In this document: positions 1 to 64,000 of the stretch, one piece after another
How positions within the stretch are numbered: the first letter of the stretch is position 1
Layout of the letters: each line of letters starts with the position of its first letter
IMG/VR virus record: IMGVR_UViG_3300031555_001437
Reading direction: 5' to 3' (one strand)
DNA: 64,000 nt
Source: a virus
Lineage: Duplodnaviria > Caudoviricetes
Notes under the pieces: model-generated
Database searches by the model: none
What the model saw: the letters and a program-made list of their open reading frames with translations, nothing else
What the model was told of the DNA's origin: nothing
Position numbers and translations under genes: made by a program

Positions 1-1
1 T

Positions 2-79
2 TTGATAGGCAAAGAGTTAATAGTTCAAGTAAAAGGTACGGATGGTAGTACCGCAGAACTTCGTGTGGGGGTGGTTTAA
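2..79 (+). CDS. 3' end of an upstream structural gene (partial; ...LIGKELIVQVKGTDGSTAELRVGVV*)
   Basis: Open frame from the window edge to TAA at 77-79, directly before the ATG at 81. Confidence 0.6.
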   Translation: MIGKELIVQVKGTDGSTAELRVGVV

Positions 80-80
80 G

Positions 81-614
81 ATGATACGCGATATTCAAAA
101 CATCGATGACGATATTGTGCGTAAAAAGCGCAAAATTGAAGAAATTCTTTATTCTGACCCAGACATCGTAGAAGTTCTTGGTGATTATGACATTGACCCG
201 TCTTGCCCAGAAGAACTTGTATATTCAAGCATCTATCCGTTTTTACGGATTCCTGGAACGCAAGACGTATCAAAGAATTATATTACATTTACTGTGGATG
301 ACTCTGATAGAACTGCTGGTAATTCAGTCATGAAAACACAATACATTCAGTTTGTTGTTTTTGTGCATAAAGATTTAGTTCAAACTCAGTATGGTGTGGC
401 TCGGCATGATTTGCTGGGTTATTTAATTAGAGATGTGTTTAACCTTTCGAACAAACTTGGACCGCAAATGGAACTTGTGAGTAATAGAGAAGGCGTAACG
501 GACTCTGATTACCACACCAGAACTCTGAGATTTGAGCTTATTGATGATAATTCTACGAAACCATTCAGAACTAATCCTTATGAGCATGACCGCATTATTG
601 GTCATCGGAGGTGA
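81..614 (+). CDS. Putative tail terminator/tail completion protein
   Basis: ORF 42..614. ATG 81 follows GGGGTGG and the previous stop. The IYPFLRIP...YITF...RHDLL pattern and position before the tail tube gene fit this role. Confidence 0.6.
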   Translation: MIRDIQNIDDDIVRKKRKIEEILYSDPDIVEVLGDYDIDPSCPEELVYSSIYPFLRIPGTQDVSKNYITFTVDDSDRTAGNSVMKTQYIQFVVFVHKDLVQTQYGVARHDLLGYLIRDVFNLSNKLGPQMELVSNREGVTDSDYHTRTLRFELIDDNSTKPFRTNPYEHDRIIGHRR

Positions 615-617
615 GTT

Positions 618-1394
618 ATGGATGTTTTTAAAGTAGACGAACTCAAACTTTATATGGGGTCTGAGATAAAAATTGCTGATGGTATTGTATTGCGATGTCC
701 TACCATCGGAGAAATTGTTGATTACGGAGAAGAGTCATATTTTTCTATGGCTCAGACAATATGTTCCACTCCGAGCAGTTTAAAGGTTGCGTTAGATGAT
801 AAAGGCTATGATTATATGCAAGTAAAAGATTTTGATCTTTTTATAATGCTAACCAGGTCTTTGCCGCAAGATGTAACTGCACCAATTCTCGGAGATTTGG
901 ACTTATCATCGTTGATCCCGTATGAAACAGAATATGGCGAAGTTATTTTATCAAGTGCAGACCGTTCGATTGTGATTAATAGTGTTATTTATGAAATATT
1001 AGTGACATATATTCGCAAAATGCACGGATTTAAAAAGCAGGTTGATAAAGCTGGTAACGAAGTTACTCGCCAGATGTTAATTAAAGTTGCAAGACAAGAC
1101 GCAAAGGCGTCTCAAAATAAACCTTACAAGTCTTTTTTATTACCTTTGATTTCTTCGTTGCAGGGGAGACAAAGGTATACGAAAGCATATATTCGTGATA
1201 TGGGCATTTATGAATTTACAAATCAAATAAATCGTGCCCAAATTATTGTGCAGGCTGATGCAGCACTACACGGATCATGGAGTGGGATGGTAGACACAAA
1301 GAAGATCGACAAGCAAGTATTCGATTGGATGAGAGACCCACAAGAAGATACTAATACGAAAAACAAAACAATACTTAAAGAAGGCGCTAATTAA
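618..1394 (+). CDS. Conserved phage protein, probable tail assembly chaperone
   Basis: 258-aa ORF with RBS GGAGGT. PTIGEI motif near the N-terminus and a chaperone-like C-terminal 'IRDMGIYEF' segment. Adjacent to the tail tube gene. Confidence 0.5.
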   Translation: MDVFKVDELKLYMGSEIKIADGIVLRCPTIGEIVDYGEESYFSMAQTICSTPSSLKVALDDKGYDYMQVKDFDLFIMLTRSLPQDVTAPILGDLDLSSLIPYETEYGEVILSSADRSIVINSVIYEILVTYIRKMHGFKKQVDKAGNEVTRQMLIKVARQDAKASQNKPYKSFLLPLISSLQGRQRYTKAYIRDMGIYEFTNQINRAQIIVQADAALHGSWSGMVDTKKIDKQVFDWMRDPQEDTNTKNKTILKEGAN

Positions 1395-1405
1395 TAGCGT
1401 TTTTT
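1381..1405 (+). terminator. Intrinsic terminator-like hairpin
   Basis: AAGGCGCTA/TAGCGTTTT stem over the stop codon, followed by a T tract. Confidence 0.5.
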
Positions 1406-1434
1406 ATTATGTTAATTTTTAGGAGGAAAATATT

Positions 1435-2208
1435 ATGGCACAGTATGCACTCGATAGAGTTATTTCTGTCGTTGGTACTTATGCAGCTACCAACACTAAG
1501 AAGGGCATCGAGGAGGGCGGCCTGGCATTCCTTTGCGACCAGGTTGTAGATCCTTCTCTGTCTTTTACTTCTGAGACCGAGGATATTGTTGATGCAAGAA
1601 ACAATGTCGTTATGCAGCTTCAGGGCGCTCGTGGCGCAACTTTCGGCGCTTCCAACGCTTTCTTCAACACTCAGATTCTTGCAAACCAGACTGGTGGTGT
1701 CGTTGAGACAATCACTAGCGAAACTTTTGAGAAGTACGACATCTGCACTCTGGACGCAGAGGGTAAGGCAACTATCTCTGCTACCCCTGCTGCAGACAGT
1801 AAGTACAAGGTATTCGCACTTCGTACAGATAACAGCCTGACCACCGCTACTCCCACTGAGGGCGAGTATGCAGATGGTAAGGTTACTGTTGCTGATGGCG
1901 CAGAGGGTGATAGAGTTCTAGTCGCTTATACCGCAGAGGTTAAGAACGGCGAGAAGATCACTGCTCTGGCAGACGCTCAGAACGAGCTGATGAACGTTAC
2001 TGCAGAGGTTCTGCTCCGTGAGCTGTGCAAGGAGGAGCTGTACTACGCATATATTATCATCAGAGGTAAGCTCTCTGGTGAGGCAGAGTGGTCCATGTCC
2101 AGAGACGGTAATCACGCGTTTGAGATTACCGCATTCCCCTCTTACTGCGACGCTGAGCGTAAGCTGGTTGAGGTTATTGTCGTTCGCGGCGAAGACCTGA
2201 TTGCCTAA
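1435..2208 (+). CDS. Major tail (tube) protein
   Basis: 257 aa, AGGAGG RBS, strongly biased high-expression codons, flanked by hairpins. C-terminal 'WSMSRDGNHAFEITA' resembles siphophage tube proteins. Confidence 0.8.
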   Translation: MAQYALDRVISVVGTYAATNTKKGIEEGGLAFLCDQVVDPSLSFTSETEDIVDARNNVVMQLQGARGATFGASNAFFNTQILANQTGGVVETITSETFEKYDICTLDAEGKATISATPAADSKYKVFALRTDNSLTTATPTEGEYADGKVTVADGAEGDRVLVAYTAEVKNGEKITALADAQNELMNVTAEVLLRELCKEELYYAYIIIRGKLSGEAEWSMSRDGNHAFEITAFPSYCDAERKLVEVIVVRGEDLIA

Positions 2209-2222
2209 TTGAATATTTTTAT

Positions 2223-2256
2223 GCTGGGGCGGCAATAGCTGCCCTGGCTCATTTTT
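2223..2256 (+). terminator. Intrinsic terminator
   Basis: GCTGGGGCGGC-AATA-GCTGCCCTGGC stem-loop followed by TCATTTTT. Confidence 0.65.
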
Positions 2257-2275
2257 ATAAGGAGGTGCAATAGAC

Positions 2276-2563
2276 ATGGATAGACACGAGTGTCGTCATT
2301 GTGGACGAAAGTTCAACTATTGCAGATCTTGCATGCTTAAACCAATACCTTGGAGAGATGCTGGTTTTTGCAGCAAAGAATGTTCCGCTGCTTTTAAAGC
2401 AGTACAAGAAGTTGTCCCAACAGAGGACGTAGAAATAGTTGTAATTGAAGAGGATACCCCTGCGCAAGAAGAAGTCGTAGAAGAGTATCCTTATCTTTTT
2501 ACGACTACAGAAGAGGAGAATAATATAGATGATAACGAGCAAAGTGACCCACAAGACCTATGA
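2276..2563 (+). CDS. Small Zn-finger protein with acidic tail
   Basis: CxxC-x6-CxxC...FCSKEC motif. RBS AAGGAGGT. Confidence 0.75.
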   Translation: MDRHECRHCGRKFNYCRSCMLKPIPWRDAGFCSKECSAAFKAVQEVVPTEDVEIVVIEEDTPAQEEVVEEYPYLFTTTEEENNIDDNEQSDPQDL

Positions 2564-2750
2564 TCCAGCTGAGTGCGTGTTTTTGTCTAATCCAGTACAA
2601 TGTCATAAGTACTTTGAGCTTCTTGGCAGTGACCTATTTGTAGATATACTTTGGGCTAGCGAAAAGAGACCTGATGCGCTTGTGTATGTATGGCGTAAAT
2701 GTGCTGAAACCGCAAAGGCAAAAGAGTTGTGGGACAAGAGATTACTATAA
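2529..2750 (+). CDS. Small hypothetical protein (possibly DUF5659-like)
   Basis: 73-aa ORF with GAGGAG upstream. Fills the gap before the next gene. Confidence 0.55.
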   Translation: MITSKVTHKTYDPAECVFLSNPVQCHKYFELLGSDLFVDILWASEKRPDALVYVWRKCAETAKAKELWDKRLL

Positions 2751-2764
2751 AGGAGTTGATATAA

Positions 2765-3517
2765 TTGTTGATTTTAAAACTGAATATTCGTAACCAAAGA
2801 CTAAATAAATTCAACTCCGCAGTTATTGCTTCAAACTCCGCTGGCTATCTTTATTGCCAGTTTAATTTTCTGACTAATGATTGGGAAAAGGTTTCCGTAA
2901 AGATGGCTAATTTTAGCTACAGAGGGCGTAATTTCCCAGTTTTGATTGATGAAAATAATATGTGCGAAGTTCCAGTAGATGTCATTAAGCCAAACGCTTC
3001 CTTTAAGGTTAGTGTATTCGGTGGCGGCATCACTACAAATACTGTTAAATATGAAGTTGAAGATAGTGGAATTACTCCGTTTGAAGACGAGGGTATTTCT
3101 CTAAAATATTACAATGAAATAATCAATAAACTGTCAGCTACTATTGATGACCTCAATGAAACCAAGGCGGACAACATTGTTCTCGACACTGAAACCAATA
3201 CTATTCAGCTTACAGCAAATGGCATGCCAATCGGTGATGCTGTTGACTATGCAAGTTGTGGTATTAAGAGTTTTGATGTTGACGAGAACGATAACATTAC
3301 CATCACTTTGGTTGACGGTCGTGTTATCGACCTTGGCCATGTAGCTGGCGCAAACGGTGCTACTTTTATCCCACACATTGACGAAGACCATATTCTGACG
3401 TGGACAAACGATGGCGGTTTGCCTAACCCCGATCCTGTTGACCTTAATCCTCATGACGAATGGTCTACAGTCCCTGAAGAGGGTGTTGAAACAGAATATG
3501 AGTGGGAATTTCTATGA
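2765..3517 (+). CDS. BppU-like baseplate/fibre adaptor protein
   Basis: N-terminal Ig-like 'YLYCQFNFLTNDW...CEVP' segment. 'LTWTNDGGLPNPDPVDL' fibre motif. Ends EWEFL. Confidence 0.6.
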   Translation: MLILKLNIRNQRLNKFNSAVIASNSAGYLYCQFNFLTNDWEKVSVKMANFSYRGRNFPVLIDENNMCEVPVDVIKPNASFKVSVFGGGITTNTVKYEVEDSGITPFEDEGISLKYYNEIINKLSATIDDLNETKADNIVLDTETNTIQLTANGMPIGDAVDYASCGIKSFDVDENDNITITLVDGRVIDLGHVAGANGATFIPHIDEDHILTWTNDGGLPNPDPVDLNPHDEWSTVPEEGVETEYEWEFL

Positions 3518-3578
3518 TGAAATAACACGGGTTTAATCCTTGTTATATTAAAAATTTTTAGAAAGGAAAGTAACAAAT

Positions 3579-4952
3579 ATGGCACAAAATGTAAAATTTA
3601 TAGCCGTCAAGCTACAAGCGACATTTGACGCTCTTGAGACAAAAGACGCTCTTGCTCTGTATTGGATACATGACACGCAGCGTCTCTACAAAGGCGACAA
3701 GCTCTATGGCACTGGTCTTGAGGCGACTTCTGAATTTGCTGGCTTGATGTCTGCAGAGGACAAGGCGGCTCTAGAAGCGCTTAAGGTTGGCGGTGGTCTA
3801 TCTAACCTCGTACCTGTTGATGGCACAATCTCCATCACAGATGCAGTTGGTGGAGGCAAAGCACTTGGTGTTGCAATTTCTACGCAGAACGGCAACACAC
3901 TGGTTGTAAATGAAGATGGCCTGTTCGTTCAGGAGACAATCGTTCCTGAGTTCACTATTGAGAAGCAGGTAACAGCAGAGGATGGTTTTGCGGCGACCTA
4001 CAGACTAAAGAAAGTTGTTGGGGAAGAGTCTGCTTATGTTGGTGATGCAATCAACATTGCTAAAGACTTAGTCCTTCAGTCTGCTACGCTTGAAGTTGTC
4101 ACAGAGGATGGCGTTCCTTATGGTGGCGCGGTTGTTGGCGACCCATATATCAAAATGGTCTTCAACAACGCAGACGCATCTAATCTCTACATCCCAGTTA
4201 AGGGTCTTGTAGATACCTATTCCGCTGGTGACGGTATCGAAATCGTGGACAACAAGATTTCTGTTAAACTCGCAGATGTCACTCACGGTCTGGTTGCTGT
4301 AAATGGCGCTTTGGCTCTCAATCTTGCTACTCGTCATTATGACGGTGCGATGTCTAAAGAGGACAAGAAGATTGTAGATTCTATTCCTTATGCTTATGTA
4401 GCACGTAAGTATGAGATTTCTGGCACTCCAACAGGTACTCTTGTAAACTACGGCGAGAAGGAAATTCGTGTTATGGTTCCTGCAGGCGCTGAGTTTACAA
4501 AACAGAATGTAGGCGTTGGTGGTGATGCTAACACTTACTATATGACATTTAAGACCTATGCACCGCAGGGTGCTGTTGGTTATAAGGAACACCTTGGTGG
4601 CCAGTCTGACAGTGAAATTTTAGCCGACCTGAAGACCGACGAATATGGTCGCAGATATCAACCTACTTGGTTGGGACTTGCGAAGCTCGACGAGGCCACT
4701 GGTGCGTGGACGTATTACGGCAAAAATTCTGCCGAGTCCAAGTATATCGGATGGGATTATCGAATTGATTGGTTTGACGCAGATGACGTAATGATTGCTA
4801 CCGATTCTGTTCGTATCAATCTGTCAAATGAGGATTGTCACAACAATGTAAAACCTTATTATATTGCAAATTATGCGACTACCGAAAAAGTTGCAGCAAT
4901 TGAAGAATCTATTAAAAAAGCTGAAAACAGCTATACTTGGACAGAAATGTAA
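3579..4952 (+). CDS. Fibre-segment protein with Mtd_N-like N-terminus
   Basis: 457 aa. N-terminal 'ALYWIHDTQRLYKGD', two GLMS/GAMS-DK motifs, 'YSAGDGIEI' fibre motif. Ends WTEM. Confidence 0.7.
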   Translation: MAQNVKFIAVKLQATFDALETKDALALYWIHDTQRLYKGDKLYGTGLEATSEFAGLMSAEDKAALEALKVGGGLSNLVPVDGTISITDAVGGGKALGVAISTQNGNTLVVNEDGLFVQETIVPEFTIEKQVTAEDGFAATYRLKKVVGEESAYVGDAINIAKDLVLQSATLEVVTEDGVPYGGAVVGDPYIKMVFNNADASNLYIPVKGLVDTYSAGDGIEIVDNKISVKLADVTHGLVAVNGALALNLATRHYDGAMSKEDKKIVDSIPYAYVARKYEISGTPTGTLVNYGEKEIRVMVPAGAEFTKQNVGVGGDANTYYMTFKTYAPQGAVGYKEHLGGQSDSEILADLKTDEYGRRYQPTWLGLAKLDEATGAWTYYGKNSAESKYIGWDYRIDWFDADDVMIATDSVRINLSNEDCHNNVKPYYIANYATTEKVAAIEESIKKAENSYTWTEM

Positions 4953-4979
4953 TTAAAATTTTTTTGGAGGAATATAATT

Positions 4980-7376
4980 ATGGCACAGAATGTTTTTTTT
5001 AAAAAGGGCTTACTGGCTAATCTACCTAAGACTTACACTGCAGGTACTTTCTATGTAACTACCGATGAAAGAGCTATGTATCTTGACATTGACGATTCTA
5101 CAAGAATTCGTCTTGGTGATTTCATTCAGGTAGACAATGTTGCTGCACTGCCCGCAGATGCACACGAGAATTGCCTGTACTACTGTGTTGCAGAGAATAT
5201 TCTCGCTAAGTGGAACGGCACAGAGTGGACTCAGATTAACAAGCAGCCTACTGCTGAGGAGATGAAGGCTCTGCTTGGTCTTGGCACTATGGCTTACAAG
5301 TCTGAGGTTGCAGAATCCGACCTGACTGCAGAGCTTGCCGAGAAGGTTAATGCTGCAGCAGAGGGCAATCACGCTCACGCTAATAAGGGTGTTCTGGACG
5401 GCATTACCGCTGAGAAGGTTGCAGCTTGGGACGCTTCTGAGCAGAACGCTAAGGACCATGCAGATGGCCTGAACACCGCTATGAATACTCGTGTTGAGGC
5501 TCTAGAGGCAATCGACCACGAGCACGCTAATAAGGCTCTGCTTGATACTTACACTCAGACCGAGGCTGACCTGGCTGACGCTGTCGCAAAGAAGCACGCT
5601 CACACTTTCGTTGAGTCTGAACTGAACAAGATCGTCGATGGCGACGTTGCTAAGTGGAACGCAGTTGTAGCAGACCACTTGACTGCTGACGATAAGACCA
5701 CTCTTGAGAACGCTATCAAGGAGGCTAAGAAGGCTGGCACTGATGCTAATACCAACATCGAGGCTTATAAGGTAACCAATGATGCTCGTGTTCTCGCAGT
5801 TGAGGAGGATATCGCCGAGATTACTGGCGATAACGGTATTCTTGCACAGGCAAAGTCCTACTCTGATGGCAAGCTTGCTACTGCAAGGACTGAGATCACC
5901 GCAGAGATTGACGCAGACGTAAAGGTTGTTGCTGATGATCTAGCTGGCTATAAGACTACCAATGATGCTGCTCTTGCTGGTGTAAAGGCAACCGCTGAGG
6001 CCGCTGCTACCAAGGCATATACCGATGAAGAGCTGGCTAAGAAGGTTGACAAGGTTGATGGCAAGTCTCTAATTGCAGATACTGAGATTACTAGACTTGC
6101 TGGTATGTCTGATGGTGCAAACAAGGTCGAGGCTTCCGAGACTAACGGCAACATCAAGATTGACGGCGTTGAGACTGTTGTTTATACTCACCCTGACAAG
6201 CACGCTATTGCAGACGTAGATGGCCTGCAGGATGCTATCGATGCTGTTGACGCTAAGTTCGCAGATTATAACACCACTGCTGCTCAGAAGGTACTTGACG
6301 ATGCACAGGATGCTAGAATTAAGGCAATCGAGGATGATTACCTGGTAGAGGCTGATATCGCTAATTTCGAGACTAAGGACAACGTTAAGAAGGTAGCAGA
6401 CGACCTGGCTGCATACGTAGAGTCCAACGACGCTGCTCTGGCTGCTGAGACTAAGGCTCGCACCGATGCAGACGCTGACTTCGAGACTAGAATCGCTGCT
6501 CTGGAGGGTAACTTCGGTGACGGCGAGGGTACTGTTGAGGCTCAGATTGAAGCTGCTGTTGCTGCAGAGACCGAAGCTCGTGAGGCTGCTGTTCAGGGCG
6601 TCCAGGACGATGTTGACGCGCTGGCTGGCAAGGTTGGCGAGGTTCCCGAGGATAAGACTGTTGTACAGATGATCGCAGACGCTCAGACTGCTGCTACCTA
6701 CGACGATACTCAGGTTAAGGCAGACATCAAGGCTAACGCAGATGCTATCGATGCTATCGAGGCTGATTATCTGAAGGCTGCTGATAAGACCGAGCTTCAG
6801 GAGCAGATTACTGCAAATGCAAACGCTATTACTCTGCTGACTGATGGCGCTGATCCCGACAAGGTTGACGGCGTAAAAGACCTGATTGACTATGTTGATA
6901 AGCATGGCCCCGAAGTCACTGGCATGAAGGCAGACATTGCCGCAAATGCTAAGGCTATCGAGGACCACGAGACTCTGGCCGCTGAGACCTATGAGACCAA
7001 GACCGATGCTACCGCTAAGTTGACTGAGGCTAAGGGCTATGCTGATGATAAGGCTGCCGAGGCTCAGGCTGCTGCTGAGGCAACTGCTGCTGGTGCTCTG
7101 GCTGGTGCTAAGACCGAGCTCGAGGGCAAGATTACCGACGGCGACGCTGCTACCCTAGCTTCTGCTAAGGAGTATGCTGACGGTAAGGTTAATGAGCTTG
7201 CTGGCGGCCAGGTTAAGGCCAACGCCGAGGCTATTGTTGCTAATGCAAAAGCTATCACTGATGGCGACGCTGCTGTTGAGGCAAAGATCACTGCTCTAGC
7301 AGAGGGTGCTGTTGCTACTAATGCAGCAAACATTGCAGCTCTAACCAACCAGCTCACTTGGGGCGACTTCGTTTAA
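4980..7376 (+). CDS. Long Ala/Asp-rich coiled-coil fibre protein
   Basis: 798 aa. Mtd_N-like N-terminus (GTFYVTTDERAMY), HxH motifs (HAH, HEH), helical repeats, high-expression codon bias. Ends WGDFV. Confidence 0.75.
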   Translation: MAQNVFFKKGLLANLPKTYTAGTFYVTTDERAMYLDIDDSTRIRLGDFIQVDNVAALPADAHENCLYYCVAENILAKWNGTEWTQINKQPTAEEMKALLGLGTMAYKSEVAESDLTAELAEKVNAAAEGNHAHANKGVLDGITAEKVAAWDASEQNAKDHADGLNTAMNTRVEALEAIDHEHANKALLDTYTQTEADLADAVAKKHAHTFVESELNKIVDGDVAKWNAVVADHLTADDKTTLENAIKEAKKAGTDANTNIEAYKVTNDARVLAVEEDIAEITGDNGILAQAKSYSDGKLATARTEITAEIDADVKVVADDLAGYKTTNDAALAGVKATAEAAATKAYTDEELAKKVDKVDGKSLIADTEITRLAGMSDGANKVEASETNGNIKIDGVETVVYTHPDKHAIADVDGLQDAIDAVDAKFADYNTTAAQKVLDDAQDARIKAIEDDYLVEADIANFETKDNVKKVADDLAAYVESNDAALAAETKARTDADADFETRIAALEGNFGDGEGTVEAQIEAAVAAETEAREAAVQGVQDDVDALAGKVGEVPEDKTVVQMIADAQTAATYDDTQVKADIKANADAIDAIEADYLKAADKTELQEQITANANAITLLTDGADPDKVDGVKDLIDYVDKHGPEVTGMKADIAANAKAIEDHETLAAETYETKTDATAKLTEAKGYADDKAAEAQAAAEATAAGALAGAKTELEGKITDGDAATLASAKEYADGKVNELAGGQVKANAEAIVANAKAITDGDAAVEAKITALAEGAVATNAANIAALTNQLTWGDFV

Positions 7377-7392
7377 TTAACTAATCTACTCT

Positions 7393-7426
7393 CCCTGGCC
7401 TGGCGAAAGCTGGGTCAGGGTATTTT
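7393..7426 (+). terminator. Intrinsic terminator
   Basis: CCCTGGCCTGGC-GAAA-GCTGGGTCAGGG followed by TATTTT. Confidence 0.7.
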
Positions 7427-7449
7427 AAATAACTGTGGAGGATAAACGT

Positions 7450-9540
7450 ATGGCTTTATTTAAACTGCTTAGAGGTCTGGAAACCAACCTCTCTACCGCT
7501 GTTGTTGACGGTCAGGTATATTTCTGTAAAGATACACAGAATTTTTATATCGATTGTGGCGATACGCGTTATAAGATTGCTGCTAAGTATGCGGACAAGC
7601 TTCGCTATGTAGCAGATGGTAGTACTGTTGAGATTGACCCCAGTACTATTTTGACTGATTCTAATTATGCAACCAAGATTGGTGTTGCTTCTTCTTCTAA
7701 GGCTGGTCTAATGACCGCCGCAGACAAGGATAAGTTGGATGGTATTGCGACTGGTGCAAACAAGACAATCGTCGATGACGCGCTGAGCGCAACTAGCACC
7801 AACCCTGTACAAAATAAGGTTATTAAGGATGCTTTGGATAAGAAGGCTGGTTTGGATGTTGCTACTGCTGCTTCTGCTGGTCTTATGTCTGCAGAAGATA
7901 AGGCAACGCTGGATAATCTTGTTGCTGTTGGTGGTGAGGTTAACCAAAATGCATTTAGCAACGTTACTGTTGCTGGCACGAAGATTGCCGCTACCGCAAA
8001 GACAGATAATATTTCTGTTGTTGCTGGCGACAATATCACTCTAACACCCGATGCTGCGAACAAGCAGTACACTATTTCTGCAAAGGATACCACCTACAAC
8101 GCAGCATCTGCTGACGCTGATGGTCTGATGTCCAAAGCAGACAAAGCAAAGCTCGACGGTATTTCCGCCGAGGCTAACAAGTATGTACACGCTACGCATG
8201 ATTCTCATGCTGCTGGCATGTATAAGATTACCGTTGATTCTGAGGGTCACGTATCTAATGCAACGGCTATTTCTAAGGGCGATATCACCGCTCTTGGTAT
8301 TCCTGCTCAGGACACCACATATGACAACGCAACTACTGGTGAGGCTGGTTTGATGAGCGCTGCCGATAAGGCTAAGCTGGATAGCGTCGCTGAGGGTGCT
8401 ACTAATGTTGTTGTGGATTCTGCGCTGAATGATTCTTCTGCAAATGCAATCCAGAATAAGGTTGTTAAGGCAGCTCTGGATGGCAAGTCTGATGTGGACC
8501 ACACTCACGACTATATTCCTAATGCCGAGAAGGGCGCTGCAAACGGTGTCGCAACTCTGGGTGCAGATGGCAAGGTTCCCTCTACTCAGCTTCCTAGCTA
8601 TGTAGACGACGTTCTTGAGTTCGCTAACAAGGACGCATTCCCTGCAACGGGCGAGTCTGGTAAGATTTACGTTGCTCTTGACAAGAACCTTACCTACAGA
8701 TGGGGTGGCACTGCATACGTAGAGATTTCTCAGTCTCTGGCTATTGGCACGACCGCAAATACTGCAGCGGCTGGTAACCACATTCACGATGCTGCTACTC
8801 AGACTGCTAACGGCTTTATGTCTGCCGCAGATAAGGAGAAGCTGGATGGTATCTCTGCTGGTGCTAATAAGTACGTCCACGCTTCTCATACTGCTCACAA
8901 CTCTGGCCTGTACAAGGTAACTGTTGATGCAGAGGGTCACGTTTCCAATGCAGTTGCTGTTACCAAGGGCGATATCACTGGTCTTGGCATCCCTGCACAG
9001 GATACCACTTATGGCGACGCAACGACTGGCGCATCTGGCCTGATGAGCGCAGCAGACAAGAAGAAGCTAGACAGCGTTGCCGAGGGTGCAAATAAGATTA
9101 CCGTCGACTCTGCTTTGAGCGATTCTAGCACAAACCCTGTTCAGAACAAGATTGTCAAGGCTGCTATTGATGCTAAAGCTAACAAGACTCATGAGCATAC
9201 TGAGTACGAGAACCAGAACGCATTTAGTTCTATCAAGGTTGGCGCAACTACAATTGCTGCTGATAACGCGACCGACACTGTTGAGATTGCGGCTGGCGAT
9301 AATGTAACCATTACGCCTGATGCTGCTGCTGGCAAGATTGTCATTGCTGCAACCGATACAACTTATGATGCGGCAACGACTACTGCTGACGGCTTGATGT
9401 CTGCTAGCGATAAGGCTAAGCTGAACGGTATCGCCGAGGGCGCGACAAAGACTATTGTTGATGCGGCGCTGAGCAATACTAGCACAAATCCAGTTCAGAA
9501 CAAAGTCATTTATGACGCGATCAGCTGGATTGAATTTTGA
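7450..9540 (+). CDS. Modular repeat tail fibre protein
   Basis: ATG 7450 after GGAGGA (ORF track starts at 7435). Mtd_N-like N-terminus and seven GLMS/GFMS-xxDK connectors with repeated modules. Ends WIEF. Confidence 0.8.
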   Translation: MALFKLLRGLETNLSTAVVDGQVYFCKDTQNFYIDCGDTRYKIAAKYADKLRYVADGSTVEIDPSTILTDSNYATKIGVASSSKAGLMTAADKDKLDGIATGANKTIVDDALSATSTNPVQNKVIKDALDKKAGLDVATAASAGLMSAEDKATLDNLVAVGGEVNQNAFSNVTVAGTKIAATAKTDNISVVAGDNITLTPDAANKQYTISAKDTTYNAASADADGLMSKADKAKLDGISAEANKYVHATHDSHAAGMYKITVDSEGHVSNATAISKGDITALGIPAQDTTYDNATTGEAGLMSAADKAKLDSVAEGATNVVVDSALNDSSANAIQNKVVKAALDGKSDVDHTHDYIPNAEKGAANGVATLGADGKVPSTQLPSYVDDVLEFANKDAFPATGESGKIYVALDKNLTYRWGGTAYVEISQSLAIGTTANTAAAGNHIHDAATQTANGFMSAADKEKLDGISAGANKYVHASHTAHNSGLYKVTVDAEGHVSNAVAVTKGDITGLGIPAQDTTYGDATTGASGLMSAADKKKLDSVAEGANKITVDSALSDSSTNPVQNKIVKAAIDAKANKTHEHTEYENQNAFSSIKVGATTIAADNATDTVEIAAGDNVTITPDAAAGKIVIAATDTTYDAATTTADGLMSASDKAKLNGIAEGATKTIVDAALSNTSTNPVQNKVIYDAISWIEF

Positions 9541-9558
9541 TATATAGTAGTTTAATAA

Positions 9559-9595
9559 AGGGGAGTAGACTATTATAGCCTATTCCCTGATTTTT
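9559..9595 (+). terminator. Intrinsic terminator-like hairpin
   Basis: AGGGGAGTAG...CTATTCCCT stem followed by GATTTTT. Confidence 0.55.
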
Positions 9596-9617
9596 ACACT
9601 TCAGAGAGGTGGAAACG

Positions 9618-10310
9618 ATGAGTCTTTTCAAGGTATGTAGAGGAGCAGAGGGCAATCTACCATCCACACTTACAGATGGATATGCGTATTTTTGTACTGA
9701 TACTGGCTCCTTTTATATTGACCATAAAAACACGAGCAACACGCTCGTCAGATCTAAAATTTCCGCTAGATATGCGGAGAAACTGCGCTATATAAAAAAT
9801 GGCCAAACAATTGAGATTGATGCTGCTGATATCTTGACCGCAAGCAACGCTGTAACTACTATCGGTACAGCTACTACAAGCAAGGCTGGCTTTATGTCTA
9901 CGGCGGACAAAACGAAGCTCGACGGTGTGGCCGCTGGCGCAGAAAAAAATATTGTTTATGTTGGTCCTACTGCACCAACAGACCCGAACATTAAAGTTTG
10001 GATCAATACGTCCGAAGAGGGCACTGGTGTTATTCCAGTATTGCCAAGAATTACTACAGTTACACTGACATCAAGCAAATGGACTGGTTCGGCTAGCCCA
10101 TATAGTCAGGTCGTGACTGTTAATAGTGTTACTGCAAACAGCAAGGTTGACCTGCAGCCTACAGCTGCGCAGATAGTCAGTCTACAGAACGCAGACATTG
10201 CGCTGATGGCAGAAAACAATGGTGGCACAGTTACTTTTTATGCTTTTGGCGGCAAGCCCAGTTCTAATATGTCTATGCAGGTACTCTTAACGGAGGTGGC
10301 ATACGTATGA
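9618..10310 (+). CDS. Short fibre protein with Mtd_N-like N-terminus and C-terminal beta-sandwich tip
   Basis: N-terminus is a clear paralogue of 7450..9540 (LFKxxRGxExNL...DGxxYFCxDT...A(K/R)YA(D/E)KLRY). C-terminal 'VTLTSSKW...PYSQVVTV' domain is typical of phage fibre tips. Confidence 0.75.
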   Translation: MSLFKVCRGAEGNLPSTLTDGYAYFCTDTGSFYIDHKNTSNTLVRSKISARYAEKLRYIKNGQTIEIDAADILTASNAVTTIGTATTSKAGFMSTADKTKLDGVAAGAEKNIVYVGPTAPTDPNIKVWINTSEEGTGVIPVLPRITTVTLTSSKWTGSASPYSQVVTVNSVTANSKVDLQPTAAQIVSLQNADIALMAENNGGTVTFYAFGGKPSSNMSMQVLLTEVAYV

Positions 10311-10810
10311 TTAGTGGAAATATGATTGGGTCATATAGCCAAATCGGCAAGACGTTTATAATTGTCGATGAAAACGGAAATGAGATTGCTGGAGTTGTTA
10401 CTGATACCCCAGTTATCTTTACTGCGACAGACAACGACGTCCGCGAAGGTTCTGTTTACGCAAGTGATGATGGTATATCTACTGGTTCTAAAGTCATACC
10501 GAGTTATCACACAAATCACGGAGCAAAATTGGTTCCAGCAGGTAGTAAATTTACTATAAGATTATCTAAACTAGATTGTTATGATTATACAAACTTACAC
10601 GCTATGATTTGTGCCTGGAACACAAATTTATCGGATAGCGTTGCCACAGACAGAATTGTCGTGTTAAACGCCGTATATCCAGTTCAATCTACCGAGGCCA
10701 TTTCAAGTGTAACAAAAGACGATAGTACGAAAAGCATAATCCTTGGAATTACAAACGATACGGATTCTCCGTTTGTTATAAGATATATGACTTATAAAGA
10801 AATTGAGTAA
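10307..10810 (+). CDS. Hypothetical tail fibre-associated protein
   Basis: 167 aa. ATGA overlap with the previous gene. 'TATDNDVREG' motif seen in fibre-tip proteins. Confidence 0.6.
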   Translation: MISGNMIGSYSQIGKTFIIVDENGNEIAGVVTDTPVIFTATDNDVREGSVYASDDGISTGSKVIPSYHTNHGAKLVPAGSKFTIRLSKLDCYDYTNLHAMICAWNTNLSDSVATDRIVVLNAVYPVQSTEAISSVTKDDSTKSIILGITNDTDSPFVIRYMTYKEIE

Positions 10811-10832
10811 AATTTTTAGGAGGATAATTCCC

Positions 10833-11060
10833 ATGGCAGTTAATTATTATTACAATTACGCAATCGTTGACAGAGAGAGCATGATGTGTGTGGAGGTTCG
10901 TACCAGCACATTAGATCAGAGCGATGCATCTGACGAGTATGAAATTTATGTAACTATTCCAGAATATAACGAGGAATATATTTGCAAATTTTATAATGAG
11001 GCAGACGGTCAGTTTTATTATGATATAGAATACACTCAGATTTTTGATCCCAACGCCTAA
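10833..11060 (+). CDS. Small acidic protein, possible fibre chaperone
   Basis: ATG 10833 after AGGAGG. 'YAIVD...C...KFYN...GQF' pattern. Confidence 0.6.
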   Translation: MAVNYYYNYAIVDRESMMCVEVRTSTLDQSDASDEYEIYVTIPEYNEEYICKFYNEADGQFYYDIEYTQIFDPNA

Positions 11061-11113
11061 AAACAAAACACAATAAAATGATTAATTTTAACAAAAGATA
11101 AGGAGGTTACGCT

Positions 11114-12223
11114 ATGTCAGTAACCTATGTGAGAAATGCTAGTGGTCAATTTGAAATGGTTGGCCCAGGTGGAGCCACAACGGACACCACCTTAACTCAG
11201 GCTGGAAAGCCCGCAGATGCAGCAGCTGTTGGAAATGCACTATCTAATTACGCAACAACAGTTGCTTTAAATAGCCAGTTTAACTCGTGCAGAGAAGATT
11301 TGGACGAACTTATGTCTAAATCGCACAATATTTTTAGTAGCCTGACTGAAATTGGCATTACCACCTTCCCGACAACTATGAGTGCGGTCGCTTCTGCAAT
11401 GCCAGAGAATAGCATGATTGTTATTGATACTCGTAGAGTAAATGGTTCTGGAACTACTTATGGCACAGAGACTATTTCTGACTGGAACAGTGACACCAAT
11501 GGTATGGCTATCATTATGAAGGGCGCTACGACTGCTCGCGTTACAATGATGATTTTGTACGGGTCTAGCGAGTCAGATCATGGTGACTGGACTGTTGGTA
11601 ATTATGCCGTAACCAATAATACTGTTAGTTGGTCTACGTCCAAGAGTTTTCTTGACAAGAAGATTGATAAGATTACTAATAAATCAGCGGTTGACTTGAA
11701 TACTTTGACTGAACCTGGATTCTATTTTGTCTCCTCTGGAACGACAGCTTTAAATTTCCCTATTGGCGTAAATGGCCACGTGCTAGTTATGTCTGACGGA
11801 AATGGTAGAATTAGACAGTTGTTTATGAGACTTGGCACTGCAGATAGCAATAACTTCCAGTGGTATACAAGAACGTGCCATACTGATGCTTGGAGTAAAT
11901 GGTGGTTGGTGTGCGGTCAGGAAAAAGTCTGGAACGGAGGCACGGTGCTCAACTCTGAAATCAATATTGGTAGCCGTTATGGCTGTCAGTCCTGGGTTGT
12001 TGTGGCACGACTGCAAAACACTGGTGCTCTTGCGTCTGTAGTCATTCCACGTGCGTTTTTGACGGACGATCCTACCGAATATGGACGGTGGCAAATCGCT
12101 GACGAGGAATGTTATATTAGTTTTTATTTTTATTACAAAGCAGACAACAATGTTTATTTGAAGGTTATTGACCAGACAAACAGCGAATATACGACGTTGA
12201 AATACGTCTATAGAACTACATAA
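11114..12223 (+). CDS. Tail fibre/receptor-binding protein with pyocin-knob-like domain
   Basis: 'DTTLTQAGKPADAAAVG' stalk motif. 'DLNTLTEPGFY...NFP...RQ...WYTR...WSKW' knob pattern. Confidence 0.75.
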   Translation: MSVTYVRNASGQFEMVGPGGATTDTTLTQAGKPADAAAVGNALSNYATTVALNSQFNSCREDLDELMSKSHNIFSSLTEIGITTFPTTMSAVASAMPENSMIVIDTRRVNGSGTTYGTETISDWNSDTNGMAIIMKGATTARVTMMILYGSSESDHGDWTVGNYAVTNNTVSWSTSKSFLDKKIDKITNKSAVDLNTLTEPGFYFVSSGTTALNFPIGVNGHVLVMSDGNGRIRQLFMRLGTADSNNFQWYTRTCHTDAWSKWWLVCGQEKVWNGGTVLNSEINIGSRYGCQSWVVVARLQNTGALASVVIPRAFLTDDPTEYGRWQIADEECYISFYFYYKADNNVYLKVIDQTNSEYTTLKYVYRTT

Positions 12224-12236
12224 GGAGGGATGATAT

Positions 12237-12608
12237 ATGCAGGTTATTTTAAATGAGCAAAGATATGTACAGGCATATGCATTAGTCGGCGAATTCGGCT
12301 CCGATGCTGTCGTTGTTAATGAGCCTGAAAACATTGATGATTTTGAGAACAACTATCGCAGTTATTATCTTTCTGAGGCGAATGTGCTGGTAAAAAGCCA
12401 GGATAAACAGAAGGAAATAGAAAATGAACGGGAGCTTATTGCTTTGCGCTCTAAGCGTGAAAAGATTTGTTTCCCATACGTGAATCGTGGTTATTTGTGG
12501 TATAGCAAGTTAACCGCAGAACAAAAGAATGAGTTGGATGTCTGGTATCAGGCTTGGCTTGACGTTACTGAGACGAAGACTATTCCAGATACACCAACTT
12601 GGCTATAA
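12237..12608 (+). CDS. Tail fibre assembly chaperone
   Basis: 'LRSKRE...ELDVWYQAWLDVT...PDTPTWL' is the Tfa-type chaperone pattern. Directly follows a fibre gene. Confidence 0.75.
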   Translation: MQVILNEQRYVQAYALVGEFGSDAVVVNEPENIDDFENNYRSYYLSEANVLVKSQDKQKEIENERELIALRSKREKICFPYVNRGYLWYSKLTAEQKNELDVWYQAWLDVTETKTIPDTPTWL

Positions 12609-12619
12609 ATATTAAACAC

Positions 12620-12653
12620 GGGGCGTGAATGAAAGCATTTGCGCCCTTTATTT
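12620..12653 (+). terminator. Intrinsic terminator-like hairpin
   Basis: GGGCGTGAATG-AAAG-CATTTGCGCCC followed by TTTATTT. Confidence 0.6.
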
Positions 12654-12673
12654 CGAAAGGAGGCATTTGATAA

Positions 12674-15600
12674 ATGTCAACTAAGAAAATACAAATTGTC
12701 GGCAGTTTAGTTCCTGACGTTGCTACTAGTGGCCAAAACGGATTAATGTCCTCTGCCGATAAAGTTAAATTAGACAGTATTGCAACTGGAGCGACCAATA
12801 CTGTTGTTGATGATGCTCTAAATGATGCATCAACAAATCCTGTTCAAAATAAAGTTATTAGTTCTAAGTTTAATGAAGTCGACGCTAAATTTGCAGAAGC
12901 AAAAGTGTTTGTTGCTATTTATGGCGTAACGACTTATCAAGAGGTTATCAATGCTGTTAACGCAGGTCGTGTCGTACAAGCTAAAAACGAGGCTGGAATC
13001 ATTCACAATCTAGCCGTGGCGGCAGCAGGCGAAGGCTGTGTATTCACACAAACCGAAGGTATGGCGGTGTATGCCTTAATTTTAACTCTTGATGATCAAT
13101 GGGAAGAGGGTTATATTGAGTTACCAACTGCAGATGGGTATTATACTAAAGACGTTATCGACCAGCTTCTTGTAAACAAAGCTGACACTACTCTTGCCAC
13201 AACTACATCACAAGGTTTAATGTCCGCTGAAGACAAAAAGAAGTTGAATACTATTGCAGAAGGCGCTACAAAAGTTATTGTTGATAGTTATCTCAGCACT
13301 GGTTCTAACAACGCTATAAGTAATGCCGCTGTTACTGAACGTTTTATGTCTCTAACACCTGTAATGGGTTATACTGATCCAAGTCAATCTGACTATATGA
13401 GTCCTGCAGCCGTATTGAGTGCAGCGACTTCTGGCAAAACTGTTTACATGATTCATCAAGGGAACATAGATGGACTCGGGACTGTTATCATTACATTTAA
13501 TAATGCATCTTTGTTTTATTCATTAGACGGAGACGGCATGTACGTAGTTGCAAACCAGATTGTTCCTCAAGCAGATGGAAGCTATGTTAACGCGCAGTTA
13601 AAGGGCATATTGGATGAAACTAATAGTACATCACATTGGGAGTTATCTTCAGAGCCTATCGCTAAGCAAAGCGACGTAGAGCAAGCACTCAGTGATTATC
13701 CTCTAATTGGCAACACTACAGAGTTAACTCCTACTCAAGTGGCTGAGGCAATTAATGCAGGTAGACCTATTTGTATTAATCATAATGACGCAACATATGG
13801 ACTGCTCACGATTAATTATGCTGGCCTCGCAGTTGATCAGCAATGTGTCCTTGCTTCCACAATAGTATACTATGCAGGAAACTTTATGATTTGCGAGCTA
13901 CTTGGTTCTCTCGTCGATAATCAGTGGCAAGTAATGTCTACAGTTGTTGCAGAAAAAACTACAGCAACATCCTCGCAAGATGGCTTAATGTCTGCAGCTG
14001 ATAAGTCTAAGCTTGACGGAATCGCAACTAACGCTAACAACTACACTTTACCATCAGCTGGCTCTTCTCTTGGTGGCGTTAAGTCAGGTGGCGATGTTAC
14101 AATTAGTGATGGTGTTATTACAGTTAAAGATGATAGCCACAATCATGTTATCTCTAATATTGATGGTTTACAAGACGCACTGAACGCAAAGGCTACGAAA
14201 GATGCTGCAAGTCAGTCTGCCGCAGGACTTATGTCTGCAGATGACAAGAAAAAACTCGATGGCATCGCTACTGGTGCAACGAAGATCACTGTAGACTCTG
14301 CATTGAGTTCCTCTTCTGCGAATCCTGTTCAAAACAAAGCGGTTCACGCTGCTTTAGCAGATAAGGCTGATAAAAACCACCCTCACGATTACATCCCAAC
14401 TTCTCAAAAGGGAGCGGCTAGTGGTGTTGCAAGTCTTGACAGTAATGGCAAGGTTCCTACTTCCCAACTTCCTTCTTACGTAGATGATGTTATTGAGGCA
14501 ACTAGCAAATCTTCCTTCCCTGCAACAGGCGAAACTGGCAAGATTTATGTTGACACTTCTACTAATAAGACATATAGATGGGGTGGTTCAGCATATGTTG
14601 AGATTTCCGCTTCTCTTGCAATAGGTACGACTAGTTCTACTGCTGCTGCTGGTAATCATATTCACAGCGCTGCGACTACTTCTGTTGCAGGTTTGATGAG
14701 TGCTGCTGATAAGTCTAAATTAGACGGTATCGCAAGTGGAGCGAATAAATATACACACCCGACATATACATCTAAGACCTCTGGCTTATATAAGATTACT
14801 GTTGACGGTGAAGGTCATGTCTCTGGAGCAACTGCGGTAGCTAAGTCTGATATTACCGCACTAGGCATCCCGTCTTCCGATACGACATATAGTGCTGCGA
14901 CTACGAGTGCGGCAGGTTTGATGTCTGCATCAGATAAGTCCAAACTGGATGGTATTGCAAGCGGAGCTAATGCATATACGCACCCTACATACACTGCAAA
15001 GGGTTCTGGCCTGTATAAAGTTACTATCGACGCAAGCGGACACGTATCCGCTGCAACTTCGGTAACTAAGACAGATATCACTGCTCTTGGTATTCCTAGT
15101 AGCGACACGACTTATTCTGCAGCAACAACCAGTACAGCGGGTCTAATGAGTGCTTCCGATAAATCTAAACTCGATGGTATTGCGTCTGGAGCAACCAAAT
15201 ATAGTCACCCAACTTATACATCAAAGACGAGTGGATTGTATAAGATCACAGTTGATGGAACTGGTCACGTTTCTTCAGCGACCGCTGTTGCAAAATCCGA
15301 TATCACTGCTCTCGGTATTCCGTCCTCTGATACAACATACTCAGCAGCGACAACATCCTCTGCTGGATTAATGTCTGCAGCGGACAAAACAAAACTAGAC
15401 GGTGTTGCTACGGGAGCTAATAACTATACGCTTCCTGCAGCAGGTTCTTCTCTTGGCGGTGTTAAAACTGGTGGAGACGTTACTATTAGTGACGGAGTTA
15501 TTACAGTTAAGGACGACAGCCACAATCACGTTATTGCTAATGTAGATGGTTTGCAAGATGCACTTAATGCAAAGGCTACAAAAGATGTTGCAAGTCAGTC

Positions 15601-18600
15601 TGCCCCTGGTCTTATGAGTGCTGATGATAAGAAGAAGTTAGACAGTGTTGCAAGTGGGGCTAACGCATATAGTCTGCCTACTGCGTCTGCAAGCACTCTT
15701 GGTGGTGTTAAGGTTGGTACAAACCTGAGCATCTCGAATGGTGTTTTGTCTGCTAAAGATACAACATATAGTGCAGCGACTACGAGTGCGGCAGGTCTCC
15801 TGTCCGCAACTGATAAGTCAAAGCTTGACGGTATAGCTACTGGTGCGACGAAAATCACAGTAGATTCTGCGTTGAGCTCTTCTTCTACAAACCCTGTTCA
15901 GAATAAAGCAGTTAACGCTGCTTTGGAAGGAAAAGCTGATAAGTCACAAGCTATTTTCTATATTCAAGGCGGTGGCACTACTGATACTACTAATAAAGTA
16001 GCAACTTGGACTGGTTCTCATAGCGACATTACTGAGTATTATGATGGCCTCATGATTGCTTATAAAGTTGGAACTGCTGCTTCTACAACTACTACATTAA
16101 ATATTAACAACCTCGGCGCTGTTAAAGTTGTAAGAAACGTTACTACAGCAGTTTCTACTGCTTATGGTGTTCATGCTATTGTGCTGTTAACATACACCAC
16201 AGACAGTAGTGGAACTTCTTATTGGAAGGTTGCCGATTATGACAGCGACACCAAGACTCGTTCTTCAAATAAAGCAGATACAAAGATGTATATCATCGGC
16301 GCATCTTCTCAAAGTACAAGTGGTCAAACTACTTATAGTAACAGCAAGTGTTATATTGGAGCAGACAACTGCTTGTATAGTGACGGTAAAAAGGTTGCGA
16401 CAGCTGATGCAGCAACTGCTGACTCTGCAGGTTTAATGTCTGCTGAAGATAAAACTAAGCTTGACGGTATTGCGTCTGGAGCTAATAAGACAGTTGTAGA
16501 TAGTGCTCTGAGTAGCTCTTCTACAAACCCTGTGCAGAATAAAGTTGTTAATACTGCACTTGAGGAAAAGATGAATGCTACCAATCCAGTCGGAACTGGT
16601 TCATTCAGTATGAACAGAAAGAGTGGCACCGCCATTGGAACGAGGTCTTTTGCAGAAGGTCATGATACAACTGCTAGCGGAAATTATTCTCATGCAGAAG
16701 GTAGTGGTACGATAGCCCTAGGACTCAGATCTCACGCAGAAGGTAACAGTAGAACGGAGTCAGTTACGTTAACTGGTGCTGCCAATGTAAAAACCTATAC
16801 TTTTAGTAGTGCTTCTTCGATAAGAATTGGCAATATTATAAACTACGGAGATATATATGCCAAAGCTACGAGCATTGACACAACAAATAAGACGGTAACT
16901 TTAAATAAGACGTTGTCTGCCGATACTGCTTTATCGTCTGCTGGTGCAAAAATAATATATGGTATTGCTGTTGGACTAAACTCTCACTCAGAGGGTAATA
17001 GTACAACTGCTGGAGGGACTGATTCTCATGCAGAATGTTATAATACAATTGCTAGTGGAGATAATTCTCATGCAGAGGGTAGTACTACAATAGCTAGTGG
17101 AAGCAGCTCTCACGCAGAAGGTAGTACTACAATAGCTAGTGGATACTATTCTCATGCAGAGGGTTATGGCACAACTGCACAGAGCAAATCTCAGCATGTT
17201 CAAGGCGAGTATAATATCGTCGATACATCCGATAGTGTTGGCCTTCGTGGCAAATATGCTCACATTGTAGGTAATGGCTCTGCAGAAGACGCTCGTTCCA
17301 ACGCTCATACTCTAGATTGGAATGGTAACGGTTGGTTTGCGGGTCAATTAAAAGTTGGTGGCACTGGTCAAGATGACACTGCAGCTAAGACCGTAGCAAC
17401 GCTAAATGACATACCTGAGAATGTCCAATCCGACTGGAACCAGATGGATGAAACTGCGCCTGATTATGTAAAGAATAGAACACACTACTACAAGGTCATA
17501 GAAAATCCTATATTAGAGGAGACTGCATTAGAGTTTACTCCTGATAACAGCTACTATGTCGCAATAACGCCTAGTACTACATTGGTCGTAGGAAATACCT
17601 ACAAAGTTGTTTATGATGATGTAGAATATAAATTAACTGCTACTCTTGATGAAGTCAACAATACGGTGTGGTTAGGTAACGCTAGTATAGCATATGGTGA
17701 TCCTATCAGTGAAGAACCTTTCTTTATTGAAGGATTTTCCAATCAAAATCTGGCAGGTGTTTACCCTAAAGAAATAAGTGACGTTAACCTTGACTGGGTA
17801 ACAACATATACTCATACCATATCTATTTCCGAATACCATGAAGACCTCAAAAAACTCCCCGAACCAGTAATTCCTGACGAAATACCTCGTATGAAGGATG
17901 TACCTCATGTTGAAGGTAGCGGTAAGATTTTACTAGCAAGAGCTATAGAGCAAAAAAGAGCTAGTCAACAGGTTTTACTTGGTTTAAACGATACTCTGAA
18001 ACTTGAGTCAGATAAGACGTATGCTGTAATATATGATGGTGTCACATATAATACTATACCAGTAAGTACACAGGAAGGTTATATTGAGTTAGGTGCTATG
18101 TGGGACGAAAATACTTATGAGTATGACTACTCTGAATATCCCTTTAATATATACTACGACAGTGAAAGTCTCAAAACATATATAATATCTAGTGCTGTTG
18201 GTGAACATACAGTTACCATTAAAGAGGGTAGTATTCATAAACTAGATGCAGTGTTCCTACCAGACAATGTATTAATTGGTGAAAGTGAAACTGTAATATA
18301 CCATGAGACGTATAAATTTACTACTACAGCTAGAAAAGTCAATTCATCATATCCTATACAAGTAGACAAGGAATACACTGTTGTATTTGATGGTAATATA
18401 TATAAACTCACAGTTGATTATGATGAAGATAATGACGAATATCATATAGGAACGCTCCAGACTAATGGTTTTTATATTTATGGATATCCTGGTGAGTCCT
18501 GGCAAACTAGCGTTAAAACATATGGTTTCCATACAATTTCAATTAGTACAACAATTGCATCTAAAATGCCATCTAGTTTACCTGCAGTAACAGCAAGCGA

Positions 18601-18679
18601 TAACGGAGCTTTTCTTCGTGTCGTTGACGGCACATGGGCGGCAGTTCAATTACCTAATGTAGAGGAGGGTGAGTTTTGA
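12674..18679 (+). CDS. Giant modular fibre/adhesin (2001 aa) with YadA-head-like SHAEG repeats
   Basis: Eleven GLMS-DK connectors, modules shared with 7450..9540, (A)SGxxSHAEG repeats at ~16640-17210, and three repeated C-terminal beta domains (Y.V.YDG..Y). Confidence 0.8.
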   Translation: MSTKKIQIVGSLVPDVATSGQNGLMSSADKVKLDSIATGATNTVVDDALNDASTNPVQNKVISSKFNEVDAKFAEAKVFVAIYGVTTYQEVINAVNAGRVVQAKNEAGIIHNLAVAAAGEGCVFTQTEGMAVYALILTLDDQWEEGYIELPTADGYYTKDVIDQLLVNKADTTLATTTSQGLMSAEDKKKLNTIAEGATKVIVDSYLSTGSNNAISNAAVTERFMSLTPVMGYTDPSQSDYMSPAAVLSAATSGKTVYMIHQGNIDGLGTVIITFNNASLFYSLDGDGMYVVANQIVPQADGSYVNAQLKGILDETNSTSHWELSSEPIAKQSDVEQALSDYPLIGNTTELTPTQVAEAINAGRPICINHNDATYGLLTINYAGLAVDQQCVLASTIVYYAGNFMICELLGSLVDNQWQVMSTVVAEKTTATSSQDGLMSAADKSKLDGIATNANNYTLPSAGSSLGGVKSGGDVTISDGVITVKDDSHNHVISNIDGLQDALNAKATKDAASQSAAGLMSADDKKKLDGIATGATKITVDSALSSSSANPVQNKAVHAALADKADKNHPHDYIPTSQKGAASGVASLDSNGKVPTSQLPSYVDDVIEATSKSSFPATGETGKIYVDTSTNKTYRWGGSAYVEISASLAIGTTSSTAAAGNHIHSAATTSVAGLMSAADKSKLDGIASGANKYTHPTYTSKTSGLYKITVDGEGHVSGATAVAKSDITALGIPSSDTTYSAATTSAAGLMSASDKSKLDGIASGANAYTHPTYTAKGSGLYKVTIDASGHVSAATSVTKTDITALGIPSSDTTYSAATTSTAGLMSASDKSKLDGIASGATKYSHPTYTSKTSGLYKITVDGTGHVSSATAVAKSDITALGIPSSDTTYSAATTSSAGLMSAADKTKLDGVATGANNYTLPAAGSSLGGVKTGGDVTISDGVITVKDDSHNHVIANVDGLQDALNAKATKDVASQSAPGLMSADDKKKLDSVASGANAYSLPTASASTLGGVKVGTNLSISNGVLSAKDTTYSAATTSAAGLLSATDKSKLDGIATGATKITVDSALSSSSTNPVQNKAVNAALEGKADKSQAIFYIQGGGTTDTTNKVATWTGSHSDITEYYDGLMIAYKVGTAASTTTTLNINNLGAVKVVRNVTTAVSTAYGVHAIVLLTYTTDSSGTSYWKVADYDSDTKTRSSNKADTKMYIIGASSQSTSGQTTYSNSKCYIGADNCLYSDGKKVATADAATADSAGLMSAEDKTKLDGIASGANKTVVDSALSSSSTNPVQNKVVNTALEEKMNATNPVGTGSFSMNRKSGTAIGTRSFAEGHDTTASGNYSHAEGSGTIALGLRSHAEGNSRTESVTLTGAANVKTYTFSSASSIRIGNIINYGDIYAKATSIDTTNKTVTLNKTLSADTALSSAGAKIIYGIAVGLNSHSEGNSTTAGGTDSHAECYNTIASGDNSHAEGSTTIASGSSSHAEGSTTIASGYYSHAEGYGTTAQSKSQHVQGEYNIVDTSDSVGLRGKYAHIVGNGSAEDARSNAHTLDWNGNGWFAGQLKVGGTGQDDTAAKTVATLNDIPENVQSDWNQMDETAPDYVKNRTHYYKVIENPILEETALEFTPDNSYYVAITPSTTLVVGNTYKVVYDDVEYKLTATLDEVNNTVWLGNASIAYGDPISEEPFFIEGFSNQNLAGVYPKEISDVNLDWVTTYTHTISISEYHEDLKKLPEPVIPDEIPRMKDVPHVEGSGKILLARAIEQKRASQQVLLGLNDTLKLESDKTYAVIYDGVTYNTIPVSTQEGYIELGAMWDENTYEYDYSEYPFNIYYDSESLKTYIISSAVGEHTVTIKEGSIHKLDAVFLPDNVLIGESETVIYHETYKFTTTARKVNSSYPIQVDKEYTVVFDGNIYKLTVDYDEDNDEYHIGTLQTNGFYIYGYPGESWQTSVKTYGFHTISISTTIASKMPSSLPAVTASDNGAFLRVVDGTWAAVQLPNVEEGEF

Positions 18680-19707
18680 TGGCGGAATATCTTATTAGAG
18701 AAGAACAAGTAAAACAGTTAGCCGATATTGTAAGAGAGAAAAATGCTGATATTATGTTAGTTTCTGATAGAGATAATTTTAATATTAGCGAGTTACCTGA
18801 AGGTATTACTAGTATTGGTGATTATACATTCTATAACTGTACTAAATTAGCTTTAACATCTTTACCTGCAGGTGTTACTAGTATTGGTCATCAGACTTTC
18901 TATAACTGTACTAATTTAGCATTGACGTCATTACCTGAAGGTATTACTAGTATTGGTATTTATGCATTTGATGCTTGCCAGAACTTAGCATTAACATCTC
19001 TACCTGAAGGTATTACTAGTATTAACTTGAGGACATTCTACGGTTGTACTAATTTAGCATTGATGTCATTACCTGAAGGTATTACTGTTATTGGACAAGC
19101 CGCCTTCTATAACTGTACTAATTTAGCATTGACGTCATTACCTGAAGGTATTACTAGTATTGGTGATTATACATTCTATAACTGTACTAAATTAGCTTTA
19201 ACATCTTTACCTGCAGGTGTTACTAGTATTGGTAATAGTGCGTTCTCTAAGTGTTCTCATTTAGTACTAACATCTTTACCTGCAGGAATTACTAGTATTG
19301 GTGATTATGCATTTAATGGTTGTACTAATCTAGCATTAACGTCATTACCTGAAGGAATTACTAGTATTGGTGAAGGTGTTTTTTGGTCGTGTTCTAATCT
19401 AGCATTAACATCTCTACCTGAAGGAATTACTAGCATTGGTAATAGTGCGTTCTCTCAGTGTTCTAATCTAGAATTAACATCTCTACCTGAAGGAATTACT
19501 AGTATTGGTCGTCAGGCTTTCTATAACTGTGTCGGCCTAACAACTTTAACTTTCAAAGGTACACCTACATCAATTAATTCACAAGCATTTCAGAATTGTA
19601 CCAATCTAACAACAATCAACGTTCCATGGGCTGAGGGTGCAGTTGCTAATGCACCATGGGGAGCTACTAATGCTACTATAAATTATAACTATACGGAGGT
19701 AGGATAA
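18679..19707 (+). CDS. BspA-type (LRR_5) leucine-rich repeat protein 1
   Basis: Eleven 23-aa repeats LALTSLPEGITSIGxx(A/T)FxxC plus a cap ending APWGATNATINY. Start overlaps the previous stop (TGATG). Confidence 0.9.
   Translation: MAEYLIREEQVKQLADIVREKNADIMLVSDRDNFNISELPEGITSIGDYTFYNCTKLALTSLPAGVTSIGHQTFYNCTNLALTSLPEGITSIGIYAFDACQNLALTSLPEGITSINLRTFYGCTNLALMSLPEGITVIGQAAFYNCTNLALTSLPEGITSIGDYTFYNCTKLALTSLPAGVTSIGNSAFSKCSHLVLTSLPAGITSIGDYAFNGCTNLALTSLPEGITSIGEGVFWSCSNLALTSLPEGITSIGNSAFSQCSNLELTSLPEGITSIGRQAFYNCVGLTTLTFKGTPTSINSQAFQNCTNLTTINVPWAEGAVANAPWGATNATINYNYTEVG
18788..19545 (+). repeat. 69-bp tandem coding repeat array (LRR units)
   Basis: Near-identical TTAGCATTAACATCTCTACCTGAAGGAATTACTAGTATTGGT cores every 69 bp. 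18793-18888 equals 19138-19233 exactly (96 nt). Confidence 0.9.
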
Positions 19708-19708
19708 T

Positions 19709-20392
19709 ATGGGTCTTACTTGGAGTCAGATTATATCACATGTAAGTAACATGGAATGTAAAGATAAATCTATTCTTAAAGAATTAATAGATGATACTAT
19801 TAGCATAAATACTCTTCCAGATAGATTTAATGATATTACTTATATTGCAGACAGTGCTTTCAGTGATTGTAAAAACTTAGCATTAACATCTCTACCTGAA
19901 GGAATTACTAGTATTGGTCGTCGGGCTTTCTATTATTGTACTAAGCTAGCCTTAACATCTTTGCCTGAAGGTATTACTAGTATTGGTGATGGTGCATTCA
20001 CTGGTTGTTCCAATTTAGCCTTAACATCTTTGCCTGAAGGAATTACTAGGATTGGTGATGGTTTTACATTCGCTGGTTGCACTAATCTAGCTTTAACGTC
20101 ATTACCTGAAGGAATGACTAGAATTGGTTCCTATGCTTTCCAGGGATGTCCCAATTTAGCATTAACGTCTCTACCTGAAGGAATTACTAGGATTGATTAT
20201 GGTGCTTTCTTTAACTGTAACGGTCTAACAACTTTAACTTTCAAAGGAACACCAAATTCAATTGCAGTTGACGCATTTTATAGTTGTACAAACCTAACAA
20301 CAATCAACGTTCCATGGGCTGAGGGTGCAGTTGCATACGCACCATGGGGAGCTACTAATGCTACTATAAATTATAACTATACAGGAGAATAA
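19709..20392 (+). CDS. BspA-type (LRR_5) leucine-rich repeat protein 2
   Basis: Five full repeats of the same unit plus a near-identical cap to LRR protein 1. Confidence 0.9.
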   Translation: MGLTWSQIISHVSNMECKDKSILKELIDDTISINTLPDRFNDITYIADSAFSDCKNLALTSLPEGITSIGRRAFYYCTKLALTSLPEGITSIGDGAFTGCSNLALTSLPEGITRIGDGFTFAGCTNLALTSLPEGMTRIGSYAFQGCPNLALTSLPEGITRIDYGAFFNCNGLTTLTFKGTPNSIAVDAFYSCTNLTTINVPWAEGAVAYAPWGATNATINYNYTGE

Positions 20393-20396
20393 GGAT

Positions 20397-20672
20397 ATGG
20401 AAATCAAAAAACTATATAAATACACTCGTCCAGATGGGGGCACTTCAACATCTCCTGTCCAGCCTGACGGCGAATACGTAGAAATGGTTCGTCTAGTTGC
20501 AGACGAAGGCAAAGTATTAACAAAAAACAACATCGAGTTTTATGCGTGTGTTGATACTGACTCTTCTGAAGGTTGGTATGAAGTAGATGACACTCAGAGC
20601 GATTTAAATAGTGACCCTGATGGTCAAATTTCAGATGATGAACTAATCGCTATGCTTGAGGAGGTACTATAA
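20397..20672 (+). CDS. Small phage tail-associated protein
   Basis: 'RLVADEGKVLT...WYEV' motif, common in small genes after fibre-tip genes. Confidence 0.65.
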   Translation: MEIKKLYKYTRPDGGTSTSPVQPDGEYVEMVRLVADEGKVLTKNNIEFYACVDTDSSEGWYEVDDTQSDLNSDPDGQISDDELIAMLEEVL

Positions 20673-20674
20673 TC

Positions 20675-21073
20675 ATGACTAGACAAGAAGCAAAAGCATT
20701 TATTATTGCCGCTGTAAAGCTTCGTGGTCTTGCAACTGATGAGATGTCTCTGCAAGTACCAAACCTCTATCCCACATGGAAAGAGGGCAAAAATTATATC
20801 GCAGGAGAAAGAGTTCTCTACAATGAGGTGCTTTATAAGGTTCTACAGGCACACACTTCTCAGGCTGACTGGACCCCTGCTGTTGCGACAAGTTTGTTCG
20901 CAAAGGTTCTTATTCCTGATGAGAACGTTATCCCTGAGTGGGAACAGCCTGATAGCACTAACCCTTACATGAAGGGTGATAAGGTAAAGTACAACGGTCA
21001 GACATATGTCTCCACTGTTGATAACAATGTTTGGGCTCCCGATGCGTATGGTTGGGAGTTATATACGGAGTAA
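20675..21073 (+). CDS. Tandem CBM5/12 (chitin-binding-like) domain protein
   Basis: 'W....Y..GERVLYN..LYKVLQAHTSQADWTP' and 'W.QP....YMKGDKVKYNG.TY.S..DNNVWAP..YGW'. Confidence 0.85.
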   Translation: MTRQEAKAFIIAAVKLRGLATDEMSLQVPNLYPTWKEGKNYIAGERVLYNEVLYKVLQAHTSQADWTPAVATSLFAKVLIPDENVIPEWEQPDSTNPYMKGDKVKYNGQTYVSTVDNNVWAPDAYGWELYTE

Positions 21074-21083
21074 TTTTATTTAA

Positions 21084-21121
21084 GACCTGGGCTCCGAAAT
21101 ATGGGGCTCAGGTTATTTTTT
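21084..21121 (+). terminator. Intrinsic terminator
   Basis: GACCTGGGCTCC...GGGGCTCAGGTT stem followed by ATTTTTT. Confidence 0.75.
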
Positions 21122-21140
21122 AAGAAAAGGAGGGACTGCA

Positions 21141-24100
21141 ATGTTTGTTGTAACACACAGAAGAGCAACAAAGAAACAATGGGAAGAGTCAAATGTGATT
21201 CCAAAAGAGAGCGAACTGGTAGTTGAAGACTGTGAAGATGGAACTTTTAAAACAAAAATTGGCGACGGTATACATGTGTTTACAGATTTGCCATATCAAA
21301 ACTTAGACGAAGAACTTTCCGAACTCAAAACATACGTGGATGGTAAAGTTGTTGACGGTCTTTACTATGAAGACAACATGCTCTATCTAACTTTAAACGG
21401 AGAGATTGTCTCTGATCCAGTTGAAATAGTAGGTGGCGGTGGCGGCGGTGGTTCGTCTTATAGTATGCGTGTAATTAATGGTATGTCGTCAAGCACACTA
21501 ACCGTTGCAATTGCAGAGAAAATTCTGCTCAATGCGTCGTTTTATGAAGAGTATGGCGGTGTATCAACTGGAGTGAATGGTTCGCTTGAAGTGTACTATA
21601 AACTTGCATCCGAAGAAGAATGGAGTTTTCATAGCAAACAAACCGTTGCTCAAAACACACAATTCTCAGTTGATGTAGCAAATATTCTTGATAAAAGTTC
21701 TGTGACAAATATTCGGTTTGTAGTCACGGGTGGAGAATCTGGAATTGTGCGTACTCTAACATATAACATTACGCAGGTAGAGGCGAGTATTTCTGCAGTA
21801 AACTTTAGTAGTTCTGCCATCTACACTGGTAATATACCCTTCCAATACAAATGTGTTGGACGTAATTTACAAAAAACTGTTTATTTTGAAATAGACGGAG
21901 AGGTGTGTGATACGATTGATGTTGGCACAAGCCACAACGCAGTTTTGTCGCACACCATCAAGATGCTTGGTAATTATAGTTATGGAGCGCATGACTTAAG
22001 AGTATATTTCAAGACAAGTGAGGGCGCTATGTCTAATGTTCTTAGGTATGCTATTTTGTATGATAACAAAGAGTCTGCAGCTCCGATGATTGGTGTAGTT
22101 TGCCATAGTGACGAAATTACCTATGGAGATATTCTGAGTATTGATTATATTGTCTACACTCCTGGACAGGAAACCACTGACGAGCTTCAGATTCGAGTTT
22201 ATGACGATGATGCAATTTACGAGACTACGAGTCTTGTGAATGTGGCAAATAATACGCCATACACGTGGAACGGTACTTCGTATCCTGTTTCTGGCAAGGT
22301 GTATGTTGAATTTAAGAGTGGAGAAACTGTTAAAACTGTTTCGGTGTTGATTAATGAAATTCAGAGTGAATATGAGCTGGCTCAAGTCGCGACTAATCTT
22401 GTGTATAGCTATAGCGCAAACGGTAGAAGCAATAACGATGTCGGTAAAGAATTGTACGAGTGCAATTATACAACGTCTAATGGAGTACAAACCGTGATCG
22501 AGGGACGATTTAGCGGATTTAATTGGGTGTCAAACGGTTATATTGACCGTGAATCACTCACGCTTAGCGGAGATGCTCGACACACAATTGCGTTGCCTAT
22601 GTTCTCTACGAGTTATACAGACAGAGACGGGCAAACGGTCAATCTTGAAAGTGCAACTGGTGCTACTGTAACCACAAATGGCCGTACGTTTGAGATTGAG
22701 TTTAAGGTTAGCAACGTTACCGACAGTAACGCGCAAATTATTAAGTGTATGTCCGCAGAGCATGCTGGTTTTGTTGTGACACCACAGAATTGCTACTTGC
22801 TTTCTTCTAATGGCGCTAACGTGCAAACCGACGAGACTGGATTTATTGAGAATGAAGAAGGTATCGCTGCGGCATATATTCGAGACAACAAGCGCATCAG
22901 ACTCAGTTTTGTTATAGAACCAAAGGGCTCTATTAAATACACTCTTGAGGATGGGACCGAAATGTCTGGCCAGTGCGTAAACATTTACATTAACGGCCAG
23001 TATGCAAACTCATATGTATATCCAGATGGTGCAAGATTTACGAGCTCAGAATATATTACAATGGGTAGTAATACATGTATTCTTAATGTATATGATGTGC
23101 GCGTGTATAATCGTGGCTTGAGCGAGGCGGAAATTCTTCAAAACTATAAAGCATCGCCTCTTTCTGTTCAAGATAAAATCTTGAGATTTGAAGACAACGA
23201 CATCTTAACTGATGATGGAGATGTCGATTATTATAAAGCAATTAACAAATATCCGTGCCTGCTTATCACTGGTCCACTTTCTCCTTATAAGGGCGCCAAC
23301 GGTGTCAAGATGGAGGGCAAAGTTGAGTCTGGGGTAACACTGACAAGGCCAAACGGCAGTGGAGGTCACACTGTTGAATTTGACTTGCTTGACAAGGACG
23401 TAGCAGGAAACTGGGTAAGTTGTAACAACGTACAAGGTACATCTTCTGTTAAATTTCCTATAAAGAACTATAAAGTTTATCTTGTTCAGGTTTTATATAA
23501 TGAGGATGGTACGCCACAGACGGAAACAAACGATGAAGGTAAGATAAAGGTAAAAACTAAAAAAGTTAAATATTCCTTAAAAGGTAAAGATGATGAAGGC
23601 AATGATTTATCTATTGGAGAAAGCACTCTTTGTTGGAAGGGCGACTACATGTCGTCTGACCACGCAAACACCTTTAATGCAAATCTTGCCGATTCTCTGT
23701 TTGATGATATCCTTGAAGCTCAGCGAGAAGATCCGCGTGTACAGAATACGGTGTATGGATTTAGATGTCTGCTATTCCGTAGGGACGACATTGGCAAGCC
23801 GATTGAGTTTGCTGGCGATGGAGCACTCAATAACGACAAGGGCAACACTAAAACATTCGGTCTTGAATGTGAGGGTGACAAAGGCAATGCAACCAAACGT
23901 CAGAAGTGGGAGTTCTTGAATAATACAGAGCCCCTGACCTCATTCCAGACGGATAGATTTTTTGAAGAGATTATTTCTGAGGGCAAAACTGTTCTTCGTG
24001 TAACACAGGGTCTTGAGTCAACGTATCCAGACCAGGGCGACCTCAAAGACAAAGGGCTTACCCCGAAATACGATTACATTCAAACCTTGTATGCGTGGGT

Positions 24101-26972
24101 ATGTCAGAGAGCTAACTTCTGGGATGCTTCGACGGATACAGTAGAAGAACCATATGTTTATCAAGGCGCTGAATATTATACTGAGCGCGAATACCGCAAG
24201 GCTATTTTTATTAACGAATTTGATAAGCACTTTAATAAGAACCACGCACTCATCTATTATCTGTTCATGGAGTTTACAGCTCTTTGTGATAATAGAGCAA
24301 AGAACATGTTTTTGAGATGCGAAAATGTATATAATGAGCACCTACTTGATACTGATGGAAATGAAATTTCTATTATGGACTGTATCGAGGCAGGTACTGG
24401 AATTGTCGACATAAGCCGCATTGACTGGGAGAATTCTACGTTTGCGGTGTGGATTACAGATCTGTACGACCTTGACTCATGTTATGGCGTAGAGAACTCT
24501 GGTTATTTGCAAATACCGTATTACGCAGATTGGAATTACCAGTTGAATGGAACGCAAAAATTTAACGGACGGGAGTCTCGTTTGTGGTTGATGATTGAGG
24601 AAGCTTTAAGTGATGATATTAAGGCTAAGGCGCAGATATTGACAGAGCGCGGCATTGGCGAAGGTGGACTTAATTACGACACTTTATACGACGTACATAT
24701 CAAGAACAACGCGTTACTTGTATGCCCTGCTGTTGTTAATAGAGACATGACTCACAAGTATTCCGATCCGTGGATAGAAGGCTTCGTTGATTATTCACTC
24801 GAAGGTAATCCTGTTCGTCATATTTCTGATTATAAGTATTTGCAGCGTGGTAGCCGCACCCAGCAAAAAGATGCGTATATCTACAAGCGCTCCAACATGC
24901 TTTATAGCAAATATGAATGTAACAAGTTCTTGAACAACAGCATTAACTTCCGTGTTGGAACCAATGGCGGAGTTGTAGCTTCTGAGAGTGGCATATCGAT
25001 TACAGCTAACCAAGTACTGTATCCTGCTGTTAAGTATGGAGACGGCCCTACAGCTATTGTCATTTCTGACGAAAAGACTGCGGCTGGCGTTTCAACAACA
25101 ATCACAAAGCCTGGAACAACGGACGCAGATAAAGTAGGTTTCTCTGATACTATTTTCATTGCTGGCGGCACACTGCTGACCGATATTGGCGACATTTCTA
25201 AATTTAGACCATATGAGATGCAACTACAGAACGCTACTGGCTTGCGCAGCCTGATACTTGGTTCAGATGAGGAAGGCTACGAGAATGTGCAGCTTAAAAA
25301 TATTGACACTTCTGGATGCAAACTTCTAGAGAAACTCAATATTATGGGATGCACCGCACTTGGCCCACTTGACTTGTCCAGCAACGGCCTGTTGAAGGAG
25401 CTTTATGCGTCGAACTCAAGCGTGCGTTCTGTGACGCTTCCGAACGGCGGTGTGCTGGAGAAACTTTATTTGGGTGATATTGTTGACCTTGAAATTCTCA
25501 ATCAATCAAACCTGAAGGTGTTTGAGTGCACAAGCTATAACACACTAGAAAGATTGCGCGTTGAAAATACGCCAAACGTTAATACTTTAGAGATGGTTAG
25601 TGCGCGTTTGCCAAAGCTTACTGGTGGTATACGTCTTGTTGGTATTAATGAGACAATTGATGACATGAGTGTACTTGAACGTCTGATGGGCGATGAGGCT
25701 CGTGGTAAGTATATTGATATGAATGGTAATCTCTCTGAGGACAAGACGTTGTATCCATATATCTCTGGTACTGTACACGTTGACACCATTACTGGCTCTC
25801 AACTACAGCAGCTCAAATCATTCTATCCATATCTGAATATCACATACGACAACCTGATCGCAAACATTATCTACATGAGCGAAGATGGTTTGATTGAACT
25901 GCATAGAGCTATTGTTGTTAATGGAGCTACCGCAGATGATATTGTTGGAACTATCATCGAGACTCCGACCAAGGAAAGCACTGCGCAGTACAACTTTACT
26001 TATGGTGGATGGAGTACTGTTCCTGGCGGCGAGCCCGAGGACGACGCTTTGGAGAATATCGTTATCGACAGAATTGTTTATGTGGCGTTTAACAAAACAA
26101 TTAGAAACTATACTGTTAGATTCTACAATGACACGACCCTGCTCTATACTGTTTCTGTTCCGTATGGCTCCAATGCTGTTTATGCTGGAGCAGACTTTGA
26201 AAAGCTTGGAGTGAAGAACCCAGAGCTCTATGCGTTTATTGGCTGGGCACCAAATCCAGAGAATATCACTGGAAACTTGGATTGTTATGCACAGTATGAA
26301 TTCCTTGGATATATTAAGGATAGCTGGACGACGATTGCTGAAAACGTCGCAAACGGTACATATATTACCATGTATGCGACTGGTAAGTTGAAAGAGTTGG
26401 TTTTGACGTATGCTGATGGCTTTACAGAAACGTTAGACGTTGAGATTGTTGGGTTTGACCACGATAATTTGGCAGATAATTCTGGCAAGGCTGGAATTAC
26501 ATTTATTGCAAAAGAGATTTCCGCGAGAACGTCTCCAATGAATTCTGGTAGCACGTCAAACAGTGGAGGTTGGGAGTCTTCGTATATGCGCAGAGCGACG
26601 ATGGCCACTATATACAATGCTCTGCCAGAAGAACTGCGCAGCGTTATTAAACCAGTAATTAAGAAGGCATCTGCTGGTAGTAGAACCACCGATATTATTG
26701 ATTCTGTTGATAGCATCTGGCTTCCTTCTTATGTTGAGCTTGATAGTGATGCAAGCGGCATATATTTACAAGAAGGTTCTACCTATGCAATACACACCGA
26801 CGATGAAAGCCGTCAAAGATATAAAGAGGGTACTACGACTCAAACGATATATTGGACGCGCTCTCCTGTTGCAAACTCTCAATATGGATTCTGGTATGTT
26901 ACGACAAACGGCGAGATGACAACATTTGGTTCTGACTCACAAATGGGTGTTGCATTTGGCTTCTGCATTTAA
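21141..26972 (+). CDS. Multidomain tail appendage: Mtd_N / LamG-like / CotH-like kinase / LRR / InlB-B repeats / DUF6273 (C-type lectin-like)
   Basis: 'KIGDG..FTDLPY' N-terminus. LamG-like 'IYING...YDVRVYNRGLS'. Kinase-like QGTSS..P.KNYK, DNRAKN and YDLD. LRRs at ~25200-25600. 'PTKESTAQY..GGW' repeats. C-terminal 'GGW..S.MR...LP..L...WLPS..E...YWTRSP...GV..GFCI'. Confidence 0.8.
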   Translation: MFVVTHRRATKKQWEESNVIPKESELVVEDCEDGTFKTKIGDGIHVFTDLPYQNLDEELSELKTYVDGKVVDGLYYEDNMLYLTLNGEIVSDPVEIVGGGGGGGSSYSMRVINGMSSSTLTVAIAEKILLNASFYEEYGGVSTGVNGSLEVYYKLASEEEWSFHSKQTVAQNTQFSVDVANILDKSSVTNIRFVVTGGESGIVRTLTYNITQVEASISAVNFSSSAIYTGNIPFQYKCVGRNLQKTVYFEIDGEVCDTIDVGTSHNAVLSHTIKMLGNYSYGAHDLRVYFKTSEGAMSNVLRYAILYDNKESAAPMIGVVCHSDEITYGDILSIDYIVYTPGQETTDELQIRVYDDDAIYETTSLVNVANNTPYTWNGTSYPVSGKVYVEFKSGETVKTVSVLINEIQSEYELAQVATNLVYSYSANGRSNNDVGKELYECNYTTSNGVQTVIEGRFSGFNWVSNGYIDRESLTLSGDARHTIALPMFSTSYTDRDGQTVNLESATGATVTTNGRTFEIEFKVSNVTDSNAQIIKCMSAEHAGFVVTPQNCYLLSSNGANVQTDETGFIENEEGIAAAYIRDNKRIRLSFVIEPKGSIKYTLEDGTEMSGQCVNIYINGQYANSYVYPDGARFTSSEYITMGSNTCILNVYDVRVYNRGLSEAEILQNYKASPLSVQDKILRFEDNDILTDDGDVDYYKAINKYPCLLITGPLSPYKGANGVKMEGKVESGVTLTRPNGSGGHTVEFDLLDKDVAGNWVSCNNVQGTSSVKFPIKNYKVYLVQVLYNEDGTPQTETNDEGKIKVKTKKVKYSLKGKDDEGNDLSIGESTLCWKGDYMSSDHANTFNANLADSLFDDILEAQREDPRVQNTVYGFRCLLFRRDDIGKPIEFAGDGALNNDKGNTKTFGLECEGDKGNATKRQKWEFLNNTEPLTSFQTDRFFEEIISEGKTVLRVTQGLESTYPDQGDLKDKGLTPKYDYIQTLYAWVCQRANFWDASTDTVEEPYVYQGAEYYTEREYRKAIFINEFDKHFNKNHALIYYLFMEFTALCDNRAKNMFLRCENVYNEHLLDTDGNEISIMDCIEAGTGIVDISRIDWENSTFAVWITDLYDLDSCYGVENSGYLQIPYYADWNYQLNGTQKFNGRESRLWLMIEEALSDDIKAKAQILTERGIGEGGLNYDTLYDVHIKNNALLVCPAVVNRDMTHKYSDPWIEGFVDYSLEGNPVRHISDYKYLQRGSRTQQKDAYIYKRSNMLYSKYECNKFLNNSINFRVGTNGGVVASESGISITANQVLYPAVKYGDGPTAIVISDEKTAAGVSTTITKPGTTDADKVGFSDTIFIAGGTLLTDIGDISKFRPYEMQLQNATGLRSLILGSDEEGYENVQLKNIDTSGCKLLEKLNIMGCTALGPLDLSSNGLLKELYASNSSVRSVTLPNGGVLEKLYLGDIVDLEILNQSNLKVFECTSYNTLERLRVENTPNVNTLEMVSARLPKLTGGIRLVGINETIDDMSVLERLMGDEARGKYIDMNGNLSEDKTLYPYISGTVHVDTITGSQLQQLKSFYPYLNITYDNLIANIIYMSEDGLIELHRAIVVNGATADDIVGTIIETPTKESTAQYNFTYGGWSTVPGGEPEDDALENIVIDRIVYVAFNKTIRNYTVRFYNDTTLLYTVSVPYGSNAVYAGADFEKLGVKNPELYAFIGWAPNPENITGNLDCYAQYEFLGYIKDSWTTIAENVANGTYITMYATGKLKELVLTYADGFTETLDVEIVGFDHDNLADNSGKAGITFIAKEISARTSPMNSGSTSNSGGWESSYMRRATMATIYNALPEELRSVIKPVIKKASAGSRTTDIIDSVDSIWLPSYVELDSDASGIYLQEGSTYAIHTDDESRQRYKEGTTTQTIYWTRSPVANSQYGFWYVTTNGEMTTFGSDSQMGVAFGFCI

Positions 26973-26989
26973 GAAAGAGGGTGATTAAT

Positions 26990-27313
26990 TTGATTAGAGG
27001 ATCTTGTGAACAATTTAAATTTAAAACACCATATTCGTTTGACCAGATTGACAAGATAAGAATAACCTTTAAGCAAACAGATACGAAAGGAAATATTGTT
27101 GAAATTGTTAAGACAGAGGCGGATTGTATGGCGGTTGGCGATAAAACAAAAGCCGTATACACAAAACTGACGCAAGAAGAAACCCTAAGATTTTCCACCG
27201 ATAGCAAAGCGTATGTGCAATGGAGAGCTCTTACAACCGACGGAATTCCTTTTTCGAGTAAAATTAAACAAATAACAGTATATCCCACTTTGGACGAAAC
27301 AATTTTAGCGTGA
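26990..27313 (+). CDS. Small Ig-fold (BppU-like) adaptor
   Basis: MIRG...ITFKQ...LTQEETLRF...VQ pattern. TTG start after GAGGGTG (ORF track starts at 26981). Confidence 0.6.
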   Translation: MIRGSCEQFKFKTPYSFDQIDKIRITFKQTDTKGNIVEIVKTEADCMAVGDKTKAVYTKLTQEETLRFSTDSKAYVQWRALTTDGIPFSSKIKQITVYPTLDETILA

Positions 27314-27323
27314 GGTGCTTTGT

Positions 27324-30300
27324 ATGGATAAAGATAATATTATAATTGTATCCGAAAATACCACGCAGACTCACGTAGATACAGAAGTCAGCAATGTAGA
27401 TGTCGCAAATGAGGGGCTGGATGTAGTTGTTGAAGACGTTGCTCCGTTGGATATTGATATTTCTGATGATAATATTGTTGATATTGAGATATCCGAGGCA
27501 TTTCCGTTTGCGACGGATGGTGTTTTAGAGGAAGATTTATATGGGAAGGATATTCTGATTGACGGCGGCGTGGCTCTCAAAGAAGACCAGGAGGTCGTTC
27601 GTTTAGAGGATATTCTTGAAAAGTGTGCTGCTATGGGCGGTAGTGATAATATCGCCCACGGCACATTATATGGCGTGGAATTCCCAAATCAGCATCCGAT
27701 TACTGCTATTACAAATTTAAGAGAAGAATTGGATTCAATAGAGGCCCTGCAAACTGTATATTCAGATAAGCAGGGCTGTGCTGATTATTACCCGTGGGAA
27801 GACGAAAATCCAGCACAGGAAGATCGCGTGGGCTATTTCGTAGCTATTTGTGGCGATGCGCGGACTATTAAGATATGTAATTCAGAAGATATCTTTGGTG
27901 TTGTTGTTGACAGAGCCGCGTTTGTAGGTGGTAGAGACCATATTCTTGAGAACCACACAATTGGTGGAGTAGGTGATGTGGCCCAAAGTAGTGCATATGG
28001 ATTGGTTGCTACGGCTGGGACTGCTGTCGTTTATTGCGAAACAGATGTTGAAGTTGGAGATTATGTTATCTCTAACGATGATGGTTTCGCTAAAAAAAGT
28101 GGCGGCAATTTTGGATATTTGGTTATTGCAATTAATGAACTTGAGGATATTAGGTCAGCAACGATTTCTTTGACTATCCCATCTACTGCACTTGCGGCTA
28201 TGTCTGACGATATTAACATCGTTAATCAACGCATTGATGTTGCAGAGACGAATATTACGTCTGCTATCAATATTGCAAATGCTGCTTATAAAATGGCCAG
28301 CGAAAACGACAACTCTGTTATAACTAATGAAGAGTTGTTGGAAATGATAGAAAATGCTGTAGCAGATGTGAACTCTGATATGAGTAGAGTTGAAGGAAAT
28401 TTGGCTGATGCCATGATTATTGTTGAACAGGCAAAGAAAATCTCAGAAAACGCAGCCGCTACAGCAGAGAGCATTCGTAAAGACGCTGTAGAAACAGCAA
28501 ATAAGGCGCTTGCCGAAGTATCTCAGACGATTGATGAGTTCGATGCAACGGTTGAAGAAATTAAGAATACCGCAGATAGTGCTGAGGCAAAAGCTGAAGC
28601 TGCATTAGAAGAAATCACACAAAATGTTGATGAGATTAGAGGCGTTGTGGATGAAGCGGAAGCAAAGACTGACGCTGCCATAGCAGAGATTAACAAGAAG
28701 GCTTCAGAAACCAATGCGAGACTTAATGAAGTTAAAGATACTGCCGAAGGGGCAGCCGAAAATGCTGAAAATGCACGGAAGAACATCGAAGATCTTGAAG
28801 ACGAGTTAAGCGTTCTTTCTAATTGGTCTGACGACAACGGTAATTCTGGTGTGTCTGGTTTTGTTGCCAAGACTAACGCTGATTCGTCTACGCTCGCTGA
28901 CATTGTTAAGTGGCAAGGAACAACTGATACCGCAATCGCTGGCGTTACAAAAACGGCTAATGACAATGCTGCGAGTATCACTGATTTGGTAGCATGGCAG
29001 GGACAAACGAATACAGCTATTTCTAATGTAGAGAAAAAAGCAGATAACAATGAAGCCAGTATTACAACAATTAATACATGGCAAGACGCAACTGACAAGG
29101 CTATTGTCTCCGTGCAAGAACTTGCAAACAAGAATGAGGCGTCGATTACAAGTATAACAAAGTGGCAAAGTACTACAGATACTGCTATTTCTCAGGTTAC
29201 GCAAAAAGCCGACACAAATGAAGGCAATATTTCCCTCCTAACTAAATGGCAATTTGACGTAGAATCGGATGTTAAAAGTATTGCGTCCATTAAGGTGCAG
29301 TCCGACAATAATAAAAGTTTAATTGAAGGTATTACTGCTTGGCAAGATAGCACTGACAAGACATTAACGAGCGTTCAGAATCAGTCTACTGCAAATGCGG
29401 CGAGCATTGCGTCTATAACTACATGGCAAAATACGACCGACAAATCTATCGCTGCTGTTGAGCAAAAAGCGGATAAGAATGAAGGTAATATTATATTGTT
29501 GACAGAGTGGCAGTCAGACGTTAAGGATGAAGTAAGCAGCATCGCATCAATACAAACGCAAGCAAATGAAAACAAAGCTCAAATACAAGCGGTTGCAAAG
29601 CGTGTAGATGGGAATAGTAGCGGTATCGCTGGGCTGACAACTACGGTTAATGATCACTCAACATCTATTAACAATTTTGCGAAATGGCAAGAGACTGTGG
29701 AGGATGGTTCTATCGAGAGTATCGCCAGCGTAAAGAACATTGCTGATGCAAACAAAAGTTCAATTGAAGGAATTACTAGTTGGCAAGACACGAATGGGAA
29801 AACGTTGGCGAGTGTCCAACAGCAAGCTACCGCAAACGAAAGCAATATTACTATATTGACAGAGTGGAAGTCGTCAGTTGAAGAAGATGTGAGTTCCATT
29901 GCTTCGATTCAGACGAAGGCGAATGAAAATGAAATTAACTTGCTAGCGTTGGCAAAACGCATAGACACAAATAGCAATGGGATTGCTGGACTTAATACCA
30001 CAGTCGATGAGCATTCTGCATCTATCGAGAATTTCGCTGAATGGCAAGAAACCGTCGAAGACGGCTCTATAAATAGTATTGCCAGTGTGAGGAGCATTGC
30101 TAATTCGAATAAGTCTGCGATTGATTTGTTGTCCAAGCGTGAAGATGACTCTGAAAAAGCTATTGCCGCCTTGAAAGTGCAAACAAGTAAAGATAGCGCA
30201 AGTATTTTTAGTCTTGTATCTCTGATTGATACATATAGTCTCGGCGAACGCTCTCAGGCGAATGGACTAACATTAGAACAGGCTGCAAATATATTAGAGG

Positions 30301-33300
30301 CTGGTTCAGTTTATGTGCCAACCGAAGACCACTCTGAAACATATGGAGAAGATGTTTATGAGTTTTCAAAGGGTTACCATTACACATGGGACGGCACAAA
30401 ATGGCAAGAATCAAAATCTCCGTTTGTTGCATTTTCTGAACAATACGTAATTGGTAATGACGCTTTGAACTTTTGGGTCCCAGCAGTAAATATTATAGAA
30501 GATGATATTGTATATGAAAAAGACACATTATACATGTGGAAAGATGAACGCTGGCTCGCTGTTGCAACGCTCAAAGATAATGCAAATAGCAGAGCGACAA
30601 GCATGATATTGCAGAAGCAGAATGAAATATCTCTTAGCGTCAACAATGCACATAAGGATATTGCTGCTCTTGATTTGCGCGTTGATGAAAACGAAAATAG
30701 CATTGGGCTTGTTGTATCGAAAGAGGGCGAGAACTCTGTTATAAATGCAGCAAGCATTGTGGCAGCAGTAAATGACTCTGCGTCGTCCGTTGTAATTAAA
30801 GCAGATCATGTTCAACTTGATGGTGTTGTGTCGCTGGTGAATACTAAGGCTGACGAAATTACGACCTTGGTAAATACTAAGACGGACGAAGTTAAAAACA
30901 ACGCTGTTTATGATACCAAGGTTGAATATGCATTATCTAGTTCTGAGACTGATTTTGTTGCCATTACTGAATGGTCTACGACTGCACCAACATGGCAAGA
31001 TGGCGCATATATGTGGCAGAAAACTACAATTACAAAGGGTGATACCAGTGTGGCGTCAACTCAAACTTGTATTCAGGGTGCAAAAGGCGAAGATGGATAT
31101 ACTCCTGTGTTAGGCAAAGATTATTTTAATGGAACCAACGGCGAAAACGGTACATCGATTGTATGGAAGGGGTCTTTCAGCGTAGCTCCTAATAGCCCAG
31201 AAAATGGATGGGCATATTATAATACAAGCGCAAAAGCATCCTATACTTACCAGAATGGTTCATGGTATCAAATGTCTATTGATGGTGTTGATGGTAAAGA
31301 TGGTAAAGATGGTAACAATGGGCGTTCAATTGTATGGAAGGGAGAGTCTTCTAGTGCACCGACAAATCCACAAGAAAACTGGGTATATAAAGACTCCGAT
31401 GACGGCAAGGTTTATATTTATACTGGCTCTGGCTGGGAACTGATGGTGCTCGACGGCAGCGACGGCCAAGATGGTACAAACGGATCAAATGGCCTATCTG
31501 TCTTCATAACATATAACGATAGTAGTACAACTCCGAACACACCCACAGGTAACGGAACTGCAAACGGGTGGCATACAAATGCCACATCTACGTCTATCTG
31601 GATGAGCCAAAAAGTGGCCGAGAATGCAAGTTCTGGCGCGTGGGGCTCACCAATTAAAATCAAAGGAGAAAAGGGTCAAGATGGAAAGACTCCAGTTAAA
31701 GGCGTTGACTATTTTGATGGCTCTAATGGTAAGGACGGAACATCAATTGTGTGGAAAGGCACCTATGATTCCGCACCTAGCAATCCAGAAAACGGCTGGG
31801 CGTATTATGATACAAATGCAAAAGCGTCTTATGTATATCAAAATGGTTGGTATCAGATGTCTGTGGATGGAGTTGGTGTTAATGGTACGACGGTAACATA
31901 TGGCAAGTCTACTTCTGCCACGACAAAACCTACGTCGTGGACGACAACTATACCGACAGTTACTGAGGGTGAATATCTGTGGACTCAGACTGTAATTGAT
32001 TACACTGACGCATCTAAGCCAGATACAGTAACGTATACATACGCAAAACAAGGTGCGGATGGTCAGCCTGGTGTGGCAGGAACGTCTGTGACAGTTATAT
32101 CTATTTTATATCAGGTTGGCAGCTCTGCTACTCAGGCACCAACGGGAACAAATTGGAGTCAAAACGTTGTTGCTGTTCCACAAGGTAAGTATTTGTGGTC
32201 TAAGACGACGTTCTCTGATGGCAACGTTGCATATGGAGTATCCAGACAGGGCCAAGATGGTCTAGAGGGATCGTCAATTGTTTGGAAGGGCGAATTATCT
32301 GCACGCCCAGCGTCTGGCGAAAAGAATTGGGTATATAAGGATGCTGAAGATGGCATTGTGTATATTTGTACAGGTAATGGACTTTGGGAGCCCATGGTTC
32401 TAGATGGAAATGATGGTGCGGATGGTGCACCAGGAACAAATGGTTTGTCTGTTTTTATTACCTACAATGATAGTGCGACCACTCCAAATACTCCTACGGG
32501 CAACGGTACGTCTAACGGATGGCACACAAACGCAACGTCGAGTGCCATTTGGATGAGCCAAAAAGTTGCTAAGGATGCAGCATCTGGTTCGTGGGGTGCG
32601 CCTATTAAAATTCAAGGTAAAGACGGCAAGGACGGTGTTGGCGTCAGCTCAACCACCGTTTCTTATGGAACGTCTACGTCGGCTACAACGCAGCCGACAT
32701 CATGGCAGTCTACGATGCCAAATGTAACAGATGGACATTATTTGTGGACGCGCACGATCACAGACTATACGGATTCTTCTGTTGCAGATACTGTGACTTA
32801 TACTTATGTAAAACAGGGTTCAAAGGGTGAGACAGGATCTCCAGGAACATCTGTTACTGTTACGTCAATTCAGTATCAGGCTGGCGAGTCATCTACAACG
32901 GCTCCGACTGGTACGTGGAGCGATACAATTGTATCCGCTGCGGAGGGTAAATATTTGTGGACAAAGACGACATTCTCTGATGGAAAGGTTGCCTACGGCG
33001 TTGCAAAACAGGGTGTGTCTGGTAAAGATGGCTCTGGTATTAAAAAGGTGAATACTCATTTGCGCAGTTACCCACTCGCGTGGTGGAAAGAACATGCAGA
33101 CCCAGAATGTACTGATGTGAATTGGACGACTGGAACTTCTTATGACAACTCGCATATTAAGCAGGGTGACACAATATATATAGTCGGCGTAGCGTCAGAC
33201 GTTCTTAGCGCTAGCGGAACTGCGGTAACAGTCACTCTTTATGGCGTTGCGCAGTCTATTACGAGCTCTAACGTTACAATCGTTCCATCTCACTTAATAA

Positions 33301-36300
33301 CAAGTGGCGAAAAGGGTGATGGCGGTAAAGATGGAGTTGGTGTTAAGTCTTCGACCGTTACATATGGAGTTTCTGATTCAGCGTCTGTAAAGCCAACCAG
33401 TTGGGGATCGTCGATGCCAGTGATTGGTGAAAATCAATATTTATGGACATGTACTGTAATTGACTATACTGATGCGTCTATCCCAGACACTGTAACGTAT
33501 ACATATGCGAAGCAGGGAGCTAAGGGAGAAACTGGTTCGCCAGGAACTTCCGTTAAGGTTTCTTCGATTCAATATCAGGCTGGAACTTCTGCTACGGTTG
33601 AGCCTACTGGTAATTGGAGCAATAATGTTGTTCCTGTAAATGAGGGGCAGTATCTGTGGACAAAGACTACATTCTCCGATGGCAATGTTGCATATGGCGT
33701 GGCTAAGCAAGGTACATCTGGTCAAAAGGGAGACGATGCGCCGAAGGTAACAAAGGTTACGAAGCAGTATTATTTGTCTTCGTCTAGTACTTCGTTGACT
33801 GGAGGAAGTTGGTCCACATCGCCTTCTGACTTTACTAAAGGACGATATATGTGGACGCGTGATGTCTATAGCATGTCTGACGGCTCAACAATTAACGGAG
33901 AACCTGTTATAGATAAAACGTTTACGACTATTTCTGGTTGGTGTTCTGCAAACAATATGACTTTGATTGATGGTGCTAACATCGCAACTGGAACCATAGA
34001 CGCCGAGCAGATTGCTGCCAAGGCAATTAAGGCAGATAAAGTTGATGTTGATGGAGTCATTACTGCTGCAGAGGGCGATATTAAAAAGTTGGCGTCTGAG
34101 GAAATCACTTCTACCTATGTAACTGCTCAAAACTTAAAAGTGAAGGCGGCCAACGTTGAAGATAAATTGACAGCAACTCAAATTGATGTTACTGGTTTGT
34201 TGACTGCCGCTGAAGGAGATATTAAAAATTTAGTATCAGAGACGATTGCGGTAACGGAGTTGAATGCCGACAACCTTACGTCTGGTACGATTAATGCCAG
34301 TGTTGTAGATGTAACTAATTTAAGCGCTGATAATATTACCTCGGGAGCAATTGATGCTAGTGTAATAGATGTGACTAACTTGGACGCTGACAACATTACT
34401 ACTGGAGCAATATCTTTTAATGGTGGAGACTATTATATATCCGTCACAGGAGATTCTGGTAACTATCTTGTTTTGCCAGGACTCAAAATCAGCCAAGAAA
34501 AAGCACAGTTTAGTGGATCAATTGATGTTAATAAGAATTTTATTGTTGATGAATACGGCAATGTGACGCTAAACGGTAGTATTTCATGGGGTGCTGGCTC
34601 AAGCCCGACTCAGATTGTATACGCGAGAGACGCCATTGCAGCACCCGAAAGCGGTACACAGTTGTCAGATTTTCCTGCAACTGACGCAGATGGATGGCAT
34701 ACAAGCTTCTCTCAAACGTATGATTATTTTGCTTCGTATACTTATGATGGCGGTAAAACATGGACTGACGCTGTAAATATTCAAGGTAAAGACGGGTCTA
34801 AACCTTATGTGGAAGACGGTTATTGGTATGTTGATGGCGTCTCCACTGGCGTTCAGGTAACGTATTATACGTGGGTTAAGTATGCAGATACTCCCACAAG
34901 CGGCATGTCTAATATTCCAGACGGGAAGGCGTATATTGGTTTGGCTCACAACAAGACGTCGACGGAAGCATCGGAAGATTACGACGATTATACGTGGTCT
35001 TTGATGAAAGGCGAAGATGGAAAAGATGGTAAGACTTACTATACATGGGTTAAATATGCCGACGATGCATCAGGTACTAATATGTCAAACGACCCGACGG
35101 GTAAAGAATATATCGGTTTGGCGCACAATAAGGAAACTCCCACAGAAAGCACGAATGCTTCTGATTACTCATGGGCGTTGTTCAAAGGCTCTGATGGTGT
35201 AGACGGAACCGATGGTAAGGACGGCGAGACTCCTTACATTAAAGAGAGTTATTGGTGGATTGGCGCTACCAACACAAACATTAAAGCCGAAGGAGTAGAT
35301 GGCGCAGACGGCCAGAATGGCGACACTCCTTACATTAAAGATGGCTATTGGTGGATTGGTGATGTCAATACTAACATTCAGGCAGAAGGTAAGGACGGCC
35401 AAGATGGTAAGGATGGAAACAACGGGTCTACCGTTAAAGTGGAGTACCTGTATTATAGCAAACAAGATTCGAGTGCTCCATCCAAACCAGTATATCCTGG
35501 GAACGCATTGACGTTGGGATGGAGTTTTGAGCCGCAGAGTGCATCGCTGTCGTCCCCATATGTGTTTGTATCTCAATGTACGGTAATCGACGATGTGTAT
35601 GGTACTTGGTCAACTCCTACGTGTTGGGCGAAGTATGGGATAGATGGTAAGAACGGCAGTGATGCAAGTGTAACAACCATCAATATGTTTAATGCTGTTA
35701 CGAACAATGGGGCAAAGCAAGGATGTTTTGAGCTTGACAATGGTGACTTGGCTATTAATGCTTCGTATATCAAGTCTGGGCAGATTGATACAAGCTTGCT
35801 AAACGTAGATGAAATTATTAGTTCTGGAAAAATTGCTGTTATGTCGGAAATTCCAACTACAACCAGTGATTTAACCAATGACAGCGGCTTTGCATATACT
35901 TCAGATATCCCAACGGATACTCAGATTACTATTATTACGGGCGAGTACATTAAAACTGCAAGTATATATGCACAAAACTTAGAGGTCGATGCGGCTCATA
36001 TCAAGGGTTCTTTAACTATAGGACAACTACCAGATACTGTTGCTGAAAAATCAGATGTGCCAACCAAAACCAGTGATCTAACAAATGATAGTGGATTCCA
36101 GAATGCGAGTGAAGTTACAACTATTACAAATGACACGATTTCTACCACAAACGTTGTTGCACAAAATTTAACAGTCAAGGCGGCGAATATTGACGGACAG
36201 CTTACGGCAGATCAGATTAATGCGGATGGTATTAGTGCAAATAATGCCAACATAAGCGGAACGTTGACTGCTGGTAATGGTAGTTTTATTGGTCCTTTTA

Positions 36301-37010
36301 ATATATATGAAGATGGCATGGGAGCAGTTGGCGACTATGGAATGTCTGGAACATGGATTAGTAAACAGGGAGTGACTTGTGACAAACTAACTGCTGAGTC
36401 TGCTGAGATTAATGGAGGTAGTATTACGGCAAGTAGCGGTAGTTTAAGCGGCATGACTAGCATATCTACGGATTGGGTAGCTATTGATAGCAATAGTGTC
36501 AGCATTAGACACCCCGACGATCCATATCATTTTTGGTATCTTAGTATGTCGGCAGGAGATTCGTCTGCGTCTATTGGTGGTACTGGAGGGTCAATAAGCT
36601 TTGGGTCTGTAGTAACTCTTAATGGCACATGGGCAGCTTCGTCGTGTCTTGGGACATCTTCTGATGAAAGGGTTAAAAATAGCATACAGTCAATATCAAC
36701 CGACGAACGCTACGATGTAATGTTTGATGCTCTTGCTCCATCTGTCTACAAGTATAATGATGGAACTAGCGGAAGAACACACACTGGCTATATTGCTCAG
36801 GATGTTCTTGCTGCTGTGGAATCGGCGGGGCTAACAAGTACGGATTTTGCTGGTTATATAAAAGCTCAAACAATAAATCCAGAAACTGGTGAAGAAACAG
36901 AAACTTGCTATTTACGTTATGAGGAGTTCATTGCGTTGAACACCGCCCAAATTCAAAAGCTCAAGGCTCGTGTTGCCGAGTTGGAAGCAAAATTATTAGG
37001 AGACGCATAA
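27324..37010 (+). CDS. Giant tail fibre/spike (~3228 aa) with coiled coil, collagen-like repeats and C-terminal S74-type intramolecular chaperone
   Basis: Coiled coil with WQ repeats (28.8-30.2 kb). GxxGxxG triplets interleaved with repeated beta modules (31-33.8 kb and 34.8-35.7 kb). C-terminal 'SDERVKN...G.IAQDV...LRYEEFIAL'. ATG 27324 after GAGGTG. Confidence 0.85.
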   Translation: MDKDNIIIVSENTTQTHVDTEVSNVDVANEGLDVVVEDVAPLDIDISDDNIVDIEISEAFPFATDGVLEEDLYGKDILIDGGVALKEDQEVVRLEDILEKCAAMGGSDNIAHGTLYGVEFPNQHPITAITNLREELDSIEALQTVYSDKQGCADYYPWEDENPAQEDRVGYFVAICGDARTIKICNSEDIFGVVVDRAAFVGGRDHILENHTIGGVGDVAQSSAYGLVATAGTAVVYCETDVEVGDYVISNDDGFAKKSGGNFGYLVIAINELEDIRSATISLTIPSTALAAMSDDINIVNQRIDVAETNITSAINIANAAYKMASENDNSVITNEELLEMIENAVADVNSDMSRVEGNLADAMIIVEQAKKISENAAATAESIRKDAVETANKALAEVSQTIDEFDATVEEIKNTADSAEAKAEAALEEITQNVDEIRGVVDEAEAKTDAAIAEINKKASETNARLNEVKDTAEGAAENAENARKNIEDLEDELSVLSNWSDDNGNSGVSGFVAKTNADSSTLADIVKWQGTTDTAIAGVTKTANDNAASITDLVAWQGQTNTAISNVEKKADNNEASITTINTWQDATDKAIVSVQELANKNEASITSITKWQSTTDTAISQVTQKADTNEGNISLLTKWQFDVESDVKSIASIKVQSDNNKSLIEGITAWQDSTDKTLTSVQNQSTANAASIASITTWQNTTDKSIAAVEQKADKNEGNIILLTEWQSDVKDEVSSIASIQTQANENKAQIQAVAKRVDGNSSGIAGLTTTVNDHSTSINNFAKWQETVEDGSIESIASVKNIADANKSSIEGITSWQDTNGKTLASVQQQATANESNITILTEWKSSVEEDVSSIASIQTKANENEINLLALAKRIDTNSNGIAGLNTTVDEHSASIENFAEWQETVEDGSINSIASVRSIANSNKSAIDLLSKREDDSEKAIAALKVQTSKDSASIFSLVSLIDTYSLGERSQANGLTLEQAANILEAGSVYVPTEDHSETYGEDVYEFSKGYHYTWDGTKWQESKSPFVAFSEQYVIGNDALNFWVPAVNIIEDDIVYEKDTLYMWKDERWLAVATLKDNANSRATSMILQKQNEISLSVNNAHKDIAALDLRVDENENSIGLVVSKEGENSVINAASIVAAVNDSASSVVIKADHVQLDGVVSLVNTKADEITTLVNTKTDEVKNNAVYDTKVEYALSSSETDFVAITEWSTTAPTWQDGAYMWQKTTITKGDTSVASTQTCIQGAKGEDGYTPVLGKDYFNGTNGENGTSIVWKGSFSVAPNSPENGWAYYNTSAKASYTYQNGSWYQMSIDGVDGKDGKDGNNGRSIVWKGESSSAPTNPQENWVYKDSDDGKVYIYTGSGWELMVLDGSDGQDGTNGSNGLSVFITYNDSSTTPNTPTGNGTANGWHTNATSTSIWMSQKVAENASSGAWGSPIKIKGEKGQDGKTPVKGVDYFDGSNGKDGTSIVWKGTYDSAPSNPENGWAYYDTNAKASYVYQNGWYQMSVDGVGVNGTTVTYGKSTSATTKPTSWTTTIPTVTEGEYLWTQTVIDYTDASKPDTVTYTYAKQGADGQPGVAGTSVTVISILYQVGSSATQAPTGTNWSQNVVAVPQGKYLWSKTTFSDGNVAYGVSRQGQDGLEGSSIVWKGELSARPASGEKNWVYKDAEDGIVYICTGNGLWEPMVLDGNDGADGAPGTNGLSVFITYNDSATTPNTPTGNGTSNGWHTNATSSAIWMSQKVAKDAASGSWGAPIKIQGKDGKDGVGVSSTTVSYGTSTSATTQPTSWQSTMPNVTDGHYLWTRTITDYTDSSVADTVTYTYVKQGSKGETGSPGTSVTVTSIQYQAGESSTTAPTGTWSDTIVSAAEGKYLWTKTTFSDGKVAYGVAKQGVSGKDGSGIKKVNTHLRSYPLAWWKEHADPECTDVNWTTGTSYDNSHIKQGDTIYIVGVASDVLSASGTAVTVTLYGVAQSITSSNVTIVPSHLITSGEKGDGGKDGVGVKSSTVTYGVSDSASVKPTSWGSSMPVIGENQYLWTCTVIDYTDASIPDTVTYTYAKQGAKGETGSPGTSVKVSSIQYQAGTSATVEPTGNWSNNVVPVNEGQYLWTKTTFSDGNVAYGVAKQGTSGQKGDDAPKVTKVTKQYYLSSSSTSLTGGSWSTSPSDFTKGRYMWTRDVYSMSDGSTINGEPVIDKTFTTISGWCSANNMTLIDGANIATGTIDAEQIAAKAIKADKVDVDGVITAAEGDIKKLASEEITSTYVTAQNLKVKAANVEDKLTATQIDVTGLLTAAEGDIKNLVSETIAVTELNADNLTSGTINASVVDVTNLSADNITSGAIDASVIDVTNLDADNITTGAISFNGGDYYISVTGDSGNYLVLPGLKISQEKAQFSGSIDVNKNFIVDEYGNVTLNGSISWGAGSSPTQIVYARDAIAAPESGTQLSDFPATDADGWHTSFSQTYDYFASYTYDGGKTWTDAVNIQGKDGSKPYVEDGYWYVDGVSTGVQVTYYTWVKYADTPTSGMSNIPDGKAYIGLAHNKTSTEASEDYDDYTWSLMKGEDGKDGKTYYTWVKYADDASGTNMSNDPTGKEYIGLAHNKETPTESTNASDYSWALFKGSDGVDGTDGKDGETPYIKESYWWIGATNTNIKAEGVDGADGQNGDTPYIKDGYWWIGDVNTNIQAEGKDGQDGKDGNNGSTVKVEYLYYSKQDSSAPSKPVYPGNALTLGWSFEPQSASLSSPYVFVSQCTVIDDVYGTWSTPTCWAKYGIDGKNGSDASVTTINMFNAVTNNGAKQGCFELDNGDLAINASYIKSGQIDTSLLNVDEIISSGKIAVMSEIPTTTSDLTNDSGFAYTSDIPTDTQITIITGEYIKTASIYAQNLEVDAAHIKGSLTIGQLPDTVAEKSDVPTKTSDLTNDSGFQNASEVTTITNDTISTTNVVAQNLTVKAANIDGQLTADQINADGISANNANISGTLTAGNGSFIGPFNIYEDGMGAVGDYGMSGTWISKQGVTCDKLTAESAEINGGSITASSGSLSGMTSISTDWVAIDSNSVSIRHPDDPYHFWYLSMSAGDSSASIGGTGGSISFGSVVTLNGTWAASSCLGTSSDERVKNSIQSISTDERYDVMFDALAPSVYKYNDGTSGRTHTGYIAQDVLAAVESAGLTSTDFAGYIKAQTINPETGEETETCYLRYEEFIALNTAQIQKLKARVAELEAKLLGDA

Positions 37011-37012
37011 AT

Positions 37013-37219
37013 ATGGAAAACAAACAAGAAAAGCGTCGCAGCTTCATCCTTGACGTTGAAGACGCAAAAAACGAATTAATCAAAGCTTTTAATGATATTA
37101 TTAAAAAGTACAATATGCCGTGCTATTTCTTGGAACCGACTTTGCAAAAGCTTACTTCGGAGGCTCATAACATTGCGCTCCAAGAATTAGCTGCGGCTCG
37201 ACAGGGTGATAATTCATGA
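37013..37219 (+). CDS. Small helical hypothetical protein
   Basis: 68 aa with AGGAG RBS, translationally coupled to the next gene. Confidence 0.6.
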   Translation: MENKQEKRRSFILDVEDAKNELIKAFNDIIKKYNMPCYFLEPTLQKLTSEAHNIALQELAAARQGDNS

Positions 37220-37710
37220 GAATAATCGGTATAGATGCAAGTACAAACAAGACTGGTATTGCTGTGTTAGATGACGGCAAGTATGTTACCAGTACGCTGA
37301 TTGACTTGCACAAAATGACAGATGCCAAAGTACGAATACCAAAGATGATGATGGAGATATGCGCGTATTTAGACGAGCACAAGGCAGATAAGATTGTCAT
37401 GGAGGAGTCTTGGTATGTCTCCAACATCTCTACGGTTAAGATGCTGGCGGAATTAGCAGGGGCGGTACGTTATTATGCCGCCTCTCACGGCATTGAGATT
37501 GAGTTTATGCTGCCCACGGCGTGGAGACGACGTGTGGGGCTTGTTCAGTCTGCAAAAGTAAAAAGAGAGAAATTAAAAGAAGAGGCTCTTGAAGCCGTTA
37601 AATATGAGTTCGGGTTAGATATTCCAGAAGACGAAGCTGAAGCTACGTTGATCGCAAAGGCTGGATTTAGTGTTGTTGTTGAAGAAGACGTCAACGAGTG
37701 GGTTATTTAA
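37216..37710 (+). CDS. ruvC: RuvC-like Holliday junction resolvase
   Basis: IIGIDAS..TG.A, IVMEE, L....G, P..W and DEAEA acidic motifs of the RuvC fold. Confidence 0.8.
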   Translation: MRIIGIDASTNKTGIAVLDDGKYVTSTLIDLHKMTDAKVRIPKMMMEICAYLDEHKADKIVMEESWYVSNISTVKMLAELAGAVRYYAASHGIEIEFMLPTAWRRRVGLVQSAKVKREKLKEEALEAVKYEFGLDIPEDEAEATLIAKAGFSVVVEEDVNEWVI

Positions 37711-37754
37711 CACGACAAAATGATTTATACATGGAGTACAAGGAGAAAAATATT

Positions 37755-38318
37755 ATGAATATTCAAGATTTTGTTCAGGATTTTAAAAACAAGGGCATCA
37801 AGAATACTCAACTGAAGCCCAACGCAATCGGAGAATATCTCCAGGAGCACTTGGAAATTAAGACCTATATTCCGTTTGATATGAAGCGTAGACTTGCGGA
37901 AATGGTCGTTGATGTAAATACGGAAGAGGTAGATGGTGTGTGGAAGCACGACTCTATTAATGCGTATTTATCTTTTATTGTCGCAATGGTGCAGAGCCAC
38001 ACGAACTTGGAGTTTTCTGGCGACCCCGTTGCGGACTATGATATCCTTGCGGAAAACGAGTTGCTGGCTCCTATTATTGAGCTGTTCCGCACAGATTATA
38101 ATGAGTGTGACGTTGTGCTAAAGATGGCGCTCGCAGCTAAGCTAGATGAGAACAATATCAGTGCTATTATCGGCAGATTTTTGAACGGCGTGCTTGTTAA
38201 GCTTGACGGCGTCGGAGAAGTGTTGAAGTCTGCTGTTGGCGATTTTAACATTCAGGATATTATGGGAAAATTTAACGAGGAAGATTTGACCAAGCTAGTT
38301 GGTCTTTTGAATAAGTAA
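37755..38318 (+). CDS. Conserved hypothetical phage protein (pre-tape-measure)
   Basis: ATG 37755 after AAGGAG. 'IKTYIP...K' and 'TNLEF...YD.L' pattern. Confidence 0.6.
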   Translation: MNIQDFVQDFKNKGIKNTQLKPNAIGEYLQEHLEIKTYIPFDMKRRLAEMVVDVNTEEVDGVWKHDSINAYLSFIVAMVQSHTNLEFSGDPVADYDILAENELLAPIIELFRTDYNECDVVLKMALAAKLDENNISAIIGRFLNGVLVKLDGVGEVLKSAVGDFNIQDIMGKFNEEDLTKLVGLLNK

Positions 38319-38340
38319 AATTTGAAGGAGTTGATGGTAT

Positions 38341-38898
38341 ATGGCTAGGACCAAAACCATAGAAGAAATACTGCAAGAACTGAAAGATGATTATAAATCT
38401 GTATTACTTAAGGCGGTTAATAAAGCCACAGATGTTGCGTGTGAGGATGTGTATAAGGTTTCTATGTCGTTATTAGATCGTTATTATGCTAACTATATGC
38501 CATCAAGTTATAACCGCACGGATAGTTTATATAAGGCTGCTGTTCCAATTGCCGAAGTTAAAGATCACGGCGACGAGATTATTAGTACGTTTGGTATTGG
38601 GTATGATGCGTCTTTGCTGTCTGGGGCATATGATGGTATGGAACCGTGGGAATCAAAAATGGTCAACGTTCGAGGAGAGATGGTGCAATTTGACACGTTC
38701 GAAGATTGGGTTATCGGAAACTATTTGTATGGCATACATCCAGCAACGAACGGAAGCAGCGACCCAGACACGGTTGTGTATACTCCGTGGTATGACAAAA
38801 TGGCTCCAGACCACTTTTTGAAAAAATACTTACAGTGGTATCAGAAAAGATTTAGCAATAATGTTAATAATTACATTATTAAGCATATTACAAAATAA
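38341..38898 (+). CDS. Putative tail completion/neck-associated protein
   Basis: 'YY..Y.P..Y.RT..L' motif, directly upstream of the tape measure gene. Confidence 0.5.
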   Translation: MARTKTIEEILQELKDDYKSVLLKAVNKATDVACEDVYKVSMSLLDRYYANYMPSSYNRTDSLYKAAVPIAEVKDHGDEIISTFGIGYDASLLSGAYDGMEPWESKMVNVRGEMVQFDTFEDWVIGNYLYGIHPATNGSSDPDTVVYTPWYDKMAPDHFLKKYLQWYQKRFSNNVNNYIIKHITK

Positions 38899-38919
38899 CG
38901 ACAGAGAGGAGGAATTTAT

Positions 38920-41900
38920 ATGGCTCTAGGTTCAGATGTTCAATATAAAGCCAGCGTATTGTTTCAGGCTGCGTATGACAAAGAGTCTGCGAAAAATTTT
39001 GAAAATCGTCTCGTAGATCTTTCAAAAAACGCTGCGGAGATGTCAAAAAAAGAATTTGCCAAAGCTTTTAAGGGGCTAGGCAATATAATTAACGAGGCTC
39101 TCCGTACTTTGAAAATGCCAGAGATCGATGTGTCTAATATCTTAAAAACAAATACAAACATTGAGGCATTTAGCAAATTGGGCGAGGAGTTTGGTGAGAG
39201 TTTTAACGCGGGCATTGAGCTTGCTTTAACGAATAACGGAAACATTAACAAACTTTTAGAAATAAAAAGAAGAGAGCTTGAGAAAAGTTCTTTGTATAAA
39301 GCAACACAACGCGCACATGCCATCAAACATCTCACAAAAGATGGAGAAGCATACAATATTAGATCTGGAAATATCCGTGGTAGAGACTTTTCAAATACAG
39401 AAACTGAGAACATTGCTGCGGAGATGGATGATATTTATAAAAATATCGAAAATCTTGCGGTTGCTTTAAAGTCGATAAATAGTAAAACACATCCAGATGA
39501 GTTCAGAGCAAAATTTAATAGTTTGCAAGACGAGATTACGAAGTACATAGAAGGCGTTGTTGGATTACAAGATATCCCCTCTTTGTCTACAAATCCTAAA
39601 TACACAGTTAAATCACTTAGACAGCTGACAGCTAAATATGGTTTTGATGAAGAATATTGGGAAACAGTATTTAAAAGTTATCAAAAAAATCTCAAAGAGA
39701 AACAAGGGACAGAAGCATACACTAGAATGCTTGAACTCGAAGATGCTATCAGTAAACTAGAAGCACAAGCTAAATACGCATCAAAGTCTATTCGAGATAT
39801 TACTCAGGCAGTAGGGGAAATGTCTTCTTTGAGTCGACCAGAGCAAAAGAAAAAAGTTAAGGGTGTTGAGCAAGTAATTTCTGATGTTGAAAGCGGAAAA
39901 GCTGGACAGGTTGGAAGGGCGTTTAATCAATATAAGGATGCTAAGGATGCGGGCTCTGACTGGGTTACGATGTATTCAAAAGCCCTGAAGTTCTTGACTG
40001 CGTTCAACGCAATGAACCCAGAAAAACAGTTAACTGCAGAAAGAGACTGGCGTATACTGGCGGAACGTCTTAACCCGATGTTTGACCAGATAAAGAGTTC
40101 ACTGGAGTTATTTGTTCAGACTGCAAATGCGCGTCTATATCCTCCTTCTGGAGGTGGAGATGGCACTGGCGGAGGCACAGGTGGCGGTTCTGGCTCTGGT
40201 ATAGGTGCTGGAGGAAGCGGCTCTGGAGGCGTTGGTGCTGGTACACAGCCAGAGCAATCTAATAACGCTCCTAAAATAGAAGAAGAGAACAATGCTCTTA
40301 AAGAAAAACTAAATCTTCTCAAACAAATTGCTGCTGCATATGAATATCAGGCGGATGCCGAATTGGACGACAATGACCAAGAGTGGGATAACGCTAGAGA
40401 GTCAGTAGAGGAGTTTGAAAATGCATATTATTCGGCTATTGTCACTATGCAAGATGGCTCTAAGGTTGAGTTGTTGCTGGACGATGAATTTGCTGAAACG
40501 GCTCAGAATATTTTGGCTGATGCAAAAAATATTCAAAATATAGACCTTGTACCGAAGAGCGCCGAAGCTGCGATTCAAGCATATAATCATGTTGAGCAAG
40601 TACAAGCAAATATTCGTTCTTCTTTGAGTAGGTCGTGGAGTCAGCCAATTAATGGCAAAACAGAAGATGCTCTATTGTATTTAGGTCGGACGAGAACGAT
40701 GTTGGAAACTGCTATTTCCAACATGAACCAGGGTGATCCAGACGGTTCATGGGATTTCTCTGGCGCACAACAAACCGCAACCCAGTTGCTGTCTACAATT
40801 GAAGACATGCAGCAAAAGTTTGCGATGATGTTGCAAACAGAGCATAAGTTAAAAGAAATGAATATCACCCCTGACGCAGAACATTATTATGATGTTGTTG
40901 AAGGAATTAAAAATAACACGCTTACTACTGTCGACCAGTGCATTGCGAAGTATAAAGAGCTAGCTGGAATTGTTGATGTTGTAGACGATAAGACGGATAC
41001 AACTCCCGAAACTGGCAGAGGCGCAGGAGATGAAAGTGGCTCTGGTGGTTTTGGTTCTGGTTCTGGCGATGGAGGTGGCGGTGGTCCAAATGATGGGGAG
41101 CTCAAAAACCTCGAGGCTATTGAATCTGTGGTTGGACGTATTAAAACGGCGGTAGGTGAAAAATCGAAAGCGTTCTTAGAAGAGCAGGTCATTGTAAAGA
41201 GAGTCGCACAGTCTGAAGTCCATTCTTTGGGTGAAGTAGAGAAAAAAGTTAATGCCGTAAGAGTAGCGCTAGAGCGTATTTGTGGTGGTAAGATTAGCTC
41301 TGGCATGATGACCATCAACATCAAGACTAGCGGAAATGGCAGTGGCAAGAAGCCTGGAACTGCTAAGAGCGGTATGGATGATGAGATTTTTGACGCTAAA
41401 ATCGCAACACAATTCTCAAAGTTATTTTTAATGACAGAGCAACTCAGAGCGTCTGGTAAACTAACCGACACGGTTAGAGACAAACTAGATTTACTCTGGG
41501 ATGATTTAAATAATGTGAGCGACGCTAAGTCTCTTACACTATGGAGAGAAGAGTTTGCTCAGATTAATAATGAGATTAAAGAAATTGCTCTTGCAAATAA
41601 ATCTGTTGAAGATGTTGACGTAGACCCGTTTAGTGCTGCACTTGAAAATGCAAAATTATATAACAAGTTTGTGCTGAAAATGCACGGAACTAATGACGCC
41701 GAACTCAAGAATAAATACGAAACGATGGCAAACGATCTTCTAGTTGAGCAGTCTCAGTTGTTAAATGGGATTGTACTAACCAAAGAGCAAGAGAAGCAGC
41801 TAGATGATTTGAAAAATCAAAGAGAGCTTGATATTCTTGAATTACAAAAGAAGCAGGAACTGCAGGCCAAAAAGGCTGCAGATGCAAAAGCCAAAAACGA

Positions 41901-43176
41901 GATAATAGAGGCAAATAAAAAACTGGGTCAGTTGCAAGCGCAGCAAGAACAAGCTCCAAAAGAAATTCAAGGTTCTTTTGACTACTTAATTAACCAACAG
42001 AAACAAATCATAGAAGACAAGTCTAAGTTGTTGAGTATAGATAAAGAATTGTACGATGCAGATCGTGTTAAAGCGTACAATGAAGCAATCGGAAGACTTA
42101 AGATTGAAGAGGCTAAAGCTAATCACAGAGAGGATATTAGTGAGTCCAATCGTACGTTTAGACGCCAAGTAGCAAACTCTAGAACGAATGCGCAGTTATC
42201 AAGATCTCGCTCTACGGTTTTTGCAGGGCAGGAGATTATCAGTAATCTTGATAAGATAAAAAATGCCGTTGGTGTCACAGAAGCCAGCAAGGCAAAAATA
42301 AATGAATTGCGCGGCGCTTTGGATGACCTAAAGCAAACATATAACACTCTTAATAATCAGGCTGAACCAATTTCTAAAGAAGACGCCGATAAAGTTATTA
42401 GTCAAACAAACAATGTTCGTCTGCTAAATGCAGAAATGAAAAAGCTGTTAGAGCAACATCAGAAATTGAGCGGAGACAATGTTGATGTTATTGGGGTATA
42501 TAGCCCCAAAATGACCAGAAAAGATATAGAAGATCAAACCCTAGAATGGTACAAAAAAATGCACCAGCAAAACCCAGACGAATATAAGGGTATTAATATC
42601 AAAGGGTTTGACGATAACGGGAATTTAATTGCATCGCTAAAATCTGGTGCAAAAGAGTTTACTAATATTTCTGTAGCTGTCGACAAACTGTCTGGTAACA
42701 TAGCTGTTGTTCGTGGCCAGGTCAAAAAGACTCTTGGCCCTGTTGATTTGATTATCGATAAAACAAAACAGTTAGGATATTATTTAACTGGTTCATTTTT
42801 GATTAATTTTGCTAGGCAGCAGGTTCAAAAGGGAATTCAGTATGTAAGAGAAATTGATAGTGCTTTAACTGACTTAAAAAAAGTAACAGATGAAACAGAA
42901 GAAACATATGAAAAATTTTTGGATACAGCGAGTAAAACTGCAGACAAGGTAGGAAGTACGATAAAGGAAATTGTAAGTTCTACTGCAGATTGGAGCCGTC
43001 TTGGTTATTCTCTCGAAGATGCGGCAAAGCTTGCAGAAACAACTTCTGTTCTGTTGAATGTATCTGAATTTTCAAGTATAGACGAAGCAACGAGTGCACT
43101 GACCAGTACGTTGCAGGCGTTTGGATATACGGCAGATAACGCTATGGGCGTTGTAGATGTCATGAACGAAGTGGGT
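38920..43176 (+). CDS. Tape measure protein, exon 1 (1419 codons)
   Basis: Helical protein with TMP core 'IDSALTDLKKVTD...WSRLGYSL...VVDVMNEVG'. It continues in frame as NNFAVSS at 44170 once the intron is removed. Confidence 0.9.
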
Positions 43177-44169
43177 AAATATATTGCCCGTAGATAACTA
43201 TATCGGTTAAAGGCTGGGGACAGCTTAGACCGAGGTAAGATGAATTAAAACATTAAACATTATTAAATAAAGGAGTGGAATGAGATATGTTAGAAAGCAT
43301 AACTTTGTCACGAGAACAACAGCAAATTATTTTGGGTGGACTATTAGGGGACGCGTATTTTAATCAAAAAAGAAAAATTATTAGGTTTTCTCATAGCATC
43401 AAACAAGAAGAGTATTTGAATTGGAAGTACTCTTTTTTTAATGCAGACGATATTAACGGGATATATACTAGACAATATAAAGAAGGGCATATTAACAAGT
43501 ATTTCGAATTAACAAACAAGAATAAGTGCGTAGATATATTTTATGATTATTTTAAAAAATATTTATACAGTAACGATGGTCGTAAAAAAATTTCTTTGAA
43601 ATACTTAAAAAATATCGATGCATTTGGATTGGCCATTTGGTGGATGGATGATGGTAGCCTGTCTATCCACAAAGGTAATAGATATGGGAAATTATGTACT
43701 GAATGTTTTAATTACGAAGAACAAATATTGTTACAAAAATATTTTAAAGATATTTGGAATATTAATGTGGACATAAAGTCTGAAAAAAACAAATATTACT
43801 TCTTGCGTTTTAACGTCGGCGCATTACGAAAATTAATTCCTATTATTTATCAATATGTTTGTATGGTTCCAAGTATGATTTATAAAATAGATTTGGACTA
43901 TACGAATCAAAAATGTATTGGAGATTTGAAGGAAATTTATGATTACATCAAAATCCATCAATCAAATAATGTTTTAATTACATCAACTTTAACGACTGCA
44001 GGGTGTGCATAGTAATATGCATGCTGAAGTTATCCTTATGAAAGTAAGTAATATACAGTCTGATCTCACACTATAATCTAACAATGAAATGTGAGAGGTA
44101 GGATGAAAGTCCTATCCGCCACTTCAAGTGGTCAGTAGTTATTGTGAAATAACGAAAGTAACAGATTCG
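43177..44169 (+). ncRNA. Group I self-splicing intron (IA-like), 993 nt
   Basis: Exon ends in U with P1 GGGU/GCCC. Intron ends in G (44169). P3 GATAACT 43193-99/AGTTATC 44028-34. P4 TCGGT/ACCGA. P5 AGGCTG/CAGCTT. P6 43239-54/43968-84. P7 GACTG 43994-98/CAGTC 44056-60. P7.1, P8 and P9 hairpins present. Confidence 0.93.
43287..44012 (+). CDS. Intron-encoded LAGLIDADG homing endonuclease (LAGLIDADG_2-type, two motifs)
   Basis: 'IILGGLLGDA' and 'GLAIWWMDDGS' motifs. AT-rich, own RBS AAGGAG, located in the P6 loop. Confidence 0.92.
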   Translation: MLESITLSREQQQIILGGLLGDAYFNQKRKIIRFSHSIKQEEYLNWKYSFFNADDINGIYTRQYKEGHINKYFELTNKNKCVDIFYDYFKKYLYSNDGRKKISLKYLKNIDAFGLAIWWMDDGSLSIHKGNRYGKLCTECFNYEEQILLQKYFKDIWNINVDIKSEKNKYYFLRFNVGALRKLIPIIYQYVCMVPSMIYKIDLDYTNQKCIGDLKEIYDYIKIHQSNNVLITSTLTTAGCA

Positions 44170-47100
44170 AATAATTTTGCAGTATCAAGTGACGGAATAG
44201 CTACAGCGTTGCAAGATTCTGCGAGCTCGTTGATGGCCGCAAACAACAGCTATGAAGAGGCGGTTGCGTTAATAGCAGCTGCAAACCGAGTCGTTCAGGA
44301 CCCAAATAGCGTAGGCAGCGCCCTGCGTACGATTTCATTACGTTTGCGCGGAACAAGTGTAAAAGAACTCGAAAGCGCAGGCGAAGACACGTCTGGTGTT
44401 ATCGAGTCTAAGAGTAAACTCAGAAGTAAAGTAAAATCACTCTCTGGAGTAGATATATTAACAGATACTGGCGCATATAAGAGCACCTATGAAATCTTAT
44501 TGGAAATCTCAAAAGTTTGGTCTGATATTTCTGACACTGACCAAGCCGCATTACTTGAGATTCTCGCTGGTAAAAACCGCGCTAATACTGCAGCGGCTAT
44601 ACTTGGTAACCAAAAAGACCTAGAAGAAGCATATGCTAGCGCATTAAAAGCAGAGGGTAGTGCATTAAAAGAAAACGAAAAATACCTCGACTCTATCCAG
44701 GGCCGACTTGACCAGTTTACTAACGCAGTACAAACAATGTGGAGCAATACCATTTCAAGCGAATTGATTAAAAATGTTGTTCAATTCGGTACTGGGGTGG
44801 TAAACATTGTAGAGGATATTGGATTAATCCAGACCGCCCTATTAGCTACATTTGCAATTATCATGAAAACTCAAAAACTTTCTATCAAAGAGTTTTTGGT
44901 AGATATTTGGAAATGGATAGTTAACCTAAATGATTCTTTATCAAGATTGCCAGATAAATTACAGAATGTTAAATCTGTTTTATCTGGGATTAAAGAGTCT
45001 GTGTCTGCGACTATCAAGTCTATGGCTGAATATGCTAAGGCATTGCGCAGCATAGACAGTGAGTCTCTAAACTCTGTTTTGGGCAAAGCTGGTCTCAGTG
45101 GCCCGACAAAAGAATTGTCGGCACAACAGAAACAGACAGCGATGTCAGTTCTTGGTGAAGCCGCTGCGAATAAAGAGCTTACAGGCCAGCAAGCTGTTGC
45201 ATTAGCTCAAAAATATAAGCTAATTAAAGCTGAAGATGGCCTAAATGTTGCATACGCATCTAATGTGATGCGCGTAGCTGGAGTAAATCGTGAAACTCGT
45301 AAGTCAATTATTTCCACTCTAGGATTGAGTACGTCTACAAAAAAACTAACAAAAGATGAAATTATTAACGCTGCGGCTAAGGCTGGCATTACAGACGCAG
45401 CCGAGCAAGAAACAATAGCCAATATTCTTTTAGCTAAGTCAAATATGACTCTTAAAGAGTCTATCGGTGGCTTATTAAAGACAATGGCTCCGATGCTTGC
45501 AATTGCTGGTGTTATTGCTGTAGTTACTTTGCTAAGAAAAGCAATCGATTGGGCCACCGAAACAATGGAAGAAGCGCAAGAGGCATTTGATGAAATGTCT
45601 GATGAGTTGTCTGATATTAAACAAGACTTACAAGACCTGGAATCTCAACTTGAAACTATAAATGACCAGATAGACGAATTACAAAATAAAGGAACGCTAT
45701 CGTTCACAGAAGAGGAAGAACTTAGTAGACTCAAAGAAGAGAGCGCGGAACTTGAGCGCCAGATATCTTTGAAAAATCAGCTATATTCTCAACAGCAAAA
45801 AAAGGTAAACAGTGAGGCTGTTGATATTGCTAACAAATATAAAAACGTCGGTGTGAAGTCTGGTAAAACTACTGGCGAGCGAGCTGCATCTTGGGGAAAA
45901 GGCGGGGCAGTTGCTGGTGCCATAGGTGGAGTCGCAGCGGCCGCTATTTTAGCTATCGCTGGAGCGGTAACTGGAGGTGTAGCGTGGGGCGTAGCTGCCG
46001 CTCTCGGAGTTGCTGGCGCTGTAAGCGGAGCTAGTTCTGGAGGTATGATTGGCGGAATACTTGGCGCTGCAGAAGAAAAAGTTGACGACTCTCTTGATAA
46101 TATGAGAGAAAGATACGCCGAGCTTGAGAAGGAATACTCTGAGGCACAAACAAAATATCGGGAAACTGGCAAAGATAAACACAAGGAAAAATATGATGAG
46201 GCTTCTGAGGCACTGTCTGAATATGAAGCCGAAATGGCTCAGTATCTGAGCGAAATGGACGCTTATTATAGCTCCATAGACCTTAGCGTTTATGATCCAG
46301 TAAAAGACGCAGAAGAAATTGCTCGTTTGCGCCAAGAAATGAATGATTTCTACGACACTCAGGATAAGTGGGCTATTCAAACTGGCGGAGCTGATGCAAA
46401 ATACAACGCTATAACTCGCATATTTGGTCAAAATGCAGATGAGACATTAAAAGATATTAAAGCGGACATTGAAGGCGTAATAAAATCAACAGAGTCAACT
46501 GGAAAAGATGTTGATATCAATCTTGAGGATATGTTCCCAGGTGATGAAGAGTTTAATAAATTTAAGCAAAGACTCTACGATATGGGCATTTATGTCTCAG
46601 ATGTTGAACGATACTTCAATGACTTAGCAGAGGCTAAAGACGACGCTTTGAACACTGACGATTATATTGGTGTTGCGAAAAACATATCGTCGATAACGGA
46701 TAAGCTAGAAAGCTTGAAGAGTGTCATTTCCGAGATAAGAGAAAACGGCATAGTCTCGTCAAAAACAATGGATGAGCTCAATGAATCTTTTGGTTCGATT
46801 GATGCAATATCCGACGAATGGAATAGATTTGTTGAAGTAATGATGCTTGGGTCTGCAAGTACAGCAGAAATGAAGGCTGCAGTTGAAGACCTTGTTGGAG
46901 CATGGTTGGACAATCAGGTTCTTAATGGGCCGATGACAGAATATGAAAAAGTGGCAATATCTTTACAGCTTGCTGCACTCGGTGTTAAGAATGCTTTCGA
47001 AGTTGTAAATGACGCCCAAAAAGAAGCTGGTCTTAATGCGGTGTCTGACGCAATTCAAGATAAGTTACAAAAGAAAGACGCAATCGAGGCCGTTGACGCA

Positions 47101-50100
47101 AAAGATAGAACAAAAGAACAAAAAGAACAACTGAAACAGCTAACCGAAGAATTAAAAAATGTTGACGTTGATTCTGATTGGATAGCTAGCATTGCAGAAC
47201 AGTATGGGTTGACAAATGATGAATTAAGAGACCATATTGATTTGCTAAAACGCAAAGCAGAATTGGAAAAGCAGCAAGCAGAAATAGATGCTTATAATAC
47301 CGCAAAAGAAAACAAAGAAACGCTAGAAAAACAATTAGAAGAAGAGAAGGACAAATATACCGTCAAAACCGACCGTAAGGGAAATACTAGGAGAACTAGA
47401 CATACCGAAACAACATATTTTGATTCGGAAGGCAATAAAGTATCGAAAGAAGAATATGAAGCTCATAAAGCAAAAATCGATGAACTGCAAGATAAGATAG
47501 ACAAAGAAGAGAAAATTATCGTTGATTTGAAGCCGTCTGCAAATGAGAATGAAATTAGCGAAGAACTTGAAGATATTAACAAACAAATCGAATCTGGAAT
47601 TACGGATAGTGTTGAAATAAAGTTAGATTTTGAAGATTTTGATGCTGATATAGATTCAATACAAAATGCTTATTCTACATTAACTGATGCTGTAAAAGAA
47701 TATAATAAAAACGGCTACCTGACGCTTGATAATTTGCAGTCTTTGTTATCGTTGAGCCCAGAGTATTTGGCATGTCTCCAAATGGAAAACGGACAGCTTA
47801 GTATTAATAGACAAGCTCTCGAGGCGATGATACAGGCTAAACTAGCAGATGCCAAGGCTACCGTTGTTCAAAAAGCAATAACGCAACTAAATGAACTAGC
47901 AACAAGAAAAGAAACTGATGCCATTAATAATAGTAGTGTAGCAGCGTCAAACGCAGTTGGTGGCTTGGGGACATATGCGGCGGCTCTTAGCAATGTATCG
48001 AAAGATGCGATTACTGCGGCTGGCTCTGTTGCCGCATTTAATGCCGCGGTTGCTGGCGCGCAAGCAAATGAATTGGTTGACCAGGCTGAAATTGATGCTA
48101 TATTAAGTAGCATGGATGCTCAGCTTCAGATGATAGACGATGTTAGCCTAAATCTCAACACTAATTTTAAATCAATTGTTTCGCCAAACGGCGGCGGAAG
48201 CGGCAGTGACAAAACAGATGAAGCAAATGAAGCTCTCGACAATCTCACTAAAAAATACGAACGCAAAGTTAATAACCTTGAGAACCAACAAGAATATCTC
48301 CAAAATAAAATCGATACGCTCGAGGCTCAAAAAGAATACGATCCGCAGAATGCTAAAGGTATATCTACCGATTATTACGAAGAGCAAATACGTCTGGAAA
48401 ACGAAAAATTGAAGCTATATCGTGCAGAGTATGCCGAACTTTCTAAACTCGAAAAAACAGATGAAGTAGCTGAACGTATGTGGGAACTCGAACATGCCAT
48501 TCAAGAGTCTGCACAACGTACTCTCGAATTCAGACAGAGTATCGCAGAACTCTATAACACAGCGTTCGAAGACATTCAAACCGCTGGGGACAACAAGGAT
48601 GATTATCTCCAAGACCAAAAGGATTACATCGAGGCATACATTGAGGCTCAAGGTAGAGACACGACAAAAGCTGACCTTGAGCAATTGCGCACTATCACAG
48701 AGCAACAAAGAAAAGATCGCGAGGAAACACTTGAAGACCTAAAGGCAACACTGAAACAAGGTGTTGACTCTGGTGCAATCAAAGAGGGTTCTGACATCTG
48801 GATTCAGATGAACGACGAAATCCGTGCAACAGAACTCGCAATTCAAGACGACACCAAAGCTATCAATGAATATAGCGAGGCTATCAAGAGCATTCCAGTT
48901 GAAGTGTTTGACCGCATGCGCGAGGCGTTTGGGTTCAGAGACCAGGTATATAACAATCAAATTGATTATATCGAAGGTTGGATGGAGCTTGCAGAAAAGC
49001 AGGGGTACGACGTTCCTAATGAAGCTCTTGACAAGATTCTTGCTATCTATGGCAATGCAAAAGAAAATAATCTAGCAGACATTTACAGCGCCATGGAAGA
49101 CCTGCCTAAGATAGAGGCTGAATTCGGAGTTAACAGCGAAGAGTATCAAAACGCATACCTGAAATTGTCAGATTTAATCAAGCAGGGTCTTGATATCGAT
49201 AACGCAATTGCAGATACGCAGCAACGCCAAAAAGAACAACCGATTAATGAGTTTGAAGATACTAAAGACTGGTTCGCGTTTGAAGACAGTTTGATTGAGA
49301 AGCGAAAAGAATCTATTGAGAACTACATCTCGAAGTTAGAAGAAAGCGGAGATTTCGACGGTCTTGAGACAAAGTATGGTGAGTTGATTCAGGCAGAGCA
49401 AGACGATATTGATATGAACATGCAGGAGCTCACAGCGACAGAGGCGGCAATCAAAGCGGCTATTGACGCTGGATATACTATGGAGGATGAAGAGCTCCAG
49501 AATTTAATATTGCACTATGGCGACGTTGAAAGCGAAATTGCAGCCAGCAGAGACCGACAGGCTGAGCTTAACAAAGAGATTGACTCTATTCCAGTTAAGA
49601 AGCTCGAGGAGTTGAAAAACGGATATGCGTTTATCAATGATGTTCTTGGTTCTTATCGTGATGTCACTAAGGGCTGGATAGACTTGTTTAAAAACGTTGG
49701 AAGCGCTATTCCAGATGAGCTATATAATGAATTGTTCGAAATCAACGAGCTCATGCAGGGGCACAATACCAATAACCTCGCAGATTCACTTGCTGCGTTT
49801 GAAGACATTAAAGCTAAGTACGCTCCTAACACAAAAGAATACCAAGATGCGGTTAATCATATTGCCTCTCTGTATATGGAAGAAGTTAATCTTGCAACAG
49901 AGGCGCAGTCTTACAATCAAGAAATGGCAGAAGCAAACGAAGAGGCGGGTAACATTCCAGTTGAGAATTTCGAAAGAATGCGAGATGCCTTTGCGTTTAT
50001 TGCAGATGTATTAGCAAGCACTCAGGGCTATATCGAAAGCTATATTAGTCTCTTTGAAGAACTTGGCGTTGATGTCCCAATGGAATTATATGACAAGCTA

Positions 50101-52584
50101 ATTGACCTCGAGAAGCAAAAGAAGAGCAATGCAGAGTCTGATTTGGCTAGTGCACTGACTGGTTTTGAGGAAATTAAGGCCGCTGGTTATACTGCTGCGG
50201 ACGAAGAATACCGCAGCGCAGAGCAAGCAATTCTTGACCTAAAGCAATCTATCCTTGATAGTGATATCGCCATGGTTAAATGGGGTAAAACTATCCGCGA
50301 TCTTGAGTTTGAAAAATTCGAGCGTGGTGTTTCTCGTGCGAATGATGCAATCGATGAGGTGCAAAAGATATACGACCTGACATCAAAAGATGACGTTGCA
50401 GACGAAGACGGTTCTTGGACCAAAGATGGTATCACGTCTCTTGGCCTTATGTATGAGCAGATGGAACTTGCCCAGCAAATAGCTGCTAAATATGCCGACG
50501 AAATCAAAGAGCTTGACGAGGCATACGCAAACGGCGAGATGTCTGAAAAAGAATATTATGAGCGTCTGCAGCAGCTAAAAGACGGGCAGTGGGGCGCTAT
50601 CGATTCTTATGAGGCCGCAAGAGAGGCCATAGTCGATATGGAAGAAGCCCGAATCGATATGGTCGAAGAGGGAATTAACAAAGAAATCGAAGCATATCGT
50701 GAACTCATTGAGACCAAAAAAGAAGAGCTAGACGCAGAACGTGATCTGCATGGTTTTAGAAATAAGATTAAGGATCAAACAAAAGATATTACATCCTTAA
50801 CCCGCAAAATAGCGGCTTTGTCTGGTAGCGACAATGCTGCTGATATCGCGGAACGTCGCAAATTGCAAGCTCAGCTGGCAGAAGCACAAGAACAACTAGA
50901 TGAAACCTACTACGACCACTCGAAAGATCAGCAAGGCAAAGCTCTCGATGATGAACTTGAGTCCTTCCAAGACATAAAAGAAAATTACGTTGAAACTCTT
51001 AGGGAGTCTCTTGATGATACTGCTGCTATCATCAGTGCGAAGATTAACGAATTGCTTGTCAACGCAGACACTGTACAGCAGGGTATCAACAACACGGCTG
51101 CCGAATACGGCATTACGTTGACTGATTTGTTAACAAATCCTTGGAATTCTGGTTCTAACAGTGCGGACGATTTTGCGGCACAAGTTGGGCTCGACTTGGC
51201 ATCTTTGCTTGGCGAAAGTGGTGCGATTACTCTGTTCGAAAATCAAGCAACTACTGCCATTCAAGGTGCATTTGGTGCGGCAAGACAGTCGTCTACCGAC
51301 TTCTCAGGTGGTGTAAGCATTGATGTTAATTCGTTGATGGCTGAGCCAGATGGTCCACTATATAAACTAAAACAGTTCTTAACAGACAATGTTCCTAATG
51401 CGTTCGATGCTGCTGGAGATGCTTCTGACGAGACTAAAAATGATATCGGAGAAGACGCAGATGAATCTGAGACGTCGGTTACAGATTTTGAAAAATTATT
51501 AAATCAGGTTCTTGACAGAATTGCAGAGAAGCTTGGCACAGACAAAGAAACTGTGCTCAGTGACCTAAAATACCCGTGGGAAAATGCTGGCGCTGTCTTA
51601 GATATGTTGTTTGGCGATAAAATCACTGGCGAAAATGGTTTGTTGAAAAAGATTCTTACAGAGACTCAGACCTGGGCCGACAACATGAAAAACGGTCTTG
51701 GCTCCGCTTTTGATATTCCACAGAGCACTCTCAATACCTTTAGCACAAAGGTTGGAGAGATTTTAGATAAACTGCAGAGCAAAGCAGAAGAGTTGGCGAA
51801 AGAACTCCAAAATGCTGCAAACACCGAAACTCCAAGCCACACTGGTAATGGAAGCGGCAATTCTGACGAAGACGATTTTGGAAGTGTAGACGGAAGTCAG
51901 ACAAAGCAGCCAAGCTCAGCAGTTAAAGCTATCCAGAAATATCTCAATCAATACTTTGGTGAAAATCTAACAGTTGATGGTCTGTGGGGAGCAAATACTA
52001 CACTAGCGGTTAAGCGCGCGCAAGCTAAAGCTGGTACTGCCTCAAATGGTAAATGGGACGCAAAAACTGTTAAGGCAATAGCAAACTATTGGACAGAAAA
52101 GTTACATGAAACAAGATACAACAATAATGGGTCTAGTATGATTGGCCAGGCATTAAGAGTTTATCAAAACGCTGCGACTTCTATTCCTGTTGCGTATCAC
52201 GCTAAAGGTACTCTCGGCACTAAAAAAGACGAATTCGCGATCACAGACGAAAGTTGGATAGGTGAAGAGATTACTCTTGCCGCTGGAAAGAACGGTCAAA
52301 TCCAGTACCTCAAGAAAGGCTCCTCCGTGATGCCTTCGGATATCAGTACAAACCTAATTGAGTGGGGTAAGCTCAATCCAGAGATGATGAATCTCAACGG
52401 CGGAGTAAACTTCAATATGATTAACAATGCTACAACTAAGCCAGAATTCAACCTAACGTTTGATAGTTTGGTTCACGTAGATAAGTGTTCTCAGGATACT
52501 TTAAAAGATCTTGAAAAGATGGTGGATGTCAGAATCAATAACCTAATGAAACAGGTTAATTATGCAATAAATAGATTCAAATAA
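44170..52584 (+). CDS. Tape measure protein, exon 2, with C-terminal peptidoglycan-binding domain
   Basis: Starts NNFAVSSDGIATALQDSAS (TMP core). Hydrophobic Gly/Ala segments, long coiled coil, PG_binding_1-like 'VKAIQKYL...LTVDGLWG..T..AVK..Q', then 'YHAKGT'. Confidence 0.9.
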   Translation, partial: NNFAVSSDGIATALQDSASSLMAANNSYEEAVALIAAANRVVQDPNSVGSALRTISLRLRGTSVKELESAGEDTSGVIESKSKLRSKVKSLSGVDILTDTGAYKSTYEILLEISKVWSDISDTDQAALLEILAGKNRANTAAAILGNQKDLEEAYASALKAEGSALKENEKYLDSIQGRLDQFTNAVQTMWSNTISSELIKNVVQFGTGVVNIVEDIGLIQTALLATFAIIMKTQKLSIKEFLVDIWKWIVNLNDSLSRLPDKLQNVKSVLSGIKESVSATIKSMAEYAKALRSIDSESLNSVLGKAGLSGPTKELSAQQKQTAMSVLGEAAANKELTGQQAVALAQKYKLIKAEDGLNVAYASNVMRVAGVNRETRKSIISTLGLSTSTKKLTKDEIINAAAKAGITDAAEQETIANILLAKSNMTLKESIGGLLKTMAPMLAIAGVIAVVTLLRKAIDWATETMEEAQEAFDEMSDELSDIKQDLQDLESQLETINDQIDELQNKGTLSFTEEEELSRLKEESAELERQISLKNQLYSQQQKKVNSEAVDIANKYKNVGVKSGKTTGERAASWGKGGAVAGAIGGVAAAAILAIAGAVTGGVAWGVAAALGVAGAVSGASSGGMIGGILGAAEEKVDDSLDNMRERYAELEKEYSEAQTKYRETGKDKHKEKYDEASEALSEYEAEMAQYLSEMDAYYSSIDLSVYDPVKDAEEIARLRQEMNDFYDTQDKWAIQTGGADAKYNAITRIFGQNADETLKDIKADIEGVIKSTESTGKDVDINLEDMFPGDEEFNKFKQRLYDMGIYVSDVERYFNDLAEAKDDALNTDDYIGVAKNISSITDKLESLKSVISEIRENGIVSSKTMDELNESFGSIDAISDEWNRFVEVMMLGSASTAEMKAAVEDLVGAWLDNQVLNGPMTEYEKVAISLQLAALGVKNAFEVVNDAQKEAGLNAVSDAIQDKLQKKDAIEAVDAKDRTKEQKEQLKQLTEELKNVDVDSDWIASIAEQYGLTNDELRDHIDLLKRKAELEKQQAEIDAYNTAKENKETLEKQLEEEKDKYTVKTDRKGNTRRTRHTETTYFDSEGNKVSKEEYEAHKAKIDELQDKIDKEEKIIVDLKPSANENEISEELEDINKQIESGITDSVEIKLDFEDFDADIDSIQNAYSTLTDAVKEYNKNGYLTLDNLQSLLSLSPEYLACLQMENGQLSINRQALEAMIQAKLADAKATVVQKAITQLNELATRKETDAINNSSVAASNAVGGLGTYAAALSNVSKDAITAAGSVAAFNAAVAGAQANELVDQAEIDAILSSMDAQLQMIDDVSLNLNTNFKSIVSPNGGGSGSDKTDEANEALDNLTKKYERKVNNLENQQEYLQNKIDTLEAQKEYDPQNAKGISTDYYEEQIRLENEKLKLYRAEYAELSKLEKTDEVAERMWELEHAIQESAQRTLEFRQSIAELYNTAFEDIQTAGDNKDDYLQDQKDYIEAYIEAQGRDTTKADLEQLRTITEQQRKDREETLEDLKATLKQGVDSGAIKEGSDIWIQMNDEIRATELAIQDDTKAINEYSEAIKSIPVEVFDRMREAFGFRDQVYNNQIDYIEGWMELAEKQGYDVPNEALDKILAIYGNAKENNLADIYSAMEDLPKIEAEFGVNSEEYQNAYLKLSDLIKQGLDIDNAIADTQQRQKEQPINEFEDTKDWFAFEDSLIEKRKESIENYISKLEESGDFDGLETKYGELIQAEQDDIDMNMQELTATEAAIKAAIDAGYTMEDEELQNLILHYGDVESEIAASRDRQAELNKEIDSIPVKKLEELKNGYAFINDVLGSYRDVTKGWIDLFKNVGSAIPDELYNELFEINELMQGHNTNNLADSLAAFEDIKAKYAPNTKEYQDAVNHIASLYMEEVNLATEAQSYNQEMAEANEEAGNIPVENFERMRDAFAFIADVLASTQGYIESYISLFEELGVDVPMELYDKLIDLEKQKKSNAESDLASALTGFEEIKAAGYTAADEEYRSAEQAILDLKQSILDSDIAMVKWGKTIRDLEFEKFERGVSRANDAIDEVQKIYDLTSKDDVADEDGSWTKDGITSLGLMYEQMELAQQIAAKYADEIKELDEAYANGEMSEKEYYERLQQLKDGQWGAIDSYEAAREAIVDMEEARIDMVEEGINKEIEAYRELIETKKEELDAERDLHGFRNKIKDQTKDITSLTRKIAALSGSDNAADIAERRKLQAQLAEAQEQLDETYYDHSKDQQGKALDDELESFQDIKENYVETLRESLDDTAAIISAKINELLVNADTVQQGINNTAAEYGITLTDLLTNPWNSGSNSADDFAAQVGLDLASLLGESGAITLFENQATTAIQGAFGAARQSSTDFSGGVSIDVNSLMAEPDGPLYKLKQFLTDNVPNAFDAAGDASDETKNDIGEDADESETSVTDFEKLLNQVLDRIAEKLGTDKETVLSDLKYPWENAGAVLDMLFGDKITGENGLLKKILTETQTWADNMKNGLGSAFDIPQSTLNTFSTKVGEILDKLQSKAEELAKELQNAANTETPSHTGNGSGNSDEDDFGSVDGSQTKQPSSAVKAIQKYLNQYFGENLTVDGLWGANTTLAVKRAQAKAGTASNGKWDAKTVKAIANYWTEKLHETRYNNNGSSMIGQALRVYQNAATSIPVAYHAKGTLGTKKDEFAITDESWIGEEITLAAGKNGQIQYLKKGSSVMPSDISTNLIEWGKLNPEMMNLNGGVNFNMINNATTKPEFNLTFDSLVHVDKCSQDTLKDLEKMVDVRINNLMKQVNYAINRFK

Positions 52585-52598
52585 GATTAAAGCAATTT

Positions 52599-52622
52599 GG
52601 AGGAGAGCAATCTCCTCCTTTT
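52599..52622 (+). terminator. Intrinsic terminator
   Basis: GGAGGAGA-GCAA-TCTCCTCC followed by TTTT. Confidence 0.8.
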
Positions 52623-52645
52623 GCTATATAAAAAGGAGAAAATAT

Positions 52646-52837
52646 ATGATTTCAAATGAAGATGTGTATAGATGTTATAGCGTCAATTTGATGCAACTGT
52701 TGTCTAAAAATAATGTGAGATATTTTTTGATAGCACGCGATATAAAATCAAACCGCACATTTTGGGCATATGAAAAAACAAACGAATTTAACATGATATT
52801 AGATCAATGGATTAAGAATAATCCAAAACACATATGA
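52646..52837 (+). CDS. DUF5659-like small protein
   Basis: 'YRCYS.NL...L...RY...FW.YEKT...LDQW'. RBS AAGGAG. Confidence 0.7.
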   Translation: MISNEDVYRCYSVNLMQLLSKNNVRYFLIARDIKSNRTFWAYEKTNEFNMILDQWIKNNPKHI

Positions 52838-52864
52838 ATAGTTTGCTTGGGAGGTATATATTAT

Positions 52865-54166
52865 ATGAGGAAACAGCTAGGTTTTTTACATGAAACAGAT
52901 GCGAGTCTGATGGAGTATATGGTTGACTTAAATGACGCCTATAAGTACAAAAGATATGCTAAAGAATATATTTGGGTGCGCTGCCCAGCGTGCGGTAGGC
53001 TGTCATATAGAGCAGTGTATGACTTTGTGCAACGACCAACGTATTGCAAGTTCTGTTGTGATGGTATGTCATATCCTAATAAATTTATGTTAAATTTCTT
53101 GCTGCAACTTGGACTGAATGTTGAACCAGAAAAGATTTTTGATTGGTCTGAAAAGAAGAGATATGATGATTACATAGAAAGCCACAATTTAATTATAGAA
53201 AATCACGGTATACAGCATTACGAAAATATTAATAAAAAAATTTACCTTCCGTTGGAGAAACAAATGGAGATAGATGCGTATAAAAAACAATTGGCGCTTA
53301 ACCACGATATAGAACACTACGTCGAAATAGATTGCAGACATTCAGAAATGGAGTGGATTCGTCAATCTATTATGACATCTAAATTGCCTACAATTCTGTC
53401 TTTTCAAGAACAAGATATAGATTGGAACGAATGTGATTGTCGGTCGAAAAAAAGTGTGCTTATCGAGGCTTGCAATCTGTGGAATGATGGAATACACAAC
53501 ACTATGGAAATAGCAAGCGAATTGCACATTTCAAGATCAACTGTAAGTAAGTATTTAAAAAGTGGCGCAAAATTAGGTTTGTGTGAATATGACCCGTATG
53601 TAGAAATGCAAAAAGTATGGGATCTTGGTAGGACTGAGGAAGTGCAAAAGAAGAAGTGTAAACCAGTCGCCGTATATAATACGATTGGAATTGTCGCCGT
53701 ATTTGAGAGCGCAGTGCAATTGTCAAACGAATCAAAGCGATTATTTGGCGTATATATTAGCCGACCAATGACCACAAGCGTTTGTAACGGCAATAGCAAA
53801 ACACACGTTGGATTACGTTTAGAATTTATCACAAAAGAAGAATACGCCATGTATTATAATGTTTTTGGCGGCAATGTTAATTTAGAAAACTTTAACCCGA
53901 ATATTAGATATTCCTCTAGAGAAAAACCTATCGCGGCGTTTTACCAAGAAGTTCTTGTTGATACGTTTGGCGGAAGGATGGAGGCTGCGCTCGTTTTAAC
54001 AGAAAGGTTTGGTGTGACATTTTCTCCTAACGGCATAGTTCATGTATGTCTTGGTCAACAAAAACAGCACAATGGTTTTATTTTTAAACACATTACCAGA
54101 GAAGAATACGAACGCAACAAAATGAATAATACTGAAATAATTTTAAAGGAGGTTTTGGCTGTATGA
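52865..54166 (+). CDS. Free-standing putative homing endonuclease (Zn ribbon + Vsr/PD-(D/E)xK-like nuclease + HTH/NUMOD-like repeats)
   Basis: CPAC...CKFC, 'RYD.YI....IIE.HG.QHY', HTH 'IASELHISRSTVSKYL', and two 'KP...F.S....C.G...H.G..F' repeats. ATG 52865 after GGGAGG. Confidence 0.7.
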   Translation: MRKQLGFLHETDASLMEYMVDLNDAYKYKRYAKEYIWVRCPACGRLSYRAVYDFVQRPTYCKFCCDGMSYPNKFMLNFLLQLGLNVEPEKIFDWSEKKRYDDYIESHNLIIENHGIQHYENINKKIYLPLEKQMEIDAYKKQLALNHDIEHYVEIDCRHSEMEWIRQSIMTSKLPTILSFQEQDIDWNECDCRSKKSVLIEACNLWNDGIHNTMEIASELHISRSTVSKYLKSGAKLGLCEYDPYVEMQKVWDLGRTEEVQKKKCKPVAVYNTIGIVAVFESAVQLSNESKRLFGVYISRPMTTSVCNGNSKTHVGLRLEFITKEEYAMYYNVFGGNVNLENFNPNIRYSSREKPIAAFYQEVLVDTFGGRMEAALVLTERFGVTFSPNGIVHVCLGQQKQHNGFIFKHITREEYERNKMNNTEIILKEVLAV

Positions 54167-55131
54167 TTAGTCCGCAAAGAATCAAGTGGATGGGGATATC
54201 ATCATTAGAAATGGATGTGCATACACACCTAAGTTTTGAAGGGGATAGCGGAGACGTTGAAACCGCACTTGGTAGAGAAGCCGTCATATCTGAAACATAT
54301 AACAATACATTTAAAAGACCTCATGGGTATAGTTGGAACAACGACTTTACTTCGACCGTGACCTTTATTAAGAATGATTTCTCTGACATCACACCTGAAG
54401 AGAATAGAAAAATCCTTACGTGGCTGACAAGGAGTAAAAACGCCTCCTTTTTGGATGTTTATCACGACGACTCCGAAGTAATCTCCTATTCCATATTAGG
54501 TAACTGGACGTCGATCTCGCAGTATAAAATGGGTAATGGCCGCGTAGTGGGTATAATTGCTACGTTCGACTCGGCGTTTCCGTGGGCCCTGTCTCCGTTG
54601 CGTACAGTCATAAAAGAAATTGGTGAAACAGAAATCGTCCTTGACGACTATAACGCAGTCCACACAGACTGTCCAGAAGATGCAATTTACCCTCGCATCA
54701 CTATCGAACAGAATGAAATTACATCTGTTGTCGAGATAGACCACTCGATGACCGAAGAGGACGAGTGGGTTGATGGAACTGTATATCACCACGGCGGCAC
54801 TTATTACTGGCGCGATGCTAAAGGCGTTAAGCAAACGTCTGTAACAAAACCAACGGGCATTGAGACTACTAGTGTGACAATAACCAATGTTTACGACGAC
54901 GAGAGTAAATCTATAAGCACCACTGTAAAAAACAATATCAAAGGTGAGACAGTTGTTCTCGACGGTGCAAATCGAATAGTGTCCAGCGATAGAATGTCTG
55001 GCCGCATTTTTGGCGACGACTTTGATTGGGATTGGCTGCCGCTGTTTAACGGCTCTAATAAGATTTATGTCATTGGTAATTGCAAACTAACCTTGGAATG
55101 GCGAGAGCCAATTAAGTGCGGCTCTCTGTAA
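54163..55131 (+). CDS. Distal tail protein (Dit-like)
   Basis: First structural gene after the TMP. 'ILTWL', 'PWALS' and 'FDWDWLPLFNGSNKI' Dit-like motifs. Confidence 0.75.
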   Translation: MISPQRIKWMGISSLEMDVHTHLSFEGDSGDVETALGREAVISETYNNTFKRPHGYSWNNDFTSTVTFIKNDFSDITPEENRKILTWLTRSKNASFLDVYHDDSEVISYSILGNWTSISQYKMGNGRVVGIIATFDSAFPWALSPLRTVIKEIGETEIVLDDYNAVHTDCPEDAIYPRITIEQNEITSVVEIDHSMTEEDEWVDGTVYHHGGTYYWRDAKGVKQTSVTKPTGIETTSVTITNVYDDESKSISTTVKNNIKGETVVLDGANRIVSSDRMSGRIFGDDFDWDWLPLFNGSNKIYVIGNCKLTLEWREPIKCGSL

Positions 55132-55143
55132 GGTGGTGTAATT

Positions 55144-58100
55144 ATGTATTTAAGATTACCCAAAGACTTGTTTGATAATTATAGTCCACCGCAGATGTTC
55201 TTATGTACTGCTGGAGGCAAAATCATTGGTGAACTGCCAGCGTATGCGGTGAGTCTTGACGCAAAGTGGAACGCATATAGCGAAGCAAGTTTCTCTATCG
55301 ACCGACAGTATGTAGATGTACTGACTGGCGAGACAAAAGTTCATCCATTGTTTGACAAAGCAGAAGGGTTGCGACAGGTTTATATGCGCAATATGGGATA
55401 TTTCATCATTCAAGACCCAGATTATACTAGTGGCGATAATGATTCAAAAACCATATCAATGTTTAGCACAGAATATTCAACTGGAAGTAAGTATCTCGAA
55501 AATTTCTACATTAATACTGGCGAAGTTGACTCAAAGGAAGTTACGTATTTGGCAAGTATTTATGGTGAAAATTATACGATAGATACCCCGTACGAGAGAG
55601 CTGTGTCTGGCGCATACGACTCATATCAAAGCTATTATATCAAAGAATATTCTGATAATGATTCATATGTTTATTCTCAGATGCAAATAGCTGATGAAGA
55701 CATATACCAATCACACTTTAATGGTGGGGCAAATTCTGGTATTTTGTTGTATGTGAAAAAATACCCAAATGTCAGATTTTATTATCCTACAACGCCAGAG
55801 CTAAGCTTGTTGCATTTGATATTTGAAAAGATTCCAGATTGGTCTATCGGCAATGTTGACTCATCTTTGTGGCGTAAAGAGCGTAAGTTTGATGAAGAGC
55901 GCGTTGCGGTTTATGACTTTTTGATGAATCAGGTTGCTGATACGTTTAAGTGTGTCGTTGAATGGGATACTATTAATCGTCGAGTTAATTTTTACGAAGA
56001 GGCAGAGGATGGTATTACAGAAGATAATACAGTGCAAACAAGATTTGAAACAGATGTGTATATTAGCAAAAATAATCTTGCAAAAGAAATAAATATCTCT
56101 TACTCTGCCGATGATATCAAAACAAAATTGAAAGTAACTGGCTCTGACGGTCTGACTGTTCGTGAGGTAAACCTTGGCAGAAATTACATCTTGAATCTTG
56201 ATTATTATCATGATTTAGACTGGATGGAACAAGATTTATACGACGCATATCAAAACTACCTTGATACGTGTGAAGCGTACTCTCCGAAATACACGGAGGC
56301 GGTGCAAGGTCGTGTGTCGGCGTATAATAAATGGAACGATTTGATGCATGCGGTGCCAGTTACCGACGATGTCGTTCTTATTGGAGACGAATTTAAGAAA
56401 CTTTATTGTTTGTTTACCCCAATCAGCACTGCGTATGTGTCGTATACTATCAGCGACAGTAATCTTGGAGGAACGATTGATAATTTGTACGCCGACCCAG
56501 AATGCGCAACGGTTATTGATAAGACTACACTTGAAGATGGGGTCGAGTTTACTGTACAAGGATACGCATATGCATACCAGGCAAGCAATGATGTTTATGT
56601 TTGTAAGCGAAATATTTCAACGTCAAGCGCTATGGAAGCATTAACAAAACAACTTGGTTTATATCTTGTCAATGAAGACACTGAAGCAAATAAGAAAGAT
56701 AATGTGCTTTTGACATTAAAAAATGTTAATTCTGATACTGCGACAGTACGTATTTACAATAATGGGTCAAAGGGCGAGCCAGAATATATGATTCAGGTGG
56801 TTGTCGTTCAAGCTGGAAGTGGCATAACAGAACAACCTTCTTTATTTACAATGAAACAATGGATTACTGGAGCTTTGACTGCACAAGTCATGGGTTTGAT
56901 TGACTACACGGTTGCATCTATTGGAACTATGGGAGCATATTTCGTACTTGCCAAAGATGAGAGAATAAAGGCCAATCTTGAGGATTATGGTGTAAATCTA
57001 TTACAAGAAAAATATGATACATATATGACTATTTTTAAGGTGCAGACCGAGGGGATGTTGTCGCAAGATAAATATCAATGCACCGCAAGCGACGAAGCTC
57101 CGACTGGATCAATTGCAGAAAATACTATGTGGTTAGACACAAATTCTAGCCCAGTAAAGTTGTATAAATATACTGGAGGCAGATGGGCGGAGTACGAGGG
57201 CGACCCAAAAGACTTTGAGAATTATATACGATACAAGGACAATTATGACAAATTGATTGCCGTTCAAGAGGTTTTGCTGGCAAAGAAGTCGAAGGCTGAA
57301 TATATCTTAAACGGATATGCAGTGCCAAACAGAAAGATTGTCATTGGTGTAAACGATGGATCTTCTCTTGAGGGTAACATGTATAGAGCAGCACTTCAAC
57401 ACTTTGATGGATATTCTGTTACCAGACAAGATATGGACACGTCTTTGCCGTTATATACGTTTACAACGTCCAAATATCCAGAAGAAACTTTTGTCGTGTA
57501 TCTTAATGGTACAACTCCGTATGTCTCATATGCAAACTCTCAGGGCGTATATCAGGCAACTATGAATCGTATTAACCAAATGACCGACTTGGAGAAGTTC
57601 TTTACGGCAGAACAGTGGCGCGATTTGACTCATTTTATTCGCGAAGACGAATACAGTGATGATAATTTCTTGTTGACAGGGTATGAATCTGAAGAGGAAA
57701 TTATTGAAATCAGCAAAGAACTCATGGAGACTGCAAGCAAAGAGCTCAAGACGTTGTCGCGTCCAAGCCTGAAGTTCTCGATGACTATGGCTAATATTTT
57801 GGCATTATCAGAATTCGAACCTCTTATGAGTCAGTTCCAGCTTGGCAATTTTGTACGAGTTCATATTAGAGATAAGTATGTAAAGAGAGCAAGGCTACTT
57901 GAGGTTCACTTGAATTTCGATGACCTGAGTGATTTTAGTGCAGATTTTGGTGACCTTGTTACGACGCGAAGCGAAATTGATAAACACGCTGAACTGTTAA
58001 AACAGGCTGTTACAGCTGGTAAGCAAGTGGCGGCATCGGCTGGAGAGTGGCAGAAAGCGGTTGACAAGTCAAATAGACTTGAAGAATCTATTGCTGCTGG

Positions 58101-58818
58101 TCTTCAAGATGTTACTTTGGAAATTGGCAAGGCAAGCGGCCAAAGTATTGAGTTTGGACCATATGGATTGCGCGGAAGAAAGTTAGTTGATGGAACTACT
58201 GATCAATACGAACAAGAACAGGTCGCTCTGATGAACAATAAATTGGTATTTACTGCGGACGGTTGGAAAACAAGTGCATCTGCATTTGGTAAATTTACAA
58301 TTGATGGTGTTGACCAGTGGGGTCTGCTCGCTAAGGCGATGATCGGAGGGTATATCGAGGGTGCTATACTGAAGGGCGGAAGTCTAGAGGTTGGAGGCGA
58401 AGGTGGCACGTTTCGAGTTTATCCTAACGGTTCTGTTCAAATTCTTGGCCCAAACAACGACAATGTCTATGCTTCTTCTGGTGACGTTCATACATTAACC
58501 AAGGCACTACAGTATCAGACCGAACTCGTTTACGATGGCTCGACTATATTTTCTGACTTAAACGACGAATGTATCGTCACTTGTAAAGTTTTAAGACTCA
58601 ATAGCACTACTGAACAATACGACGATATCACGGAGCAACTGAATGGTATTGCTACGTTTACATGGAGACGTATTCCGTCTCCTTGGAAACCAAGCGCAAC
58701 GCCAGCGACAGATGCAAGTTTGAAATTCAATCAAATCAAAATAACACACGAAGATGTTGTGAAGAATGCACAATTTACATGCCAAGTAGAGTTTGATGAC
58801 TCTGCGCTAAGTTCTTAA
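55144..58818 (+). CDS. Tail-associated (Tal/hub-like) minor structural protein
   Basis: Follows Dit. 'YDFL...A..F.C...DT..R.VN', 'TKLKV.G...L....VN.G..YI.NL.YY' and 'P...F......LGNFVRV' hub-protein patterns. Confidence 0.75.
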   Translation: MYLRLPKDLFDNYSPPQMFLCTAGGKIIGELPAYAVSLDAKWNAYSEASFSIDRQYVDVLTGETKVHPLFDKAEGLRQVYMRNMGYFIIQDPDYTSGDNDSKTISMFSTEYSTGSKYLENFYINTGEVDSKEVTYLASIYGENYTIDTPYERAVSGAYDSYQSYYIKEYSDNDSYVYSQMQIADEDIYQSHFNGGANSGILLYVKKYPNVRFYYPTTPELSLLHLIFEKIPDWSIGNVDSSLWRKERKFDEERVAVYDFLMNQVADTFKCVVEWDTINRRVNFYEEAEDGITEDNTVQTRFETDVYISKNNLAKEINISYSADDIKTKLKVTGSDGLTVREVNLGRNYILNLDYYHDLDWMEQDLYDAYQNYLDTCEAYSPKYTEAVQGRVSAYNKWNDLMHAVPVTDDVVLIGDEFKKLYCLFTPISTAYVSYTISDSNLGGTIDNLYADPECATVIDKTTLEDGVEFTVQGYAYAYQASNDVYVCKRNISTSSAMEALTKQLGLYLVNEDTEANKKDNVLLTLKNVNSDTATVRIYNNGSKGEPEYMIQVVVVQAGSGITEQPSLFTMKQWITGALTAQVMGLIDYTVASIGTMGAYFVLAKDERIKANLEDYGVNLLQEKYDTYMTIFKVQTEGMLSQDKYQCTASDEAPTGSIAENTMWLDTNSSPVKLYKYTGGRWAEYEGDPKDFENYIRYKDNYDKLIAVQEVLLAKKSKAEYILNGYAVPNRKIVIGVNDGSSLEGNMYRAALQHFDGYSVTRQDMDTSLPLYTFTTSKYPEETFVVYLNGTTPYVSYANSQGVYQATMNRINQMTDLEKFFTAEQWRDLTHFIREDEYSDDNFLLTGYESEEEIIEISKELMETASKELKTLSRPSLKFSMTMANILALSEFEPLMSQFQLGNFVRVHIRDKYVKRARLLEVHLNFDDLSDFSADFGDLVTTRSEIDKHAELLKQAVTAGKQVAASAGEWQKAVDKSNRLEESIAAGLQDVTLEIGKASGQSIEFGPYGLRGRKLVDGTTDQYEQEQVALMNNKLVFTADGWKTSASAFGKFTIDGVDQWGLLAKAMIGGYIEGAILKGGSLEVGGEGGTFRVYPNGSVQILGPNNDNVYASSGDVHTLTKALQYQTELVYDGSTIFSDLNDECIVTCKVLRLNSTTEQYDDITEQLNGIATFTWRRIPSPWKPSATPATDASLKFNQIKITHEDVVKNAQFTCQVEFDDSALSS

Positions 58819-58834
58819 GAAAGGAGGATATGCT

Positions 58835-61183
58835 ATGGCACAACAAACACTAACAACTAATCCTGTAACATTTTTGGACTACACGGATAGTCGTAAGTTG
58901 GATGTTTATATTACATCTAATTTACCGCAAACACAAATTTACAATCCTAACAGCGGAGCATATTCTCCAGACTGGAAGGCTACTCCACTAATATTGAGCT
59001 CTGATATCTTTTTAGATTATGAAGAAATTACTGGAGCCACAATAACTTGGTACGAACAAATAGGCTCTGATACAGAGGCACAAATTGGCACTGGCGAGTC
59101 TATCACAATAAGCGGAAATAGAATGCACGGAGCTACAGCATCCGTCACGTATACATGTAAAGTTGCATATCAAAACACATCTGCGTTTTCTAAAATAACT
59201 TTTGTTCGCTCCGATACTGGTTTGAACGGTTCGGATGGTACGTCTGTTACCATTAAAGATACTGCGTATTACAAAGGCACATTAACGGATGTAAACGTTG
59301 GTGAAGTTGTCGTGATTTATTCCGACGTTGATTGTAAAGATGCTTTGATCACAGATGAGTTAATTGATGGAGACGCATATATCGTTCAAGGGTATTTGTG
59401 CGTTTATAATGGCACAAAAAACGGTTTTATCTGTGCGGGAGAAATACGTGGACCAGAAGGCAAAAGCGCTCAAAGCATAATTCTAAATTCAACATCTCAA
59501 GTGTTCAGAATTAGTAAAAATAACGTTATGTCTCCTTCGTCAATTGTTATTACGGCGCAAGCCATCAATACGACTGTAACCAGTTGGACGTATAGTACAA
59601 ACGGCGGTGTTACGTTCGTAAGTGCCGCCCCTGCTGGTGTTGTACAATCTGGCGACCAGGTGACTATTACTGGCGCCGAGCTTGAATACAATGTGCTTGT
59701 TGTGAAGGCCTCCGACGGAACATATAGCGATATTTATACTGTGTATAAAATATCCGACGGCACAGATGGTAGACCTGGAGATGCTGGTCAATCAGCCTCT
59801 ATGGCGTTTTTAACGAATGAGAATATAACGTTTAGTGCTGATGAACAGGGGCAAGTCCCTTTGACGTCCGTAAGTACAAATGTTGTAGCATACAGTGGTA
59901 CAACAAAAGTTACCCCAACGCTAGGAACTATTAACACAGATTTGTTACCATCTGGAATGACAATTGAGAGCATTACCGAGGTGAGCAATGAGCTCATGAT
60001 TACTATTAAAGTTGGTAGCTTGGCTACGCTTGGCTCATCTCTCAGCAATAGCGGAACCATTAACATCCCTGTTGTCAGCCCAGTTAGTACTGTTCTTACA
60101 TTAGGATGGAGCAAAATAAACACTGGCGCTACTGGCGCCGATGGCACTGATGCTGTTACTTTTCAGGTATATTCTGCGAATGGCTATGTGCTATCAAAAG
60201 ATACACCGTCGGTACTGCTGCAGACATTTGCATACAACGGGGATGCTCTAATTGAGGCTGGTGCAACATATCAGTGGTACGTCCAGCCAAAAACTACACA
60301 ATATAATTTGGCAAAAGCGACTGAATATGATTCCGTAGAAGTTTACTATATTTTAGACACCGATGGAACATATAAACAGATATATATTGCAGATGAAGAT
60401 ACGTATAACACTCACTTTGGCAGTGGAGCTAACGCTGGTGTTCCTCTCTACGTCGAAGTTGAGTGGATAGAGTTAACAGAAACAAAAATCGAAGAAGTTG
60501 TCGATGAAAATACTGGCGCGGTAACTTTGGTGACGTCGACCGTTCTGGCGACGTCTCCATACACGACGATACGCCACACTGATGTTTCGTTTAGCACAAG
60601 CTATATGTGTAAGATGAAATTTGGAAATGCTGAATACGTTGATGTCGTTACTATTGATGACAAGAACGATGCCAATATCGTATTTACGTCTAAGCCTACG
60701 TCTTATGCTGCTGGCGATATTTGGATTGTTGGCACAGATTACGCTCCACGTGGAGTAGAGATTGGAACTGTATTAAAAGCCCAACATGCAAACAGCTCGT
60801 ATGCCGATGCGGACTGGGTGGCAGGTACTAAATACGACGATAAATTAATTGATTTAGAAACAGACGTTGGTACTTATAAACAGTTTATTTCTTTAGATAC
60901 CAAGTATGGAATTACAATGAATGCAATAGACGAGAGTGGTCGTGCTTCGGAATTTTCGACAACGTTATCGAACACCCAATTATCTTTTAATCAGGCGGGT
61001 GAGGCTGTTGCTTATATTAATAATCATAAAATGCATATTACTGAGGCTGAGATCGAGTCGCCGCTGACGGTTACTGGTAAGTATTCTGGTAACGCAATGT
61101 TGCAAGCGCCAACTATTAATCTTGGCAATTTTAGTTTAGTAGTTGAGGGCAACGGTAGCTTCTCAATAGTTTCTAATTTGTAA
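58835..61183 (+). CDS. Minor tail/tail-tip protein with short collagen-like linkers
   Basis: 'YITSN.P.TQIY.P..G.YSPDW' N-terminus, GxxG triplets, and C-terminal 'LSF...G..VAYI.N..M.IT.AEI'. Confidence 0.7.
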   Translation: MAQQTLTTNPVTFLDYTDSRKLDVYITSNLPQTQIYNPNSGAYSPDWKATPLILSSDIFLDYEEITGATITWYEQIGSDTEAQIGTGESITISGNRMHGATASVTYTCKVAYQNTSAFSKITFVRSDTGLNGSDGTSVTIKDTAYYKGTLTDVNVGEVVVIYSDVDCKDALITDELIDGDAYIVQGYLCVYNGTKNGFICAGEIRGPEGKSAQSIILNSTSQVFRISKNNVMSPSSIVITAQAINTTVTSWTYSTNGGVTFVSAAPAGVVQSGDQVTITGAELEYNVLVVKASDGTYSDIYTVYKISDGTDGRPGDAGQSASMAFLTNENITFSADEQGQVPLTSVSTNVVAYSGTTKVTPTLGTINTDLLPSGMTIESITEVSNELMITIKVGSLATLGSSLSNSGTINIPVVSPVSTVLTLGWSKINTGATGADGTDAVTFQVYSANGYVLSKDTPSVLLQTFAYNGDALIEAGATYQWYVQPKTTQYNLAKATEYDSVEVYYILDTDGTYKQIYIADEDTYNTHFGSGANAGVPLYVEVEWIELTETKIEEVVDENTGAVTLVTSTVLATSPYTTIRHTDVSFSTSYMCKMKFGNAEYVDVVTIDDKNDANIVFTSKPTSYAAGDIWIVGTDYAPRGVEIGTVLKAQHANSSYADADWVAGTKYDDKLIDLETDVGTYKQFISLDTKYGITMNAIDESGRASEFSTTLSNTQLSFNQAGEAVAYINNHKMHITEAEIESPLTVTGKYSGNAMLQAPTINLGNFSLVVEGNGSFSIVSNL

Positions 61184-61203
61184 AATAAACGAGGTGAAAA
61201 GAA

Positions 61204-62907
61204 ATGGCTATTACAGGAAGTTTTTCAACAAGTACTGGTGTTGCATTCAATCTAATCGCATATTATTCGTATACGCAAGATACTGCAGCCAACACTTCCA
61301 AGGTTACCGTTACATTAAAATTGGCGCATAAATCTATTAGCGCATCTGCTTTGAGTGGATCTTATTTGTCTGTGGCTGGAAACAAGACCTCATATAGTAA
61401 GTATATTTCTCAGAGCAGCAATACTTTGACTGAGACTACATTGGCAACAAATACTGTTACGGTGGCTCATAGCAGTTCTGGCAAGGGAACATGTGCTATA
61501 AAGGCAACTTTTGTTCTAAATGGTTCGTATAGCGGTAAATCGATTGGAACGTTAACACTGAGCGAAACACTTACGCTTAAAACAATCCCCAGAGCCTCAG
61601 CTTTGAGTGTGGTTAGTAGTATGAACACTGGGTCAACTCTCAACGTGTCCATATCTCCATCGGATAGTTCTTTTAAACATAAGGTTAAATTTATTGTAGA
61701 TGGAGTAGATAAGCATACTAGTGATTTCATAGCCGCTGGAACAACATCATACGGCTATAAAATTCCTCACGCATGGTCGCCAGATAAGCCTAGCAAAACC
61801 ATGACTGTGCGTTTATATACATATGCATCGAATGGCACTCTGATTGATACAGCGGAGAAGACGGTGACTATCAACGTCCCAGCTACTATCGTACCGACAA
61901 TTTCGTCGGTCAAAGCAGGTGTGTCTGCTGGGTTGGACGGCAAATATGTGCAAAACAAATCGAAAGTAACAATCACTATTACGGCTAGCCACAATGGAGA
62001 ATCGACCATTACTGGCTATGAGTACAGCGGTAAAAATATTGCTGGTACTAGCGATTCGTACGCTGGCACTGCTGCATCTAAAACAAGTGGAGTCATTCAG
62101 TCCTCTGGAACCCAAACGTATAAGGTTAGAGCGAAGGATGCAAGAGGACGCTATTCTGATTGGAAGTCTGTGGATATATATGTGTATCCATATACAGCTC
62201 CAAAAATAACGTCTTTGCAGGCACAAAGATGCTTACAAAATGAGACGCTAGACAATAACGGCACATATGCAAAGCTCACAATAAAAACGTCACACGCTGA
62301 CGTCGGTGGTGCAAACACTGCGACAATAACCGTCGCAACCAGCAAAGATAATTATGCGACTTCTGTAACTATTGCGTCGTCTTCAAGCGCATCTAATACA
62401 TATTCAGAAGTTTTGGGAGATGGGTTTAAGGTTGACGCGGCTTACACTATACGGGTTGTTGTTACTGATGAATACGGCGCCGAAGACACTGAATATGTTG
62501 AATTGAAATCTGCGCAACGGTCTTTAAATATAGCGAAATACGGAAACGGAGTTGCTATAGGCGGTTTAAGCACAGTAACAAGTGCAAGTGCAAAAGGGCT
62601 ATTTGAATGTAACTGGGATACAGAAATCAAGGCGAAATTAACGGTTGAAGGATTTAGGGTGCCAGAGGTTCAACATGGAAATGTGAGCATAACGCCTAGC
62701 GCGGCCAATACTCCCACTTCTAAAGTGGTTACTTTTACGCGACAGTTTTCTGGCAGCCCAGATATTGTAGCGTCTGCCCACACATCTGTACCTGGTACTA
62801 CTGTTTTAGGTGTTGGAACGGCAAGCCGCAGTGCAACCGAATGTACAATCTGGTTGACAAGAACAAATACAACAGCAACGACAATCAATTGGGTGGCGGT
62901 TTATTAA
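61204..62907 (+). CDS. DUF859-like siphovirus tail protein with C-terminal H-type-lectin-like tip
   Basis: 'Q...NTS.VTV', 'L.TIPRAS', 'YVQNKSK', 'KDARGR' and 'QHG.V....VTF...F...P.I...W.A'. Confidence 0.75.
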   Translation: MAITGSFSTSTGVAFNLIAYYSYTQDTAANTSKVTVTLKLAHKSISASALSGSYLSVAGNKTSYSKYISQSSNTLTETTLATNTVTVAHSSSGKGTCAIKATFVLNGSYSGKSIGTLTLSETLTLKTIPRASALSVVSSMNTGSTLNVSISPSDSSFKHKVKFIVDGVDKHTSDFIAAGTTSYGYKIPHAWSPDKPSKTMTVRLYTYASNGTLIDTAEKTVTINVPATIVPTISSVKAGVSAGLDGKYVQNKSKVTITITASHNGESTITGYEYSGKNIAGTSDSYAGTAASKTSGVIQSSGTQTYKVRAKDARGRYSDWKSVDIYVYPYTAPKITSLQAQRCLQNETLDNNGTYAKLTIKTSHADVGGANTATITVATSKDNYATSVTIASSSSASNTYSEVLGDGFKVDAAYTIRVVVTDEYGAEDTEYVELKSAQRSLNIAKYGNGVAIGGLSTVTSASAKGLFECNWDTEIKAKLTVEGFRVPEVQHGNVSITPSAANTPTSKVVTFTRQFSGSPDIVASAHTSVPGTTVLGVGTASRSATECTIWLTRTNTTATTINWVAVY

Positions 62908-62918
62908 GGAGAGTTTAT

Positions 62919-63122
62919 ATGAAATTTTATGATAAGAACGGTATTGAGTTAAATATTGGAGATACAATTTCACCAGACGCAGGAAGAAAACTTTTGATTG
63001 TATCTGTTTTTTATGTAGAAGATTACCAAGAAGAATGTATGTTCGGTCAGCAAATAGAAGACCCGCTGGCGTTTTCTGTGCTGACGAAGGACAATCTTAA
63101 ACTACAATGGACAAAAAATTAA
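62919..63122 (+). CDS. Small hypothetical protein (DKNGxExxxGD motif)
   Basis: ATG 62919 after AAGGAG (ORF track starts at 62841). Confidence 0.55.
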   Translation: MKFYDKNGIELNIGDTISPDAGRKLLIVSVFYVEDYQEECMFGQQIEDPLAFSVLTKDNLKLQWTKN

Positions 63123-63152
63123 AACAATTAAAAGTTAGGAGGTGAAAAAAGA

Positions 63153-63617
63153 ATGGAGCTCCTAAAAGATATTGGCGCGGTCGTTGGACTTGTTTTGTCT
63201 GCTGTTTCGTTAATCACGATTTGTGTAAGACCTATACGTAGACGTGTGGTTAATTTCATCGCAACCATTTCAGACAAAGCTGCAACTGCAGAAACGTTAC
63301 GTGAAATCAAGTACGAAATCAAAGAAATGAAAGAGCATATATCACAAAACACAGTAGAGCGTCGTCAGCAAATCGCAGAAATGCAGGATCAAATCAACGA
63401 TATTATTACGTTTGATAAAAAGAACCACGAAGCGTTAAAAGATATGATACGCGAAAAAATCGTCAGCGTATATTACACCAATCTAGAAAATAAGTCTCTA
63501 CACTATGAAGAGTGGGAGAGTGTTTCTGAATTGGCAAATTCTTATTTCTCGCTTGGTGGCAACCACTTTATTAAAGGGTTGATGGATCAGATGAAGAACT
63601 GGACGATCATGAGATAA
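63153..63617 (+). CDS. Membrane-anchored lysis-module protein (holin-associated)
   Basis: N-terminal TM helix, coiled coil and 'Y..LGGN' C-terminal motif, in the usual pre-holin position. Confidence 0.65.
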   Translation: MELLKDIGAVVGLVLSAVSLITICVRPIRRRVVNFIATISDKAATAETLREIKYEIKEMKEHISQNTVERRQQIAEMQDQINDIITFDKKNHEALKDMIREKIVSVYYTNLENKSLHYEEWESVSELANSYFSLGGNHFIKGLMDQMKNWTIMR

Positions 63618-63633
63618 AAAAGGAGATGATAAT

Positions 63634-63939
63634 ATGGATGCGCTTCAATTGGTTGTTTCTATTTTGTCTGGATTGATTACATGCATACCGCTTGTAATTG
63701 AACTAATTAAGTACATAGAAAAAGCAATGAAGGAAAAGAATTGGACAAGCCTAATGCAAATGACGTTGCAATTAATGTCAGAAGCTGAAGGGAATTTCCA
63801 AACTGGGGAAGAAAAGAAAGCGTATGTCATGAATACTTTGGGCGCACTTCAGCGCACTCTGAATTATGACATTGATGAACAAGCTGTCAGCGATATGATA
63901 GATTCTATCTGCTTGGCAAGTAAAAAGATAAACACATAA
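63634..63939 (+). CDS. Holin (LL-H-like)
   Basis: One N-terminal TM segment followed by 'AE....GEEKK.YV...I..MID'. Confidence 0.65.
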   Translation: MDALQLVVSILSGLITCIPLVIELIKYIEKAMKEKNWTSLMQMTLQLMSEAEGNFQTGEEKKAYVMNTLGALQRTLNYDIDEQAVSDMIDSICLASKKINT

Positions 63940-63945
63940 TACAAC

Positions 63946-63980
63946 GGGGCTGCGGAGAAATCTGCAGCCCTTATTTTTTT
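63946..63980 (+). terminator. Intrinsic terminator
   Basis: GGGGCTGCGGA-GAAA-TCTGCAGCCCT followed by TATTTTTTT. Confidence 0.85.
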
Positions 63981-64000
63981 GCGTTTTCGAGATATTGTTT

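Follow-up and report, generated by a model that had tools for sequence, protein, structure and literature searches.

Cognate C-terminal tails and N-terminal modules in consecutive genes of a large gut phage suggest a BppU-anchored segmented fibre

A cassette of five genes

We have analyzed five consecutive genes of a large gut phage and lean towards the view that they encode a fibre anchored by a BppU-type protein and built of segments joined head to tail, the order of which would be set by cognate connectors, i.e., a C-terminal tail in one protein and an N-terminal module (N-module) in the next. The host range of phages is set by their tail fibres, and the way in which separately encoded pieces are joined has been detailed for few model phages only. 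In the window (the whole stretch of 64,000 nucleotides analyzed) ORF1 to ORF4 each end with a Trp at position -4 or -5 (YEWEFL, YTWTEM, LTWGDFV and ISWIEF), and homologous modules of ~40 aa open ORF2, ORF3, ORF4 and ORF5. The coordinates and termini given in the initial annotation of this DNA were all as described. The features of the region are the following:

2765..3517, + strand: ORF1, 250 aa, BppU-like putative anchor ending in YEWEFL
3497..3514, + strand: class alpha tail of ORF1 (YEWEFL), consensus Y-x-W-E-x-x
3579..4952, + strand: ORF2, 457 aa, putative first shaft segment; N-module of class a, a single GLMS..DK..L connector, tail of class beta
3579..3713, + strand: class a N-module of ORF2, residues 1-45
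4932-4949, + strand: class beta tail YTWTEM, C-terminus of ORF2
4980..7376, + strand: ORF3, 798 aa, putative shaft segment, Ala-rich and Pro-poor in composition
4980-5099, + strand: class b N-module of ORF3, profile E = 4e-17
7353-7373, + strand: class gamma tail LTWGDFV, C-terminus of ORF3
7393..7420, + strand: terminator-like hairpin between ORF3 and ORF4, 12-bp stem followed by a T-run
7450..9540, + strand: ORF4, 696 aa, putative shaft segment with six GLMS..DK..L connectors
7450-7569, + strand: class c N-module of ORF4, profile E = 3e-18
9520-9537, + strand: tail ISWIEF, C-terminus of ORF4
9618..10310, + strand: ORF5, 230 aa, putative terminal segment, no Trp tail
9618-9737, + strand: class c N-module of ORF5, profile E = 2e-19
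10307..10810, + strand: gene of 167 aa, its start overlapping the stop of ORF5

The starts at 7450 and 9618 are supported by ribosome sites (GGAGGA and GAGGTGG) located 7-8 nt upstream.

The first gene resembles BppU

The first protein had been described as BppU-like and free of the N-module, and both points hold, the former by fold and the latter by profile search of the window. In the AlphaFold2 model of ORF1 (pLDDT 79), residues 1-100 form an Ig-like sandwich and residues 111-132 a helix; beta-hairpin repeats (137-215) come next, and the acidic C-terminal tail (the last ~35 residues) is unstructured. Its best structural match by Foldseek was the BppU of phage TP901-1 (4v96, E = 1.5e-6, prob 1.00), and other top matches were 3uh8 (E = 2.4e-3), 80alpha 6v8i and NF5 9m8o. 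The N-terminal Ig-like beta-sandwich of BppU-type proteins is thus present, and the modelled helix 111-132 provides the helical linker that follows this domain in BppU. At the level of sequence families ORF1 matched no Pfam entry at E ≤ 0.1, hence not BppU_N either, and its sole family match was phrog_19695, to which no function is assigned. A search of the PDB with its tail module gave no match. A BppU gene would also be expected beside those of Dit and Tal, but in the window these two are 50 kb further downstream (Dit, 54163-55131; Tal, 55144-58818). It is in the L010-type loci that the cassette comes after Tal and Dit-like genes. From gene order and motif pairing, the C-terminal part of ORF1 is a putative binding site for the N-terminus of a receptor-binding trimer. 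Podophages of Clostridium perfringens were considered as relatives and discarded: their matches to the C-terminal part of ORF1 correspond to the internal repeated hairpin motif and not to the tail, and the pairing described below is absent from them.

A common module opens the following four genes

A profile built from 14 N-termini matched residues 1-40 of ORF2, ORF3, ORF4 and ORF5 (E values from 8e-14 for ORF2 to 2e-19) and nothing else in the window. This bears out the claim that related modules open the four genes following the anchor. The module was found in at least 3,988 protein clusters (50% identity), and it begins at residue 1 in nearly all of the best 150 of these cluster matches, the same extreme N-terminal position that Mtd_N and HylP domains occupy.

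The proposed likeness to the Mtd_N/hyaluronidase type of attachment domain was seen in weak form. The model of the class a module of ORF2, predicted as four short strands and one helix, has a pLDDT of only 69. With that low confidence, its residues 4-49 superpose on residues 5-49 of Mtd (Z 3.0, rmsd 2.5 Å, 38-39 residues) and it matches HylP with Z 2.3-2.7, while its best structural match was the trimerisation domain of collagen XVIII (Z 5.2). Against Pfam PF18454 only 2 of 15 modules matched, the best with E = 0.0041, and the whole-protein scan gave none; a profile search of the PDB with the module returned only spurious matches (beta-propeller repeats and an antibody). What stands is a weak, position-matched likeness to Mtd_N and HylP, but the scores fall below any family threshold.

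The Trp tails are conserved at the protein level

Of 625 unrelated ORFs from the same loci, taken as background, 17 have a Trp at -4. Against this figure, its occurrence in four consecutive genes and its retention in more than 95% of 360 homologues (120 each of ORF1, ORF2 and ORF3-type proteins) exclude a chance origin. Among the homologues of ORF1 the Trp is at -4 or -5 in 120/120, and those with the Trp at -4 have Tyr at W-2 in 108/108 cases and Glu or Asp at W+1 in 104/108. The ending W-[GT]-[ED]-[MLI] is present in 118/120 homologues of ORF2, the middle domains of which fall in two length classes of ~300 and ~460 aa. Proteins with the N-module type of ORF3 carry W-G-x-F at or near the end in 114/120 cases, the last residue being Phe in 108/108 of those with Trp at -4. 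The W-[IV]-E-F end of ORF4 recurs in loci L001-L007 and in proteins P0430 and P0432. The conserved core is a Trp, usually at -4 and rarely at -5, combined with a class-dependent last residue, and the residues beside the Trp are class-specific while the middle domains and lengths of the homologues vary. The motif W-x-[DE]-[FM] put forward initially was right as to a conserved Trp near the end but too narrow, given that W+2 is often Ser or Thr in homologues (e.g., WGSF, WGTM) and ORF1 follows Y-x-W-E-x-x.

The terminal proteins of the chains have no tail. This is the case of ORF5, confirmed here to lack a Trp end. The tail is likewise missing from P0179, which is of class a and has an enzyme domain of the beta-helix type. 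ORF5 had no match in Pfam, and its end TEVAYV recurs on the terminal proteins of four other loci (L025, L033, L034 and L073). In the same four loci the gene of 167 aa is kept beside this tip type, always after it, and may encode a chaperone or a distal partner.

Between lineages the codons of the tail differ synonymously and the intergenic DNA differs as well. The synonymous variation indicates that selection acts on the protein, and we discarded a Shine-Dalgarno or other DNA signal, as the spacing from the motif to the next start ranges from 27 to 180 nt. These data bear on the idea that the tail is a tag read by some other partner (e.g., an assembly chaperone, protease or host factor), or else a signal at the gene end in the DNA. 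In its favour, small conserved genes such as 10307-10810 are present in the cluster. Yet synonymous codons and divergent downstream DNA speak against a DNA signal, and a shared chaperone tag would need no class-specific variants tied to the N-module of the next gene, so that we regard this explanation as very improbable.

Tail class tracks the module of the next gene

Both motifs keep their co-occurrence and order in diverged phage loci. We compared 66 loci with 808 distinct ORFs and found an N-module gene next in 97 of 147 tail-bearing ORFs versus 27 of 608 tail-less ones; conversely, a tail-bearing gene lies directly before 98 of 127 N-module genes. Tails of the form Y-x-W-E-x-x precede class a modules, W-G/T-x-M/L precede class b, and both W-G-x-F and W-I/V-E-F precede class c. 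The class of the downstream module was predicted by that of the tail in 80/80 pairs (after six misassignments by regular expression had been corrected by hand), most of which are not independent events since synteny is inherited. Rearrangements that separate the tail class from the carrier family number only a handful. In L025 and L001 unrelated proteins of 1089 and 481 aa without N-module end in W-G-[ST]-F and precede class c genes. L029 has an extra class a segment with an alpha tail followed by another class a gene. In L002 and L007 W-[IV]-E-F is paired with the same class c subtype despite two intervening genes. At the level of sequence, the pairing goes with the tail and not with the protein that carries it.

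It could be argued that the chain is real and the tail is not its plug. The Trp motif would then be a C-terminal cap or registration nucleus of trimeric segments without a globular end, and other surfaces would contact the next module. Trimeric fibres often fold from a C-terminal nucleus, e.g., the foldon of fibritin; moreover, the motif comes directly after predicted helical sequence in ORF2-ORF4 and is missing from terminal proteins with globular ends. Such a cap does not account for the dependence of the last residue and W+1 on the class of the module downstream, nor for a motif of the same kind at the end of the unstructured 35-residue tail of ORF1, and we find it rather improbable.

The grammar has exceptions. 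Class b genes come after a tail-less class a protein in the L049 lineage and in L074, and after a protein with the end Y-Q-W in L001 and L029; and a module of class b' is preceded by differing tails (W-G-E-M-M, W-G-E-I and S-W-E-E-W). A strict rule of tail before module is thus contradicted, tail-less proteins preceding N-module genes in several lineages. In the L049 lineage and L074, the class b genes located after a class a gene without tail are what would be expected of a branched bouquet, in which the N-module proteins would be attached independently to the BppU-like anchor or to the baseplate, like the tripods of TP901-1 or the proteins on FtbN of the monocin, and gene order would be inherited synteny only. 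It is known that proteins of the BppU type hold several trimers (PMC4742702, PMC11830787). We nevertheless judge this arrangement unlikely, as the conserved tails of ORF2, ORF3 and ORF4 would be left without a role, the distinct tail classes, three or four in number, correspond to three N-classes, and the extra segments found in L029, L061 and L072 maintain the grammar.

No close relatives of the locus, ORF2, the tube protein or the N-module were found among GenBank phages. Faecalibacterium phage Taranis was rejected as a relative, matching only the Ala-rich part of ORF3 and lacking both motifs. The five-gene chain is also present on a contig of a metagenome-assembled genome, from which the host is probably a member of the Acutalibacteraceae. 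The pair of motifs was described nowhere in the literature searched, of which coverage was incomplete.

A proposed head-to-tail fibre of fixed order

In the reading that we favour, of a fibre joined head to tail, ORF1 would be the anchor, with its Ig-like domain on the baseplate and its flexible tail, ending in Y-x-W-E-x-x, pointing to the next protein. ORF2, ORF3 and ORF4 would be trimeric shaft segments and ORF5 the tip. At each junction the last residues of the proximal protein (Trp at -4 and the class-specific final residue) would meet the N-module of the distal one, probably a trimerising, Mtd_N-like "latch". The connector classes would fix the order, and segments or tips could be added, lost or exchanged while the chain remained intact. 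We infer the docking of the tail into the module, the trimeric state, the stoichiometry and the attachment to the baseplate. Gene order and motif grammar agree with putative serial segments, anchor first and tip last as in gp34-37 of T4. Complex prediction for three copies each of ORF1 171-250 and ORF2 1-90, with our own alignments and without controls, gave a score of 0.18 (mark, 0.32) and counts neither way. The first junction could branch rather than extend, given that the BppU of TP901-1 holds three trimers of the receptor-binding protein (RBP). The hairpin 3' of ORF3 hints at unequal expression of the segments, and this counts against the favoured reading; in other loci, too, GC-rich hairpins come after the gene equivalent to ORF3. 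A heterotrimer of classes a, b and c was rejected, the N-module genes of a locus numbering three to five and differing greatly in length. Neither did we retain a coiled coil in ORF3, for which a heptad-periodicity test showed no signal, as the observed value was attained in 146 of 500 shuffles.

The initial annotation had gone further and suggested a polymerisable, pilus-like fibre. Nothing supports this; each junction has its own specificity class, which favours a fixed order rather than polymerisation. No usher or chaperone was named among the Pfam matches in the window. A bolder version of the connector idea takes tails and N-modules as orthogonal peptide-socket connectors forming a true assembly code, in which the last four residues alone choose the next trimer. 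We are doubtful of it. If true, segments could be re-ordered at will, and those with a tail class equal to their own N-class, such as the class c segments ending in W-G-[ST]-F of L020 and L072, could self-extend to fibres of variable length. The pairing itself, if true, would already give a rule to read fibre architecture (member genes, order and tip) from metagenomic sequence and a compact handle to join or exchange fibre segments. The module being so widespread, this rule would be applicable to many uncultured gut phages.

Comparison with known systems

The long tail fibre of T4 includes a monomeric hinge protein and has dedicated chaperones. It is not known to have a shared connector module or terminal motif. 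The fibre proposed here would resemble it in being formed end to end from consecutive genes (gp34-gp35-gp36-gp37; gene list in 10.1101/2024.10.28.620165), the proximal segment being attached to the baseplate and the tip coming last, and no homology to the T4 proteins was detected by our searches. Mtd of the Bordetella phage BPP-1 (1yu0) and HylP of a streptococcal prophage (2c3f), both of PF18454, are trimeric receptor-binding proteins with a small N-terminal domain in the position of the N-module; by contrast, the module scores under any family threshold and is better matched by the collagen XVIII domain.

The closest parallels are in BppU systems. In the solved analogues the C-terminal part of a BppU-like protein receives an N-terminal beta-hairpin latch (PMC11830787, PMC4742702). 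The BppU of TP901-1 (ORF48) holds BppL trimers, and the BppU of Tuc2009 has a C-terminal extension of 25 residues by which an extra protein is recruited (PMC4742702). Like these proteins (PDB 4v96, 3uh8; PMC4742702), ORF1 has an N-terminal Ig-like domain followed by a helix, and its C-terminal part would carry the N-terminus of the next trimeric protein. It differs from them in lacking a Pfam BppU_N match and in a C-terminal domain made of beta-hairpin repeats and a disordered Trp tail, and the attachment, single in TP901-1 and Tuc2009, would be repeated here four times in series.

In the Listeria monocin, FtbN forms a "treble hook" on which FtbO and FtbP are held by N-terminal beta-hairpin "latches" (PDB 9j1l; PMC11830787). 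The likeness would lie in a small N-terminal latch of a trimer, held distally by a BppU-like protein, and lies in the stalks of ORF4 and ORF5, which are related in sequence to FtbO, that of ORF4 matching this side-fibre protein (PDB 9j1l) with E = 1e-7. Unlike the fibre proposed here, the monocin is branched and of a single tier, each FtbN holding one FtbO and three FtbP, and no C-terminal Trp motif has been described in it. The proposed segmented fibre is best read as a serial version of this known "hook and latch" attachment between BppU and RBP.

Gene array in the window

The window, a block of a large phage with giant structural genes, is coded on one strand, and we have found in it five consecutive genes for proposed tail-fibre parts. 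The first four end in a short C-terminal Trp motif (tail) and the fifth does not, as the initial annotation had described.

2765-3517, same strand, ORF1, C-terminus YEWEFL
3579-4952, same strand, ORF2, C-terminus YTWTEM
4980-7376, same strand, ORF3, C-terminus LTWGDFV
7450-9540, same strand, ORF4, C-terminus ISWIEF
9618-10310, same strand, ORF5, without a Trp-type C-terminus

The starts first assigned at 7450 and 9618 are correct, because strong ribosome sites are found 7-8 nt upstream. A profile built from 14 N-termini matched residues 1-40 of ORF2-ORF5 (the N-module; E = 8e-14 to 2e-19) and no other ORF of the window. ORF1 had no Pfam match. In its AF2 model (pLDDT 79) an Ig-like N-domain is followed by a helix and hairpin repeats, the final 35 residues or so being unstructured, and Foldseek retrieved the BppU of TP901-1 (4v96, E = 1.5e-6; 3uh8) and baseplate proteins of 80alpha and NF5, so that its description as BppU-like is confirmed by the predicted fold.

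Two tandem BspA-type leucine-rich-repeat proteins (18676-20392; Pfam LRR_5, E = 6e-84) are found within the fibre gene cluster. Further along (38920-52584) the tape-measure gene is apparently split: a 1425-aa ORF that stops inside a PhageMin_Tail match, a 241-aa ORF whose start is LAGLIDADG-like (43287-44012) and a 2818-aa ORF lie in succession. An intron could explain this, or the insertion of a homing endonuclease.

Conservation of the tails

Among 120 database homologues of ORF1 the C-terminal consensus was Y-x-W-[ED]-x-x and Trp was kept in all, at position -4 from the C-terminus in 108 and at -5 in 12. The end [YF]-[TS]-W-[GT]-[ED]-[MLI] was present in 118/120 proteins with the ORF2-type N-terminus, even though these fall into two length classes (ca. 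300 and 460 aa) whose middle domains differ; the C-termini of the two exceptions were other domains, one a beta-helix. Likewise, 114/120 proteins sharing the ORF3 N-module (446-970 aa) had W-G-x-F at or near the C-terminus, and wherever Trp was at -4 the last residue was Phe (108/108). As background, Trp occupied -4 in 17/625 unrelated ORFs of the same loci. The initially proposed consensus W-x-[DE]-[FM] was too restrictive, because W+2 is not conserved as an acidic position; what is kept is the Trp, its distance from the C-terminus and a class-specific last residue.

That the tail is a DNA signal is excluded because synonymous codons are used for its Gly, Ser, Thr, Glu and Phe residues, the DNA 3' of the stop is not the same from lineage to lineage, and 27-180 nt intervene before the next start. 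To judge from these sequences, selection on the tails acts at the protein level.

Pairing of tails and N-modules

We gathered 66 loci (808 distinct ORFs) from IMG/VR, ENA, JGI and Logan contigs plus one MAG. The co-occurrence and order seen in the window were found here as well: an N-module gene came next after 97/147 tail-bearing ORFs versus 27/608 tail-less ones, and 98 of the 127 N-module genes were directly preceded by a tail-bearing gene. Y-x-W-E-x-x tails precede class a modules (start MA(Q)NV-F, with LYW..DTQ.LYKG), W-[GT]-x-[ML] tails class b, and W-G-x-F or W-[IV]-E-F tails class c (start MALFK). All 80 tail pairs were concordant once six misassignments by our crude regular expressions had been corrected by eye.

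This concordance is mostly inherited synteny, and the informative cases are rearrangements. In two loci, class c genes are preceded by proteins that have no N-module and end in W-G-[ST]-F (1089 aa in L025, 481 aa in L001). Another (L029) has an additional 140-aa class a segment with an alpha-type tail (the first of the tail types), followed again by class a, and in L002 and L007 W-[IV]-E-F is tied to one class c subtype despite two intervening genes. Chain length ranges from three to five links (L010, the window, L072, L029). There are exceptions: tail-less class a proteins directly before class b genes (the L049 lineage and L074), a protein ending in Y-Q-W in the same position (L001 and L029), and a single class b' module found after three different tails.

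In two otherwise identical cassettes (L012 and L016, 13101-13940) a 279-aa ORF, probably a mobile element, is inserted precisely between the class b gene and the class c gene. The class b gene ORF3 is followed by a strong terminator-like hairpin (7393-7420), and so is its equivalent in L009-L053, which suggests that more of the proximal than of the distal segments is produced.

Other terminal motifs were also observed. Class b-like proteins of L001 (12739-15674) and L025 (10964-15744) end in E-V-H-x-I-T-L-x, and the next proteins start M-A-x-x-N-L..Y-T, contain R-R-G-N-P-N-P-L-D and themselves end in a W-G-[ST]-F tail; by their sequences, this is a possible second connector type. A further docking pair may be present in the window (20675-26972), where a 132-aa protein with the C-terminus Y-G-W-E-L-Y-T-E is encoded before a 1943-aa fibre protein; the N-terminus of the latter (R-R-A-T..W...G-D-G) resembles start modules of the other type, that of HylP/Mtd. 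In Faecalibacterium phage Taranis, a P2-like myophage, two consecutive fibre proteins (7174-9333) both end in E-M-L-A-E-I-Y-x-x, a repeated C-terminal motif distinct from the Trp tail.

Distribution and setting

In a profile search covering 1.84 billion representative proteins, the N-module was present in 3,988 clusters (E <= 0.001), 440 of them with E <= 1e-10. Among the best 150 of the 3,988 matches it begins at residue 1 in nearly all; these are mostly class c proteins of 260-1475 aa with highly diverse C-terminal parts and mostly without tail, as would be expected for exchangeable tips. The predicted structure of the module (pLDDT 69) gave weak matches throughout: collagen XV/XVIII trimerisation domains (Z about 5), Mtd residues 5-49 (Z 3.0, rmsd 2.5 A) and the HylP N-terminus (Z 2.3-2.7). 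Pfam Mtd_N was matched by 2/15 modules (E = 0.004). The likeness to Mtd_N proposed at the outset is plausible, not established.

The cassette is portable, since its position differs: in SPbeta-like phages, identified by neighbours of the Pfam families YomU_Tube, YonB, YonD_N and YomW, it is located 3' of the tube gene, and in another phage group after Tal and Dit-like genes. A 134 kb MAG contig (L072) carries the same five-gene chain; it was binned with an Acutalibacteraceae genome, which points to a possible host.

A proposed fibre and known systems

The most economical reading of these sequences would be a BppU-anchored fibre built from tail/N-module junctions. At each junction the free C-terminus of one trimer would join the N-terminal latch of the next, and the connector classes would fix segment order. 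Both motifs are at the very chain ends, which suggests that the termini themselves may lie within the interface. Because BppU-type anchors can branch, a tripod rather than a single link may form at the first junction. For the polymerisation and pilus-type strand donation initially suggested we found nothing in support.

Multi-gene fibres and docking of receptor-binding proteins on BppU are already known. In TP901-1/Tuc2009 the N-termini of the BppL trimer are held by BppU, whose C-terminal extension recruits BppA (PMC4742702). In the monocin, beta-hairpin latches of FtbO and FtbP dock on FtbN (PMC11830787); the side-fibre protein FtbO was matched by our ORF4 and ORF5 stalks. In 80alpha an N-terminal cup of the fibre trimer receives a hydrophobic loop (work cited in a passage of PMC11830787). 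We found no description of the tail/N-module motif pair in the literature searched. These systems are precedent for one such junction; what differs here is that the principle would be reused serially, with short terminal motifs.

Follow-up and report, generated by a model that had tools for sequence, protein, structure and literature searches.

In TpLRR/BspA-type leucine-rich repeat (LRR) proteins, the units follow the LRR_5 consensus spacing L..L.LP..L..I...AF..C, and the named members are adhesins, with HupY/LrrG entered in NCBIfam as a 'leucine-rich repeat adhesin'. In lamprey and hagfish, somatic assembly builds each VLR from an incomplete expressed gene and many silent cassettes that flank it, with the help of AID/APOBEC-like deaminases, and VLR variation lies on the concave strand. 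In phages, the tail-to-lysis junction is the typical place of receptor-binding proteins; to our knowledge, those of gut-Clostridia phages are largely unknown. The gp38 adhesin (T2/T6-type) has an N-terminal part for attachment, which binds the tip of the fibre, and a part for specificity, built of highly conserved motifs and hypervariable segments in alternation; chimeric specificities result when recombination takes place at or close to these motifs (PMC3157838).

Our full-text literature searches, outside subscription journals, found no description of patterned variability in phage LRR_5 proteins, and no structural description of PcpA/LRR_5 was found. The LRR_5 signal in the SPLASH preprint concerns a MITE-like element and is distinct from the phage LRR pattern.

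Here, we analysed two adjoining LRR genes within a 64-kb stretch of phage DNA (the window). The best explanation, to which we give a probability of roughly two in three, is that they encode fibre-associated LRR_5 adhesins with a scaffold under purifying selection and unit-specific residues, subject to slow conversion and array exchange.

Gene layout, fold and family

Both LRR genes are packed tightly between the 2001-aa fibre gene and more giant fibre-like genes (Table 1), and the fibre-gene stop overlaps the ATG of LRR gene 1 (TGATG). This ATG is supported as the start because the homolog P0020 begins MAEY. The N-terminal segment of gene 1 may be the attachment part; it shares 63% identity with the N-terminus of P0020, a protein with just about 4 units. 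Fibre residues 1585-1743 are homologous to a domain that P0032 (E 9e-17) and P0016 (5e-13) carry N-terminally, fused in both to an LRR array with the cap. A complex prediction that paired residues 1-110 of gene 1 with the 257-aa fibre C-terminus scored 0.01 (mark 0.34), which speaks neither for nor against contact between them.

Table 1. Coordinates of the two LRR genes, their parts and their neighbours in the window.
Feature	Coordinates	Strand	Details
Upstream 2001-aa fibre gene	12674..18679	+	ORF call; Pfam Phage_head_fibr and PTR; PHROG tail-fibre families
LRR gene 1	18679..19707	+	342 aa from ATG 18679; ORF listing: TTG 18676, 343 aa
Gene 1 N-terminal segment	18679..18792	+	38 aa; predicted helix at about residues 9-23 (DSSP of model)
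Gene 1 array	18793..19551	+	11 full 23-aa units, exact 69-nt register
96-nt exact tract, copy 1	18793..18888	+	unit 1 and first 27 nt of unit 2
96-nt exact tract, copy 2	19138..19233	+	unit 6 and first 27 nt of unit 7
Gene 1 degenerate last unit and C-terminal cap	19552..19707	+	FKGTP...VPWAEGAVANAPWGATNATINYNYTEVG
LRR gene 2	19709..20392	+	227 aa; begins 1 nt past gene 1 stop
Gene 2 array	19892..20239	+	5 full units; unit 3 (20030-20101) has 24 aa, 1-aa insertion
Gene 2 degenerate last unit and cap	20240..20392	+	20294-20382 vs 19606-19694: 86/89 nt
91-aa ORF	20397..20672	+	directly downstream of gene 2; acidic C-terminus
132-aa CBM_5_12 protein	20675..21073	+	Pfam PF02839, 66 bits

Downstream, the 91-aa ORF matched no Pfam, PHROG or NCBIfam family. 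The CBM_5_12 protein has 175 relatives among IMG/VR contigs, and an LRR ORF, sought by pattern, was present in one of the 80 loci fetched from these 175 (L049). An Rfam scan of the whole window gave nothing reaching gathering scores. A RuvC-like resolvase and two homing endonucleases are also encoded in the window.

Pfam LRR_5 (PF13306, cut-off 27.7) scores 278.6 bits on gene 1 and 161.9 bits on gene 2. The AF2 model of gene 1 (pLDDT 87.7) has 4fs7, 4gt6, 4fdw and the TpLRR 6mlx as its best structural matches (Foldseek E 8.5e-12 for 4fs7; 34% identity and rmsd 3.4 for 6mlx), and phmmer against solved LRR_5 proteins gave 1e-50 to 1.8e-29. Both proteins are TpLRR/BspA-type LRR_5 solenoids, in agreement with the BspA-type assignment of the earlier note, and the adhesin role that it proposed for them, in a phage fibre cluster, is plausible. 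The NCBIfam model for the adhesin HupY/LrrG (NF047961) scored 107.5 bits against a cut-off of 1250; the repeat type alone is in common.

The family is a very large, uncharacterised one of gut phages, with 7369 of the 8000 scored candidates at E<=1e-10. The few named hosts among the GenBank matches are Ruminococcus, Lachnospiraceae and Oscillospirales. The cap is invariant or nearly so in alignment A1, and its motif occurs in 56 of the 120 homologs listed; gene 1 residues 293-343 as a query, which includes the degenerate LRR unit, returned 92,618 matches, mostly generic long LRR proteins that carry no information on the cap.

Both genes probably encode small fibre-associated receptor-binding proteins (adhesins). 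We infer that these attach to the virion and bind a ligand, with four positions of each unit as the binding face. A role outside the virion, as fibre assembly factors, infected-cell display proteins or host-protein binders, is unlikely, despite some points in its favour: small genes behind fibre genes commonly encode chaperones, and the scaffold is common to bacterial cell-surface proteins such as P0085 and P0068, which carry N-terminal hydrophobic leaders. Against it, the fusions in P0032 and P0016 link family members to fibre-type domains; the family sits in the tail-to-lysis junction, with the LRR gene after tail or tail-fibre genes and/or before the endolysin in four of six loci examined; and arrays are swapped between otherwise similar phages (see below).

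Repeat units and conversion between them

The earlier note had counted 16 full 23-aa units over the two genes, one of them with a 1-aa insertion, and both the count (11 + 5) and the dipeptides that it listed were recovered exactly. Tandem Repeats Finder reported a period of 69 with 10.7 copies and 76% matches at 18793-19530, and a second array at 19854-20209. With at most 3 mismatches allowed, the window has 16 matches to the framework 24-mer CCTGAAGGWATTACTAGTATTGGT, every one of them within the two LRR genes, against an expectation of 0 from 100 shuffles. All 16 units fit the LRR_5 spacing in a 69-nt register.

Within the unit scaffold NLALTSLPEGITSIG..AF..C, 19 of the 23 positions are near-constant. 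Nine have zero entropy over the 16 units, and P2, F13 and C16 are invariant (unit numbering from LP). Variation is found at four positions, or six counting 17 and 18: amino-acid entropy is 3.0, 2.4, 2.65 and 2.3 bits at positions 10, 11, 14 and 15, and 2.0 and 1.5 bits at positions 17 and 18. These peaks bear out the earlier observation that variation is concentrated in two dipeptides flanking (A/T)F. The same peaks (10, 11, 14, 15) appear in 648 units of the 120 listed homologs, and entropy within proteins, taken over 77 of them, is 1.6-2.1 bits at these four positions and at most 1.13 elsewhere.

At the DNA level, the framework had been called almost invariant, and this stands for codons 2-9 of the unit, which are nearly fixed, but not for the 19 framework codons as a whole, where the synonymous distance among units is pS = 0.41. 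Where two units have the same residue, their codons agree in 1232 of 1748 pairs (602 expected from window codon usage). Together, these two values indicate that the framework has been homogenised at the DNA level, yet only partly.

The duplicate reported five units apart is exact (96/96 nt), with an extension of 0 nt on both sides. It stops just ahead of variable codon 10 and is isolated in surroundings about 75% identical. The remaining unit pairs at offset 5 are identical at 44-55 of 69 nt, not above other offsets, and for this reason we rejected duplication of a five-unit block as its origin. Units 7 and 2 are mosaics: the 5' end of unit 7 equals unit 2 (0 differences) while its variable block is nearest to unit 10 (1 difference), and the 3' end of unit 2 equals unit 5 (0 differences). 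The two caps, for which the earlier figure of 86/89 nt was reproduced, differ at 19647, 19648 and 19650; they are 96.6% identical to each other vs 70-88% to other family members in DNA. In 3 of 17 other family arrays, too, stretches of 101-128 nt recur exactly at an offset of whole units. The isolated 96-nt tract, the mosaic units and the near-identical caps support the proposal that gene conversion or recombination has occurred within the conserved framework.

It is highly improbable that the 96-nt duplication is an assembly artefact. Short-read graphs are unable to bridge an exact repeat of this length, and no contig runs across it; the Logan contigs are short unitigs, which can neither bridge the repeat nor count units. 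Against an artefact, exact contig pieces from independent runs hold the left contexts of both copies (for example 18655-18822 and 19010-19189) and likewise the right contexts (for example 18793-18901 and 19204-19399). The arrangement in the window is supported because it is the sole linear path that uses all four repeat contexts, and the similar tracts in 3 of 17 other arrays point the same way.

Array stability, selection and the proposed explanation

Array stability was assessed on short contig pieces with exact matches, drawn from four runs of low depth, and on ortholog groups of other family members. We turned to other members because searches of GenBank phages and IMG/VR yielded no close relative with synteny to this phage: blastn of 17500-21500 against GenBank phages gave a single 100-nt match, and the fibre C-terminus gave one weak locus in IMG/VR.

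The long contig pieces listed for the four metagenome runs show 0 differences from the window, save for 3 letters in one X2 piece. Two Logan contigs have odd joins: one in X1 links 19399 to 19878 through a 34-nt shared repeat, and one in X2 carries gene-2 cap letters within the gene-1 cap. Both joins pass through exact repeats of at least 31 nt and may be assembly crossings at k=31. Joints such as 18840>19294 probably derive from other organisms, because their depth is 16-25 vs about 4 for the phage and their sides are 21 nt.

In two ortholog groups, the array length is the same in 30/30 and 26/26 contigs, so that unit number is fixed. Variable columns among orthologs fall on 10 of 32 variable positions vs 46 of 152 framework positions (Fisher p=1.0), and pN/pS over 28 distinct orthologs is 0.25 at the variable positions vs 0.30 on the framework. 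Moreover, the residues at the variable positions are conserved between array groups A and B. Judged on these alignments, the variable residues are shown to be under purifying selection among orthologs, as strong as on the scaffold.

These results bear on the VLR-like active diversification that the earlier note proposed, taken here to mean an RT-free system in which frequent or programmed recombination among units or cassettes keeps many array variants per population. Conversion tracts and mosaic units are indeed present, the joins in X1 and X2 offer alternative arrangements, and a resolvase and homing endonucleases are at hand in the window. Nevertheless, we regard such a system as barely credible. 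Silent donor cassettes are absent from the 64 kb, because all 16 framework matches fall in the two expressed genes, and neither a deaminase nor an RT, an invertase or a site-specific recombinase was found in the window (31 ORFs against Pfam, 30 ORFs against PHROGs). The listed long pieces of the four runs match the window apart from those 3 letters, and both odd joins may be the crossings described above. In relatives, the arrays are fixed and the variable positions carry no extra polymorphism; since the earlier note had itself named arrays that are fixed in the population and in relatives as a refutation, the active-system reading fails for these relatives. What survives of it looks like slow evolutionary shuffling by gene conversion and cassette exchange.

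A neutral origin, in which the repeat expanded recently and its four variable positions are free of constraint on the surface and take no part in binding, is also improbable. Among the 16 units, pN/pS at the variable positions is 1.22; this fits neutrality, although positive selection and relaxed constraint cannot be told apart by it, and free x positions exist in all LRR families. However, purifying selection among orthologs equals that on the scaffold, the variable residues are kept between groups A and B, and the four positions have a strong bias towards N/Y/S/G/D (69%, compared with 34% over entire proteins). In addition, the same positions vary even in arrays whose units are merely 58-62% identical in DNA.

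Exchange also extends to whole arrays. Loci L106 and L152 are 95% identical in the N-domain and 86% identical from the cap onward, with no match between their arrays. On this alignment, related phages are shown to exchange whole arrays between a conserved N-domain and cap, and such an exchange between phages that are otherwise alike is what one would expect of a host-range determinant.

Under the explanation that we favour, of fibre-associated LRR_5 adhesins, each protein would have a short N-terminal attachment part, followed by its 23-residue units in an array and, at the C-terminus, by a conserved cap. Purifying selection would hold the 19 scaffold residues of each unit constant, and gene conversion or unequal crossing-over between units would partially homogenise the scaffold at the DNA level. 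Positions 10, 11, 14 and 15, flanking the buried A/T-F pair, would be unit-specific putative ligand contacts. New specificity could then arise slowly by point change at the four variable positions, by conversion tracts and unit duplications with breakpoints in conserved scaffold DNA, or by whole-array exchange between the conserved N-domain and the cap.

A broader proposal, which we consider doubtful, is that thousands of gut-phage tail proteins form a natural family of modular binders and that their conserved scaffold and cap DNA is selected as recombination homology for host re-targeting. Each LRR unit would present four residues as a specificity patch, while its scaffold stays constant; the key homology would be the nearly invariant 24-27 nt just 5' of the first variable dipeptide, plus the cap; and units and whole arrays would be exchanged within and between phages to reach new host targets. 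Such a family would be an LRR counterpart of the gp38 design, with antibody-like contact residues rich in Y/S/G/N/D.

The family is not only large but located where host-range determinants sit, and array-swapped between otherwise similar phages. Should the four positions of each unit be the contacts, a short residue code carried by a stable scaffold could serve to read host specificity and to engineer it. If true, this would also be a natural example of repeat proteins that pair concerted scaffold evolution with preserved unit-specific residues.

Comparison with known systems

DGRs resemble this locus in placing localised variability in a phage receptor-binding protein. We rejected a DGR reading, with no RT (31 ORFs against Pfam, 30 against PHROGs) or template repeat found in the window; besides, the variable codons of the phage genes differ from one another at every codon position, not at sites of template adenines, and the scaffold is an LRR instead of a C-type lectin or Ig fold.

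Like the phage proteins, VLRs combine an LRR scaffold and capping modules with variability confined to certain positions and a history that resembles gene conversion. They differ in that both phage LRR genes are complete ORFs with no framework match elsewhere in the 64 kb, no deaminase family is among the window ORFs (Pfam), and no population diversity appears in the contig pieces of the four runs or in the ortholog groups. The phage variable residues, moreover, sit outside the LxxLxL strand. A VLR-like reading was rejected on these missing parts within the window.

The FNIP/FGxxFN LRR of giant viruses, with Crov588 (6nyr) among our fold matches, has a comparable motif (FGxxFN vs IGxxAF). However, it is another LRR class, with 22-residue units that form a closed circle or a cap-swapped dimer, and it comes from a eukaryotic-virus context without a tail-module role.

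The TpLRR/BspA-type proteins (6mlx of T. pallidum; the Bacteroides/Faecalibacterium surface proteins 4fs7 and 4gt6) share the 23-residue units and give strong Pfam, sequence and fold matches. In 4fs7, non-core positions vary between repeats throughout, whereas the phage arrays vary at four (or six); in the phage family, moreover, a conserved cap (VPWAEGAVANAPWGATNATINYNY) is added, and the genes lie in phage tail modules.

The closest functional analogue, by likeness of design, is the T-even adhesin gp38. It has four hypervariable loops on a glycine-rich core, in contrast to the solenoid with variable unit number found here. The two have no sequence or fold relation, as read from Pfam and PHROGs, which give only LRR and unnamed families for our genes, rather than from a direct comparison with gp38. 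As an analogy only, the LRR genes share its design of conserved motifs and hypervariable segments with recombination at the motifs, and like gp38 they are small genes adjoining a long fibre gene.

Setting of the two LRR genes

This window is a structural module of a phage in which all large ORFs lie on the + strand. Among their products are three fibre-like giants (2001, 1943 and 3231 aa), a holin, tail proteins and proteins resembling tape measures. Gene 1 and gene 2 are closely packed within the fibre cluster. We took 18679 as the start of gene 1 for two reasons: its ATG shares nucleotides with the stop codon of the 2001-aa fibre gene, and the homologous protein P0020 begins with MAEY. Both products matched Pfam LRR_5 ('BspA type leucine rich repeat'), with 278.6 bits for gene 1 and 161.9 bits for gene 2 (cut-off 27.7).

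Features of the window and their coordinates
Feature	Position	Strand	Description
2001-aa fibre gene	12674-18679		motif like S.AGLMSA.DK.KLDGIA in many copies
42-nt tandem repeat	17022-17164		within the 2001-aa fibre gene; encodes SHAEG-type repeats
Gene 1	18676/18679-19707	+	LRR gene
Gene 1 array	18793-19551		11 full 69-nt units
96-nt duplicate	18793-18888 = 19138-19233		96/96 nt identical; no extension on either side
Gene 2	19709-20392	+	LRR gene
Gene 2 array	19892-20239		5 full units, one with an extra codon
CBM_5_12 protein	20675-21073		small, carbohydrate-binding; just downstream of the LRR genes
1943-aa protein	21141-26972		C-terminal DUF6273
Tape-measure-like gene	38920-52584		looks split in two
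First part	38920-43197		C-terminus matches Pfam PhageMin_Tail profile positions 2-87
LAGLIDADG homing endonuclease gene	43287-44012		separates the two parts
Second part	44128-52584		N-terminus matches PhageMin_Tail profile positions 86-201
Second homing-endonuclease-like ORF	52847-54166		PHROG HNH and homing endonuclease families; directly 3' of a 2818-aa protein

Several neighbours deserve mention. The last ~400 residues of the 2001-aa fibre hold a repeated '..TY.V.[YF]DG..Y' domain, which elsewhere occurs in fusion with LRR arrays. Relatives of the CBM_5_12 protein are common in phage contigs (175), where they almost never have an LRR neighbour (80 of the 175 loci examined). By eye, the translated 1943-aa protein shows, around residues 1300-1450, an irregular LRR-like stretch of another kind. 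The split arrangement suggests that the tape-measure gene may be interrupted by an intron or an endonuclease insertion; scanning the window with Rfam at gathering scores turned up no group I intron.

Units, protein family and fold

On re-check, the factual statements of the earlier note were all borne out, from the unit counts and the exact 96-nt duplicate to the dipeptides it named and the 86/89 identity of the two caps. Variability is concentrated as it described: over the 16 units, entropy was 3.0, 2.4, 2.65 and 2.3 bits at unit positions 10, 11, 14 and 15 (the four positions), followed by positions 17 and 18 (2.0 and 1.5 bits), with zero entropy at nine positions. The window contains 16 occurrences of a 24-nt framework word, and shuffled versions contained none. 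The proposed invariance at the DNA level is confined to codons 2-9; across the 19 codons of the framework we measured a synonymous distance of 0.41. Same-residue codon pairs were identical in 1232 of 1748 cases vs. 602 expected from window codon usage, and thus the scaffold DNA is partly homogenised. Comparison of the 16 paralogous units with one another gave pN/pS values of 1.22 (four positions) and 0.35 (scaffold).

The protein search with gene 1 gave E<=1e-10 for 7369 of 8000 scored candidates, and identity to gene 1 was at most 73% among the 120 matches listed. The listed homologs have the scaffold NLALTSLP.G.TSIG..AF..C in common, 56 of the 120 carry the cap motif VPW...APWGA, and their N-terminal domains differ strongly; a unit pattern search found 3 to 11 units in the sequences inspected. 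Entropy over 648 of their units peaked again at the same places (>3.1 bits at 10, 11 and 14; 2.7 at 15), with 437 distinct tetrads, and 69% of the residues there were N, Y, S, G or D vs. 34% in whole proteins. Within single proteins (77, each with at least five units), the four positions had an entropy of 1.6-2.1 bits, and no other position exceeded 1.13. Positions 3, 5 and 23 of the scaffold were uniform inside a protein and different between these proteins, a hallmark of concerted evolution.

The 38 matching GenBank phage records were each below 60% identity, and the few named hosts were Ruminococcus, Lachnospiraceae and Oscillospirales. Similar models in BFVD are labelled just 'leucine-rich repeat protein' and come from uncultured phages. 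Many members (proteins P0018 and P0106, ORFs of loci L097, L098 and L134) have an N-terminal helix motif of the type L..(I/V)A.AIR.K.G, to which a helix at gene 1 residues 9-23 is related; such a helix may serve for docking throughout the family.

For gene 1, AlphaFold2 with an alignment of 30 sequences gave a model of mean pLDDT 87.7, exceeding 90 from about residue 100 on. Its best solved Foldseek matches were the LRR_5 surface proteins 4fs7, 4gt6, 4fdw and 4fd0, together with TpLRR 6mlx (34% identity, rmsd 3.4) and PcpA 4cp6, and a sequence search agreed. DSSP marked a two-residue strand at positions 7-8 in every unit; towards the end of the array, in the last units, it also assigned the canonical LxL strand (positions 21 to 1). 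The variable positions are accordingly placed by the model after the second strand, where they flank the buried A/T-F pair, and we infer that they form one exposed stripe.

Past recombination and proposed active diversification

The 96-nt duplicate could be read as the remnant of a five-unit duplication. This was ruled out, since the remaining pairs of units at this spacing match at 44-55 of 69 nt, a level no higher than at other spacings; the same comparison argues for an isolated conversion tract. The tract stops right in front of the first codon that varies in units 2 and 7. The units are mosaics: the 5' 27 nt of unit 7 equal unit 2 (0 differences) and its variable block is one nucleotide from unit 10, while the 3' 24 nt of unit 2 equal unit 5 (0 differences). 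The two caps are 96.6% identical in DNA, vs. 70-88% for other family caps against them (19 of 80 loci matched), and identity falls sharply upstream of 19606. Of 17 other family arrays, 3 (L097, L112, L135) also contain exact tracts, 101-128 nt long and offset by whole units.

Array exchange is seen in a ~40-kb IMG/VR phage lineage (L103-L176), whose LRR gene lies between tail genes and endolysin and joins one conserved N-terminal domain to one of three C-terminal modules: an 8-unit array with cap (group A, 30 contigs), the same array with a different C-terminus (group B, 8 contigs) or an unrelated 4-unit array with cap (group C, 26 contigs). Between L106 (A) and L152 (C), the N-domain is 95% identical, the array unalignable, and the sequence from the cap onward 86% identical.

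The earlier note went further and proposed a VLR-like, RT-free system diversifying a phage adhesin. A framework-word search found no further copy of the unit in the window that might act as a donor, and the window ORFs scanned held no RT, deaminase, invertase or site-specific recombinase. The phage is present at low depth in four animal faecal metagenome runs, and the long pieces listed from them did not differ from the window save for three letters in one contig of run X2 (19647-19650), which are gene-2 cap letters inside the gene-1 cap. Logan contigs of run X1 join 19399 to 19878, that is, gene 1 unit 9 to gene 2. Both this join contig and the X2 contig pass through exact repeats of at least 31 nt, and they may be k-mer assembly crossings or else rare recombinants.

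Array length in group A was the same in 30/30 contigs (28 distinct sequences). Variable columns numbered 10/32 at the four positions and 46/152 in the scaffold (Fisher p=1.0), with pN/pS of 0.25 and 0.30, respectively; group C arrays showed almost no variation. Overall, the four residues are highly different between units and arrays, yet conserved per unit among orthologs, which is how specificity-determining residues behave. The pattern fits neither free positions nor running hypermutation or shuffling. Of the proposal, the evidence supports gene conversion over evolutionary time and the exchange of arrays, both acting on a probable adhesin; it does not support the VLR-like diversification system.

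Putative role and relation to known adhesins

We annotated the neighbourhood of six related loci. Tail proteins, LRR gene and endolysin follow in this order in L106 and L152; the LRR gene lies directly 3' of a tail-fibre gene in L112, an endolysin comes after it in L098, and a tail protein sits just downstream in L137; L097 was the sixth. In two homologs made of an LRR array and cap, P0032 and P0016, the first ~150 residues are homologous to window fibre residues 1585-1743 (E 9e-17 and 5e-13, respectively), and so other phages combine a fibre-type domain and an LRR array in one polypeptide. The fibre cluster, the relatives' tail and endolysin neighbours and these fusions support a putative role as virion-borne adhesins.

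Both proteins are of the LRR_5/TpLRR type; membership in the gp38 family, the VLRs and the DGR targets was rejected for both. The bacterial LRR adhesin model HupY/LrrG matched far under its cut-off. Full-text literature searches yielded no paper describing such a pattern for LRR proteins of phages. The main significance lies in a large uncharacterised family with a clean pattern of four residues per unit. In design, the LRR proteins are like the gp38 adhesins of T-even phages. According to PMC3157838, gp38 attaches through its N-terminal part; in its specificity part, hypervariable segments alternate with conserved motifs, and recombination at those motifs gives rise to chimeras.

Follow-up and report, generated by a model that had tools for sequence, protein, structure and literature searches.

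The tape measure gene and its insert

The window, by which we mean the whole 64-kb stretch of phage DNA analysed here, carries a tape measure protein (TMP) gene in two parts, separated by an insert with an open reading frame (ORF) of its own:

38920-43176 (+): TMP exon 1, 1419 aa, ending ...GTGGGT; matches to PF10145 and PHROG 4211
43177-44169 (+): group I intron, 993 nt; boundaries from intron-less homologues
43287-44012 (+): LAGLIDADG homing endonuclease gene, 241 aa; PF03161 at 96.3 bits, phrog_11023
44170-52584 (+): TMP exon 2, 2804 aa plus stop (coding to 52581), starting AATAAT; matches to PF10145 and PHROG 4211

Excision of 43177-44169 fuses DVMNEVG|NNFAVSS with the frame kept and gives a joined TMP of 4223 aa, as read from the sequence and the ORF list; the coordinates proposed in the initial annotation are exact. 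In the unspliced form, the exon 1 frame adds K Y I A R R and then meets a TAA at 43195-43197 (ORF 38920-43197). The initial annotation had placed this stop correctly, six codons into the intron, but had given the codon as TAG. The GC content of the intron is ~30% vs ~39-42% in the flanking exons.

The split gene is identified as a phage tape measure gene by its profile matches and by its position in the tail module, with a minor tail protein gene downstream (PHROG). PHROG 4211 (tail length tape measure protein) matches over profile positions 584-720 on exon 1 and 722-1097 on exon 2, with E-values of 1.7e-26 and 2e-43, respectively. PF10145 (PhageMin_Tail) aligns over profile positions 2-85 with residues 1339-1418 of exon 1 and over positions 87-201 with residues 1-134 of exon 2, at scores (34.3 and 33.8 bits) that are marginally above the cut-off of 33.2. 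The insert splits the TMP gene inside this domain, which is contiguous in all intron-less homologues.

Two neighbouring genes should also be mentioned. A RuvC-like Holliday-junction resolvase is encoded within the tail-gene block at 37216-37710 (+; phrog_159, 1e-17), ~1.2 kb before the TMP gene begins at 38920. An ORF of 439 aa at 52847-54166 (+), which matches homing endonuclease/HNH PHROGs (phrog_9084, 2e-18; phrog_559, 1.5e-14), is free-standing; it follows the TMP gene and overlaps the tail gene that comes next (54163-55131) by 4 nt.

The first line of evidence for an intron is the continuity of the exons in homologues. With the 140 residues on either side of the insert (end of exon 1, start of exon 2) as tblastn queries against isolated phages, the two matches abut at 32306|32307 within the annotated TMP of Brevibacillus phage Sundance and at 4349|4350 in MT837120. 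Among the 39 IMG/VR relatives retrieved with exon 2, the exon matches meet exactly at 3000|3001 in more than 25, and these intron-less relatives read NEVG|NNFA at the insertion codon. The closest TMP relatives are 77-88% identical to the window protein and include the intron-less L003, in which the junction reads VDVLNEVG|NNFAISSD and the site DNA is GAGGTCGGA|AACAAT. The initial annotation was to be abandoned if intron-less homologues did not read NEVGNNFA; since they do, that ground for abandoning it falls away. A conserved host frame is thus uninterrupted once the insert is removed.

The same evidence bears on the possibility that the intron has decayed and no longer splices, leaving the TMP as two polypeptides (one of 1425 aa and one begun at a GTG at 44128) or the gene as dead. 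A GTG-started ORF does exist at 44128-52584, but the break between the two putative polypeptides would then lie midway through a conserved domain, one that all intron-less homologues have in a single piece.

The ribozyme fold

The following elements of a group I ribozyme can be placed in and around the insert, all on the (+) strand. P4 and P5 derive from RNAalifold applied to relatives, and P7 to P9.2 from RNAalifold and pair counts.

43171-43191 (+): P1, exon GTGGGT (43171-76) with internal guide GCCCGT (43186-91)
43182-85 with 44170-73 (+): P10, TATT in the P1 loop with AATA of exon 2; read from sequence
43193-98 with 44029-34 (+): P3, GATAAC with GTTATC; long-range pairing, covariation
43203-08 with 43228-33 (+): P4
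43213-16 with 43221-24 (+): P5, GNRA loop GGGA
43234-43242 (+), part: P6, 5' strand GGT, pairing with 43986-88; sequence and compensation
43234-43242 (+), part: P6a, 5' strand GATG, pairing with 43981-84; read from sequence
43243-43980 (+): L6a loop, 738 nt, holding the ORF
43994-98 with 44056-60 (+): P7, GACTG with CAGTC
44002-11 with 44016-25 (+): P7.1, 10 bp, loop GTAA
44035-38 with 44045-48 (+): P8
44065-70 with 44090-95 (+): P9
44097-104 with 44109-116 (+): P9.1
44118-23 with 44127-32 (+): further hairpin after P9.1
44138-43 with 44148-53 (+): P9.2, loop GTGA
44169 (+): terminal G; read from sequence

At the 5' splice site, the exon base U43176 pairs with G43186 of the guide, flanked by three G-C pairs, and the last base of the intron is a G. 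The strands of P7 (43994-44060) enclose P7.1, the 3' strand of P3, and P8. P2 is absent from the window copy; some relatives have one. An unconstrained minimum-free-energy fold of an ORF-deleted construct recovered the hairpins and, as expected, did not recover the P3/P7 pseudoknot.

Between P7 and the 3' strand of P3 lies a single hairpin (P7.1) of 10 bp, which covaries and has a GNRA loop. A second hairpin beside P7 (P7.2 or P7.1a) was not found. Extra pairings near P7, namely P7.1/P7.2 (or P7.1a), define subgroup IA (IA1/IA2/IA3; PMC3984707). The group I intron of the window is described here as IA-like.

The general group I model of Rfam, RF00028, gave no match on the window, either at its gathering threshold (50 bits) or at E-values up to 10, when applied to the whole window, to 43100-44250, and to the 3' part alone. 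Two points are relevant here: the 738-nt ORF-bearing loop interrupts the core, and the gathering score is a cut-off for detection and does not bear on the biochemistry. RF00028 aligns ORF-less relatives of the intron over the full length of the model, at scores that also stay below 50 bits (35.5 bits with E 1.4e-5 for L118, 21.3 for L037, and 19.9 for L107); the curated model thus recognises this intron family weakly. Because Rfam had no match on the window, the fold was tested by comparison with relatives.

Every testable helix shows compensatory changes across ~35 related IMG/VR introns. For the 3' halves of 35 introns, aligned unguided with MAFFT, RNAalifold returned P7, P7.1, P8, P9, P9.1, the further hairpin, and P9.2, i.e., exactly the helices drawn by hand, with compensation in 26 of the 37 pairs. 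In pair counts over 35 sequences, 96.0% of cells are paired, and sliding the partners lowers this to 26-39%; covariation scores 0.60, vs 0.06-0.12 in controls, and none of 500 shuffles reaches 0.60. In P3, whose strands are far apart in the sequence, all six positions pair in nearly all full-length relatives (five of six in L144), and eight compensated sequence pairs occur, such as ATTTAC/GTAAAT and AGAAAC/GTTTCT. RNAalifold on 19 relatives finds compensatory changes in 7 of the 10 pairs of P4 and P5, and P6 is compensated as GGT/ACC vs GGA/TCC.

The pairings that involve the exons behave likewise. P1 follows the exon sequence, being GGGT/GCCC in the window and AGGT/GCCT, GTGGT/GCCAC, CGTCGGT/GCCGACG, or CAAGGGT/GCCCTTG in relatives. 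P10, TATT/AATA in the window, is compensated as GTT/AAC in L001, and is weaker (2 bp) in some relatives. The covarying P3-P8 core with its P3/P7 pseudoknot and the P10 pairing of the guide with the 3' exon are therefore both present. Of the elements that the initial annotation had identified, namely the U-G of P1, P10, P3 to P9, and the terminal G, all were found, with support from covariation.

The initial annotation had also proposed a search with group I covariance models. RF00028 has no match on the window. A family model built from 30 relatives, with the window and its nearest same-site relatives left out, matches 43989-44172 at 163.6 bits (E ~1e-38), its sole match in the 64 kb. Loss of splicing by decay could draw on the shortness of P8, which has only 4 bp in the window copy, and on the missing Rfam match. 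Against it, all consensus pairs present in the window copy are standard pairs, and the core attains the score just given against the model of its own family.

The endonuclease ORF and the exchange of nuclease genes

The LAGLIDADG ORF starts in L6a, with a Shine-Dalgarno sequence (AAGGAG) upstream at 43270-75. Its final 32 nt (43981-44012) overlap the ribozyme core, namely P6a and P6 (3' strands), J6/7, and the 5' strands of P7 and P7.1; the TAG stop is made up of the last two stem bases of P7.1 and the first base of its loop. This arrangement had been described in the initial annotation for an ORF in L6, and it holds, the loop being L6a. The product matches LAGLIDADG_2 (PF03161) at 96.3 bits against a cut-off of 25 (E 2.5e-27). 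Its motifs GGLLGD (D22) and WWMDDG (D121, D122), including the acidic residues, are invariant in 23 homologues. From these features it looks like an intact monomeric enzyme with two motifs, similar to I-SceI, which is yeast mitochondrial and encoded in an rRNA intron. A profile of the 23 homologues matches I-SceI itself (PDB 1R7M, 3OOR) over ~197 residues with an E-value of 1.4e-10. An ORF that is intact, with invariant motifs kept, is a further argument against decay of the intron, a reading that we consider highly improbable.

LAGLIDADG domains are known also from inteins and from some group II introns, to judge from the title of a reference cited in PMC3706429, and the insert might in principle be an intervening element of either kind. 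The in-frame stops and the ribosome-binding site of its own show that the insert is not an intein. A group II intron is opposed by the absence of a reverse transcriptase, by the length of 993 nt, and by a core that is that of a group I intron in place of domains I-VI. The probability of any such element is, in our opinion, close to negligible.

The LAGLIDADG ORF has at least 163 metagenomic homologues at 46-90% identity, with P0002 (90%) among the closest. Six IMG/VR copies were inspected, and all six lie inside related group I introns. In the contig L159, an intron at the TMP site used in the window encodes a LAGLIDADG protein with 59% identity; the LAGLIDADG intron of L158 occupies a different site in the same TMP domain. 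In the search for related loci, the single LAGLIDADG protein retrieved no relatives; an alignment used as the query did. The start region AGGAGTGGAATGAGATATG (43270-43289) is nearly identical upstream of the LAGLIDADG ORFs of L157 and L158, which are themselves just 57-61% identical; the endonuclease cassette thus seems to carry its ribosome-binding region along when it moves.

The ribozyme has a wider distribution than this one nuclease. An IMG/VR scan with a 17-base core pattern, followed by a filter on a second motif ~100 nt downstream, yielded ~40 distinct members of the intron family. About half of the 117 matches to the core pattern do not have the 3' motif of the family; these were excluded and may be chance matches or other intron families. 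At the same TMP codon, inserts of 1239-1241 nt (L001, L002, L006), 1225 nt (L010), and 1195 nt (L031) were found, and at nearby codons of the same TMP domain inserts occur in L010 (1465-1753), L030, L036, and L037. The 5' and 3' ends of all these inserts are plainly homologous to the ends of the window intron. In L001, L010, L053, L133, and L155, the same ribozyme occupies the same codon, with a DUF2726 ORF of 312-323 aa in place of the LAGLIDADG ORF. Four of these genes, which are PD-(D/E)xK-like and encode 312-321 aa, have the following coordinates in their contigs: L001, 1866-2813; L010, 185-1147; L053, 3202-4137; L133, 2067-3002. Their products and the LAGLIDADG protein end in identical residues, TTAGCA, because both kinds of ORF run through the ribozyme core in one and the same frame. 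The DUF2726 ORF of L155 reads the core in another frame. Other members of the family hold GIY-YIG, DUF4379 treble-clef, or NUMOD1 ORFs, or no ORF at all, as in the ~300-nt copies of L037, L085, L107, L118, L150, and L153. ORFs of at least five kinds are thus found in the family, which has inserted at several places in the PF10145 region of TMP genes.

These comparisons also bear on whether the insert could be a free-standing homing endonuclease gene that happens to lie between the halves of a naturally split TMP gene, without ribozyme function. Free-standing homing endonuclease genes are common in phages, and one of them (52847-54166) adjoins the TMP gene downstream. The ~270 nt of non-coding flanks of the insert, however, take up a covarying RNA fold shared with the ORF-less L037, L085, L118, and L150, and the guide pairings P1 and P10 covary with exon sequences. 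An arrangement of this kind is accordingly a very remote prospect.

All intron-bearing alleles have GAAGTGGGT before the splice site, and many intron-less alleles carry synonymous variants there that would weaken P1. Metagenome contigs from four faecal/bovine DNA runs span both intron-exon junctions of the window with zero differences; among the sequencing runs searched for the stretch, no RNA run contained it. The joint 43176->44170, which would represent an intron-less form of the window phage, was found in none of the contigs from these four DNA runs. The joints that did occur, 43240->44048/49/53 and 43261->43926, are in contigs that carry 5-8 mismatches and are probably those of related introns in other phages of the same samples. 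Neither the region nor the 3' core has a blastn match among 50,697 phage records.

Several contigs carry other inserts as well. Further TMP inserts of 1.2-1.7 kb follow exon-2 residues 138 and 126 (L031, 3418-4668; L035, 3382-5120; L011); their 5' ends look different, and they possibly represent another intron family. In L011, no match to exon 1 is present within 3 kb upstream. Extra group I introns that score above the Rfam cut-off (65-94 bits) adjoin family members in L150 (5308-5606), L107 (5822-6131 and 6787-7142), and L085 (4436-4765, minus strand), and two more in L153 (7088-7489 and 9836-10239) fall just below it, at 47-49 bits. With such introns packed beside family members, some phage genes carry three or four in a row.

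Interpretation and known systems

In our opinion, the insert is, with a probability of about 0.9, a mobile IA-like group I intron that carries a LAGLIDADG endonuclease gene in the TMP gene of a large phage from animal faeces. Exon continuity, the covarying fold, the intact motifs, and the variation in presence and in nuclease genes support this reading, and the central claim of the initial annotation, that a group I intron with a LAGLIDADG gene splits the TMP gene, is upheld by the exons, the core, and the I-SceI-like ORF alike. Catalytic splicing, the activity of the endonuclease, and its target are what we infer from sequence. That splicing could time virion production, as the initial annotation suggested, is a conjecture on which the present results have no bearing. 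The ribozyme (P1-P10) would form in the primary transcript; attack by an external guanosine after U43176 would release the end of exon 1, which would itself attack after G44169. The exons would be ligated as GTGGGT|AATAAT (product GAAGTGGGT|AATAATTTT) and encode one TMP of 4223 aa; RNA left unspliced would yield only the 1425-aa fragment. In a co-infection, the endonuclease would presumably cut intron-less TMP alleles around NEVG|NNFA, and repair of the cut allele would copy the intron in, which constitutes homing.

A more far-reaching proposal is that the ribozyme serves as a long-lived 'landing pad' at one conserved TMP codon, on which unrelated nucleases replace one another, and that translation and splicing exclude each other; we consider this tentative and, on balance, unlikely. 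If ribosomes on the tail of the ORF that encodes TTAGCA and the stop were to unfold P7, each RNA molecule could serve either the translation of the nuclease or the splicing of the TMP exons, not both. The output of the homing enzyme would then be coupled to the supply of the tape measure protein and hence to tail assembly.

For annotation, the mobile-intron reading means that ORFs 38920-43197 and 44128-52584 are to be merged into a single TMP of 4223 aa, with the 241-aa ORF named as a LAGLIDADG endonuclease encoded in an intron. As the family falls below the curated threshold of the Rfam group I model, the annotation of phage genomes from metagenomes probably misses a share of such introns and leaves structural genes 'split'.

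Group I introns in TMP genes have a precedent in TMP-IVS1, -IVS2, and -IVS3, which belong to subgroups IA1/IA2 and occupy three TMP sites in prophages of the Bacillus cereus group (Tourasse and Kolsto 2008; PMC2504315). The window intron and its family resemble them in being group I introns at several TMP sites, with related ribozymes and site-adapted P1 and P10, and in the variation among copies in presence and in loss of the homing endonuclease gene. Unlike those prophages, the window belongs to an uncultured phage from faeces for which blastn finds no match among isolated phages, and its TMP has 4223 aa vs >1200 aa in the prophages, the two systems being compared here by description. The initial annotation, which held TMP introns and phage LAGLIDADG introns to be less common, overstated their rarity, because TMP introns at several sites have been known since 2008 (PMC2504315) and the LAGLIDADG clade has the numerous homologues counted above.

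The overlap of the ORF with the core is also known. [quoted passage not shown] 2011; PMC3073962). In these introns, as in the window, the ORF lies in the P6/P6a loop; the overlap is 20 nt and 56 nt there and 32 nt here. The td and nrdF introns carry GIY-YIG enzymes in genes of nucleotide metabolism, whereas the window intron carries a LAGLIDADG enzyme in a structural gene. Reviews name GIY-YIG, HNH, PD-(D/E)xK, and EDxHD as the usual enzymes of phage introns (PMC3984707). A LAGLIDADG gene of the same PHROG family (phrog_11023) was reported as a single case in a group I intron of a Nitunavirus (Bastillevirinae survey 2025; PMC11878797). The host gene there is a DNA polymerase and here the TMP; in the Bastillevirinae set, introns had colonised only genes of DNA/nucleotide metabolism and terminases (PMC11878797). 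The enzyme itself resembles I-SceI (1R7M, 3OOR) as a monomeric double-motif LAGLIDADG_2 protein, at low sequence similarity.

TMP group I introns, ORF/core overlap, and LAGLIDADG enzymes in phage introns have thus all been published before; the window is a further example of them and adds no new mechanism. What it contributes beyond the known cases is modest: a host gene of 4223 aa and a widespread intron family that Rfam does not see and whose nuclease genes are interchangeable. This family recurs across many IMG/VR phage contigs, and the pattern described by Tourasse and Kolsto is repeated in an uncultured lineage.
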